Source: Raillietiella orientalis
Taxonomy: Eukaryota
Assembly (NCBI GenBank): GCA_036172245.1
Contig: JAYWIR010000053.1
Span: forward strand, 434,001 to 498,000
Reading direction: 5' to 3'
DNA: 64,000 bases
Shown: positions 1-64,000 of the stretch, one piece after another
How the letters are laid out: each line of letters starts with the position of its first letter
Numbering within the stretch: position 1 is the first letter of the stretch
The notes under the pieces: model-generated
Databases searched by the model: none
Told to the model about the DNA's origin: nothing
What the model saw: only the letters and a program-made list of their open reading frames with translations
Made by a program: the position numbers and the translations under genes

Positions 1-179
1 GACATCTGGGAATAAAGGAGAAGGAAGACCGATGGAATGGAAGCACGAATGGAGATACCTTCAATGACATTAAGGCTATCGCAAAAGCGGCGATAGCACT
101 TGGCATGTGAAACCCGTCTTCAATTAAAGTCAGCGAACGTGTGACATGACCGATGAGAAGTTTAGCAAAGTAAAACGGT

Positions 180-1720
180 GGAGTTTCAAGAACCTGAAAC
201 AGAACACGACACCTGTTTCGAATATATCTACCTGCAATTTTCAGTGACTGTAATGTTTGGTCACTGAAAAACAGCATACAAAGAGCATTTCATTCTGCCC
301 GATTCTGAGGGTTACCTGTTCATCGGAAGAAAGAGAAATTCTGAACGAAAACACTGCCACAGAGCGAGTGGAATTTGGATCTCTATAAAGAGATCTCGAA
401 AAACGCCGACACCAAGGAAGCGTCTATCGACTGGACATTCAATTCGCTTGTGACTTCAGAAGATACTGGCTGGCAGGCAATGCAGAGAGGTAGCATGAAG
501 AAAGAGAATCAGCTGGTCCCCATCAAGCACGTGATTCATGAGCCGCAGCAGACATACTGAATTTCTCTTCTTTCACAGTTCCCTGCTGTAGTGGGCTAAG
601 AATCCCCTGATGACTCTTGATTTGACGATTTAACGAGCATGTGGTTTTTTCGCACACGTTCAACGTAAAAAGAACAGAAGCTAAATATACAATCATGAAG
701 TATCCCTAATCTCTACCTATCTTTCTCTGGTTAAGAACGCAAGGCTTCTATGTAAGAGTTTCGAGAAGACAGTGAGGATCACCAAGATTTGGAAATTGTT
801 CTGAACCTCACAGGAGGAGAATGGCATTACGTGCTGTATCGAGTATAGCTGGGAAAGGGGCAAAGCCTGATGTAGTTGCAGCTTCACTCTTAAGCGATGA
901 AGCCCATCCTAGTGTAAAAGATAACAGAGGACAGTCACCCTCACTTTCCGCTAGTGGTCCTGGCAGTGTAGCTTCTTTTCTTTTTCGGAAGACAAGATTT
1001 GCATGGAGACGAATACCTACATAGAGAGAGAACGAAGAATTGCCTGGGAGGGTTAAAGCTGGCGGATGAATCGGTCACGCTGATTATGAACAGGTGTCTT
1101 CCGTTACTCACCCCTCCAGGCAGTGAGGTGAACAAACGGGCACAAGAAACTCTTGAGGACATGGTCCAGAAGAAAATCTTGGAATCGCTTTCAGATAGGG
1201 ATCCCTGAGAACACATGGCAGTCCATTGCTTTGAAAAAATTCCTAGGCACACCAAAGAGATACAGAAGTTGTAGATTAAAAGAAGAAAGGCTTCGAGGGG
1301 AAACGTGCTATAAATCCGCCTTCCAGAACGATTGAAGGCGTCACTTTCAGAAGAAATAGGAGAACATTTGCGTCCTTCGTGAGGGCATTGCAAAGAGAGC
1401 ACGCTCGGCAATCCCTGGCAGGAAAGCATCCCGATCAAGGAAGAGCCATGCTGAGCGTGAAACTGGGCAGCACCCTACGTTGCGAAACTTCCTCGGCAGC
1501 AGAAGAGGCTCGCGAACGAAGAGAAACATTCCGCAAATAGGCGGAGGAAGATTCGTTTGCTCCACGGGCAATTCCATTGCACATAATGGGCCGATCCCGG
1601 AAACAAGTCTCCGTGCGGTGCCAGCACAGTTCAGGAGGTAGACAGAGGAGCCACTAGCAACGGGAAGATGGCTAAGGCAATCAAACTCTCAGGTCTTCGT
1701 GGCGCTCAAACTATGCCATA
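180..1720 (+). mobile_element. Highly degenerate non-LTR retrotransposon RT remnant (possibly RLE-type, R4/NeSL-like)
   Basis: Broken RT-like motifs in the expected order across frames: QRAFH, WNLDLYKE (~LDL.KAF), MQRG...LVP (~RG..QG..LSP), FDDL (~YADD), then LLHGQF. Many stops and frameshifts. Confidence 0.3.
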
Positions 1721-1749
1721 CTGAGAGGCTGGATCACTCAGCAGGAAAG

Positions 1750-2335
1750 CAACGCGCACCCGTGCCCTCATTCACACCAAAGTGAGACAGAACTTTTGCC
1801 ACGTGGGCTACGAAAGCGTCACAGAACCACCTGTGTCGCGGTACTTCCGTGTCGATCGTGTGCCACCATTTTAGCTTCAAGGGGAGTGTCTGAAGAAAAA
1901 TTAAAGTTTCACTCAACATTTCGTCTCCCAAGAAACCCTGCAGCTCTGAAAAGACATAGCGTTCGAGACAGAACAGCGAAAAAGGGAAGCTGATGGAAAA
2001 GCTCGTCCGAGACGGACCGAGCGTTTGCCGCGGCCCCACTCCGTGGGCGTCTGCAGCCTGAAAACTCCGAAAGAACGAGGGAAGGGGTTTCGCGGCACCA
2101 GGAAGATTTTCCTAGTCCGCAATCGAGGGGGAACCGCTGCTAAGTGGCCGAACTTTGAATACCATCCGGAAGTGATCGGATAGCTCCGACCGCACCTTGC
2201 CGCGCCTGCGCGAGCCGATGCACAGATGCCGATCAAGGAAAACGTGGTCGATGGTGCGCGTGTGCACCGCTGTGCACACCTCGTGGACCGAGGCGCCTTC
2301 TCCTGACAGAAGGCGCACGTTGAAGTTTTTCACAC
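1750..2335 (-). mobile_element. Non-LTR retrotransposon APE endonuclease fragment
   Basis: ORF 2112..2333(-) has NFNV...RTIDHVFL...LSDHF, matching the C-terminal APE motifs GDFN / IDH / SDH. Confidence 0.55.
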
Positions 2336-2759
2336 GCTCACGTTGAGAGGTTTCGTTTATAAAAGGAAATCAGTGGGTTGGGAAAAAAAGTTGCCAGCCG
2401 ACGACAACAAGAAACGAAGGGTAGGTGCGCGGCCACGAAGGGTGGGAAGACGGAATGTCCAGAACGGGCAGGGACAAGGGCACAAAAAAAAAGAAACAAG
2501 CTGGGTGGGAAGGGGTATCTTTGGTATCGCTCTGCGTATATCGCGATCAGAGGGGAAAGCGTCGGCAAAGTGACGCAACGAATGGGTAAGGGGCAGCAAA
2601 GAGAAAATCAACAAAAAAAAGGAAGAAAGGGAACAAGGATCCTGGCTTTAGGGGGGGAAGACGGATGGGCGCGCGCGCAGCAAGGCGCGTCCGCACCGCA
2701 GGCGAGATCGCCGGCTCACCCGCCGGAAGGTGGGAGTTCTCACCCGGTCACGCCGAGGC

Positions 2760-5700
2760 GTTTATTAATAAACACTTTACATTAGCGGTACTAGGCCCCG
2801 CTACGACCAATAGTTGATGAGACGTGCCAGGAAGCCGGTTCGCAGACCGGCTTGACTATCCTCGGCAGCGGAGGGGAGAGGGGGTAAAACAAAAAGAAAA
2901 ATAAATGAAACAAACAAAAAGAAACTATTTGGAGGGCCGGGAAGGTATCACAACCCGCTGGAGGAAGAGACCATTCTTTCCCGGATGCCCTCGAGGTCCC
3001 TCGTCATAGCTCCCAGATGGGACCCGCCGATCGCGATTCGCAGGTAGCGACCCGCGTGTACGATGGGGTCCCTATCGCTGCTTCCTCTGTTGGCTGCGCT
3101 CCAGGCGGCCACAATCCCTCGGAGGCAGCAGAGCGCTGCCACGGTTGAGGCTGGTGGCAGGGCGTCTCGCACGAAGAGGAGTCGCACAACGTCTCTGGAA
3201 ATACTGCCGACCGGCATACGGAGGGTCGTAGCAAAACGTTCCCACAAGGGCCGGAGGGCAGCGCAGTCCACTAACAAGTGGGGGAGGGATTCCTTCTCCC
3301 CGCACACTGCACAGTTCTGTCCCATGTTCCCCAACGTCCAGTGGTGGCGTCTCGCGTTGCAGGGAAGACCCCAGTGCAACAACAGCAGCGCCGTTTCCTG
3401 CCACTTGAGGGGGAGGGTGGATGCGTCTCTGAATAACGGGAACCACATTAGGTAATCCAACGGGATGCCAAGCAGCTCGCCCCATCTCTGGATTTTTCGC
3501 GGGAGAACGCTTGGGGTCGCGGCGTCAGCCAGTACCCTCATGGTCCACCCAATTAACTACTTCTCCTTGCCCGCTATCCGGCAGGTGAGTTGCCACGTCG
3601 GTTTCCGGCTGTTATGAAGCGCCTTTCTCAGGTATGGCAGTGCCGTGGTTAGTGGAGTCGTCTCCGCCCACGTGCTTCTGGCGAGACACTCGATCATGTT
3701 CCGCAGAGTGCAGCGGGTGTAGAAGCCGGGACGCAGGCGGCTGCAGGATTCTCCACTAGGCTGGTTTAACTTCGTCCACGTTCCAACTGTTTCTTCCAGC
3801 CATACGCTGGAGTTGGCGGGGCTGCAGGCCATCCAACCGTTCTCCTTTGCCAAAGTGGCCATGCGTCCCAGGAGAAGGCCGCATCTTCTTATTTTCTGGC
3901 CGGGGCACAGAAGAAAAGACGTGAGTCCTCCAGTCCCGGACACACGTCTGGCAAGGAGGCGGGCCGGAACGCATCAAAGGGTGCTCCACATCTTCGCCGC
4001 GATGGCTAGAGTACACCACCGCAGCTGTGTTTTTATGCTCTCCAGCGTCAGGACTCTAAGACCTCCGTCCCGACGTGGATCGCACAAATCCTCCAGAGGC
4101 ACACGAGGCCTCCCGCCGCCCCACAGGGCGATGCGCTGGTGGCCCTTCGTTCTCTGTTTCATCTCACGGGGTACGGGCAAACAAAAAGCAGGGGGCGAAG
4201 GAGGGGGGCCGCGAACGCGTTCCACACCGTGCCCCTCCGGAGAGAATGAGGAAGGACATTCCCTTCGGGGTTCCCCTTCGGAGACAAACAGGGTGGGAGG
4301 TGCGATCCCCCCGTCCGGGGGGATCCCTCCCCAAGCGTCAGAGGAACGGACTCCGAGTCCTTCCTGGATTTATAGGGAGGACTTACCATCCAGGGGTGCC
4401 CCTATCCTTAAGAATTACACGCCCCACTGCGAGTTGCCGTGGGTGGAGAGGCGTGGAAACAAAGAACCCAAGGATTTCTATCGTCCGGAGAAGTGAAACT
4501 TTCCTTCCAGGAACGGGCCGATCGCCGACTCCACTTTCTGGAGACGATCTGAACAGGCTTCTGACTGGAAGAAGTCCCCCAACGGAACGCCGAGGTACTT
4601 CAGGTACCTCTCCGTGGGGATACCTAGGCGGATCCAATCAGGTCATCTTGCCCACGCTGCATCAACCGCAACCAGCGATCCGTAGTCGCTGTCCCCGTAA
4701 TCCTGTTCACCCGTAGTCCTGTCCCGCGGCTCAGCAAGTCGAAGAAATCCTCGACTGCCGAAGCCATGGGCTGCAGGAGCAGAAGATCGTCAGCATACCC
4801 CGACATGGCCGGCGTACCGGGGCACGAGCTCGGCAGGGCAGCCAGCGTCAGCCTGTACGCTATCAGCACCAACTCAAAGTAGATGCTGAAGAGCAACGGG
4901 CTTAAGCTATCTCTCTGTCTTATGTCTCTGCGCATGGCCACGCCGTACACGCGGGAGCCACTGAAATTCAAGTTGATAAGCAGGAGCGCAAGTACAGGAG
5001 GTGTTGGTTCGGAAGCCCAAGACGCTCCAGGAGCTCCAAAAGGAGTTCCTGGTTGACGCACTCGAATGCTTTATGCAAATCTACTGCGACTGCCAAGGCT
5101 CCCGGCCTTTCTCCCGTCCGTCGGCACTGGCGCTCGCAGTCGGCAGAAGGTCTTGCCGCTGTTCGGCTGTCCGCCGCAACGCGCTCTTGATGCTGCCACC
5201 AGGTGCGCGCGAAAAGAGGTTCGCATCCATGGACTATCCATGCCTCTTCCACGCGCGAACGTTCCGCCAGGGACCTCGTCTCGCTGGAAAGCAGGTGGAT
5301 GTTGAACTCCCCTGCGACGAGATGTGCCACTCTGGCTCCGGAGTTCCTGAGCCATTGGCTCTCCAGTACGTCGAAGAACTCGATTCTTTCGGCACGCCGA
5401 TGAAAGCCGCTCGGCACGTAGACGTTCGTCACGACGAGGTCGATTGAATCTAACTTGTTCCCCGTTTTTTCCGTTTCCTCGATGGGAACCTCCCTTTCTT
5501 TCCGGGCCTTTACTAGCTGCCAGCCCTCCTCCCCCTCCACCACTTGGGAGGGTTGTTCCTCCGACTTCTTCGCCGGAGGTTGAGGTGCTGGCAGCTTCCG
5601 CTGGCAACTTCCTTCAATCGGTCTTGCGATTTTCTTCGCTCTTTTCACCTGCGCATTTTTGGCAGCAGGTGGCACCGGGGTGGGGCTCTTCGGACACACG

Positions 5701-5945
5701 CGCCGAACGTGACCCTTTTCCCCGCATAGGTGGCACACAATATTCGGGCACCTCTTTCGAAGGTGCCCTACTGCATTGCAGTGTCCACAATATCGGGGCT
5801 TCCCCACGTACCAGAGGTCCACCGGCTCTTGGCAGATCTCCAGTTTGTGGGGCAGCGCAATACCCTCTTTTACTGTGATACGCGCCGCAGCTTGACCTCC
5901 GAAAAGGCTATTGTAGCCCCCTCCCCATAAACAACGTCCTCCAAG
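2760..5945 (-). mobile_element. L1/Tx1-like non-LTR retrotransposon copy A, internally deleted and frameshifted
   Basis: ORF1 Y-G-P with two CCHC knuckles (CGHCNAVGHLRKRC, CHLCGEKGHVRRVC); APE motifs NVYVPS and AGEFN; RT motifs VDLHKAF, RQRDSLSPLLF, GYADD, GLRVN, KYLGVP; LW..GGL thumb region; C-terminal CAVCGEKESLPHLLVDC finger (2948..3541); T-rich 3' UTR ending in AATAAA near 2761. Confidence 0.9.
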
Positions 5946-6149
5946 CGTTGTTTTTCGTTTTTTGTATTTTTTTTTCCTTTTTCCCGTCCCCTTCGCGAGT
6001 GGAGAAGGCTTTACCGGTACTCAAGTCGGAAAACAAGTGCATAACAATACGAACAATGTGTTCCGAGAGGAACACAAATACAATTAAAAATCAATCGACT
6101 GCAATACGTTTTTACAAAATAAAAGCCCCGGCTCACCTGGGTGAAAACA

Positions 6150-6760
6150 CCAGTGGACACAGGATAGCATGGACGTTCATTGGGGCAGGTGCGGGAAGAA
6201 AGAGACCTCCTATATCTGCTATTGGACTGTGCTGTCCTTTGACCCCTTTGAGACCCCCAAGCGGCGATCCTTAGGATCCAGGTGGACTGCCTCAGGGACA
6301 TTTTAAAACTCTTCTTCGTGCCTGGTGCTGCACTGCCGCCAGCCGCGTCCCTCGCAGTTCTCTGCTGTCTTTGCAAAATTATGGCAGCCTGGAACGCGGG
6401 AAGAAGAGGCTGAAATGGAAGGGACACCATTCATTGGACGCTTATCCTCCTGAAGAACTCCTTGAAATTATCCCATCTGGGCAACATACGGACCGAACTT
6501 GCCAGCATCCTGGACAGGATACAGAGGACATCTTGCAGACAGCAATGATCCCTTCCCCGATCCCCCCATCCCTTCTCAGAAAAAGTTTTTTTTACTCTTT
6601 GGCTTCTTTGTCTGTTTGTTTGTATCTGATTTTACCTTCACCTTCGCTAACAGAACGGGTCTTGCTGGTCTTTGCACCGGCACTTGTCAGGATTATTGCA
6701 CGCGGTAGAACGAAGTGTTCTACCACAAAATGTATTTTTGTTGTTATCTGATGATGAATA
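6150..6760 (+). mobile_element. Tx1-like 3' fragment, copy B (same family as copy A)
   Basis: Translates with stops to LLYLLLDCAVL*PL...RDILKLFFVPGAALPPAASLAVLCCLCKIMAAWNA, collinear with copy A LPHLLVDCAALRPLW...RDVVRLLFVRDALPPASTVAALCCLRGIVAAWSA. The 3' UTRs are also similar. Confidence 0.8.
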
Positions 6761-6899
6761 TCCCTGCATAACCTGATGAAAAAAACCAATGCTATCGCGA
6801 AGAGGGACAAGGAACGAGCTCCATTCTTGCATGAGTACTGTCTTCAAATAACATCCCAGATTCATAGAAGACTATGGAAGTGTTTTTCAGAACTGGAGA

Positions 6900-8450
6900 A
6901 ACCGCTCATGCAAACCAGTTGTTTAATTCATTTGGAAAATGCAGTGCTTTAGAGAATCCACGCGCTCACTTGTGTTCCTGTTTCCATTTGCTGCAAGATT
7001 CCTCATTCTAGCCTGTAACCTTTTTAGCAGAAACCTCTCATTTGTCCCATCAGGATTCGGAGGTTGGCGCTATACCTAGGACAGCGACGTCGAAAACAGC
7101 TTTCAGCTTGGTATATAGCAACGTTGCTCTTGTTAGCTCTTTTTTTGTCCATATTTGAACTGAGTTGATCCTAAATTCCGCTACATAAGATCCTTGTTAA
7201 ATTGATTACCTCTATACATTATGACGTACCCTAGCATTTAATGGGAGGATTTATTTTGAAAAAAATGCAGCTCATATATTGCCAATAAATAATTATTATC
7301 GTCCTTTTTCACGCTCAAACCAAGATTTGTGTGGATAAAGAGAATTATTTTTTAATTTTAGCTAAGATTTTTCATAACAAAGGATAAGATTTGAAGAATT
7401 ATTCATCCATAAAACGCCTTTTGAGATGTGAGAACTCATCTTTAGCGATTTCTTTTTTGCAGCATGGCTAAAAGTACGTTATTCTTTAGATTTAGCATTC
7501 TAACATGTAGAAATTATCGACAGAACTAATAGCAAGACGACGACAGTTTTTTCTAAAGCTTATTCCATCAGTTAAAAGTTGAACCTCTGAATAGTAGTAT
7601 TGAGCTTTATGTTCCAAAGCTCAATATTACTCAATACTATCGAGAGTAACTTATTGCTGTTGTATTCTAAAATGATATGGGGAATTAGCAGAATTGGATT
7701 TTAAATGCTACGTTATTGCATGCCCCCTTTCAAGAAGTCACGTCGTTACCAAAATGGATACTTACTAAACTCTGGAATATTTGTGACTTTGTATCTGAGT
7801 TCTCAGCACCTTCAAACAAATTTCTCTGTGAATCAAATTAGGTAACAGTGTTTAACAGTCGCATTTCTAGAATCAAAATTACCGAATGCAAATAATATTT
7901 TTGGTTTTGTTTCTTCATGGATTCTGAGGATTTCGATAAAACAGCACAATATTTTAGATACCTTGGCTTCTTATTTAGTGAATTTTTTATCACTGCAGAC
8001 ATCCATGCTGTTGATAAGAATCGAAATCTTTGGGTTTACATTACGTGTAAACTGTTGCTCCACTCTGAGGATGTTTGTTGTCTGATGTCCTCATTAATGA
8101 TCTTCAGATGTTGTGAAGTTTTCTAGAAGACACGAAAGCTCCTTTAACAATGATAATATTTTTATCTTCTCTTACTTGAAAAAAAAAATGCCTCCCTAGC
8201 TTGATTGGATGAGTTTTTCTTTTATTTATTCATTCGTTCACGTTTTCTCGCAACATTATTTTGTCGCCCGATGACTCTTCTGACTCTAGTGCTCCCACTG
8301 TTTTGTGTACTTGTGCATCAGGAAAGACTGAATTTTTTCGGAAACCTGATTCCTGTGGGTCAGAAAGAGTGTCGTGGTCATCCGGAGTGTCTAGCCGCAG
8401 ATGTTTGCAGCAACAATCTTGCAGGCAATGGAACATGCAGCCTTAGTGCA
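6900..8450 (-). mobile_element. Very degenerate AT-rich non-LTR RT remnant(s)
   Basis: Scattered motifs on the minus strand: QESGFRKNS (~Q.GFR), PKDFDSYQ (~sYRPI), LGLSVKK (~GL.VN..K). Confidence 0.25.
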
Positions 8451-8937
8451 TGGTGCCTTCATTGCAAGTCATCTCAGACCTTACTTCCTGAAAGTCACAC
8501 AGGCTTTGTTTCCTTTTTCTTTGAATCGCTTTCACTGAAGGTTGCAGTGTGATGAATCTTGATGCTGCTGCATAAAGTTCGAGTTTTCCTTGCTAACTCT
8601 TCCTGCAGCTTTTAATTATAATGCTGTTTTAAGGATTCCAGTGATTTCGAAAGGAGTCTGGCAGGGGAGATGGTCCAACGAATGCTTCTCACGACTTCTA
8701 ATTTTCCGTGCATGTGCCACCAAAGAAAATTCTAGAAATCTCTTGATCGTCTATTCCTTGCTGTTTTGGAATTCTTGTGATTTTCTAACCATAATATGAT
8801 GATGCAGGGCTTACAAGAAAGCTGAGCGCATTGATTTTCGCAGCGATATTGAATAGCGGCTGCATTGCTGCCCGTAAACTGCAGCATTTATTTTGAAAAA
8901 AGTGGTCCAGTTAACACCTGAAAATTCGAAACTAGTA

Positions 8938-11113
8938 ATGGGTGGAGCGGACAACATCCAGAAGCTGTACGAGAATTACGAAATCATTTCGAATGCAATC
9001 AACAAGAAAGAAGTGCATAAGGTTTGTGCTATGTCGGTTATTGGACATTTTCTTGTTTGCACGTTAAAGGAAGTTAATGTTTGTCAAGCATGTATGTAAG
9101 ATGCGACTACTACGAGTTTGATATGTATTACCTATTAACCCCTTTGCCAAGCGTTGTGAGTTCATTTCTCCTCTGCTTTTTTTTTTCATTAAGCATGAAA
9201 AGGAATTCATGGAGATTCTGAGAGCAGTGAAAGGAACTGACAATGACAAAAGACTGGCTTCTCAGTTTATTGTAAGATTGTTCAAACATTTCCCAAATCT
9301 GACCACGAGAACGATAGATGCACAGTTGGACTTGTGTGAAGATGAAAATGTAGCTGTAAGCCACTGTTTTAATTGTTTTTGCATGTGTGTGTGTGTGTGT
9401 GTGTGTTATCCTTTTTGATTCCTTAGGAAGCATAAACTTTTCCTAAGCATTTTGGAGCACGGATGCAGTGACGCTCCAAAGCTTTGTTTCTCTAGTGAAA
9501 TTGCTTGCTTATTAAAAGTCAGATTGATCATGATCTATTTGCAACATTTTGCATGCATAGATTCAAGTCTTGAAGCTTTACTTTAATGTTAAACTGGCTT
9601 TTCAATAAGCCTGTTTTCCAAAGATCCGTTACCTTTTCCTTATTAGTTTCAGTTTAGCAAAGTGGGCAAGTATTTTGTTATTTTGTGGTATTTGTTTTGC
9701 TAGATTCGTAAGCAAGCTATCAGGGATCTCCCAAGTTTGTGTAAGGACTGCTTAGAATATTTGCCAAAATTGGCTGACGTTTTGGCACAGTTACTTCAGA
9801 CTAATGATGCTTCAGAGTTAGTAGTAGTGCAAAACTCTTTGATGACTCTCTTCCAGATAGATGCTAAAGGTAAGCAATGTTTGTTCTACTGTTTTCAGTA
9901 AAGTATGTGCACAGGTACTTTGGGTGGATTGTTTAGCCAAATCATAGGAGGAGAAGATATTGTTCGAGAAAGAGCTATCAAATTTCTACTCAATAAAGTT
10001 AAAATCTTAGGACCTGACTTTATGACCCCAGAGGTTGAGAAAGTGTTGTTGCATGAAACCAAAAAGGCCTTACAAGTATCTCCTGTTGTTTTATCATGCA
10101 AATAGTGTATTTTTCTTGTGTTAGGACGTAACTGCTGAGGAATTTGTCATGTTCATGAGTATTCTGCAATGCACATCATTGGCAGGAACTGTATCAGGAC
10201 AACAGCTTTTAGTTGACTTGGTAGCTGAACAAGCTGAACTCGACAAACCTTTTAATCCAGAGGAGCTTGAGCAGCTGGATCGTTTGCTACAGTGTATTCG
10301 CCATGCTCTACCTTTTTTTTCTGTATGTATAACCATTTTCTACTTGTGCCTTATGTATCACAGTCTCAAGTATCATCATATCCTTTTATACGTTATTTAT
10401 GTCTGCAAGTAGCACCTCAATGGCAGCACATCAGTAGCAGTGAGGAATCCCTAGAGCTCCTTAAACTACAAGCTGAACTGGCTGGTTACGTGGGCAACAA
10501 CATAGCAGATGGGGAGACCATACTGACTGCCTTGCATCAAGTGCTCATGCACTACCTGCCTATCCCTTCACTAAGTGTCCACGATGAGAGCTTAGATGCC
10601 CTGCCCGATGGTGCTGATGGTACACCTCTGCAGTTGTCTCATGTGGAAGCTCTATTATTAGCCTTTCACCGATTGGCTGCCCATGTACCCACCTTTCTCA
10701 CGCAGGATGGAGAACGCCTTAAAGAATTGCGCCAGCGATTGCAGTTTTTAGCTCGAAGTGTGCAAGGGTACATTCAAGGCTTACGCCAAACGTTGTCTGT
10801 ACAAACAGGGGCTCAGTTAAAAGCTGAAGAAAATAGGCTTAAAGTAGTCGCCCTTAAGACAACATCCAACATCAGTGCCCTTATCAAAGATCTATTCCAC
10901 ACTCCCCCCATCTACAGAGCCAACCCCAGTCCATCTTGGAAACCCCTAGCACCACAAAATCATGTTTCAGCATCCGTTAAGCGTAAGCCTATAACATTTA
11001 GTGAGGACCCCAGCTCTATGAAACAGCCTCGAGGAGCCCGGGAATTGTATCAACCCCCTGGTGGCAAATACAGCAATAAAGTGCAGGGATTTGGTAAGTA
11101 CAGGGTGCTGTGA
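8938..11113 (+). CDS. API5: Apoptosis inhibitor 5 (API5/AAC-11), ~506 aa, 6 exons
   Basis: Exons 8938-9021 (alternative donor 9013), 9194-9355, 9704-9869, 9915-10075, 10125-10322, 10364-11113 join in frame at GT-AG sites. Signature peptides KRLASQFIVRLFKHFP, AQLDLCEDE, GTLGGLFSQI..GEDIVRERAIKFL, KVVALKTTSNISALIKDLFH, YQPPGGKYS. A GTAAGT donor at 11094 could give an alternative C-terminus. Confidence 0.97.
9385..9405 (+). repeat. (GT)n microsatellite in API5 intron 2
   Basis: About ten TG units directly visible. Confidence 0.9.
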
Positions 11114-11177
11114 TCCCTGTGCTCCAGCCTGCAAATTAAAATTTACAAAGGTTGTATATGTCACACAAGTACACAGG

Positions 11178-11925
11178 TTAATCTGGTTGCAACATCACAT
11201 CTTGGGGTAGCAGGTCCAGCAGGAGGACATATTCAACCAGATTGGAGGCCTGACAGCGTTGACGTCCAAGTCGCCAGTGCAATCCTAGTTTATGGTACAA
11301 TTGGCTATTCTCCCACTGCAACATCTTCTCAATGGTAGCCTGAGTCTGCTTGCGTAGATTTCAATGGTTTCGCAAGGAAATTCAGTTACCCTTTTACTTA
11401 AGCACACCACAGGCCAGAATGAGCACCCCAAGGTACAGCAACAGCACAGAAAGCCGCAGAAGAGCCATTTCATATTGATAGGAAGAGTTTTTTGCAAGAC
11501 ATTATTGATACGAAACATAGTTGCCTGGAACTCCTCTGGAGCCACCTACACACCATAAATTAATGTAGTACTTGAAACATCTCGTATCTGAAACATCTCA
11601 CCTTGGCAGAAAGTAACTGAGGGAATTCCTCATCAAATTTGTTGCTTAATCCGAATCTACAAATAAAAAACATAAATGTACCGCGATGACATTTCAAAAC
11701 CAACATTGAAGTTCAGCTGTCTTCGTTGCTGTACAACAGTGATCCATGAAACCAAGGCCAGAATTTCACACATTACACATTATCAAAGAATGAAACTGCT
11801 TACACCGTTATGTTTCCGGATCCTTTAATCACCACAGGTTCGCTTAAACCAACTGGTGGTATACCTATGGTGGATGCATCAGTTTCTTCATCTTGTAATG
11901 CATATATTGCATCAAAATCTGCCAT
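11178..11925 (-). CDS. CHIC2: Cysteine-rich hydrophobic domain protein (CHIC1/CHIC2 family), 166 aa, 4 exons
   Basis: Exons 11925-11804, 11656-11602, 11545-11390, 11345-11178 give MADFDAIY...[25 protein letters not shown]...VAPEEF...WLFCGFLCCCCTLGCSFWPVVCLSKR...LYHKLGLHWRL...QPD*, collinear with CHIC2. Confidence 0.96.
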
Positions 11926-14900
11926 GTAACTCTAAGAACGATCACATCGCAATTTTTTCATTTCCAATCAGTGATCAAACACGCGGATCTTCCATAATCT
12001 CGATTTATAAAATGGGAAAGAACCGATAATTTTGTACAAAGTTGCGATAAAAACGAGCTCACTTTCGGATTGAAATGTTTGCTTTGAACAAAAAGTTACA
12101 GACAATGATTACACCAGTCAAGGTTTTCCACTCATAAGCACTGAAAGCGGCGATGTACTAAGGATGACCTCAGCTGTGTGACAAAATAGTTTGCAAAAGC
12201 TTAGTTTATGCACAACACCATCATCGATGGATAACAAAGAAGCATTAATGTCCGCTTGGCGTTATTACATTTCCAATAATGTGTGGTTTCTCAAACAAGC
12301 ACAAGAACATGGAATCACAATATGCTAACAGTAAGCCTTAAGCATCACTCTCACGTTACCTACAATACGAAACGTCTGGGGAACCTTATTAATAAATATT
12401 CATTTGTTTAAGTACAACAGGGATGTCAAGTGCAAATGGCTTACATAAAATTGGCGCATGACCTTAGCAATGAGAAAACATAATGAGTGAGGCATTTCAT
12501 CCTAGTAGTTTCTTTATTTTCAGGGATATGCAATTTCGGGAATTCTTAATGAAATTTTCTTTCCCATTCTAAGGGAAATTTAGAATTATTTTTTATCCGC
12601 GTTCAAACGCATTTGCATTATGTAAGTTACGTAAATGCGTATTTCGTTTCCAGAATGCAAGGATTTTTTGTTTCATATTAAACATATGCTGCTTCTTATC
12701 AAAATGTTGCATAGGTACAATAAATAGTGAGCGTCTTAGGACTAGAACAAATTGCCAGCATTACTAAATTTCAGGTTTTATTTTTGCAGAAATGCAACGA
12801 TTTTAAAAGCCAGTATGTGTTTGTCTTTACCTATCCTTTATTTTTAATTTTCAATTCATTTACTGAGGACAGGAATGCATGCAAATTGAAATCAAATAAT
12901 ACACCTGAACATATTTGCATTCCACGAATAATGATATTTATAGATGCTAATCCATATTTTTATTCTTGATTGAGATTTCAAATGACAGTAATACAAATTT
13001 TGGAAATAGGCTACCTATGAATTTATACATCCGTATTCTGTATTTTGTTTGAAGCTTTAAAAAGCAAATGAATTTGTTTATTGAAGTGAATTTATTTGTT
13101 GGCTGTTGTTGCTCTTCGAACCTTTTTGTCTATTAAGTTCTTGAATGTAGAAAACGACCAATGGATTCAATTACGGCATTCGCATCTGTTTCTGTGCAAT
13201 CGGCTGTATTTTTTGTCTGTTTTTTGTTTAATATTCTTCCCAGATTGCAGATATGTTCCAATCCTGCTTTCACTGGTTCTCCATCTTGAATAACATCACA
13301 ATCTTGACTGTCTTCTGACAATGAAAATTTATTCTTATACTTATGAAATGATCATCACATCAGTTTTCAATGTTATACTTTGGTTTTCCATTGCTGTACT
13401 GTTTCCTTTGAGATATCCTATTTCCTTCAACTAGTATAAATGAATTTGTTTTCAATCTCATCTTTTCGGAGAAATGACGACAAGATCATTACAGGAATCT
13501 ATTTGTGAAATAGAATATTATAATAATAATAATGGATAATTCAGCATAAGACTGAATGCTACTAAAAAAATAAAAAAAAACATATAGGAAAAATATGTTT
13601 CTCAGATCTTTTGAATGTTCGTTTCAGCAGCATTCCATGAACTGATACTCGTGATCAAAATAAGAAACGTCTTCATTCTAGCCATCTAACACAACTTAAG
13701 ACAGTGCCCATTATTGCATCATCTTAAGGCTGGTTCCTGATATTATATGGATATTTATGCAATTTATACCCTTACCGAAATGTTTAGCATGTATTGCTAT
13801 GAAAGGAATGAGAACTACGCTTACTGTTCCGATGTGCTAACATTGAAATTTGAAATGATGGCCTGTTTCCTCTTTGTAGAACATTAATACACTACTAATC
13901 CTTTCATTTGGCTTCCTTTCAGCTCAATATGAATGCTATTTCAACGTAAGTAGTTTTCTTGCGTTGCCTGTTACCACGCATGGGTTGTAATTCAAGATTT
14001 ATTGCAATTATTGAATTATTTAAAGGCTTTCATATTTATTTTTTCTTCTGATTATGTTAATCCTATGCTGTTTTTTTTTTTTTTTTTTTCAATTCTAGGA
14101 GTAAGAATGATCAAGGAAAATCACTTGAAGATACTACAGAGATTAGAAATAAGAATTCAATACATTTCAGTCTTTGTTCATAAGTCCATGAAGACTCTAC
14201 CTGGGAATGTTGCTCATACTCAGAAAATCCCCTATATGGATCAAATCATTATTTTCAATAGCAAAAGTCTTTCAACCCTTGCTACAGTCCGTCTTTTCTT
14301 GGCCAGCCATTCTGAGGTGAACAAGAGAGACTGGCAAATGTTTCACTATTGCTAGCATTTGTCCTTGATAATAATTGGAGTAAGGAACATAAGATGTAAT
14401 TAAGAAAGAGTACAGAGTATGCTGCCTGACCCACACTCAACGATCTAGTACTTACTCTACAGATTCAACTCGTAACCTCATTTTCTTGCAGTGCTCATTC
14501 TGTTAAAGTCATAATGTCTTCAGAAGCGTAGCGGATGTTATCTTCCTTATTCATCCTGACTTCTACTAAAATGCACTTGCTAAAACCTCATTAATTAATC
14601 ACAGAGGCGGATCCAGAACCATTTCGCAGTTTTTCCTCACTTGACTCCTAGCATCTTCATCTTTCCCTTACGATCAGAGACAAAAGCAATTATCCTCGGA
14701 TTTGGACAAACAACTCTATTCAAACATTTCCTAGTATCATGTAAGAATAAATTCGATACGGTTCATCATCTCATTTCCAACTAAATCGTTTATATGTCGA
14801 CAGACTAGACAGTAACTAATGAAGGCAATCAATAGTAGTGTTAACATAACCGCTAGCCGGCACCAACATATACCCACCAAGAGCAACCAGAATTCTTGTT

Positions 14901-15269
14901 GCCCCCTCTGGATGCTGGATCGTGCTGTCCACGCATTAATTGCGTCCAATAATTTCGACCATTCTATAAATTAAATCATTGAATGCATAGTACACAGTAC
15001 ATAGTTTCACACTTCACGGTTGAAACACGGTTGAAATACAGTATGTATTGCTTTGAAAAACTCTCGCCAAGAAACGGTTTATTTCACCATCCTTATAACA
15101 GAATAAATATAAATAATGGATAGAAACAAAATGAATTCATTACCGGAAATTGAGTTATCACTCAATGTTTCTCCTTTTAAATTTTCCATTTTGCATTGAA
15201 TAAAGCTGCTGTTACTATGCCAACCAAAATGCAGAATTTCGTCCTCCTTTTTTCTTCTTCTTCTTCTTA

Positions 15270-16700
15270 ATTTTCAGGTACTTGGCAAGCTTGGCGTATC
15301 GAAAATCTGGAATGCGTTACCGATTGTTCGCCCATTGCCTCGATGGACGAAGGACGCGAATCCGCTCAGTTTTTTGTTCCTCGACGGGCTTCGGGTCAGA
15401 TGAAAGCAAGTCGCTTCGGTCGTCTGAGCTCGGGCTTTGCAGAAACGCGAAACCTTTCGGACGGAATAAGTGTAAACCTGCACGGATTACTGACGAAGAG
15501 CAGTTTTACTTGAATCACTGAAAGGAGTGCTCCGGACGTTTCTCTTCGGAGCGCAAGGTCAGCACTTGCATACAATAAAAAGCAACGTGCCATGATAATT
15601 GGAATAAGAGGTTCATGAGATCCGAAAAAGCGATTCAAGTTTTCTGCCTGAGTTCTTTATTGATTTAGGTGGCATCCCTAGCCTTGAAACCTTTTCGCCG
15701 CTTCCAAGATTAGAAACAAAAAAGCCTAATGAAGTCGACTAACACGTCGGCATGCTAAAGAATCCTTCTCTCCTTAATAGAGATAACATCTACAGAGAAG
15801 GGTAAAACAGAGCAGCCAGATTTTTCTTACTCGTTTTGGCCATGCGGGTTTCCGTTCAGAGCCAGCAGCCCCTCAACTTCATTGACGAATTTGGGCGTAG
15901 TCGGCAGGACGCCAAAGCGACCGTGTTCCCACAATTGCTACGCTCACAGAACCCACAGTACCCACGCTCTGGCTCATTTTGTGGTCCTCCTGCTGCTCCA
16001 TCACTGGTATTTGCTGCGGACCTCCTACGGAGATCGGTTCCCCTGCCACATCCCGTGGATTCCGGCATTCCCAAGTATGGACCGATTGCACAGATGTGCT
16101 TCAAGATTGGAAGCTGCCGGTCCATTCCTCGCCTGCAGGAAGCTTGTTGTGCAGCTTTTTCGGTGTTTTGATCTCATCGGGTTTCTTCCTTGGCTCTCGT
16201 TGTCGGGGAAACCCGATATGCTCCCTCCCCTCCAGATTTCGAATCGCTGGCGATATCAGAGGAAGGTTGAACCAGCTCCATGGTCTCTTTTCGTCACGAG
16301 TTGTCGATTTCAAGCATGACGGGAATTCCCTCTTCCGAACCACCGCGCATTTCCTGAGGGTGGTGCTTTGGGGTAAAGAGGTCCGCCTCGGGTAGCCGAG
16401 GCGACAGCGGAAGTCCCTCGTCGGTAGTGAGTGAGCAGTGTCTGTAGCGGATTTCGCCAAAGCAAGTCGCTCTTGGCGTTTCGCGCCAAAAGCTCAGCAG
16501 CGGTTCCGTACGAACGGGTTCTGTCTGCGTGCCAGCTCCAGATGGCGCACCAGCAGCGGGATTCTTGCCTTACGTTCTGGCGGTTTCGTTCTATCAATAC
16601 AGGAACCTCCTCAGGTCAGAGGTTCTTGCTCTTTCCGGCGGCCACTTCCCAGTGGATAAGCGAGTGCCTTGTTTACACTGAGGTTGTGCAGCGGTCCTTG
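15270..16700 (-). mobile_element. Degenerate non-LTR RT remnant
   Basis: Frameshifted DYRPIS-like sequence (~15890), VDF..AF-like (~15730) and RLGMPPKSIK (~15670). Confidence 0.35.
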
Positions 16701-16813
16701 TGTTAGCCAGCCATTTTCGAAAAGAACCGTAGACAAAGTTGATCAAAGTCGATGCTTCCTGATTTGTACGAAGACTCGGATCTGGCGCACAGCAACTCGA
16801 TAACTATAGTTAA

Positions 16814-17062
16814 GCAGGTTTGGACATCTACAAGTTGGGAACCGAGGGGAGAGGGGCAATAAATAGATAAATAAATAAAGGGAGGATGGGGACAAGGGGT
16901 TACCGGTCTCGTCCACCCCTTCCTTTTAGTGCCGGCGCTGGATACCGGCGATATTTGCCTTGACTTCCTGTTCTGGGTGAGACCACCTAGCAGACATCCT
17001 CATGTAAGCGGCTACCACCATACGGGTGACCTCCCCTCGCTGTGCCTGCGTCTGCAAGACAG
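16814..17062 (-). mobile_element. Tx1-like extreme 3' end fragment, copy D
   Basis: Encodes VLQTQAQRGEVTRMVVAAYMRMSARWSHPEQEVKANIAGIQRRH* plus a T-rich UTR. It is reverse-complement similar to 17892-18095. Confidence 0.7.
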
Positions 17063-18175
17063 GCCACCTGGTCAAAGCAGCCATATTGTATCCACGAACA
17101 TTCCGAAACAAGCATAAAGCAGCTCGACTTCTGCCCAGCTTCCGGTGCGGGATGTGGAGATTTTGAGGCAACTTGCTTCCCTTCTGGAAGTACATCCGCT
17201 TGGATGTTGTGCCGCCCGAAGGACTCGGACGACTGCTGGCAGAAGGCGGTCGCGTCCTGGGCTGCGTACCAGGGAATGCATCCGGAGGATGTCATACTTC
17301 GAGTAAATACCAGTCATCCTTCGAGAGAGCTGCTGCGGGACCCGAAAAAGTTGAGGACCCTGGCTGCCACACCTCTTGGCACAGAACTTTCTGCTCTCAG
17401 GGCAAACGATGGCAGTTGCCTATCGGCGGGGTGGAAGGAGTTCCCTGTACTACTGCAGGAAACACGAAACTCCTTGGCAGCTGGGGGACGCGCGAGCTGG
17501 CGATGTCGCCGCTCTGCACGCCATGACGAACGTATCTTTTCTGCGGAGTGAACTTTCAAGTGTTCCCCTCGATGAACCCATGCTCCTTGTGTTGGAGCAT
17601 CTCAGTGTTTCCGATTAAATGGAAGCATGAACACCTGGTTCCTGCGCTGGCCCCTCGTCTCCGGGGAAGTTGCGTCCCCGAACTGCGGCAGTTGCGAGGC
17701 CGCGGAGTCGACCTCTCAGCTGCTCTTCGACTGCGGCGCGCTCCACGAACTGTGGCGAAGGCTGATTTCGGCGCTCCACCTATAGGAGGACACCTCCCGT
17801 GACCTGCTACGGCTGCTCTTTGCGCGCGGCAGATTCACGGCGCAGTGATCGCGACGCTATATTGCGTCCGCGCCAGCGTCACGGCTCTCCACGTCTTGCA
17901 TACGCAGGTCCAGAGAAAAGGGATCACCTGTAAGACAGCCGCCTACATCAGGACGGCTGCTAGGTGACCTCACCTGAAAGCGGAGGTAAAAGCGGAGATC
18001 ACCGGTATCCAGGAACCTGCTCTTGTCCCTATGCTACCCTGATTTATTTATTGTCCCTCTCTTCCGTTCCCAACCTATAGATGTCCCGACCTGCGTGTCG
18101 ATGGACCCTCCCCTTGAACTTCTGTCTTCGGCTGGGAATTGAGTTCCCAACTGAAGCATTTTTACTGAATAAAGA
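17063..18175 (+). mobile_element. Tx1-like 5'-truncated copy C (ORF2 C-terminus and 3' UTR)
   Basis: PIKWK, then SPNCGSCEAAESTSQLLFDCGALHELWRRL...RDLLRLLFARG, homologous to the copy A finger region. 3' UTR has hairpin ctgggaattgagttcccaa and AATAAA at ~18168. Confidence 0.8.
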
Positions 18176-18199
18176 ACGCGGTGTGACTGGGTGAAAAAA

Positions 18200-20250
18200 T
18201 TCTGCCGTTCGTGCATGGCGTTCGTCCACAGGACCGCAGCGCACCCCAGCGGCAGATGCCGAAAGGCGTGAGGTCCCACATGAACCGCGATCGAGTGTGA
18301 GTGACCGCCGATAAGCCAAGGGTCTTCTCGATCATTGACAAACAAGACGTGCCTCCGTCGTCGAGGACCAGAATCGAGACAAAAGTTCTACGGAGCCTCT
18401 CTACATCTTTACAACCTTTACAGCTCAACTCCACAGAACTTATAAAAAGATCGCTCGAATAAGCGTGATGTGATAAGTGTGATGAATTTCTTGGTCCACC
18501 ATGTGAAATGGAGCAGACAAGACTCCAGTCAATTGTGGGCGCTTCCTTCAAGAAGATGGAAATGCATTTGTAACCATGGTCCCTCCGGGGCCATCAATTT
18601 CCAAATGGAAGAGAATCCGTTCTTGGTCTCAGGCTGGAGTTCTTCTCCCCTTCGGTTTTGACGAAATACCGGAACCGTTGTTTCCGTACGAAATGACAGA
18701 AGCAATGGAACTGCTTGATGTCGGGGTGCTTCTAGATAAAGCGTTCCTGGTAATAGTGTCCATCCAAAAATCGTACCCACAAATATCCTATTAAAATTAT
18801 GGACTGTTTGATTAGCCTATCCATTGTTTTTCAGATGTATGACCTCATTGTGTAACAGTTCATGCTGATGGTATTTCCTGTCACCGAGCATCAATGGTTC
18901 TCATTTTTTTTTTTTTTTCACAGACATACTCTGTTTTAGGCTTGCTTTCTGTCATCGAAGTTCAGCCTTTGAATTTCTTGGCCTTTCCTTTCTGTTTTCC
19001 CGATTTCGAAGCGGATGCAACCCTGCACCAGGCCGTCTGAAATAACAAGCAGAGCAATCCACGTGTAGCACTGATGGCTTTTAGAGTTCCCTACAGGAGC
19101 TCGAAGAGCTTTGAACTGTTGATGAGTTGTGCCTGAGTGTCCCCAATTCCAGAAGCCAGCTTGCGTGCTTGAAGTCTTCATCCTTCCTTCCTCACACGCT
19201 CGTTTGCCGTGACTGGTGTTCTCCCATATCAAATGCTTCTGTTTTCTCATCAATCGGGATTCATGCTGAAAGTTTTCAGTCAGTGTACTTGTCATCATTA
19301 ATTATGTTGCAAGAATGAGCAAAAACATTCCTCGGAGTAGTCTCTAAAGGTGTGAAAATTGGAGAGGAGTTTCGACGCAATGGGCACATTGATTCTACAA
19401 CACGAATAGCGCATGTTTAAAAATGTGTTGAACTTTATCGATATTCATATCAAGGAAAGAATCCAAAAATCGCCTTCAGAAACATTAGCAGAGAAGAGAT
19501 CCCTTTCAGCTATTATTGATTCGTGTCATGTTTAAAGAATGCCGCACTTTCTAAAACCAAGAGCATCAGAATTGCACTTGATATTTTTGCATTTGTGGAT
19601 CTTCGCTCTATCATCCACCCAAACACAGATGGAACAAGAAATAGAAGACTTGAGTTCTCCGCGGAACGAAAAGGAAAGTGACCTCGTCACGGAAACACGT
19701 TATCACGTCCCGTTCGCCAAGGTTCATGGAAATAATCTTCTGTACCAAAAAGTGAGATGGGATTCAATACAACGTTCTGATAATCCTGGAGATGGCGTAA
19801 ATCCAAAATGACAAGCCTACGAAGAGGTGAACATCTCTAGCAGCTTCCAGAGTGCATGTTGGCGTCATCACCAGAGATGTGCTATCTGTTTACAGTCTTA
19901 TGGAAAGCCTGACTTTCACAATTGTAAACAAAACAGTTCTCCGTTGGTTTGAAGACGCCATGGCATTGAAACTTTGCCTCATTTTTGAATTATGAACAGT
20001 TCTTTGGGTACTCAACCTTGCAAGGCCTCCTTTTCTTTTGCTTTCAGTATTATTAGATGATTAATTTCCATGTATTCCTTTTTCATAAATCTGGTTTTTT
20101 TCTCAGAGGGTTCTCAAAGGAATTTTTCCAATTAATAATGGATTTCTTTTTCTTTCCCCCCTAATATCCTCGTATCTATTTTCCATGTTCGTTTTTCTCA
20201 GAAAGCATAAAAAGATATCTCCTGAAAGGTTTCATTTCAATACTTGTCAT
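18200..20250 (-). mobile_element. Very degenerate L1-like ORF2 remnant
   Basis: IDWSLV...SCKGCKDVE (finger-like), HLIWE, LDMNIDK (~GL.IN..K). Weak overall. Confidence 0.3.
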
Positions 20251-21306
20251 GAGAAATCAAAAAGATTCGGCTGGGATTGATTTATTCACAAAATAAAAAT
20301 GCCCAGGAATCATCGGAAAAAAACAAACAAACAAACGTAGCAACTTTTAAGATGCAGGCATATAGATCCCAAAACAAGGGTTGCACAGCAGCGTTAATAC
20401 CAAAAGTTACATTCGAAAAGCTAAAACAACTTATGACAAATATATTTTGTGATTTTTAGTTCAGAAAACCCAATGGACCAAACAGGGAATACCATTTCAA
20501 GAATCCCATACTATCTCGCACGAATTTTTTTTTCCAATAGAAAAAAAAAGAACACTTTGCTTGGATCGTCCTCACCTCCGCACAACACCCCAAGAAAGTT
20601 TTCTCCAACGTGCACAATGATCACGAATTACAGCATTGCAATTCCCTTTAAATGGCGGCTTTTCGGAAGCTGGGCCGACTTGAATAAGTTAAGCAGTCAT
20701 CATCCCCATAGGTCCCTACTGACATCGTATGTCAGGGAATGGACCATCCGGAAGGATGCACGCCCGCAACCACGCAGTGCTGTGGGATCGTAAAGGTGAC
20801 TTTCCCTGCCATTCCACTTTTCCGTTCTGCCGACTTGGTGTACGCTGCTGCTTGGGCACGAGGAGGAACGGGGCAAACGGAGTCTGCTCTTCGTCTTGCA
20901 CCATCCACTTGTCAAAGACAGCTCTGCAGCCGCAGGGCCCCCGCCATTGCTGCCGCAACCGGTGGTCGCTTAGGCTTGCGGGATCTTCTCAGTGGAAGTG
21001 CCAACCTTCCCTCTCCCTCTCCATCAAGCTGCAGGGCGATTCTGCGTGAACGCCCCAGGCGCTTCTTCGGACGAAAGTGAACGTGGTTCCCCGAGACAGC
21101 GTCCTCAGGCGAGGTCAACGTCGGTCCAGCGGAGCCTCCGGGTCAGTAAGACGGACTTTTGTTCACCGCAGCTTTGCTTCCCTTCACTGCGGGCGTTCGA
21201 ATTGGTAAGCTCAGAAGGAGTGCTGCTGAATGTCATTGACGTTTCGTTCTTTAGGGCCGGCGTTTTGCAAAAGGCGGACAGTGAGTGTTTGAATGTCGGT
21301 GTGAAG

Positions 21307-24300
21307 ATGACATCCGATCATGAAAATTCCAAGCCCCTGACTGTAGAAGATTTCAGTAAAAAATTACAGCTTTGGTAAGGTTTGCAGTGCATTATAATAG
21401 ATGTATGAAGTAGTAATTTGAAGACTTCGATTCGTAATCCAGAAGTGTCATTGCATTTGTAAACATAAGGTATCATATGATGTGTACAGATAAATGTGTG
21501 CACGTATGTACCCGTAGAATGAGGTATATTTATGTACGTAAACAAATAAAGTGACAAAATAAGTTTGAAGTTCAGTCAAACTTGAAATTTGAATTTTTAT
21601 CGATCATTAACGTTATGAAATATTACTGTGTACTATTCTTATATAAATGCTAACCCGGGATTTTTATGGTTTCCTTGATTTTTACCCATTTGTAAAAACT
21701 ACAGTAATGACACGAACAGTTTCACAAGTTTTTTCACCATTTGGCAATGAGGGTGGCCTTTCTGGCACAATTAGTAAATTGATATTAATGCTGGATGTTG
21801 ATGGGTTAAATAAAATGATTGCTATGTGTAAGGAGATATGGTTGAATTTGGTTATGTTAGTATAAGAAGTTTTGAATTTGAAATTAAAAGAGATGATTAC
21901 AAAGATCTCTCGTGAGGATCTTTGTCTTAATTAAGTTAATGAGGTGTAATAATGCTGCTTGAATCAAGCACATTCCAGATTAGACTTAACCTGTTAATTT
22001 TTTTGATGTACTGAAGTGTTTTTTGAATCCACCAATCAAACCGAAATGCAGTGTTGTAGATGCATTTTAAACTGGATAGCTTGTATAGTACTTCAGTTTA
22101 GCTTGTGTAGTCGACATCAAGTAACTTTTTTTTCACAATACTTGACATTTTTGGTTTTTATGAATACTGTGTCATGTATATTCAAGGAAATCTCTTTTGT
22201 ATTCTTTTGTATTACTTAAAATCTGTAATCAGAATTATCAATGATGAATTTTTTTACTAGCCAGTCATAATGTAAACATCAATAATTTTAAACCTCTTTG
22301 AGATCTCTTGTCACATAGAAAAAGAATAATGTTAGTTATAATTAATAAAAAGTAACAATAGAAATAATTTATTATTACTGTTATTATTTATTATACATAA
22401 ATTTTATACTACAGAAGGTTGTATTGTTAAGGTAACATCTTTACAAGATTAATTAATCTTCTGTTCATTCTGGGAAAGAAATGCTTCCTTAATTTTCTCA
22501 TTATATTATATTCATGGTTTCATTGGAGGTTTAGAAAATGCCTAAATCTCTCAGTTATATATTGGGAATCTTTAGCTGGAACATTAAGGATGCCATGTTA
22601 ACTGAAAGATAGGATATATAAAATATATGATATATAATTTTATATTTACTTATTATTATTGTAGTAGAGTCATAAGCAAATATTTCAGATCATGTAGCCT
22701 CATGAATCTGACACTTTGGATATTTGTTTAGTTTTTCACCATGAAAACTAAAATAATTTTTCATTGACATCAAATTGTGATTATGGTTACTCCCCATGCA
22801 TTTAAGAGTATCAATCCCTTAAGATGTTTAAACTCGTTTGCAGTCTACACATATGGTTAGGAGCTAGAATTAAATTTTTTTTTGATGATTGCTTTTCAAT
22901 CATAATCACTCAAATTGTGTGTAGTTATGAAGTGTAGAAGCTTTGAAATGCCAGCACATTAGAATCCATGCTGATCGTATCAGTCAGATATATATTCAAA
23001 AAACAAACAATAAACAATAAGTAGCAGTTTTTAAAGACCAGGGATTAATTTGGGATGGAAGATACTGCACTAGATTTGCTACTTGGCAAAAACTCGGAAG
23101 AAAATCGGAGTCAGCTGAAATTCAAATGTCAACCACAAAGTTCAGGAATCTGGAACATTGGTCAAAATTTTGACATTTCCCAAGTTTGATGTGTAACCAC
23201 ATCATGCTCTAGGATGATTGGAATAATCTGACTTCCTTAAGATTTGTTCTCAATCAGCTTCAGTACTGGTATAGTTACCGAACGATTCTTCTTGAACGAA
23301 TCACCCTACTTGATAGGGTAATTTAGTTGGAAGAATTTATGCCATGTGAGTGCTTTTTACAAGGAAGAATGTGTATAAAGAAATGTTAGTGACCAGTTTT
23401 TTGAATTTCTTTGGTGGCATATGTAAATGTTTACCTGGTTTCCAGATCTTCAGAAACGGTTTACTCGAATTTTGTGAAAAAATTTTACGGGAACATCATG
23501 TAAATGCTGCTTTTCCTTCAAAAGGCGACTTCCTGTATTTGTTGTTCACTTCATTATGTGTGTTTTCTGAAACAACGTCATGCTAAAATGTTATTCCATG
23601 ATAATTAAATTAAATTATTGGAACTTGATGATACAAGAACTCTTAACCATTTTCCCAGCATGACCAGTTCTTAGTCAATATTAGACTGTGCTAAGCCTTC
23701 CGAGTTTTCAGTGCGTCAGAAGTGATATTTCAACTCTACTTTGATCTGTGCGGTTTCTAAGTTGATTGATCTTTATTGAAATCTATTTGGAAATCTACTT
23801 CTATGTGTTTGTATGTGTTTGTGCTCCATGTAACTGTCGTTAAGAAAGTGATTACATTCACCGTCTTCTCGGACAAAAGTGAATCACCTACTGAATCCAG
23901 AGGAATTTTTTCGTGTGGACTAGAAATCAGGAATATTTCCGGAGCCTCTAGGAGTTCTGCTAAGTCTCGAATAGAATGCTGCGTGTTGTTTTCGTGGAGT
24001 TGCATGCCATGTGGATTCATGGTTTGCAAATGCATCAATCATCTCTGAAGCTTCCATATTAAAAGCGTTCATGTTCTTCAAAATGGATCGATAAGGTGTG
24101 GTCAGTCCTCTGTATTCCATCGCATGATTGACAAATTGTGCAGTCACATGGGGGAGCAAAATGCCTTGGTATTTCTCAGATGCTCGTAATAGGATTCTCG
24201 TTTCATATGAATTCTGTTTGCAAAACCAAAGCGAGATCCACGATCTGCAGGAGCCCAAGTTTATTAACTGGACGGTTTGGATGCGCGGAGGAGACTCTCC

Positions 24301-27300
24301 CTCATAAACCAAGGCGGCTGCTGCTGCGTGGAAGGATCTTGCGTTTGCAATTCATTTTTTCGAATTCAACTTTCGTGAACTGCTCGACAGAATTCCAAAC
24401 AATTTAACAAAACAGACTTCGTCTCTTTACACGAAGACATTATAGTTTTGTCTTTTGTTGTGTCAATGTCCACATGTGGAGGAGCCAGTCGTTCCTAACC
24501 AGGCCATTTGCTACAGAGTGGTCTCGTTGTTACTGGAAAGGTTCGCATGGCCTCCAACTGCCGTGAGCCATGGTCCATTTCCGGCTTGACGATTACCAGC
24601 GAATAAGTTTCGGAACACACCTGTCGTGACGCAGATGGGTATACCGAGGAGAACGTCCAACGGAAATCTCCCCCAGCGTCCGTGTGCCACGTCGCCATGC
24701 AAGGCAGACATGAAGCACTGGGCTCCACAAGAGTGGATTCGCCACTGGAGGACGCAGTGCCAGCGCCAACGGGGAGAAAACGACCGAGTACGCCACAAGC
24801 GCCGAAGTCCGTGCTCGTGGATTGAAAGAATTCTGATAAAAAAAAAAAAAAAAAAAAAAGACAAAGTTGTGTGACTTTTGTCGCGTGGGGAAGAGGAATC
24901 GAAAAGAAAGTTCATGGATGTTGCATCGTAGTACAGTGATTGGATGAGTTCGAAGAACGAGCTGTTCACCTGCTGATTTCGTTTTGGATTAGCAGGAGTA
25001 ATCATAAAGCTGATGGTAATGAGCTTTCAGTTGACTCTGCCTGTCACAGAAGAAAGGACATAGTCGTACCAGAGCAAAGATTTAGATTAAAGTGTTGATT
25101 GGCTGTCCAGTGGGCAGCACTGTCCTGCAGCCATGCAGTGGCGGATTCCTCGATTGCTTTGTAGAATGCTGGCACGGCTCGCATGGCAAGGAAGCGTCTC
25201 CTGCGATTCATCTCCCGTGCATCTGTGGATTTAAAAAAACAAATTTCACTGGCAGGAATTTTAACTCTTTTATGGACGGCGGTTTTTCGCGGTCCTTTCC
25301 TAGAAATAACCCTCCTGTTTTCACAGCTTCTCTCGTGGCTATGCGTGCGATGCGTTTTCCTACCCCTTTCTGTTGCACTCTCTGGGGGGTCTTGTTCCTA
25401 GTCAGGCACCTGAAACCTTCTCCGCAGCCCTGGTAACTTCAGCATTTGTCATCGAAAGCCGTGCTCTTCCTCCTTCGCCTTCAAGCACTCCTCAAGGCTC
25501 GATGCCATAGGAGATTGAAGGTTCGTGCTGTGCTATCCTACACATAGGTCGAGACCGTGACATCTGTTACGTCACTGATGTTTAGTGGAAGCGAAAGAAG
25601 CGGGGGTGATGCATTCTTTTCGAGCAGTTGAGCATGCTGTGAGCCATGATCTGAATCAGTGTTGAAAGGAAATGCATAACCGATGTTTTTCCGTTTATCC
25701 GTGCGCCTGTTATCGGCAGAGACAACAGACGTTGCCGCGAGGACCATTGCTTGGATCTCAGCATCTGAAAACACGGATTCTCTTGTACTGTGTCTTCATT
25801 TCTAGTATCGAGTTCCTAACGGTATCTTCTTTCGACCGGCTGTTGGTGTACCAGCAGCATTGGCTCGGCGCGCAGCTGCCATCGACTGCTGAGCTTTCCG
25901 TTTTCTTGGAGTTCCACCGACGGCCAGTTTTGTCACCGGGATCCTGTCGAAGTCACTCCGCGTTTTTCATGAGGAATCCCACTAGGTAGTTTCGAGTGCC
26001 CCAGCTGCATTCTCGTTTACCCGGACGTTTCGTGGTTCGCGACGCCTCCTTCAATTTTATTGGCGGGATGGCGCTATGGAGGCTGCTTTTTAGTGGTCTT
26101 CGGTGTAGCGCCGTTTCCTATGCGGAACAAGGGAACGCAAGAGTTCCGTTTCCGGCATCGGTTCTGCATGAGCTTTTGCGTCGGGGCAGCGTTCCGCACG
26201 CTGCAAGCCCCATCAGTGGGCTGAATAAACATCAGCAGCAGCCTTTTTTTTTTTTTCGATCCTCGAACCATCGAGCACTCCATCGTCAGAGTCACATCGG
26301 ATGGTCTTTCCTCTGCATGCGCAAGAGACCCCTCTTCGCTCTTCACTTCTCAAGGGAAATTTTTTTTTAAAGGGAGGGCAGGAGATTTATTAGGGGGGGA
26401 TTCGGATATGTGTGTTTTCGTATGGTAGTTTGGGAAATGACACGTTGGACTGATGCTCCTTTGTGGTTGTCAACACCTGCTAGAAGAAGGTCGGAAGCCC
26501 GCCTCATTGCCTCGTCCAGGCACGTCCGAGGGAACTCGTGGGCTGGAAGTAGGAGCAAAAGACCTCGGCGGATTGCCCTCGGCTATCCGGCACCAGATTT
26601 GCAAAAGCTGCTGTCGCTCGCCGCAACGAGCTGGTAAACTGGTAGGGCTTCATCGTTTCTGGCTCCCGTTTTTCGGTCGCTTTGCGATGATGATGCCAAC
26701 CACTTGGTTTGGCGTCTCCCTGCTGCGTGAGGCATTCCTCTATCGTTAAGTAATTGTACTTCCTGTTGTATCATACTGTTGTTTGGAGGTCAGTTACCCC
26801 AATCGGGCGAGGTCTTGTCCGAGGACTTCACGAGGACAAGCAGCGCCCATGTGTGTACGCTGTACAGTTGCTCGTTTTCAGCCGTGTTCTCCCGTCGTAC
26901 AAGACAGGCAGGCAATTCTGATTTTGATGGTCTTCCCAGCGCAGCAACTTGCCTACTGTGACCATTCCGTGTTCAGCTCGTCTACACGGAAGGTCAAGGG
27001 AAACTCGGTTTGCGATTTCGAGTTTCTGGGTCGTCCACCTTGTTCTCCCAGATGCTTGTGTTCGTTCCGACCAGACCGAAAGGGTGTCTGTGGCATTTCG
27101 TCACCGCTTCTGACGATCGACTGTCGTTTCGCACTTAACCTTTCTGTGAGGGGCCATGCAGGCTTCAGAGGTCGAGTTTTGAAATGCGTGTTCTCTTGCT
27201 GTTCCCTCGCATCGCCCTTTGATACACTAGGGTGTGTGTGCACAGAGGTCACGTGTTCGCAAAGCACGGGTGCCGGTTTTTCGGTAACGTTGAACCTTCG

Positions 27301-29768
27301 CTAGCACAGGTTCGCAAGTTTTTTCATGAGCAGAGGTTTGCCTTGTGACACTCCTAGGTATGAGGCCCGGAACTGGATCAGAATGAAAATAATGATCTCG
27401 AATGATCACAAATTTTTCAGTCCTCTTTTCTTTTTTTCCGGGTTGCTTGCGAGTTGCTTGGAGGACCAGGTTCGTCGCAGCGCGGCCTGGACTTTCCTCT
27501 TCGCACGTTTACGACCAAACTCCCGATACGCGTGGGTGACGCGTTCTCGGGATCGCCGGGTGCGTTGGAATTCGCGGGACGCCTGTTCCGAGGGACCGGC
27601 GGCGATGTCAGTTTGAACGCAGGTCGGAACGACTCCTTTCCGTTGCTCTGCCTCGTGGGGCGGAGTTTCCGTGGTTCCTGATGCGCCTTGCCAGCGCTGT
27701 TGGGACTGTCTTTCGCTGTTTTCGGCGGATTTCCCCCTTTCCCCGCTTTCGCGAGGCGCGCGTGAGATGAGCGTTCAGGGTTCAAAGGCACTTGACTAAC
27801 GCGTCACAGAGTGGATCTCCGAAGGACAGCTCTGCAGACGCACCCTCCCGCATCTGACGCAGTCGGTACTTTCCGTGGGCGCGGTTCCTTTGCGGGCGGG
27901 GTTTTGGTGATTTTTTCCCGCGTCTTGTGACAACAGGATAAGAGGGGAGGCAGCGGTTCCTCGCGGGGAAGGACGCGCGCATGATGGGCTCCGCACGGTC
28001 TCCGACGGCTGCGGAGTCGCAGCTGCTCCTACGGCCCCGGACTCACGAACTGCGTTCCAGGTTCAAGCAAAAAGGCCTGCTGGGCGAGGTCCAGTCTTAC
28101 CTGAGGTACTGCCTGATCCAGACCCTGCAGAGCAAGTGCTCTCACAAGAAGACGGCGCAGCTGGTCTCCCCGATAAAGTGCGCCCTCAACTGGCTCGTTG
28201 CCGAACACCTGCTCGCCAGCGGTTACTTTTATTCCCTGTCCGTGCTGAAGAGCGAGGCTCCGGCCCTGCAGGAGTTTCCGGATGCACCCGATCCCAAGAG
28301 GAAGCGGGTCGGCGTTCTCAGGTGGACGACGGGCAAGGCGGAGTGCCAGCGAAACGCGCAGGAGATCCTGGAGTCGTTCGGGCTCGGTCGGGATAGCGAC
28401 GCCAGCCACTTCATCCTAAGCAGCTACGAGGAAGGCGAGGACTCCCTCCTGCTCTGCATGCTGAGGTCCCTGCACCACTTGCTCCCCGACCCCACCACCG
28501 AGAAGCTGAACTCTCGGATCTGCGAGGCGGAGAGGAAGGCCAAGCTGCTCGAGGAGAAGGTCAAGATAGTGTCGGAATCGGAAAGACGCTTCCAGGAGTT
28601 GCAGAGGAGCTTGGACGTCAGGAATAACAGGAAAGCGGGCGAGGAACTGAGTAGGTTGGAGGCTGAGCGTCCGCGTCGAACCGCACGCCACGAATCTTCC
28701 CGGCAGGCGGAAGCTGGAGGAGGAGACGGAGCGGTTGAGGGAGGAGCAGCGGAAGCACGTGGAAGCGATCGAGCGGGAAAAGGAGATGCTGGAGAAGAGC
28801 TACAAGGGCAGATTGGAGGGTCTTCAGCGGGACGCGGAGCAGAGCGAAAAAAAGCTGAATGAAGAGTACCGGATGAAGGAGGACGAGCTATACCGGCAGC
28901 GTCAGGAAGTGCTGAAGGCTGTGGAGCAGCTGAGGCACTGGAAAGGCCAGCTGGAGGCCCGGCTGACCCTCTGCGAGACCCAGGAGCTCCAGGCGTTGCA
29001 GAGCAAGGAGGCCCTGGTCAGGCGGGCGCGGAGCCACGTGCTCAGCAGCGCGCCGGCAACGCCTTTCCTCCTGCGGGCTCAGCCCGAAGGGTGAGTCTGC
29101 TCGCCCGCTCCCCGGCCGCGTTGCGGGACCGTCCGCCTTCCAGGACTCAAGACACGGGGTCTGTCCGTCCTCTCGCCGTCGCCACCAGGTCCACGGGCGT
29201 CCAGGCGGAGGAAGCCGAGACGCCTGACGCCGGGGACCAGGTCACTCAACCCGAGCGCTTCCTCTGGGAATCCCAGCAGCGAATCCGCACGCTGGAAGAG
29301 CAGGCGCGAAAGTTGCAACTGAGCTACCAGAGCTCGCGTCAGCGCCTGCTGCTGCGGCCACCCGCCTCCGCCGCTGGCCTGTGCTCCAATGCAGCGGCGA
29401 GGACACTGGCCACTTGGAGCGCCTCCGAGAAGCCTTCCCCTCCGAGGAGGGTGCCGCGGCCAGCGGCGTGGCCGCAGCCTCACCTCGCGGACCTCGACGC
29501 GACATCGAGCGAGGGTGCCGACCGCGGAGGAGACCCAGCTTCGCATCCTACTCCGGAGCATAGGGTGGTTTCCGGCGGGGACAGGGACCTCAACCTCGAG
29601 TCGGAGGTGATGGACAGCTCCAGGGCCATGCCCCCTCCTGCAGCCAGCAGCGGTTCCAACCGCAGAAGGATTTCTCAGGCGGAGGTCATCGGTGCCATCG
29701 TGAGGTCCCAGGCGGCTACGGAGGACCACGGCTGCTCGCTCTCCTCTCACGACAGCGAGGCTTGGTGA
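21307..29768 (+). CDS. OFD1: OFD1-like centriolar protein (LisH domain plus coiled coils), ~556 aa, 4 coding exons
   Basis: Exon 1 21307-21374 (MTSDHENSKPLTVEDFSKKLQLW, GTAAGG donor, phase 2) joins 28061 (FKQKGLLGEVQSYLR), matching OFD1 [24 protein letters not shown]. LisH motif NWLVAEHLLASGYFYSLSVLKSEA. Exons 28061-28654, 28707-29090, 29144-29768 sum to an open frame. The C-terminus is less certain. Confidence 0.85.
23650..24400 (-). mobile_element. RTE-like non-LTR remnant (post-RT region) in OFD1 intron 1
   Basis: QLINLGS (~YLGS), then AMEYRG...LKNMNAFNM...W, resembling YG.E.W...L..F.MRCLR..I.W. Confidence 0.4.
25050..25900 (+). mobile_element. Degenerate non-LTR RT core in OFD1 intron 1
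   Basis: Ordered motifs SGGF, SVDLKK, TPQGS and YVTD (~YADD). Confidence 0.45.
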
Positions 29769-29981
29769 CCGCAGAGGGGGTCAGGGAAGAAAAAAATAAC
29801 TCCTCTTCCGGTTCCTTCACCCGTCGCCAGGGCGATTGCGGCGGGGGCGGCGCTCCCCTCTCCGTTGTCAGCAGGGTGTTGGGCTTGCAGCGCTGGCTGC
29901 CCAACTGGGGTGTGACATCCTCACTGACCCGAGTTCACCTTTCGTTTCACAGCGGCGGTGGACGGTTGCGTTTCTCTCCAG

Positions 29982-32900
29982 GCGTTCCCGGAACCGATCC
30001 TCTTCCCGAGCGACAGAGTCCCGATAGAAATAAAGCTGTGCGTCCCTCGCTTCCCTTCCTTGCGACCCTCAACCTACGAGTGCATGAAGTCCAGTAAGAG
30101 GGGAGGTGGCGGTGCCCTACTCCCCGGTCGAACCCGCGCTCTCTGCTGCTTCCAGTTGCGTTGGGTCACCTGAAAGGCGAGGCCTACGGCAAGCTGAAGC
30201 GCCGTTACGAGCGGCTGGTCCAGGAGGAAGACGCGGACGACTCGCTTGCGCTCCTGTACGCTGGCGTCTTCTCCTTGTTCCACGCTGCTCTGCGCCTACC
30301 TCCGATGTCCGTGTCTAAGGACGCCCTCGGGAGCGAGCTGTCCGTGCTGGGGTGGGTGCGACCGCCCGTCCCGACCACATCGGTACTACCGTGGATCTCA
30401 AAAAGTCTTCCAGAGTCCGTTGTCGAGGACTTCTGCATGACGGTGGTGGGTCCAGAGCGTTCCCACTTGCAGGGAACCCTTGTCATGGCCTGCCCGACGC
30501 TTCCGGTCATCCGCTGCTTGAAGTGGAAGCTCGACATTACCTTGATGTCCAGGTAGTCTGGCTTTGGGCTCTTTTGAATCCTCTCCTCCGACGTTCGGCG
30601 GCTTTCCCCTCTCCCTACAGTAACTCCCATCGAAACCTGCTGCTGCCTACCTATCGTTTTCTTGTTGAGCACCGCAGACCCTCAATGACTGGCCTGTGTG
30701 TTGCAGCGTCGAGCAATGCGTACGTAAGCTGAGGGACCTTTCTCGTTTCCCTCTTCAATCCTCTGTTCCTACAACGTGGATTTTTCTCTTCGTTTTCGCT
30801 AACCCTTACGGCATTGCAGAACATCACATATGTGCTGACCCTCTTCATATTCACGATGCGCGTGAGTCCGTAAGTTGCTAGCTATGGGGACTCCTCCCGA
30901 TACAGGATTGCCAAGTGATTTATATGATGAAAGAGGCGACGTAAAAGTATTCAACCAATAATAATTAACATCTTGAATATATTCATTGCATGCGACACGC
31001 AGTGGTACATATGTTTTCGATTAAATTGAATGGAATGGTCACGTGTGCGCGAGCATCAAAGGAACGAAAAACGACGGTCCAATCCCTATCGAGAGGTTAA
31101 TTCTCCTGTCTTCACCCTGCGCAGCCCCCGAATAACAGCTTCCGCAGGTCTCCCAATGGTTTGACGATGAAATTTCGAGAATAGGAAATTCATCCAACCT
31201 TGCCAGCCTCCAATCACCTCATTCCTCTCAGTGGCGTACCTTCAATCAAAGAGTGAAGAACACCGCGCTCACTACTCTACTCTCGAAGGTGGACCAACTC
31301 GAGCTAGCTGACCCGCTCATCTGTTTCCCGATTCTGAAGCCCTCGCCACCTCCGGTCTTACTTTTCCTATCTTCGCCTTTCCCCGTGTAATGATCTTCAC
31401 GTATCTGGGCCTTTACGAATGAGTGGCCGAAGCACTAGGACAGCACGGAAGCCAGTCTGATCTCTGATCGCCCTTTGCCTTTTCCTACCTCTCCATCTAC
31501 CCGGTCATGTCACCCTTTCCTTACAATGAAGTATTCCTTGGTTCAAACAATCGCACTTACCCCATTTTTATCCACATGCAGCTTCTTGATCAAGCAACCG
31601 CAGTTACCCGGATCCTTCAGATTAATCACAAGCTTAGAATGAAGAACGATCCCAACCTAACCCACTCCCCTTCAGAATGGATCCTCACAAATGACCTCAC
31701 AACACTTTTGATGCTGCGACCACGGATGAAATGAAGCAGCGAATCCGGTTGAATTGAGTTGCTCGGCGGATGGACGCACCGGAAACGCGCGCGAGGGACC
31801 TTTCCCCTCCTCCGTTCGGATTGCGCGTTCGCGCACTTTGGACCGCTCCGGAGGCATTCCGGAGGTTGGCGGGTCTGGCGTCTGTCTCGAGATTCGTTGT
31901 TGATGGGACGCGCAGGTGGCACGCCGGTGGGCTCAGATGTCCACATCTGGTCCTGCCGCCCGTATTTTCCAACGACGCCATGCCTGACCGATCTCTGGCG
32001 GGAGGAGAGCTGCCGAGGGCGCATTCGACGGAAACGCGCGAGCAGCCTTTCCCCTCCGCCGGTCGGGGGCAGAGGAACATGCGCGTGCCGCGGACGACCG
32101 AGCGTGTCGAGACGCGCATTCGTCCTGTCCTCACGCCTCCAAAGAAGCGCGTTCCGAGGTGACCAGAACCCTCGACCTCGGGCGTAGGGAAAGAACGCAC
32201 ACAGATCGGTCGGCTGCGCCGAACCGAATCGCCAAGGCGCCTCCGCGCTGCCTTCCAGGCGAGAAGCCGTTTGACATCACCTGGGCTTCGCCAGAGGTGG
32301 ACCCGCTGCTGCACACGCCGCGTACCCAGGTCTTCGTGCTTCGTGATTTGTTTTTTTTTTTCGTCTTGAAAAAGGCCACAGGTGCGCGCCGCTGCTAGTG
32401 GGCCTTGCGGAAAACGGGCCGCATCTCTCGCGAAGTCCTTCGTGGCTGCGTACGACGCGTACGGGGGAAGTGGGGAAGGACCGACTCTCCTGTGCACGAG
32501 TAGCGGGAAGGGCGGCCCATCACGGTCCCCACGGCGGAGGCGTTGCTTTGGAAGCACGTCCTCTGCGCTCGGAGTTGGTGCGCCACTCACCCTCTTCCGT
32601 CCGAGCGGGAGAACGCTGTCGTACCAGCTTATAGCAGCTTCTGCAGCGGGTCAGCCCCGCCTGCTCCTCCCTTGATGCGAGCCGCGCACCAGACGAGCGG
32701 TGGTGCCTGTGCTCCTGGCATCTTGACTCAAGGCGACATCCCGGTGGACGATCACGGCATCTTACGCGTGGCTACACTTACTGCAAGGCGCGCGACATCC
32801 GTTCCCTTACCCAAGGTGGAGGGCAGGGCCGAGGCGCAGGCGCTCTCGATCCCAAGTTCCTCGCCCGCGGGGCCTCTTTTTCGCCTCACCCTGCGCTTCT

Positions 32901-33246
32901 TCCGCGCCCTGCGCAGACGGTATCTGGGAGTCGTCGGGGTCGCCCCCGGGTCTACCAGTCACTCTCCCTCTTCCTCCCGGAGGAGGGCCGGAAGCCGCGA
33001 TGATCGTCGCTCGTGAACTCGGAAGCTTCTCATTCGAATGTTTTTTTTTTTTTTTTCACCTCCGCCCCCGGGAGCAGTTCGCCCGAAGAGACCGCGGGGC
33101 CCTCCGTCATCCTCGCCATCATGGACAGCACCGGGAAGCAAAGGACGCTGAAGTTCTCCCACCAGATGTTGCAGGAGCTGCGGTTCCACCTGGCGGCTCT
33201 GCTGCGAGACATGGCTGTGGCGGAGGGCAAGTTCGCCCTCCGCTGA
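29982..33246 (+). CDS. COMMD5: COMM domain-containing protein 5, 5' start exon not located
   Basis: Exons 29982-30093, 30156-30351, 30406-30552, 33078-33246 join in frame: ILFPSDRVPIEI...LALLYAGVFSLFHAALRLPPMS...LPESVVEDF...LKWKLDITL...PSVILAI...LQELRFHLAALLRDM. This matches COMMD5 LGALLAGMHTLLQQALRLPP, FRWRVDVAI and FQELRYSVALVLKEM. Confidence 0.92.
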
Positions 33247-33549
33247 CTCGGCGCGCGCGCGAAATACACCGCACGTGCCATTCACATGGGGCCTTCCTGT
33301 CGCTCCCCCTCTCCTCCCGGCCTTCCCGCTCGCCCTGGAAACGGGACAGCGGCTGGTGGAGGCGCTTTCCGGGTTCGCAGGAGGGAATGGGTCCGCGCGC
33401 CCAGGTCCGGGGGTAGGGCATCCTAGCGCATCCCTGCGGACGGGAGATGCACCTCACCTCCGGGGCCATTGGCAGCCCTCCCAGAGGAGGGGACGGAGGA
33501 CGCACCCGCCGCTGTTCCACAAGGACTCTGACTCCTCCTGGACCTCTTC

Positions 33550-34250
33550 GACCAAGGAGAGCGGCCTTCCGCATGCCTTTCTCTGGCGGGCCACGCGCAG
33601 GAGAGCCCTTTCTATGCTTCTTCCTCCACCCTCTTCTATGTGCTTTCTATCTCTCTTCCTCCGCTCCTCTTCTATGCCGCCCTCCAGTGGCTCCTGCGGC
33701 GGGGCAGGTGAGCGGTGGTCCAGAGTACACCAGTGCCACTCCCCTTGGCGCGTCCTGCGGGAAAGCAGGTGCCGAGTTGTCCACGACGGAGCCAGAGGGA
33801 GATGCCATGCCTCAGCGACCCCGACGCGCAAGTCGGGCGGAAGTTCGATCTACCTGGTGGTCGACTTCTTCTACAGCTTCCCTCCAGATTGCTGGGGCCC
33901 GTCGGAGCAGGAGGGAAGAGGAATCGAGGTGACCTTGACCTCTTCCTGAACCTTTGGTGGATGACAGCAGCCTGCTCCGCGAGCGCCCTCAGTTTTGGCA
34001 AACAACACTGGCCCTGGAGGGTGAATCGGGCATTGCCTTCGGGCACCCGACGTGGACCTCAAAGTGCCGGACCGCGGGCTGGCTTCGCCGTTTCCGAAAC
34101 CACATCCCGCTGCTGGCGACGTACCGCTTTCAAGTGCGAGAGCCCAACCGCCGTGGCGTAGCCGGTCCTGCCTTCCGGTGCGCCCCCTCATCGGAGGCCG
34201 CAGGCTACATCGATTCCTCCGTTCCGACGTGTTGGGTGGCGTTCTAGGTC
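33550..34250 (+). mobile_element. Possible degenerate APE endonuclease remnant
   Basis: Weak ordered motifs FYA/MPP, YLVVDF (~GDFN) and NHIPLLA (~SDH.P). Confidence 0.25.
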
Positions 34251-34799
34251 CTGGGGCGATCCCTCGCTGTTCTGGAGCCGAACGCGGAACCTCCTCCCGC
34301 ATTGGACTGGAGGCTATGGTCATCCGCTTGCCAAGTTCTCCGTGGCTCTTTCCGTGAGCGAAGCAGAGCGACCGAGTCGTCTGGACCAACGTTCTCTCCC
34401 CCCCCTTCACCTCGTAGGTCATCCGTCCGAGAGAATGGAAGCGAGCGGCGCTCAAGGCGAGAGTGCACGCTTTTTGTTTGCCGGGCACGATAAGAGAACC
34501 AGAAAGGAACAGGAAAGAGGGTTTCGTCCAACCCGGGAACATCTGACTTTTTCGAGGGATGGTTGAACGACGGGGGGACTGGAAGTTGTCCCCCCGTCGT
34601 TCAACCACCCCGAAGAGGCTCTCCATCCTGAAGAGGCTCACGTTGCGAGGACTTCCCCATGACTTCAGAGAAGATGAGACACGTTAGAACTCCAAGAAAA
34701 TGGGAACGCCCACGGTCACATCAGTTAGAAGGAAACCGCAGGTAGCTGGAAAGCGGGGATGCACGCGATCCGATCTTCAGGTTCCTTAACATGATGTCA

Positions 34800-36350
34800 T
34801 GACTCCTGCTATGCAGTTCTGTTTCCTCCATCCACTCCGACTGCGGATCCTGTCGTCTGTCTTATACCTTCGGAACTGAACCTTGCACTCACCCTTACCT
34901 GTTGCCAGTTCTTGGTCATAATCTGGACCGAACCCTGGTTCTGCTTGCTGCACGCCCTCTCCATGATTGGTGCAACTGGCTCATGCGGCATCTGCACCAC
35001 TTATCCTTTCACCTGTCCAGCCTCCAGAAGCTGTAACATCATCCAGTCTTCCGTTCTCCTTTCTAAATGTTTGCCGGTTTTCTCTCTACAGCGCTCCTGT
35101 CGTTCTCACTCTCAGCAACTAACCGCAATTTCGTCCACTTGATCCTAAGACCGCTCCCCACCTCGCCTTTCCTAAGATCGCATAAGTCAACGCGTGCACC
35201 GCCAGTGCTCCCTATAGCTATCATCCGCAAAAGCTGGTTTGCATCTCAGCATGCCTAACAGTCCACAGCCGAAGGGAGGTCGAGAAGGAATCGCGAAGGT
35301 ACGACGACGAATGCTGCTGGGCGGCATAGACTGAGCCAGGCACTTTAAGGCACGCCTGCAGTTTGCGAGCTGCCACACAAGCGAAAGATCACCAAGACTG
35401 CACCGGGGAACTTCCATCCCAAGGAGAGTGTCTTTTGATCCACAGATGAGTTGCATGTGGAGTGACTCAGTTTCATACAATATCATAGGAATGCGAGCAT
35501 TGGGCCAGTTCCGAGTGAAATAAATAAGATGGGTGTTTCTTGACTTCCGAGTGCTGAAAGCACCTCTTCTTTTCAATGTCTTCATTTCATGTTTGCACCT
35601 TCGAAACAAGTAGAAGTAGGAAAGCAAGGCAAACATGCCTTTCCCGAACGACTGCGCATGTATCTCCGTGAGGCCGAATCTCATCGTAGTTTATGTAGTG
35701 GCATTATTTTGGCGGGCACCTCCTCCCCTGCCAACAGCGTTTATTAGTGGGAGTTCCAGTTTATTAGACGTGGTTCGAATCACGGGTGAGCTGGGAAGAA
35801 TCGATCCATCCATACGATGAAAGTTGAATGTAGCCAGCGAAAGCAATTCTTGGAAAACTCGAGTGGGGGAAGCGTGGAATTTCTTTCGGAAACGGAATCC
35901 ACCAGGAAGCAAATTAATGCAACTATCTGATGAATAAAGCATTTCGAAACAAAGCATTTACTCCTCTTCGAAGTGTGTGAATTGGGAACTCATCTCTGGG
36001 GTGAAGATGCTGATCCTACTAATTGCATGCTTAATGAATCCGGGATACAGTGTTTCCTGTGAGGTTTCGAATCATGCGACCTGATAAAGTGGGTAGGTGG
36101 GCACACTGACACTTTACAAATAGTTTCTGCTCCTTCATTTGTTAATGTGGAATTTCTTGTTAGGTTAAAAGACACCAAAGTGGTGCCGATACACTGACGA
36201 ATGTAGTTGTGGCTATCCACAGAGATGCATCAATAGTAGAAATGAATAGAATTTACAATCACATCATTTTGGCTTGCAATTGCATATGTGGTGCAGTCAC
36301 ACACACGTCTCACAAATGTCTGTGTTATATGACAACTTCATACCAAGGAG
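34800..36350 (-). mobile_element. RTE-like non-LTR retrotransposon remnant
   Basis: Ordered motifs CKVSVCPPTHF (~QGC.LSP.LF), MLYSSD (~LYADD), LPLIN (~GL.IN) and IPMILYETES (~PVLLYG.E.W). Confidence 0.45.
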
Positions 36351-36449
36351 CAGTCGTGGTCTTTCTGCAAGCTGCCTGCCGGAAAACGTAGCCTTCCCCC
36401 CCTCCCCCACTTCGTCATCACTCATGCGCTTCCTGTGCGGAAGAGTACC

Positions 36450-37100
36450 TGTGACTCCTTCCTTCGACCCTCAAGTACTTGGGTGTACTGGAAGGAGAGC
36501 CAGGTGGCACTCCCACAGTTTCGGACGCAGAGGACCGAAGGACGTGGGCTCCACTCTCCGGGAGCGACCAAGAGCAGCCCTGAAGAGACAGAGTTCGAAC
36601 GGGGAAGAAAGAGAAGAAGGCCTCCTCTCCTTGAGGCCAGAGCGGGCGGCAGCATTCTCGGCACGCGCCATTGCGGTGGGCAGTTGGTGTGGTGGGACGG
36701 ATCCAGCGACCACTCGGCGGCTTCTCCCCAGAGATATGCGGCGACGACGACCATGACCGCGAGAGGAAGGCGGAATGGTGTCTGGCAGGAGGATCTTCCC
36801 CCCCTCTCTCGCCCCTAGCTGAGGACCCGATTTTGCGAGACGAGAACATCTCAAAAGGGGAAGGAAAGGGTAGCACCGCTCCCTGCGGGGCGGGAAAACG
36901 CCCTCGCTGTGGTCCAAGGCGCATGTGCCGCCTCCCATCTGTCGGCGGAACCGAAAACGTCCGAACTGCAGCAGTCCCTCCCTCTCCTCCTAGTCTTCTG
37001 CTCCCGCAGAGCCTGCGCCCACTCTCCTCCGCCTTCGGGAGATGGACGCGCACCTCCCAAACGTTTTATCCTGCCTCCATGCCCACGGAGAACGAGCTGA
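36450..37100 (+). mobile_element. Degenerate RT core fragment
   Basis: AGGSILGT (~QGSILGP), followed by a frameshifted RYA..DD. Confidence 0.3.
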
Positions 37101-37584
37101 CCATCCCTTCCGGGCTCTAACGATTCGAGTTGAGGAAGAATCGAGCTAGATGAGGTCGCGGGAGGGAACGGAAATCAATGATGCTGATTCTACCACGTGG
37201 AGTAGGCTCTTTTCTCTCGTCCATTGTCTCCATGGATACAAAAAGCAAGAAGAGAGGCGGTGGTATGTGTCCGCGCCCTCTCCCTACGAGCCGGTGTGCT
37301 GCAGGCAGCGGGGAAGGGGAAGGAGAAGGAGGAGGGAGAAAAGGGAGGACATGGAGGTGGCAGTCGAAAGGTGAGGGTCGAAAGAACTTGGCAACCCTGG
37401 AATGTCACGCAGCCTCGCAAAAGGGTCGTGGATGGAGAAGGAAACGGACGCCCGGCTCTGCCCCTTTCTGTCCCCTCATCCCGTCTGGCGCTGTACTCCT
37501 GAGGCTTCCGGGCCGCCTCACTGGGTGGAATGCTCGTCCCCGTCATTGCCCGCAGCTGTCATGCCGAAGAGGCCCGTTTATTGG

Positions 37585-39668
37585 CTAGCCGCAGTTGATC
37601 TTCCTGTAATCGCGGATGCGGGAGGAGATGCGTAGCATGGCGACCAGGGAGACGAAGAGGGATGCGCCCACGAGCAGGCAGGACGCCGCTAGGACCGCAG
37701 TGAGGGGGTTTCCGAGAGGTCTGGAGTGTCCCTGGTCCGACTCCAATGTCCAGCCTCCGGCGGACGGTGGAAGCGTGGGAGGCTCTGGAGAATGCAGCGG
37801 CCTGACCCTCGCCAGGTCCGAGTCGGATCGGAAGAAGTGCGGCACCAGGCGGGTCCAGAAGTCGGCATCCCTGCTGAAGTTCCCGCAGAGCTCGAGCGAC
37901 TCCTCCAGCGGGACATCGGCTCTCAGACGCAGGTAAACTGGGCTCTCCCGGGATACGGGCGGCCAGGAAAAGCCCGACAGGCGGTCCCTGGGCCTCCTGG
38001 AAGCATGGTGAATGTGGGACGGGACAGTGGTGCCACCAACTCACCCGTTCATGGCAAAAGTACACCACAGCGACATGATGGAGTCCTGGAGGCTCTTCTC
38101 TTTGAGGTTCTCCCTGGTCGCCAACCCGAAGACGTAGAGGAGATCGTCGCCGTGGGCGGCGCGCACGAAGGGCGGGTGGAAGGACGTGGACGGTCGGTGG
38201 GCGAAGACGTAGCGGAAGACGCGGTGGCCCCTGCGACGCAGCTGCGAGGCAAGCTCGCTGGTGGGCACGCCTACGTATAGGGCGCCGCAGAAGTCCAGGT
38301 AGGTTCGTCGGAGGTCATTCGCGTCCGAGTCGGCGCGGGCGCCATACTCATGCAGTGCCGTGCGCACCAGAGCCTCGGGCGCCTCCCTCTTGAAGTAGTC
38401 GCGCAGGTGGGAGCGCACGAGCTGCGCGGCATCCTCCTCACGGAAGGCACCGCCGGGCTGCACTCTGAGGTGCAGCGGGGAGCGCAGGTGCTGCAGTGTC
38501 AGCCAGCAGATGCTACCTTCGTCATCCGTGTGGCCCAGTAGCACGCTGACATTAGTGACTAACGAGTTGCTTTCGTGTACCGTCCGCAGGGGATCCCCGG
38601 GCAACAGCCAGCCGTCCACAACAGGGCGCCACTGCCGCGGCACCGACAGCGACTCCCTCAGCAGCCGGTCAGCGGGCGCCGCCCGCAGGCACGCGGTGGA
38701 GGCTGCTGTCAGGCCCGCCGATCCTTCCTCCGTCAGCTCGCAGCCCACGCGCCTCGCCAGGTCGAGGGCGCGCCCCAGGGGATCCTCTTCGAACACGTAC
38801 GGGCCCGTGGCCACTCCGCTGTGCAGGATCAGCCGGTCGAAGAGCCTCCCGCCGGCCCCATCCTCGAATTCGCTACTGGTCAGCAGCGCGTGCAGGGCCA
38901 TCGCGCCGGTGAAGCGCCCGAAGGCCGTCACGCGGTTGGGGTCACCGCCGAACGCTCCTGCGTGCTTGCGGATCCACCGGAAGGCCACCGCCAGGTCGCG
39001 CAGCCCGACGTTGGTGGGCGCGAAGCCGTCGCCCGTGCTCAGGAAGCCGAAGACGCCTGCAAGGCCAGAGGTGAGCACATTCACAGAAGAGGAGAAGGAA
39101 GGAAACGCCGCAGCCGGCAGGCGAGCGAACGAGCAGCTTCGCCTGCCAGCAGCCGCAAGCTCTGCGCTCAGCACTCACCGACCCGGTACGCCACGCAGAC
39201 GACGATGACGCGTCCTGCTGCCGCCAGTTGGCTGCCGTCGAACTGCCGGGGATCAGCAAAGTCGAAGCCCTCTCCGGGCACCCACACCATGACGGCGAAG
39301 GGCCCCTCCTCCGTCTCGGGGGCGTACACGTCCAGGAAGAAGCAGTCCTCTGCCTGGGGGTCGTCCAGGGGACGCCGGACGGCGAAAGCTGAGTGCATGA
39401 GGCTGAACTTGTGGGGCCGCTGTAGGCAGCGGGGCGCCTGCGGTGTCACGGCCAAGGGAGCCCCGCCCTCAGCCGCTGGTAGGAAGCGCCCCGTGAACTC
39501 CGCGTAGCGCACCCCGAGGTATTGCGTGACCGGGCCGTAGGCAGTCTCCCGCCTGACCCCTCTGAGCGGAATCTCCGAGTCGGCCGAGGTGGAGGCTCCC
39601 CAGGAGCACAAGAGACACCACCACCACCAGCACCTCCACTGGACAAGAGCGGCTACAGAGCGGTCCAT
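37585..39668 (-). CDS. Type-B carboxylesterase/cholinesterase-like type I membrane protein, predicted non-catalytic (neuroligin/gliotactin-like), 637 aa, 3 exons
   Basis: Exons 39668-39179, 39056-38045, 37996-37585 join in frame. N-terminal signal peptide; YLGVRYA, EDCFFLDVYAP, YRVGVFGFLS, NVGLRDL..A..W, FGGDPNRVT, DEG, AAHGDDL, W..FA.NG, DFW. C-terminal TM LTAVLAASCLLVGASLFVSLVAML. The nucleophile elbow reads GRFTG instead of GxSxG. Confidence 0.93.
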
Positions 39669-39689
39669 GGAGGATCTCTGTTAGGATGA

Positions 39690-40260
39690 ACCCCGGGAGC
39701 GGCCTTTTTATCGAACAACTCTAGCGTGCACCCATTGGTCGACGCACCGCCCAATCGCCGCGCGCACACGGAGGCCCGGCGTGGCGGGAGGGCGCTGCCT
39801 TCGATGCGTGCCGCGGCCGCCGTCCTTGACACCCATGCGTGTGCGCCCCTATGTCCCGCAGGTGTCCCTCCGCCCCGCGTGCGTTGGCCCCCGGGAGCAG
39901 GGAGCCAAGGAGAAGATCTCCTCAGCGTCCGCCCCGTCCCCTTCATCCCCCCCCCCCCCTTCTCGTTCTTATCGGGCGGCGCCCTTCCCTACCCGACCAC
40001 CAGAGCGACGTAGCGAGGCGCGCCCGGTGCGCGCGCTTGCCGACGGGCGGCGCTCATTCAGAGCCCTTCTCTCCGGGTCTTCCGCCTCTCCTCCGCGCTC
40101 GCGAGCCCCCGGCAGCGTCCCCTCCTCCCTCGCACTTTCCCTCTCCAGCAACCAGCTTTTCGCTTTCGTTTCGCCTGCCAGCCGCGAGCGCGGGACCGCA
40201 GCTGATTGGCTCCCTCGCCTCTCTCTCGAGCTCTGGCGACGCGCTCCTATTGGTCCGTTT
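39690..40260 (-). promoter_or_regulatory. Putative CpG-rich promoter/5' region of the esterase-like gene
   Basis: Several CCAAT/ATTGG motifs (~39733, 39751, 40205, 40249), a long G run on the minus strand (~39947-39959) and high CpG density directly upstream of the ATG. Confidence 0.3.
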
Positions 40261-42917
40261 TAACGTCAGGCTGAACAGCACCGAGGCCGGGGCGCGCCCT
40301 CCCAGGGGCCTTGAACTTCCCTCGGAAGGAAGCGAGCCCTTCCCGGGGAAGCCCCCTCCAGGTGGGGGAGCAGGACACCCGCCCACGGAGCTCAACCCCG
40401 CTCCCACCCCAGGGCAGCGGACCATCCAGGTGGGGGCGACGGCGCGGAGGTGGCAGGATTGATCTTTCCCCCCACTCCTCACCTCCTGCATCCTTCCCCT
40501 CCGCCGACAATGGGAGACGGCGATCATCGCGCGCATGGGCTCTCTCGGCGAGGAATCCATTTTGAGCCCATGGAACGGAATGGAGGCCGACGTCCAATCA
40601 CAGCGCGGAACCTCTGGTCAACAGAAACGTTCCTCCAGGAGAAACGATCCTCCGCTTGACGGGGAATCACGGGACGGTGCCGAAATTCAAGTGCGGCGCG
40701 CTCCTCCTCCTCTTCTTTTCTTCCCTTCTTCCTCCTCCACCCCCCTTCCTCCTCCTCCCCCTCCCCCCTGTCTCCGACCCTGGACCGCGTGGCTAAGGAC
40801 TTCGCCCGTCTGCGTAGCTCGGGATGATCCATTCGAAGGTGACCTTCTGGTTCCGAAGCCGTCGGACTCGTTCCAGCACGCCTCGCTGTTGCTATCATGG
40901 CAACCGGGCCAGGAGTCTTCGACTTTTTCCCGATCGTCTTCCCCGTGTTCCGGGAATGCTGCTCCTCCGCTGCCCCAAGCATCTGCGCGGAGTCCTCGTT
41001 GCGGCCCTACTTTCAGGCGGATTCTCTTCCCTCTTCACTTCTTCGGCCTCACCTTGGAGCGGTTCCTCCTGGGATCCCGGAAGTCGGTGGGTCCGATCCT
41101 GGTCCCACGGTGAGTGTCGGAAGCACCCGCGAGTCGCCCTCATCCCTTTTGCACTCATCACTCGGGCATCTCTCACTCCATGGCCCCTGCCGCGGTCCGA
41201 CGCCTCGACCCCTGAAAGTCCAGTGGCTGCACCCAAGTTATCTTCGTCTATCGGGGGGGGCCCTATGCACGTAGTCATCACGGCTGCACACCGGCAGCAG
41301 GATCGCGGTTGTCTTAAGGATCGCAAGGTCGGGTCAAAGCAGAAAAACGGTGCGTCGTCAAGGAAACACCAGCTTTTTTGACGGCCTGGTCGCGCCTTCC
41401 CACAGAGGCGGCAGTGACGTCACGAGGCGGTCCGTACCTGGAGCTGCCCCTCCCTCTTTTTCACGGAGATCCCCGAACCTGGAGAGTATTTGGATGGGTT
41501 CGTTCCTCGGGCGCTCCCATGCTGGAAACTCCCGAAAGTTCTTCGCCGTTCCTACGCAATGCCTGGAGAATCCTCCCCTGAAGCTACGCTTGAGCGACGC
41601 CCACTATGCCGGGATCTCCGACCTGCTCAACTGGCTGCTCGGACGCGCGGTCTCCCTCGCAACTTGTGAGACCACCGGCTTCCTCGTTTCTCCTGGGCAC
41701 CGAGAGAGCCCCAGCCTCCCTTGCGCGCAGTCCCGGCCTCGGAGTCTCCCAGCTCGCAAGGCTGCCACGGCAACGGCCGTGGCAAGCATTTCCGACGTCT
41801 CGCGGTTCTCGGTGGCAGTGTGGTGCCATCGACAGCCGATCTCTGCCATGGTTGCTCCGGCGAGACACCATCCTCGCTCCTCCAGAGTCGTTCTCGGATG
41901 CCCTCACAGACACAGCTTCTTTCGAGTTATCCTTGTAGCGAGTACGCGACTCGTAAGCATCCCAATGCTCACGAGATGTCCCGGGCTGCAAAAGCGCTGC
42001 ATGGTCACGGTGGCAGACGAATCCTCAGGACGAAGCAAGAATCTTCACCGGAAAAGCCTTCCCAGTTCAAGTTCCAAGTCAGGATCGTGAGCTCCCGGCG
42101 GTCGATTCCGCGACTCGTATGAACGCCTCCGCAGCGGTCGGGTACTCCGGCGCTGTCCCTCAACTCCGCGGAAGGAACACGTAACGTCCAAAGGGTTTAG
42201 AGCTGACGAAGTCTTCCGATCTCCGCCAGAACGGCTCCGACTGTTTCCTCCGGCTGGGTTGATGGTCACATGTCGAGGAAGCGCGCGCGCGAACGTCCTC
42301 AAGAACGGCAGACGCGTTCGCATGTTTCTTCTCTAGGCTTCATCAACATACCTCGAAGGGTTCGACTATGGAAGTCTCAAGTTCAAGGGACAGCGGAAGA
42401 GATTCGTGCCCTGGCGCGCCGTCTTCGAGACTTCTGACTTGCAGCTTCCTCTCTTCCGCTTTTGCATAATCGTGAATGAGGGCCCACATCTCGGCAACTG
42501 GTCGACTTCTCGCGACCGCCCTCGTCGGTCTATTCGCTTTGCACTGGCGTGGTGCGGATTATTCCTCATTTCCGGTTAGCGGCTGCAGCCACGGCTTCCG
42601 CAACGTTCGAGGCAGCGCGCAAGAAACTCGGATTTTTCACTTTTTTATTTTATTTTTTTTAAAAAAAAACAAAGAAAACGAAAATCAAATGCTTGAACAA
42701 AATAAAGTCATTGGCACAATCAGCAAGACTTCTCCCATCTGACTCACTTTACCTTCCATGGAAGATGCGGACTACTGAAGTAACGGCTTCCTTATCCGCT
42801 AATCCACTTCAGTTTCCCCACGGTGCAGACCGGCTGCTGCTTTCCCAAATCTCCACCGATTCGCAGGAACGAGCAGCACAAGTACACCTCCTTCCTATGC
42901 AGGCAACACTCCAATAA

Positions 42918-43105
42918 CCCTTTCTTTAGTATCGTAGGTCCAAAGGGAGGAAAGCAGCGATGCTCCCAATAGAAGAAACGGCTTGAGGTAACGCTTCCTT
43001 CTTGGTTAGATTCAGACTTGAACATCCTTTCTTTGAAATTGTGAGTTCAAAGGGAGGAAAACTGCGGTGTTCCTGGTGGAAAAAACGGCTTGGGATGACG
43101 CCTCC
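42918..43105 (+). repeat. Diverged local direct duplication (~80 bp units)
   Basis: cctttcttt...caaagggaggaaa...aaacggcttg occurs twice, about 106 bp apart. Confidence 0.7.
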
Positions 43106-44069
43106 ACGAAACAGCGGGTCCCTCGAGTCTTTCTGCTCGTAGCTTCTGCCGGTATCTTCTTTCGAGCATGGAATGAGGCTATCTTTTGGCCGGCGACGCT
43201 CTCCCTTGCATTCGGTACTTGGGATGCTCCTGTCTGCTATTCTCAAAAGAGCAGATCCAACTAGGAACGTTTCCCTAGAAGCAAACACACCTTCGAGGAA
43301 ACCTCCGCTTACAGTGAACCTCGGAGAAAAAAAACTTTCCCGAACGTTCGAAAAAATGCAGATACGTAGGTCGGAACATGCCGACCAATGGCAAAGGAAG
43401 GAATGTGATAAGAAATCCAGGTGAGTCACGAAAAGCGTGCGTTTCTGAGTTCCAGACAAGCAAAGAGGGACTCACAGAAAGCTTCTAAGATGAAGTAAAT
43501 CCAAGGGTGCTGTCTCATGCGCGGTCTTGGGCACTGCAGCAAAGCGGTTTGAGGTTTCACGGGACTTCTGTCGGAAATCCCGCGACCCAGTCTGAGCGTT
43601 TCCGAGGCCACCACGAAGATCAGTTGGTGTTCGCCTTCTATCCTCAGGGACAAGCGATTTCCGGGATCAGGCAAAGAGGCGCTGCTGCCGCTTCGTCAGA
43701 GGGCGAGAAGCAGCAGTCCAACAGGCAGGTGGACCTACTCCTCGTCGCAGAGTTTTCGTTGCCGCATCGGAAGTGCACTACAAACACCTCTTCCACGGAA
43801 AAAGCGGGTGAAAAGCAAACACTTCTTTCCTTCTTCGATTGCTGCCAGAGGAGACTTCAAGATGATTCTGTCCCTTTTGAAGACCCTTCCCGAGCGAATC
43901 TACCAGAAAGTTTTACTCGGTCCTTGAGCTCCCATCCATCCGGAAAGCAACAGCCGTGTGGGTCCGGGCAAGGCAGAGAGCCGTCCGGGTCCCCTTCGGG
44001 AAGCCCGCAGCTCATGGCGCACCCTCCCGGCGGGTAGAAGGTGTTCCCGCAACAGATGTCCCGCTCTCG

Positions 44070-44826
44070 TGCACGAAAAGGGTCCATCCCTGGACCGCGT
44101 GCAGCCGGGAGGCACTGCCCGGCGGGGTTGCCAGATAGCGCTGTCAGCGGAGCACGGCGCTTCACCGTCATCTTCAATCCTTTGGAGCCGGAGAGAGGAA
44201 TAAGCGGCCTGCTTGAAAAGTCTCCAAGGCGAGAGCAGCATGTGGCTCCTCCCCCTCGGAGAGGGAGGTTTTAGCGAAGACGAGCGACCGCAGGGAAGAG
44301 CAACTCCCTCCGAGAGACGCCTCGCCTCGTGGCGGGGAATTCACCGTCTCACGCTCATCCTTCCTCAACACCGGACGCGGACTAAAATCGGTCACCCTGG
44401 AAGCGGGCCCTTCTCCTACATCCCCAGAAGGAACCTGGATTCCGTACGACGACCGCGAGCGAGCGAGTGGGTTCAGGAAGCATTCAATCCGCTCCCTCCT
44501 CCCTTCTTCACCGCTCTTCCCCTGAGAGAAAGCCCGTCCTCTCCACCGATTGCTCACGAGCACTCCAGGCGTGTCTTGACGCAAGACGTCTGCCGCCCTG
44601 TCACGGCAAGGCTTGGACCGGCCGGGGCCTCCCCCTCGGAGGGGGAGGAGCCACGTGCTGCTCTCGCCTTGGAGACTTTTCAAGCAGGCCGCCTATTCCT
44701 CTCCCCGGCTTTAAAGGATTGAAGATGACGGTGAAGCTCCGTGCTCCGCGGACAGCGCTATCTGGCAACCCCGCCGGGCGGTGCCTCCCGGCTGCACGCG
44801 GTCCAGGGATGGACCCTCCTCGTGCA
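44070..44826. repeat. Long inverted repeat / foldback structure (arms 44070-44268 and 44628-44826)
   Basis: Manual alignment gives 199-bp arms with about 12 mismatches and a ~360-bp spacer. Confidence 0.93.
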
Positions 44827-47299
44827 AGCATCTGGGACACCCGCTGCCAGGATCGTGCCGCTAGGATGGGGACGCACTCCTCAGGGGATTTCCTTCCACC
44901 CCTTTCCTCGCCCCCGTCTTCCCTTTGCTTTCTCCACTTTCCCTTCGTGAGATTTTCTCCCCCTTACGTCAGCAGTACGGACCGTTCTGAGCCACGTGCC
45001 CTCATCGACGATTCCTGCGAGGAAGGTGGGATGGTTCGGATGGCGGGAGATGGGACTTCTTTCGCTCACGTTTAGGAGTTGGGACGTGGAGTTTGTCGTC
45101 GTGTATAGGAACAGGCAGCAACTAGGGGGAGTGAATGGGGCCGGGTGGAGGGAAGGAAGGGGATCGTGGCAACGCGGGGTGCGGTAAAAAAAAAAAAAAA
45201 AAAAAGGAACTGGGCGCGCTTCCAACAGTCTTAGGATCAATTCTGGCTCTCCTGCTTGCCCTTCCCGAGCAGGAAGGGCTGCACGGGACCACCTTTTCTT
45301 CAGCATTATCAGAACAATCACCTTCCGTGTAGCAGAGACCGGTTCCTTTTATATGTGAAAAGAGAAGGGGAAAGTGAAAGTGTGGAAGTGAAAGTGGAGG
45401 GGAATGACGTGGGAGGGGGGATCAGAGAAAAAGAAAGAAAGAAAAAAACAGAAAAGACAAGAACATCGGCAACAACAAGCAGGATTGCAAGGAAGGTTGG
45501 ACTTTGGTAGCGTGATTTTCCAAAGATGTGGCACAGCTGCTTACAAAGTCTCCCAACTCGTCCGCGTCTCAACTTCACCAGTTTTCTCGGGGAGAGCTGC
45601 GAGAGCATACGTAGCATGGTAGGAAGAGATTGCGACGCAGGCTCCAGGTCAAGGGCATGTGGCGGCGAAGGCGCTGCAAGAATCGCCGAAGCCTGTCCGA
45701 GAGCAGCAAAACAAGAACTTCCGCTCTGGAGGATTCCTGAAGTTCCCCGCTTTTTCACACATGCCGCTTTCCGTGTCTTTTGAAGGTGCACTTTCCTTCG
45801 ACGAAGCACCCGAGCCCACAGCCCACCACCATTTCCCTCTCGACACCGCATCTCGAGCAAAAACGCACATGCAAAAAAAGAAGACTCACCATTTTTCCTG
45901 CATCCGGGTGGAGTCTATGGGAGGCAGGCCGAGGAGGGTATAACTCAAGTTCTCCGACAAAGCCCTGCGATCACACGTTGGAGATGCACAAAGTCAATCC
46001 CCGGTTTGAAAGTTAGTCTTGAGACATGGCGGCCTAAAAGACAGTCGGCCATTTTGCCGAAGGATGACAACAATGTGGCCGTTATCGATCGATCGTGATT
46101 CCGCGCCATTGTGTTTCCTTGGTTTCCGAGCCGGATTCTCTCATCCTCAGGGAGCATCGAGAATGCGTGGAAAGGGTGCCGAGGCAACAGCAGGGGCAGA
46201 AGAAGTGCATGGAACTAGGGGTCCCCGAGCTCACCGCTCCACCATGAGACAAAAATGCATTAGGAATGGCACTAGAAAGCCTCCCTCGCACTTTTCCAAA
46301 AGTGGTTCGTCCCTACGAAGGAAATTTGTTTTGCTTTCTGTGAAAAACACATCGGCAGACTGCTGGATTTGTGTTGTCGGCAACCAGCGCGGACCATTTC
46401 AAGCCACGGCAAAGCAGAAAGTGGTATGAAAGTGAAATTTTGTAAGAAACTTGTCGAAAGTGAAAGCAAACCTTTCTTTCTGTTTTTTTTTTTTCCTTTC
46501 TCTTTTCTTTTCTTTCCTTTTATTTTTTTTTTTTCCTCCTCCTAAGGGAGAACATCTCTGTTTGCCTTGAGAGTGGACTTTGACGAACGATTAATAGTTC
46601 AGTTTTCCCTACGCAATGGGGGTCGATCAGCAAATCTGTTCGCAACCAAAGAGCCACCATTGCGGTGCCCGTGGCGATAATAAAAAGGTGAAAATCAAAA
46701 CCTGTTTCCTTTGGAATCGATAAACAAAACGAATCGATAGGGAATGGATATGTTTGTTTCTGCATGGCAGGAACATTTTTGATCTGCCCAGTCGGCTGAA
46801 CGAAATGCCGATTCCCAACGGCAATGGCAGGGACGATGGACATCTTTGTGTGAGTCAAAGGCTACACCCACTTCTCGGACTCAGGGTGAGATGGACTCGC
46901 GAGAAAATGCTTTCTTGAAGCTTCCCGAGACCCAGCTGTCCCGCACAGGAGGATCTGAGTTGCTTGCTCTTCGAATTCCTGTATCTCCACTGCAGAAAAT
47001 GCGGCGCAGTGCAAAGCAAGTCCTGATCTTCAAGCACCAGAAGTCAGAGAACTCATCACATTGCATTGACGGAATTGGAGAGCCGGCAGGCTTTTTGTTC
47101 GGATATGAGTCAAAACAGCTTCAAAGAATTCGTGGAATTAGAAGAATCTGCAAGACTCGTGGAATCCAAAAAGTTGGAGTACTCTGCATTTTGCATCTCT
47201 GGTGACAGAGAAGTATGAGCTGTTAATCCGCAGATGCGAGTTGTCCACACTTGAAGACATCAAGAACTCGCATTCATAAATGGTTCATCATGAGATGGC

Positions 47300-48900
47300 T
47301 CTTCATTGGGCAGCTCCCTTAACGCTAATGTTTACAACTAGGCTCAGGTCTGAAGATCCTTGGAAAGAATGCTGCTGGGGCAGGCGCGCTCTAGAACTCT
47401 TAGTGGAAGCAACAAAGAGAGGCAGGAAGAGACGCTTCCTCCTCCTGAAAGATAACCGATCGGTTATCATTTGGAGATGACCGATGACCGATCAGGCACC
47501 TTCCTCCGCCTTCAGGTTGCAACAGCAAGGAACTCTTCCGCCCTTTTGGTTTCCGATCTTTCTCCCTCTCGTCTGAGAACTCAGGAGCGAAAGACGGAGC
47601 TGAGAAGCGTCGGCCAAAGCTGAAGACGAGGGATACTTTTAAGCTTGAGATGCTGCTCTCATCGAGATGGAACAGAATCCATTCTTCCAAAGAGGCTTCG
47701 GTCAGTACCGAGGTAACTGATTCCTGAGAGGCTTGCATCTCAAGGAAGGCGATGATGAAGGCAGATGAAGACCGAGTTCCAAGAAAAGATGCCCAACACT
47801 TTAAAGACGACGAGGGAAGAGATCAATCAACTCCGATCAGTCTGCTGCTGAAACTCCTTGCCCGTGTGAACCACACTACTGCAGCATTTTGCTATTTAGC
47901 TTCTGAGCTTTCCTTCTGTACTCAGGGCAACGAGATGAGCTGGATAAGAGCATTGGGCTAGGAAGAAAATCCCTCCATCTGCTCTGGAGGGTGCACCTCC
48001 CACGAACTCTCGACCCGAGTACGGCATGCTACCTGTAACTCCGGAGTCCCAGGAAAAACTCTTCTTTCCCTTCCTCCTCTTCCTCTTACTAAGGGAAAGT
48101 TCGGGCTTTCCCTGCGCGTGGCTATAGGACGCAGTGAGAGAAGCGGACACTCTCTCGCATCCGGAAGGGTAGGTCTTTCCCAAATTGCGGTGAAATCTTC
48201 AGGAGTGCTGGGCAAAGGAACGAGGAGGAAGAAAGTGAGGTCTGCCGGGAGGCATACAGAGGTGGAATGCCTGACGCCTCGTGATCTTTCCAGGAAAGAG
48301 CTCCTTCCACGACCATCTGCAGAGGTAGGTCCTCGCCCGTCTTACTCTCCTCTTCCCGTGATCTCCCTTCGCTACCACCAGAATGAGCGGTTGATCCGAA
48401 CCGAGGAGGCCGCGACGACTCGGCGCACCAGAGGGGCACCTGAGGCCCTCTTTCTGGCACGTGAGGAAGGCGTGCACGCCTGGAGGTGTGTCCGAAGCAA
48501 CCATTGCAGCTCAGTGGGCACGGATGCTTCGGACATTTGGAAGTGTGTTAAGCTCGCTTCTGTGCCTTTTTTTTCGGGTCTCCTCCCCCCTCTCCCAGCG
48601 TCTCGCGCGTCCTTTCATGCTCTCCGAATTGCGCCTCTCCGGAGCGCAGTGCGGTCGCCCCTCCTGGAGACTCGCGCATCCCTGGTTCTGCACAGAAGTC
48701 GCAGGCGAGGACGCAAACGGCGCTCCCGCTTGCAGCTTCCAGGTTCGGGAAAGGTGAAAGAGGTCCTGTCTCTCGCAACCCTTTCCCCGCATTGCATGAC
48801 GGGCGTTGCCTCGACACCCTCGCACGAGAGTGCGTAGCTCAGGAGCCTGCACGTACACGCGCGAGCCTCCCAATCAGCAGAGCTCCCATCCTCCCCGGCA
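47300..48900 (+). mobile_element. Degenerate non-LTR RT remnant
   Basis: STPISLLLKLLARV (~RPISLL..KL), EYGML, PSYSPL and RDD in order. Confidence 0.4.
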
Positions 48901-51900
48901 ACTCGCAGAAGATCCCAGATTAGAAGTCCCGAAACAGTTTCAGGGAGGAGGGGGGGAAGGGAACGCGAAATCTGATCCTTCCCGAGGGCCCCACTGCAAA
49001 AAGGAGAGAGAAGGGAGGGGGAAAAGTGGGAAGAAAATACGTGCCCCGCGGCTAGCTGTTCGGGCGACCGGTTTGTTTTTTTGTTTTCTTCACGTTTCTT
49101 ACGCTTGTTGTCTTTTTTGCCAGGGAGCTTTGCCATCGCCTGCCTAGGTCACTCGCCACCGGTTCGTGGACTGCAGCGCAGCTGAGAGATTTAGCGCAGC
49201 TGCTGGTAGTGCACGGAGGTCCGATGGTTTCTAACAGCTCTGCACCATCCCGTCCCAGGGTGCTCCCGTCTCTCTGGCAAAACCGGAGATCAGGATGGCC
49301 CCCTCTGGCTTCCGCAACGTTCGAGATGCAGGGCTCAGAGCGGGGAAGTGCGCTCATTAGGGAACGAGCAGCGCGGTTCTCTTCCGCGCAGTCCCTCTTT
49401 TTGGGCTCTGGGACGCCCGCTTGGCAATGGATGGGATGCTTCCGTAGTTGCCATGGAGACTCTGCAGGAACGCGCAGCTCATTCTTCATGCACGGAGATC
49501 CTTGGGCGGAGCGAGGGCCAGGTTGGGTGGGTGGGTGGGCAGCCAGCGCGAGGGCACCAACCCGCGGCCGGGCTCTGAAGAGGGCGATCCCTCCCCCTGC
49601 TTCCTTCCTATACCGGAGTGTGCTACCTCGTGGTCGAATCCAGGATCGGGCAAACCTCGCTATGGGACTGCCAAAAGGAAAGGACTGAGGGCGACTCCGG
49701 GCTCTTTGGTTTCTGGGGCACGGAACTGAGTGTGTCGGACCTCTCGTCAGATCTGTGAACCGGCGATGCCTTCTCCCGGCTCCCGGAAGAGGCGTTGCGT
49801 TCGCCCCCCGAACCGGTGCGCGAGTACCTACGAGCGGTCCACCTCCCACCGCGTGCTCTCTTCAGGGAGGAACGCTGCCCTTCCCGGCCCCCTGCAGAGG
49901 ACAGTCCTCGCTCGTCTTCCTCCCTTTTTCCCGAGATCCTCTTCCTATCGCTGCCGTCAGGATGCATGATCGACCTCGACCGAAGGGACCGCGACGACTT
50001 CGGCGGGCCAAAGGGATACCTCGCGAGGGAGGCGGGTGATCGTCGGGACGGGACTTCGGGGCGGTTCTTCCGTTGGGCAAGGCCGCTAACGCGCGGGCGC
50101 TCGAGGGTGCGGAACACTCCCGGAGGAGGAAGGGGAAGGGCGGCGGGGCACACTGGGTGGCTTCCCCGCTCTCTCGAAGAGGGAAGAGAGGTTTCGGAGC
50201 TCAGGCAGGAGGTGGGAGCTACGAGCAGACTCATCTCCTCCTGGAAAGATTAGTGCACCCAGCGGCCTTGGAAGTTTTCTTCGAGCACTGGCCCAGCCGA
50301 AGGGGGGATAGGATTGCGTATGCTCCACAGGTGGGCAAAGGGACGAGGAGCAGGAGCGTCCGGTCGCACATTCTGCAGGCTCCGGTTTCCAGTGAAACCT
50401 GGACCGCCTTCTAGAACGTTTCCTCCGCGCCCTCTCCCTCTTCCACCTCACCTTCCCATAAAGGTCCCCAGTGGCACCTCCCTCATCTTCCGAGAGATTC
50501 GGCAACTTTGGGGCCGTCCTCCACCCTTGGGCTCAACCGGAAGAGGGTTTGGTCGTCCTTGCCAAGGTCGAGCAGACCTGAAGCGCTGCCGTGGATGCGG
50601 AGGAACAAGGAACAGAAGGCTCCTGACATTCACCGGTCTCCTGGTAACTGCGCAGCTAAAGGAGGTCGCCCTGCTTCTGCAACCACCCGCGGGAGGATGT
50701 GCAGAATCTGCTAAAGGTGCGTGTGCGCTCTCAGGGTCTGCCAGCTCTCAGACATTTCCACCGCCTCCTAAATTCCTAACCTGGGGGGGCGCGGAAGTGG
50801 CCTCCACTTGTCTAGAGATGACCGGAAAATGCGTGCTGTAGACCAGCCGGGATGAGGGCCGCACGAGCGCTCGCCATTGGTCGCCGGAAGCTGCCAGCCG
50901 CGGTATGCTATCAGCTCGAACTTTGACTTCCCCGAGGGCCGATCGCACTCGCCCACGGTGGACTCGGGGAGAAGTTACGGATTCTTCACTGGTCCAAGAA
51001 AGCGCAGTCTCACTCCAGAAGCCCTTCTTCCACATCCTCCACTTTGTGCTGAGGCAGATCGGAGCCATCCGTTCGGCCGACCAAAGGGAGTGCGCACTGT
51101 TACTAGACAAACGCCCGGATGAGCGAGAGGCGCACAGCCTACAGCGTCCGGCCGAGAAATGCAATCCTCGTTCATCCTGGAGAGCGCAGGAACAATCACA
51201 GCAGGGTATGCCAGAGAGTGGAAGGAGCAGGCGAGATCACAGGTCAAGGAAGGTAGGAACGCATGACGCGCGTAGAATGGCAGAGGACGATTCGCAGCAG
51301 ATCCTCGAGGGTGAGAAAGGGTGAGAAGTCCTCCACCCGCGTGGACTCCATCCCAATTACAACTCATTCCGCATGAAGTCCCTCCGATGCAGAATTCTTT
51401 CATCGCAAAGTCCACCCGCAGAAGCTACCACTAGCCGGAAGTCCTGTGCGGACCCACCGGTGCGAAGCACCTGCCTGCCAAGTGAAGCGCATCGGCAGTG
51501 CAATCCACTGATACTCCAGTCCATCGAGGTACCACAGAAGACTCGATCGTCTCGGAAAGTGCAGTGCAGCGGTATTCGACAGTGGACGGATGGAGCCCAT
51601 CCACACTGCGGCCCTCGTGCACTGCAGTCCATCGACAGTGAAGTGCATGGAAATGGTGGATCATGCGACTTTCAACTCATCCAGGATGTGGCGCTCCCGA
51701 GTATCTCCGTCGCCAATGATTCGTTTAGCCCGATTCTGCGAGGTCGCGCCGTTGCTCCACCATCCCACTCGCTATGCACCCACGGCTGTGCGTCGGATGG
51801 AACCTTTTCTGGAAGCAACCCGTGGCGCTGCCAGCCCATGGCGCCCAAACAGCCAGTACGCTCGGAGCTGCGAAAGGCAGGGACTGCGTTGTCGGAGGAG

Positions 51901-54752
51901 CTGATTCGCGCAGAGGGATCGGAGGAGGATGGAGTCGTGGGTCTGGGACCGAGGCTGTCCTCGACTCCCCGTGGTAGGGCGACTCCAGAGGGGAAAAGGA
52001 TACGCCTGAGGGCGTCCTCGTCTTTTTCGAGGGCAGTCACTCCTTGGGTGCTCGCGCACTGTTCAAGGCCAACCACCAGCCCTTTCCCGCAGGAAGCGCG
52101 GCCCAAAGGCAGCGCTACTCTCGGACGGCAGAGCAGGCGATGCAGTGGAAACACAAGGGCGCTGTTTAAGGAAGAGGAAACGGAGGTGTTCAGGAAAGGA
52201 GACGCTGATGTTCCGGTGACCTCAGACGGTGTCAAGAAAGCCTGCAGAGGACTTTGCTTCAGGGAAGAGAGGAACCGCTATTGCGGTGTTCATCAAAGGC
52301 AAAAGAGGTGGCGCTGTCTGTGGAAGACTCCAGAGTTGTTCTGGCGAAAAGAAAGAAGCAGCGCTCCCGGAATGCCCCAGAAGCACTCAGTGCCCTTCGG
52401 GGCGACTGATCGCCTCGTTACCTGGGAAATGCCTTGAGCGATGCTTCCTAGACAGAGATGGGCTTGCTTGACCCATCCGTTTGGTAACTCCAGAGAAAGA
52501 AGAGAGGAAGAGGAAGGGAGGAGCCATTCCGTGGAGGTGAGCCTAGTCGCTCCTTTGACCTTCTCGAGATGCCACTGCCCAAGGAGGGCGTAGCGCAGAT
52601 AGCGTTTGGTAATATCGGAAAGGTCCGTAGCGGTAGGCGCGCATGCTTCTTTCCGGAAGGGTCCGAGGGTCGTCTCCGCGGGTAGCGAAGGAATGCAAAG
52701 CCGGCGACAGGGGTATGCGGACGCGTGCCTAAGGGGAGCCAAAGAATGGGGTCTCTCCGCAGACCTCCCCGAAGGCACCCACAGATGGAGGGAATGCGAA
52801 TGGAAAGGAAGGAGAGCGCGAAGATGAACTGTTCCTGGACTTCTGAGTTATCCTTTTTCCCTCCCGGTTGTCTGAGATTCCTATTGAGAGAGGTCAAGGA
52901 TGGTGGGCAGGATAGCCGGAGGAGAAGGAAAACTTATCTGGGTCATCGGTCGCATCTTCTGGCAGACGGGATTTTCTGCAAGGTGGCCGCCGGGATGGCA
53001 CAAAGAGTTCATGGTCACCTGAGCTGATTTTTTTTTTTTTTATTTATGTGCTTGCAAGAGCTCTCAAGGACTCTTTGATCAGCATACACGCACGCACGTG
53101 CGAGGAGAAAGAAAAGAGAAGGAAAGATGACGCGCCGTACAGCTGTAGGTCTATTCAGTCGCGAAGTCTGCAGCAGTCGGCAGCTGCTGAGTCGTGGGCC
53201 TTCGACTTGTCAGGAAAGTGATGGTTGCCAATATGATCCAAGAACGATTCCTTTCCTCTCTTTTTCCGAGGCGCGACGCTTCCGAGAGCTTGAAGGTGAA
53301 AGGAGGAAGGCCATTTTGAAAGTCGGCGATCAAGAGGCTGAGCAGCCTCGGGCAATGCTTTCGAGTCGGCGCGTATCTGTGTACTGTACACATTCTGCAT
53401 GAGCGCATCCTCGAGCGCATTCACACGAGGACGAAGACGCACTTGGAGGAGACTGTTGCCTTTGTTCTGGTGCGGATGATCTGCGTCCAAAGTTTCGGTT
53501 TTCTTCCTGGAAAGTCGTTCACTCCGGTGCCTGGAGACTCCGGGCGATGCTCTCAGTTTCTGGCCGTTCCTTCCTGACGCGAGGCTGCTCCCTGATATCG
53601 GGGACTCCGAAAACAGCAGCACAGCTCCTGCTCTGATCTCCAGGGTCCATCGATAACCGCTGGTGGGAGGAGTATCCAGGAACGGCGCCGACACCCGATT
53701 CTGAATTTGGAGACGCGAAAGTGGCAGGAACGCCAAAAGGTTTCGGGTGCACCAAAGGTTAGACGCTGCGCGCGAATATATTGAATTTTCATGACTGAAT
53801 AGCAGTTTAATGGAGTGTCATTCGGTCAAACGTGTCCGGACGAGTGGACATGATGTTTTAGACAACATTCGCAGTCTCATCTTAGAGAGGGAATTTCAGG
53901 TGCACTTTCGTTTGTGAATGTCGCAAAAAGTGTAGAGTAGTCACGAATAGGACAAGACATTTCTTCGGCACAATAAGGATCAGAAATAAATGAAGACATT
54001 ATTCATGTGGATCACTGAAAATCGGCTGAAGAGCGTGGCTTTGACAGGATTTTTATCGAACCACAGCGCTTTAGGGTTTGCTTTTCAAACGTCCAACAAA
54101 AAATGAAATTGGCCTCCCTGCTCGGCAATCAACGAGTATCCCTATAAATAGACTGATCGGCGATTTTGGCGGGAATCGTCGGACCACGTGACCTCACCGT
54201 CGCAAACCGCTTGGGAAGCGGGGAGCGGTTGTCCAGGTCCTGCACGTCTGTAGGAGGTGCTGCAAGTGCTCTAATCCAGTGCTTTTTCCGTTCCTCCGTT
54301 CGTGCTTTCCCTTCAGGGTACTGATTTTTCAATCCGAGCGGAGTTGCGAAACGGCGAAAACTCCTGGCAAGCTCACCATGCTGCTGGTCTATTCCCCTTC
54401 ATATCGCTTTTCCCTCGGGAGATGGCTGCCACGTCAAGAGAATTTCATCCCCTTTCCTTTTTCAGTCGGTGAACACATCTCTGCTGAATGTGCAGAAGCA
54501 AGTTCCAGCTTGCGAGCTGATCTCGGCAGCGTTCCAGATTCTTTCCCGAACTCTCCGACGAGCCTTTCCCGAATCTGAGGGAAAGCGAAGGATCGTACTC
54601 ATGCGGAAAATCCTCCTGCCCTCCGGCGCCCATTCCCTCTCGAATACGGACGCAGTGTCGATGATTCTGTGCCTCGCGGTTTAACTGTTGCATTTTTCGG
54701 CGAGCGAGTGCGGAACGAATCAAAGATGAGATGAAACATATCGAGAGCACGC

Positions 54753-54870
54753 AAAAAAAAAAAACAAGAAAAAGAAAAAGAAGAAAGAAAAAAAAGCAAC
54801 AAAAAAGAAAAGAAAGGAAAGAAGTGGAAAGGAAACGAAAAAGGAAAAAAAAAGACGAAAAGAAAAAGAT
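54753..54870 (+). repeat. A/G-rich low-complexity tract
   Basis: Runs of A interrupted by G, (AAAAG/AAAG)-like. Confidence 0.85.
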
Positions 54871-55649
54871 GATGTTTCAAACTTATGCAAATTTCAACAT
54901 GACGAGGAACGACGGGTAGCACGTGACTTTCCGGTCGTTATCCTAATTCTCGAAACGACGTTCATGTGGAACACAGTGACTCATGAAAGGGTGGAAGAGA
55001 TAAAAAGGACGTCAGAAATTCTTCTGTGAAGGGTGAAACCATTCCGAACTTTCACTCGCTACCAAAGAGCGAACCCCGAGCTCGTATCGTTCACGCCGGT
55101 GGGCCCATCGGAGCGGCTGGCGGTCCGCGTGTGCGGAAACGCGGAAGCACACAGCACCACCTCGCGTGGTGCTCCCAGCCTGCACCACGTAGGCTGGCAT
55201 GCGCAACGCACTCCACGAGCGCGCCGCAGAGGTTCCCCGGAAAGCTCTGCATCCGGACGACGAGATGCGCACTTCTTAAGCGCGCGGTTCCACGCATCCC
55301 TGTGAAAGGAAGAGCCGAGACTCTCCTTTCGCAGATCGCTTGCCGCAAGGCAAGAGGAAGAAGAAAGTGCATTGTCGCTCGTCCGAATGCGGATGCTCAT
55401 TAAGTTCATCCCCTGCTGCGCATCAGACGGATGGAGAGAATTCGCTGAAATGGAGCTACAGTTTTTTCTTCCTGTGGTGCTGTTTGGCAACCTGATCAGA
55501 GACAGCTTCCTTCGCTTTTGTGTCACGGGGGGTAACAAGCCATTTCCGAGGCACATGTAGCACCCGAACGATGCTGGATTCAAAAGGCCATGAGGAATAA
55601 TCTCACAAAACGAGCAGGGAGGACTTTTTTTCCTTTTTTTTTTTTTTTT

Positions 55650-57000
55650 TCCTAGCTGGATGAAGTGGGTGCGAGCAACTTCCGATTCACACGAGCACCA
55701 GCCGCCACTGCGATGAATGGTGGCCTGTGCCATTCGCGGGTTTTCAACGAGTCTGAGGTCGGAGAAGAAGTCGCTGCAGGGATGAAAGATGCGATGGCCG
55801 CTTCTGAGAGGTGGATGGAGTTTTCCCCTCCCACCTTCGCGGGTTTCGAATCTGAAAAGGTTTCCGAATGCTTTCAGCATCTCGGTCCGCTGGTAGAGAT
55901 TTTCTTGGTTCGTGACTTGAGGTGGAGAACTTTTCAGGAATGTTCCAAGGTTCCTGGATTCCTGGAATTGTGAAATCGAAATGATGGACCCTGAGCGTCC
56001 TCCTTCGGCTCTCCACTTTCAGTCCGAATGAGAACCAGGAAGCTTTTCATAGGCACGAGAACTGCAGTTCAACGTGTTGTTCGTTGCCAAGGGTCGGGTT
56101 TCTGACCATCTCAAATGCTTTTCCCGAAAGAGCCGTGTCACTGGAAGCAGTGTTTTGCCACCATTGATCGCAGTCTCTCGACACACGGAATGCCCAGAGT
56201 AATGACTTCCGAAAGATGAAATCTCTTTCGCATTCCAGGAATAGTGCGCTGCTGAGATCGCCAGAAGCCAAGGCAGTGCGTGCTGGGTTCTACGCACTGC
56301 CTGGCCACAAGCACGCATGGAATGAAATCACGCGTGCAGCGCCTCGTCAAACTCATGAGTAGCATGCTTTTCCGGTATGCAAGAAAGTGTTGCTGCTTGT
56401 GTGTATGTGGTTTTGAGTCAAGGAAAAGCATCGGTAAAGAAAACCTCATGGCCCGTTTGGGTATGGAGCACCACAGATGGCAGGCGAAGAATCCTGATGA
56501 AATGAATCGCAGGCCCCGACTCGAAATCACAAGGGAGGCAGCCGGCTAGGCGATGGATCGGCCAAGAATGCTCGACGCATCCGCATGAGCTTCTATGGCA
56601 ACGAAGTTCTCCTCCTGCGACGGAGCCGCACCTGGCCATGGAAGGATGAGCTGCTCTGCGAACACTAACTGCGAACCTCCAAATAGGTGACTCATCCACT
56701 CACAGAGAAGGAAAACTGTAAGGAAGCCGAAGGAGAAAAGTGGGGTGGAGAATGGGGAGATCGAGGAATCATTCGATTGGCAAACCATCAACAGACGATG
56801 AAGCCTTCAAAGGAACGGAAAGATCGACTTCACATTTAGACTGTAGTATCCGCCGAACCCATGGAAACCCACTCAGCGGAAGAAAGTTGCAGAAGTGTCA
56901 AAGGATTCACTTCTCCGTCACCATCCAGGCTTAACAAATGGAGAAAAGAGGAACCACTGGTCTCAGAACAGAGCAGACCGGTGCTGCGCTCGCCCAGAGG
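55650..57000 (+). mobile_element. RTE-like non-LTR remnant
   Basis: EQ..FR, F..FESEKV..F (~D..KAF), EIARSQ and CGFES (~YG.ESW). Degenerate. Confidence 0.35.
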
Positions 57001-57549
57001 CCGGAATTTCTAGACAGAGTTGTTACATGCGAGATTCTGGACAGTGACCGGAAACACGTGACAAGTGTCACGCACCTGAGAGGTGAAGGAACAGGTGTGT
57101 TTGGAGGGATGCTGGAGGGACGAGGCATCGCTCCGAGGTGAAAGCGCACCTAGCATTCTTCATCGCAGCAATCTTAACCGTTGGATGGAAGCGTCAAAAA
57201 GCGAAAACGGGCAACAGCAAGACTGAAGATCCGTCGAAGGAGCAGCGGATGTGGTAGCGTTTCGGTGGGGTGTGTTCCAATCGATCGGAAGAAGCATCGC
57301 TTCACAGCGCGGATTTTGAAGAAAAAAAATCTTTTGAAGAAAAAAGGACACGCAAACACACAGACTTTGCTTGCCTAGAGTTCAGTGTACACCCATCTAG
57401 TGCACGCAGTGTGCGGCAAAACGTGAAAGGCGAGAATGAACACCCCTGAAACACATGCACCAGGGAAAGCAAAAAGCACCCATCTCACGTGATAGGTGCT
57501 ACTGCGTCATCGGTGGAGGCCGGATCGATTCTCATCGCTCCGAGCTCCT

Positions 57550-58800
57550 TTTCGCTGTGCGACTGGCATTCTCGCGTGAGCATGTATACCGCGCTCTCGC
57601 GTACACAGGAAACGAAGGCTGCAGGACGAAACGTCCTCAACGCCGACTTTCGGTTCGTACCATCGGATGCGCTCCCCGCTGGACGTCCTCGCCACAGGTG
57701 CCAGCCCGGTCTATGCTCTGAGGGGGCTCATCGCCTGGAATCGCCGGGTGGCGCACGTGCATCACGGGCGCACGTCGCTCCATGCTGATGATATCCGTAC
57801 GGACGGACCCCGCCACTGCGGTGCTTGCACACCACAAGCGCGAGTCCTCGGGAGGCTGAACGGAAGTTCGCGGTGGATGTGCGCTGCAACGCGCTTGACT
57901 TGCCGACCGGGTTCTCTTCCAGCAGCACACAGATCTCTCTCTTCGGAAGATGAGGCCGACCGGTTGCTGGTACCGACTGCGCATGGGAAGACGGGGGTGC
58001 AGGAATCGGTGGAAGCGAGGGTGAGGAGCAGGCGGCAATGGAAGCAAGGGGCAGGCGGGAGGGGGGTGCACAATTCACACAGGCGCGGATCTAAGTGCTT
58101 CTTATTGTCGTTCTTTTAATTCCAGAATCGATGCAAGAGTGTAGTCGGCCTGGGAGCCCCTGAACAGCTGTTTGTTCGCCCTCGCCGTCGTGACGAGACC
58201 CTCCACAGAGGTTTGCGGCCAGATAAACGTTCATTCACGAGAGGAGTCAGCGATGTTTCCTCTTGGACGCTGACGAGGAGGTTCCTTTTGTGCTCTTCGA
58301 ACCAGGAGATGGCGCACAGGGGGAGAGGACAATAAATGAACAAATGGATCAGGCCGAGAGCGCGGCGGTCACCGGACTTCTGCCTGGGGTTCACACAGTG
58401 GGGAACACCCTTCTTCGCCACCCTCCCCTGCGCACTCTGCATCTTGGTGGATACCCGGGCCGACCAGCCCCCGTACCTCTGACGAAGTTCTGCTCAAGGT
58501 TGCCAGCATACGTCCGAGAGGAGAAGCAGCTGCCTCAAGGAACCGCCGAACACGACGACGCCTGGATGGAAGAAGGGAAGGAGTTTCTCCCGAGGGTTGG
58601 GTTGATGGGGCGATAACCCAGCGAGTGGGCGGAGAGGCGACCACACCGCCTGAGTTTGCCTGACGGCCGACGCAGTTCGGGGGAGGGCGATGCTGCACGT
58701 TCGTGAGCCTACTGCACAGGTCGCGAATGGGAGACGTGCAGCTCTATGCCATGGAGGAAAGCTGGGAATCGGGCAAAGCACATTAGGAAGGACGTCGCCA
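57550..58800 (+). mobile_element. Degenerate non-LTR RT with possible RNase H remnant
   Basis: QVPARSML (~GVPQGS.L), LHADDI, VTGLLPG, then a DG-like motif and VQLYAM (~AEL.AI). Confidence 0.4.
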
Positions 58801-59399
58801 GTGGGTCTCCGCTAAGCAGCCTCAGGAAGTCCTCCCGGAACCGAAGAGTCTCAGCATGAAAGGCTTTGGCAGAAAGTCTTCTTACTTTGATGCAGTCTCA
58901 GGGTACAAAAATTTGACTCTTAAGAGCATGGAAAAATTTGACTCAGGCTAAAGAATAGATTACGTTGAAGGGTTGCGGAGGTAGATGGACTCTCGAGAAT
59001 AGAATGCGTTAGGAAAGAAGAAAGAGGGAGGAAGGGAGAATGTGAGGAAGAAAAGGAGTACAGGTGGACTCCTGGAAGGCTTTTCTTGGAGGTGCCACCT
59101 GCACCCACGATTGCAGCTGAGCTCCGATCGACGCCTTGCTGCGTTCTGAAAAAGGCAGCTCCGGAGTCTGCCCTTCGCTGCGGACCCATGAGGCCACGCG
59201 TCCATGGCCCGAACGTCGCCATAGCGCGGCTGCGTTCTCCAACGGCTGAGTGTAGAGGCCATGCATGCGATGATGCCGCTCGAGCATGTTGCCGCTTTCT
59301 TGCAAAGACCCGCCTGCGGTCTGAGTCCCGCGGCTTTGCGACTTTGCTAGCGGTTTCTGGTGGCTTCACGCGGCGCCCTCAGAGCCCGGATGCTGCAGG

Positions 59400-60460
59400 G
59401 GTCGCGCATCTTCCTTATTTTCCCCGCGCTTCGGCCGCTAGGCACGGTCCGGGCTGCTTTCTCACGGTCCGAATCGCGTCTCCGCAGAGAGCAGGTGCAC
59501 TCCTCCTTGAAAGGCCACCTCCGGCCAAACAGTGGCCTTTGCAGGCTCAAGAGTCTCCGCGTCCGGACTGGCCGTCCTCTCTGCCTGAAGCGACGGGGAA
59601 GCGGATGCTGTATGGATCGGTGGTTCGTGCGGGTTACGAAAAGGAGGTGACATCTCTTCCGATCGTCAGACGTCGGGGGCGACGGTGGCCAGGATCTGGA
59701 CCCAGGGTCCCCGCGATCTTGTGCCGCGAGATCGTGAGATGTCATGCGGCGATCCTCCGGGGATTGGTTCCTCAGGATCTCTCAGATCCTCAGGAACCAA
59801 TGGACGGAACTGTAAGGTCGCGGCTGGTTCTCCTCTTTGAGGGTGGTCATCTCTACACACTGCCGGTCTTCGTTTGCTTCTTCCTCCAAGTGCCTCCGGC
59901 AGGTTTTACAAACCGCGTGGGAGACAAAAAGAACTCTTGTAGCCCTCGCCATAAGCAAAAAGACAGGAATGATGAGGAGGCAAGCCACGACCACCCTCTT
60001 CATCTTTGGCTGCAGCCTCAAAGCAGCATCTGCAGAAAGTGAAGTCTTCATCTCTGGGCGCGAGAATGGCTGCGAGGTGGCCTCACCTGGGAGTTACGCT
60101 CTAACAACTCTGATGGTCTGAGGAGGTCACCGGTATTCTGATCCGGTACTGAGCCAGAAGGAGCGTACCATGCCAAAGTTTCCGCCCTCACTGTTTTTTT
60201 ATTTCCACCTCTCTCCCGCAGCCGACTTCCTCAGCATCCGACCTATGTGTCGGTGAAGCGCCTCCACGAACTCTTTTTTGTTCTGGGAACGGTTTCGTCC
60301 TCCACTGGTCTGTTTCTTTCATTAAACAGACGCGTGAACTCATCCCCGATAGCCGGACCTGAACAAATAAAAACCGAACAGCTGGAGACCGACACCCATG
60401 CGTCCAAAGGGACTGGCCCCTTAGGCGACATAACTGCGAAGGAATGCAGGGAAAGTAAAT
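59400..60460 (+). mobile_element. Degenerate APE-to-RT region of a non-LTR element
   Basis: MDRWFV and SSDR (~LDR, SDH), then IAGPEQIKTEQL (~APGPD.I..E.L, RT domain 0). Confidence 0.35.
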
Positions 60461-63400
60461 AAGCAAACAAATAAGGAATGAGATGGACCTGCTTCATGGT
60501 ACTCTCCTGGATTCCTGGATGTCTGAATCGGGGAAGCAGTATGTGCTCTCACCGGTTTTAGATTAGTCTGCCCTCAATCGATCCAAAGTTCCCTTGTGCC
60601 CTACTTCCCAGATTGGGCCATTCGTCTTTGCTGGTGGACTTCCTCTTCCTCCTCCATCCTTCCTTCTCTTCCCTTCCTCCTTCTCCTTTCTTCCTTCTCC
60701 TTCCTCTCTTCTTCTCTTCATTTTCCTCCTCTTCCCTTCCCATGTAGGCGATGGCGATTGCAAACAGCTCTGAGAGATCTCGGTCTCCATCTTGGTGATC
60801 ACCGCTGCTTGTGAGTAGCTGAGAATCGTCAGCGACCGACAAGCCTGGAGGTGTGGCTATCTTTGAAGAGGTCTTCAGAGGCTCCACCGTGGAACCGAAG
60901 TGCCTCAGCGACGCGCTCTCATCCGTTTTTTCTTCTTCTCTCATCTCTAGCACCGCATCCGAGAGTTACGCGCGGTGGTGTATTCACCGTCCCGCAGGGT
61001 GGACGGAAGCATTCCTTGAGCACTAACCCCGCTGAGGTGTTGTGGCGCTCCTCGTTCGGGGATGGCGCCCAGCACACCAGCAAGAAGCCGACTGTCTGCT
61101 GGCACCGAAGAGGGAGGACGAAGGCAAAGACCAGGAAGCACAAGGTCTCGAACTCCTCCCGGGGGATGCCTAGAGATTCCGTCCATCTTTTGGGACGCTG
61201 GACTGCAAATTTCGTATTGGCCTCGTTCACTAGGTGAAACTTTCCAATGACCAATGGGCTTGGTGGCCCCGGCGATTAGGTGAGCCATCTACAACGCCGC
61301 AGGCGCATCTTCTTCCTCCCAATAAGGTGAAGGGACGGGCTCATGGCATCCTCGGTGGCCACGAGCTGAGATCCGGGGGTAGGCAAGGAGGAGTCTCCTC
61401 AGATAGCGCTGCTGTTCGAAAGATCCGGGAGTCTCCACCCACACGCATATTCCCAGGGATTCCTGCCACCAAGCAAGAAGCGTTCCTGTTCGGCGGTCAG
61501 CAGGGTATCCGCTCCTGTCCCTCAGCAGTCCACAGAGCGGTGGTGAGAAGCTGGCGACCGAGGCCTCGCCATCGCGAGCTGCACTCCCCGCTGGGCGCCC
61601 TCCGCAGGCTGCCTTCCCAGTTCCCTGCATTCATCAAGGAGATGCGCGAAAAGACGCACCAGCATGTGCTCCACGACCTCCTCATGAGGGTCCACCACTG
61701 GAACGATGACGTTCCCGTTCGGAAGAGGGAAAGTCCGTACCCCCTCCCTGGCGAGGGGAAAATGAGTCTCTCAGTTGCACCCTAGATCCGGCTGGGCCAG
61801 GGCCCGAACTGACCACCCACCAGGAAGGCAAGGAAACTCGAAGGGCGTCTCGAAAGCATTTGCTGGGACCCGCGCAGGCAGCAGGAGGGATGGGTCACTG
61901 CACCAGAAATGACGGAAGAGGCTTCGGTCGGCATCTCTCGCCCTTCCACGGTGGCGCGTGAGGGCAAGCGACACCCCCATTCCTCATCCTCTTCCCTTCC
62001 TCCTCCCCCTCTCTGCCTTTTCTCTCCGGTGAGCGCCACCTGCTTCCAAAGGGAAACTTCGGAGAGAACCAACCATTCGGTCGTCCGATGCGTCTTCCGA
62101 CTGAGCAGCCGTCGCTGCCCGGAGCTCTACCGGCCCTTCATGCTGCCGGTCCAAGGTCTGCGTAGGGAGGACGGATATGGTCCCTACGGGACCTGTCGAG
62201 GCCGCCGCGAGCTCTTTCGGGTGGATTTTCATTGAAGATTTTTTCGTACCTCGTGGGTGCGAGATCTCACCCACGAGGGTCACCTTCGGAGGTTCGCTCG
62301 GGCGTCCCACCAGAGGCTCCGCACCAGCCGCTGGAAGTCCCCGCTGAGGAACAGGACCGGGCAAATTCCAAAGGTCTCCGACAGTCGCGAGTGCCACTGC
62401 TATGGCAAATCTCCCTGGAGAAAGAAAAAAGAGAGAACTGCTCGAGAACTTTCTCGAAGGCATCTGGAATCCTCCACGCCATGTTTTTTTTCCCGTCTCG
62501 AGAGGAAGGGATGCGGTGCGTCCTTGGAAGACGACGCCAGAAATGGGGATCTTGCCGCGTGCGTCCCCTGGCAGAGCCGCCTCCGCTGCTCGGCGTGCCC
62601 ACGCTCGACTGGATGCCGCCGGTGCGCGTCCTCTCCGTTGCCATCTTTTTCAGCAGCGCGCGCGAGCACAGCTTCCGAAGTGAGGTCCACGCTGGCGGCC
62701 TGGTCGAGAAGTTCCGCGCGCTTTCTCGCACGACGCTCCGTCCCGGGAAGAGGACGGCTTCCCGTGTAGCGTGGCGAGCGCAGTCGACTAGTTGCCGAGT
62801 ACCGGGCGGACGCTGGGATACCCTCGCGATCCGGCTATCTCGATGCGCGAAGTCCCGCAGCGTCCCTCACCTGAAATCTGCCGTGAGGGGCTGCCCTTCA
62901 CCCGTCCGCACCACGGTCGTTGCTTAGCAGCTGTCACCGACAGAGGGAAGTGAAGTGCAGCTTCGGTTCTTTGCAAAGATCGGATGCGGACCGCGCCCGG
63001 CTTGCGTTCGCTGCCTGCAGAGGGCGCCAAGCGGGGAGTGTAGCGTTTGATGGCGAGGATCCTGCGCCTTCGACTGTACGCTTTCATCCCTTCGTTGTGT
63101 CCAGGCTTCTCAGTGTCCGAAGGCATCATCCCAACTTCAGCTTTCAACCGTCTCTCACGGTTCTTCACTGAGCAGATGAGGAACCCACAGTGACTTCCCG
63201 AGGGAGTTTCGCGCACCGCCTGAGAGATGAAAACGCTCCGCCATCTTGACGGAAGACTCCTTGGGTATGGTCGGTCTTGACTGCATGTGACGCCTGGACG
63301 GCCCCTCCGGCGCCCCCGGCAGATCGGGAAGGAGCGCTGATGCTGCCGGGAACCGAACCCTACCCTTCTCTGGAAGGGATCCTCTCCCCTCTGCGAGATC

Positions 63401-64000
63401 TTCAGCTCGTCAGAGGCACCGGTGGTTGTCCTCCTCCCAGAGCATCGTCCGGAGACCTCGGCCGACTTGCAGAAGGGCGAGCGTCCAGCGTGAGGTCCCG
63501 ACATTTGCTTCGGAACGCCGCGGACTGTAAGGTCAATCCCGTGTCCTCAGGTCGTATGGGTCTAGAATGCACTGCTCCGAGAGCACAGCCTGGAGCTCTC
63601 TCCCCAATGCCACCCTCCCGCCTCCCGCTGGCATCGAGTTCTGCCTACTTGGCGCTTGCCCCGCCCGCGCTGGTGCAGGCGCACCTCTAGAGACGGAGAA
63701 CCCATCCTCGGCACACTGAGTGTGGCCTTGCCTCTTTCAGACCCACTGTCCGTGGGAGCAGGCCACGCTCCAGAGCGATTGCCTGCTTTCGCAAGACCAC
63801 GGGCCACTGGTCCGTTCCACTCGCAGTTCGGCAGTCACCCCCGAGCTGTGATCGCAGTCTTTGAAGATTTTTGGTCAGGGGGGCTCCTTTCCGCACCACA
63901 GGCATCCTCCCGTCGCTGGTGGGCGACTCCCGCAGCGGTAGCCTCCCAGATCGAAGTGCCTTCCATCTGATACAGGCCACGCTCCAGCGCGACGCTCTCC

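Follow-up and report, generated by a model that had tools for sequence, protein, structure and literature searches.

The question raised by this locus is where translation of its COMMD5 gene begins. In the window, by which we mean the whole 64,000-nucleotide stretch of DNA that was analysed, a COMMD5-like gene follows an OFD1-like gene on the + strand. The N-terminal helical domain of COMMD5 is present, yet no ATG for the Met-initiated N-terminal tail, which is 11-29 residues long in COMMD5 homologues, precedes it in its first exon or in the 213 nt that separate the two genes. The missing start is a genuine annotation puzzle.

The COMMD5 gene comprises four exons between 29982 and 33246 (+ strand), and the coordinates assigned to it in the earlier note all hold. 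The first recognisable coding exon (29982..30093; 37 codons plus one nucleotide, including Met 30084, with the donor CCA/GTAAGA) is followed, after a 62-nt intron, by exon 2 (30156..30351); after a 54-nt intron by exon 3 (30406..30552), in which the COMM domain starts; and after a 2525-nt intron by the last exon (33078..33246), which ends with the stop TGA 33244-33246. Each of the four exons has an open frame, legal splice sites and a GC3 between 0.76 and 0.91, and the gene appears to be intact and functional. Excluding the Met, the spliced model has 207 codons and matches four COMMD5 proteins at E-values of 2e-25 to 2e-29, through the COMM domain to the C-terminus; among the four are lobster and gecko COMMD5, with which the alignment runs end to end. 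Queries with single ORFs gave weak E-values (1e-4), and the last exon scanned alone hit the Pfam COMM_domain at E 0.014 and 16 bits, below the cut-off of 22.4. The library search returned five proteins at E <=0.001. Three of them carry names (two isoforms of a lobster COMMD5-like protein and gecko COMMD5), one is nameless, and the last is P0005 (1618 aa). In the PDB, the sole matches at E <=0.001 are three human COMMD5 chains. Judged by these similarities, the predicted product is closest to COMMD5 and not to the other COMMD paralogues.

The resemblance to COMMD5 extends upstream of Met 30084. In particular, the 34 codons that precede this Met resemble COMMD5 N-termini (BLASTP against P0059, E 0.004, at the collinear position), and exon 1 scores 3.8 bits against an N-terminal profile, a value that 10 shuffles in 1000 attain; the five controls from other frames lie between -1.5 and 1.5. 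The alignments begin at residues 4-8 of the model, that is, 4-8 residues past the acceptor at 29981/29982, and these correspond to residues 12-30 of the homologues. Exon 1 has a GC3 of 0.76 (29982-30092) and a codon-usage log-odds of +8.8, the log-odds being trained on local exons. Met 30084 itself, which has T at -3, aligns within the conserved COMMD5 N-terminal domain.

The predicted product of the upstream gene has an N-terminal LisH motif followed by a coiled coil, which are the features of OFD1. The LisH exon (27981..28654, + strand), with a proximal start at ATGATG 27981 or entry at the acceptor 28060/28061, matches Pfam LisH_2 at E 6.3e-08 (32 bits, the cut-off being 27), and the nearest Atlas cluster, taken as a lead only, is 'oral-facial-digital syndrome 1 protein-like' (score 0.91). 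The coiled-coil exon (28707..29090, + strand; GC3 0.86) lies between introns of 52 nt and 53 nt; the joined model is open, and its translation shows, by eye, a charged stretch that looks heptad-like. The last exon (29144..29768, + strand) ends at TGA 29766-29768 and contains ATG 29610 and ATG 29628 in the COMMD5 frame, together with a possible donor, ATC/GTGAGG, at 29700 that scores 3.99. Since the tail of OFD1 is coding-like up to the stop (+6.2 and +9.6), OFD1 would normally end at this TGA. There are two candidate starts for OFD1, both of them ATG. Downstream of the proximal one, ATG 27981, frame 0 of 27981-28061 is coding-like (+9.5, where the 95th percentile of the null is 6.1; the other frames score -12.4 and -11.0). 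The distal candidate first coding exon (21307..21374, + strand) starts at ATG 21307, ends at the phase-2 donor TTG/GTAAGG at 21375 (score 8.11, 99.2nd percentile) and joins 28061 in frame across an intron of 6686 nt to give a 556-aa protein; contrary evidence is the exon GC3 of 0.36 and the weak acceptor at 28060 (-2.0). The regular OFD1 donors (21375, 28655 and 29091) are each in phase 2 and do not fit the frame of 29982, so that any partner donor for 29982 would have to be an extra, otherwise unused site. A first coding exon shared with OFD1 was considered and rejected, as donor 21375 is phase 2 and the joined frame runs into a stop.

Between the two genes lies a gap of 213 nt (29769..29981, + strand) that contains an acceptor-like site at 29952, an in-frame GTG at 29958 and the acceptor at 29981. 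The earlier note had described COMMD5 coding as starting at a phase-0 acceptor 213 nt past the OFD1 stop, behind a gap that lacks ATG and carries in-frame stops, and the sequence bears this out: ATG is absent from the gap in every frame, the nearest being 29610 and 29628 upstream and 30084 downstream, and frame 0 holds two stops, TGA 29913 and TGA 29925. The interval that is free of ATG in any frame thus spans 29629-30083. This absence is without significance, as a fraction of 0.079 of 2000 dinucleotide shuffles is equally ATG-free, and the window has eight ATG-free intervals that are longer; the idea that a shortage of ATGs points to a leader or to reinitiation was dropped on account of the shuffles. 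In frame 0, the part of the gap from 29769 to 29915 has a GC3 of 0.59 and a GC2 of 0.76, compared with a GC3 of 0.76-0.91 in real exons. The remaining stretch, 29928-29981, is open in frame 0 and borderline coding-like (log-odds +6.2, just short of 6.3, the 95th percentile of the null). The pyrimidine run before 29981 could equally be coding, the frame being open back to 29928. The first AATAAA past the OFD1 stop, at 30029, falls inside the coding sequence of COMMD5 exon 1 (29982..30093), as had been claimed. Recognisable COMMD5 begins, on the predicted gene model, at a splice acceptor without an ATG, so that its start must have an unusual source.

The acceptor in question, GCGTTTCTCTCCAG/GCG at 29981/29982, is in phase 0. 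It ranks first among 509 AG dinucleotides on the + strand between 26000 and 34000 and stands at the 99.6th percentile of + strand AGs in the window, on a weight matrix built from textbook frequencies that is a poor judge; with the same matrix, two verified COMMD5 acceptors reach just the 46th and 51st percentile. Since this site is the best of 509, an intron or outron probably ends at 29981, and the start codon would then be supplied by an exon within or upstream of OFD1. The core of the earlier proposal, namely that the COMMD5 start must come from upstream, is upheld by this real-looking acceptor and by the homology that sets in shortly after it.

Our analysis tentatively favours, at somewhat less than an even chance, a start that is supplied to COMMD5 by an upstream exon in cis, from a transcription unit that overlaps OFD1. 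The first recognisable COMMD5 exon would begin at a genuine phase-0 3' splice site at 29981/29982, and a small exon further upstream, joined to 29982 by cis-splicing, would encode the initiator ATG and a short N-terminal tail. Because the gap has no ATG, the start exon would lie inside or upstream of OFD1, and the two transcription units would overlap on the same strand. Long first introns at the locus, namely the 6686 nt of the distal OFD1 model, and the 2525-nt intron within COMMD5 support such an arrangement; same-strand overlap between unrelated genes is uncommon, which counts against it. Legal partner exons are numerous: between 20001 and 29981 there are 33 distinct phase-0 donors scoring at least 3 behind an in-frame ATG, and seven of them score at least 6. 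An alternative partner could be formed within the last exon of OFD1 by ATG 29610 or 29628 and the donor at 29700. N-terminal similarity was also tried as a means of picking the first exon and was given up. Ten candidate N-terminal extensions score 2.0-3.6 bits against the profile, with no gain over the 3.8 bits of exon 1 alone, and the likenesses seen by eye at 29949-29981, 29832-29909, 29628-29699 and 27681-27761, none of which gained in the profile, are therefore treated as a product of Ala/Gly/Pro-rich composition.

One particular partner exon, 21230..21280 (+ strand), had been put forward in the earlier note. The sequence agrees with it in that ATG 21230 runs for 17 codons to the phase-0 donor ACA/GTGAGT at 21281, and equally with the variant in which ATG 21293 and a donor at 21299 give MS/AF. 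Its description as lying next to the OFD1 start is correct for the distal ATG 21307 but not for the proximal ATG 27981. Donor 21281 scores 6.95 (97.7th percentile of + strand GTs), is third-best of the 33 ATG-plus-phase-0-donor candidates in the 10 kb upstream and is among the seven that score at least 6; the proposal thus appears arithmetically right but is not unique among the candidates. The codon log-odds of 21230-21280 is -6.3 with the first, non-held-out and GC-rich training set, both ATG 21230 and ATG 21293 have T at -3 and T at +4, and the peptides added from either ATG match COMMD5 N-termini no better. It seems quite unlikely that one promoter and the short 5' exon 21230-21280 serve both genes, splicing to 29982 for COMMD5 and to downstream sites for OFD1, with the OFD1 coding exons downstream of 21230-21280 contained in COMMD5 intron 1. 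The layout would be like that of the ChAT/VAChT locus in Ixodes ticks, for which PMC7524744 describes one promoter, a shared 82-bp first exon that is alternatively spliced and a VAChT frame within the first ChAT intron, much as OFD1 would be nested in the first intron of COMMD5, and it would couple a centriole/cilium protein to a Commander subunit. In the ticks, however, RT-PCR demonstrated the shared exon and both products belong to one pathway (PMC7524744), whereas OFD1 and COMMD5 are functionally unrelated, the exon is a candidate only, and it would carry the COMMD5 start codon.

A start supplied by an upstream exon in cis has to be weighed against four other explanations. A promoter of COMMD5 within the 213-nt gap, with no AUG before 30084 and translation starting at a near-cognate codon or, in truncated form, at Met 30084, is rather unlikely. 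Short intergenic promoters are an ordinary arrangement in compact genomes, an interval without ATG in any frame is what would be expected of a leader, and the borderline coding-like stretch 29928-29981 is open; the shuffles, however, deprive the ATG-free interval of significance. The mRNA could be unspliced in the gap, or the 72-nt segment 29910-29981 could be removed as a 5'-UTR intron; its donor at 29910 has a score of 4.05, and verified donors span 3.05-9.6. Without splicing in the gap, the frame offers no near-cognate codon from the stop at 29925 to 29982 other than GTG 29958, whose context is good (G at both -3 and +4). Genes that start exclusively at a non-AUG codon are rare, which counts against this codon, and adding 29958-29981 or 29928-29981 to exon 1 lowers the N-terminal profile score from 3.8 to 3.2 or 3.0. 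Genes that rely on GUG do exist, and in DAP5/eIF4G2, as presented in PMC5666671, a single in-frame GUG in a strong context similarly lies upstream of conserved coding with the next AUG in frame. In contrast to DAP5/eIF4G2, a search for RNA structure after GTG 29958 found no stable hairpin (z-score 0.40) and was dropped, and a strong acceptor is interposed between the GUG and the conserved COMMD5 residues. A start at Met 30084, with its T at -3, would cut the conserved N-terminal domain, and under either start the presence of the best acceptor of the locus would be a coincidence. It is distinctly unlikely that the start only seems to be missing or was lost recently, whether through an assembly or consensus error that hides an ATG or a small exon, or because this is a decaying copy with another one serving. 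No ordinary start was found, the region is GC-rich (about 0.62-0.64), and consensus errors are commoner in such sequence; but the window is without N, the four exons keep an open frame, legal splice sites and a GC3 of 0.76-0.91, and the only place in 29928-29981 where a single-base change makes an in-frame ATG is GTG 29958.

The strong acceptor without an obvious donor partner, 213 nt past the upstream stop, could also be explained by trans-splicing, in which OFD1 and COMMD5 form an operon-like pair and a spliced leader joins at 29981 (or 29952) to give an AUG or a near-cognate start. The phase-0 acceptor directly before conserved coding without its own ATG is reminiscent of flatworms, where leaders end in AUG and, as reported in PMC9851317, more than 40 Schistosoma cDNAs need it; trans-splicing also occurs in copepods (PMC4664967). 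This explanation is nevertheless very unlikely, as the nearest relatives of three genes in the window are from arthropods, and in copepods the leaders and leader-like sequences given in PMC4664967 terminate with AAG or GAG instead of AUG. Moreover, API5 and a carboxylesterase-like gene carry their own ATGs, as do both candidate starts of OFD1. SL RNA families gave no Rfam match in the 64 kb window, although SL RNA genes usually lie elsewhere in the genome and not at the locus. The remaining explanation, an in-frame OFD1-COMMD5 fusion made by read-through and splicing of 29765-29830 and 29910-29981, or from 29700 to 29982, had been offered as a second model in the earlier note. The shared frame was confirmed, and the two introns as proposed would leave an open fusion frame, but the fusion is disfavoured on account of a non-coding-like middle exon and weak donors and is, in our estimate, highly improbable. 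Both genes are in frame 0, each of the three proposed introns has a length divisible by three, which leaves the fusion frames open, and at 66 nt (29765-29830) and 72 nt (29910-29981) two of these introns come close to the short introns of the locus (45-62 nt); a common frame for the last OFD1 exon and COMMD5 exon 1, however, has prior odds of 1 in 3 and is no more than chance. The middle exon, 29832-29909, has a codon log-odds of -18.3 (non-coding null mean -6.6, sd 7.5) and sits in the part of the gap, 29769-29915, with a frame 0 GC3 of 0.59 and GC2 of 0.76, and the donors 29765, 29910 and 29700 score 3.0, 4.05 and 3.99 (84th-90th percentile). Conjoined genes are known, and they include human COMMD3-BMI1 read-through (PMC6862657). 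In such genes, neighbours on one strand are joined by read-through and intergenic splicing, and COMMD3-BMI1 involves a member of the COMMD family. At the present locus, the customary read-through from the penultimate donor 29091 would be out of frame (phase 2), as are the other regular OFD1 donors. The partners of a conjoined gene normally each keep their own start and promoter, whereas COMMD5 here would depend on the upstream gene. The coding-like tail (+9.6) also argues for a normal OFD1 end at its stop, a weak search among longer database proteins found no fused protein, and a ring subunit would seem ill suited to carry an extension of 560 residues.

Several further possibilities were set aside: translational read-through of three TGA-C stops, which is far too inefficient for a stoichiometric subunit; reassignment of TGA, since API5, OFD1 and COMMD5 all end at TGA where their homologues end; and reinitiation after the 560-codon OFD1 frame. 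Window-wide searches added little. The window has no Rfam match and, by ARAGORN, no tRNA gene, and no Pfam cut-off was passed when a hidden gene was sought in the long introns and flanks among 145 ORFs of at least 125 aa and 144 of 157 ORFs of 55-124 aa (14-27.9 and 30.6-36.5 kb). A word-based protein search with the ORF 30098-30553 found no relative at near or longer lengths, and the 498 pattern stretches matched in a metagenome locus scan included no relative. Between the promoter regions, shared repeats are limited to short two-copy matches. A scan for bacterial-type promoters and terminators is uninformative for a eukaryote and was discarded.

The practical lesson is local, in that this COMMD5 gene needs transcript evidence before it is annotated, and no long-standing question depends on the answer. 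If the start comes from an exon inside or upstream of OFD1, a housekeeping subunit of Commander would depend for its expression on how a centriolar gene is transcribed or spliced. Such a locus would be a rare case of same-strand overlap, in which automatic annotation would miss COMMD5 or truncate it at Met 30084. If COMMD5 instead starts on GUG, it would be an added case of exclusive non-AUG initiation in an invertebrate.

The window is eukaryotic sequence with 0 N, and on its forward strand two genes follow each other from 21 to 33 kb. In the upstream gene a LisH_2 motif exceeds the Pfam cut-off, and the gene's nearest Atlas cluster is OFD1-like with chiefly arthropod members (score 0.91, to be taken as a lead only); the gene's introns are 52 and 53 nt long and it ends at TGA 29766-29768. 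The downstream gene comprises exons 29982-30093, 30156-30351, 30406-30552 and 33078-33246, separated by GT-AG introns of 62, 54 and 2525 nt, and its joined translation of 207 codons has no initiator. COMMD5 proteins of lobster (P0004) and two geckos (P0057, P0058), and a fourth COMMD5, P0059, align nearly end to end with this translation (E 2e-25 to 2e-29, 26-29% identity). A HMMER search with ORF 30098-30553 against 1.84 billion representatives returned five proteins at E <=0.001 (best 1.7e-04); four have 216-236 aa, three of them named COMMD5 or COMMD5-like at source, and the fifth has 1618 aa. Among solved structures, significant matches are limited to three human COMMD5 chains. On this evidence we identify the gene as COMMD5, from a lineage without a close relative in the libraries searched; no locus of a relative turned up in the collections scanned.

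Moderate statistical support indicates that the stretch 5' of Met 30084 is coding. The full-length alignments begin at model residues 4-8, corresponding to homologue residues 12-30. Translated 29928-30092 matches P0059 by BLASTP at the collinear position (E 0.004), with no match to P0004 or P0058. On a profile built from the four COMMD5 N-termini, the 34 residues before Met 30084 score 3.8 bits, a value reached by 10 of 1000 shuffles, and five other-frame controls give -1.5 to 1.5. A strong GC signature at third codon positions marks the local exons, and the first COMMD5 exon (GC3 0.76) conforms to it, like the others (0.76-0.91). Met 30084 has T at -3 and is aligned midway through the conserved N-terminal domain, part of which a protein begun there would be missing. 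The homologues carry a further 11-29 N-terminal residues beyond those of the model.

All coordinates in the earlier note were confirmed in the sequence. The intergenic gap has 213 nt (29769-29981) with no ATG, frame-0 stops at 29913 and 29925 and a phase-0 acceptor at 29981/29982, and the first AATAAA past the OFD1 stop is at 30029. That AATAAA carries little weight because the ~950 nt following the COMMD5 stop hold none and offer just AATACA (33263), canonical signals being scarce in this GC-rich stretch. The ATG-free interval is not significant (matched by 0.079 of dinucleotide shuffles). Splice sites were scored with a simple weight matrix of textbook frequencies, not trained on the window. 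The acceptor at 29981 scores 7.7, the best of the 509 AGs in 26000-34000, and stands at the 99.6th percentile of all forward-strand AGs; a second acceptor-like site, at 29952, is at the 98.6th percentile. The matrix is a weak judge of acceptors, since two acceptors verified in COMMD5 score close to the median. We infer that the site is probably genuine and used, because the top site of 8 kb falls <=30 nt from the start of homology. Counting against it, no stop interrupts the frame as far back as 29928, over a stretch that is borderline coding-like (+6.2, where GC-rich intron windows have their 95th percentile at 6.3).

In frame 2, 29564-30097 is open for 177 codons that include no Met; this frame takes in the end of OFD1, the gap in full and the first COMMD5 exon. 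Across the gap its codon log-odds are about neutral (-3.7, 70 codons), and we take it as a by-product of GC-richness. The OFD1 stop at 29766, the gap stops at 29913 and 29925 and the COMMD5 stop at 33244 are each TGA followed by C, in insects the stop context at which read-through is likeliest. Triple TGA read-through as the source of COMMD5 was judged implausible.

We regard the missing start as a real observation that establishes no new kind of mechanism. Our favoured but tentative reading is that an exon inside OFD1 or farther upstream, cis-spliced to the acceptor, would supply the COMMD5 start. One version, proposed in the earlier note, would splice a mini-exon with ATG 21230 or 21293 to 29982 and so nest OFD1 in COMMD5 intron 1. 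Both mini-exons behave as described, and the splicing arithmetic and the good donor at 21281 (6.95, 97.7th percentile) hold, but the solution is not unique: in 20001-29981, 33 distinct phase-0 donors scoring at least 3 (7 of them at least 6) can be reached stop-free from an in-frame ATG, and those at 20796 (8.3) and 23500 (7.0) outrank 21281. Adding ten candidate extensions, both proposed peptides among them, brought no gain on the N-terminal profile (2.0-3.6 versus 3.8 bits for exon 1 alone); COMMD5 N-terminal tails are too variable for homology to single out the exon. With T at -3 and +4, where OFD1 ATG 21307 has A at -3, ATGs 21230 and 21293 would fit the role of upstream ATGs tolerated in a leader no less well than that of a main start. 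Taken on its own, this version is improbable. The same note's OFD1-COMMD5 fusion is a very remote prospect, and unlikely as the main product: the two genes do share a frame that introns 29765-29830 and 29910-29981 keep open, but the donors score 3.0 and 4.05, the middle exon 29832-29909 looks non-coding (-18.3 in held-out codon log-odds; null mean -6.6, sd 7.5), and frame 0 over the initial 147 nt of the gap (29769-29915) has GC3 0.59 and GC2 0.76. Each of the regular OFD1 donors (21375, 28655, 29091) is in phase 2, and ordinary read-through splicing into 29982 would therefore be out of frame. A further legal route, from ATC/GTGAGG at 29700 to 29982, has an equally weak donor (3.99), and the OFD1 tail past it is coding-like (+9.6), so OFD1 would normally continue to its stop.

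A promoter of COMMD5's own in the gap, with a non-AUG or Met 30084 start, is the ordinary expectation in a compact locus, yet no AUG would then precede 30084, and we hold it rather unlikely. GTG 29958 is the only in-frame near-cognate codon after stop 29925 and has a strong context, but no hairpin lies downstream (z-score 0.40) and its extra residues give no gain on the N-terminal profile. Equally improbable to us as the nested arrangement is an assembly fault or a start recently lost through decay. A spliced leader donating the AUG is documented in flatworms (PMC9851317), but the copepod leader and leader-like sequences printed in PMC4664967 end in AAG or GAG and other genes of the window carry their own ATGs, which makes trans-splicing very doubtful. 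The nearest known arrangements include the ChAT/VAChT locus, whose shared first exon was demonstrated by RT-PCR in ticks (PMC7524744), conjoined genes formed by read-through, COMMD3-BMI1 among them (PMC6862657), GUG-only genes like DAP5 (PMC5666671) and these leader-donated flatworm AUGs (PMC9851317).

OFD1 has two candidate starts, distal ATG 21307 and proximal ATGATG 27981, and alternative promoters are possible. The distal exon (21307-21374, forward strand) connects to 28061 with the frame preserved, and its donor is strong (8.11); against it are GC3 0.36 and a weak acceptor (-2.0). By comparison with human OFD1, it may fit the family's N-terminal helix spacing better. After the proximal ATGATG, 27 codons are coding-like in frame 0 alone (+9.5 versus -12.4 and -11.0). 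Donor 21281 lies in a GC-rich stretch, possibly a promoter, just 5' of the distal ATG. Were the exon ending at 21280 spliced to AG 27935-27936, the ATG 21230 frame would stop at TGA 27982-27984, overlapping the proximal ATGATG, a layout typical of a uORF coupled to a main start. Two 22-nt stretches, 27939-27960 just 5' of the proximal ATG and 30095-30116 at the start of COMMD5 intron 1, form a near-repeat (86% identical), probably by chance.

Elsewhere in the window, the API5 gene (8.9-11.1 kb) has its nearest matches in insects and chelicerates (45-49% identity over the C-terminal half), which suggests that the source is an arthropod or close to one. Codon composition shifts sharply within 20 kb, from GC3 0.45 in API5 (8938-11113) to 0.76-0.91 in the OFD1 and COMMD5 exons (27981-33246), and the GC content of 2-kb segments lies between 0.32 and 0.68. 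Alongside a few long AT-rich introns (2.5 and 6.7 kb) there is a class of very short ones, 45-62 nt in length (9870-9914, 10076-10124, 28655-28706, 29091-29143, 30094-30155 and 30352-30405). A reverse-strand gene at 37600-39400 belongs to the carboxylesterase family (two ORFs matching Pfam COesterase at E 2.5e-61 and 3.9e-23). It starts at a Met of its own, and its product is hydrophobic at the N-terminus and along a C-terminal stretch. It may encode a non-catalytic, neuroligin-like membrane protein, because G-R-F-T-G-A stands at what we take to be the place of the serine-hydrolase GxSxG elbow. Reverse-strand ORFs at 2951-6020 with weak zf-RVT and zinc-knuckle matches, below Pfam cut-offs, suggest a decayed LINE-type retroelement.
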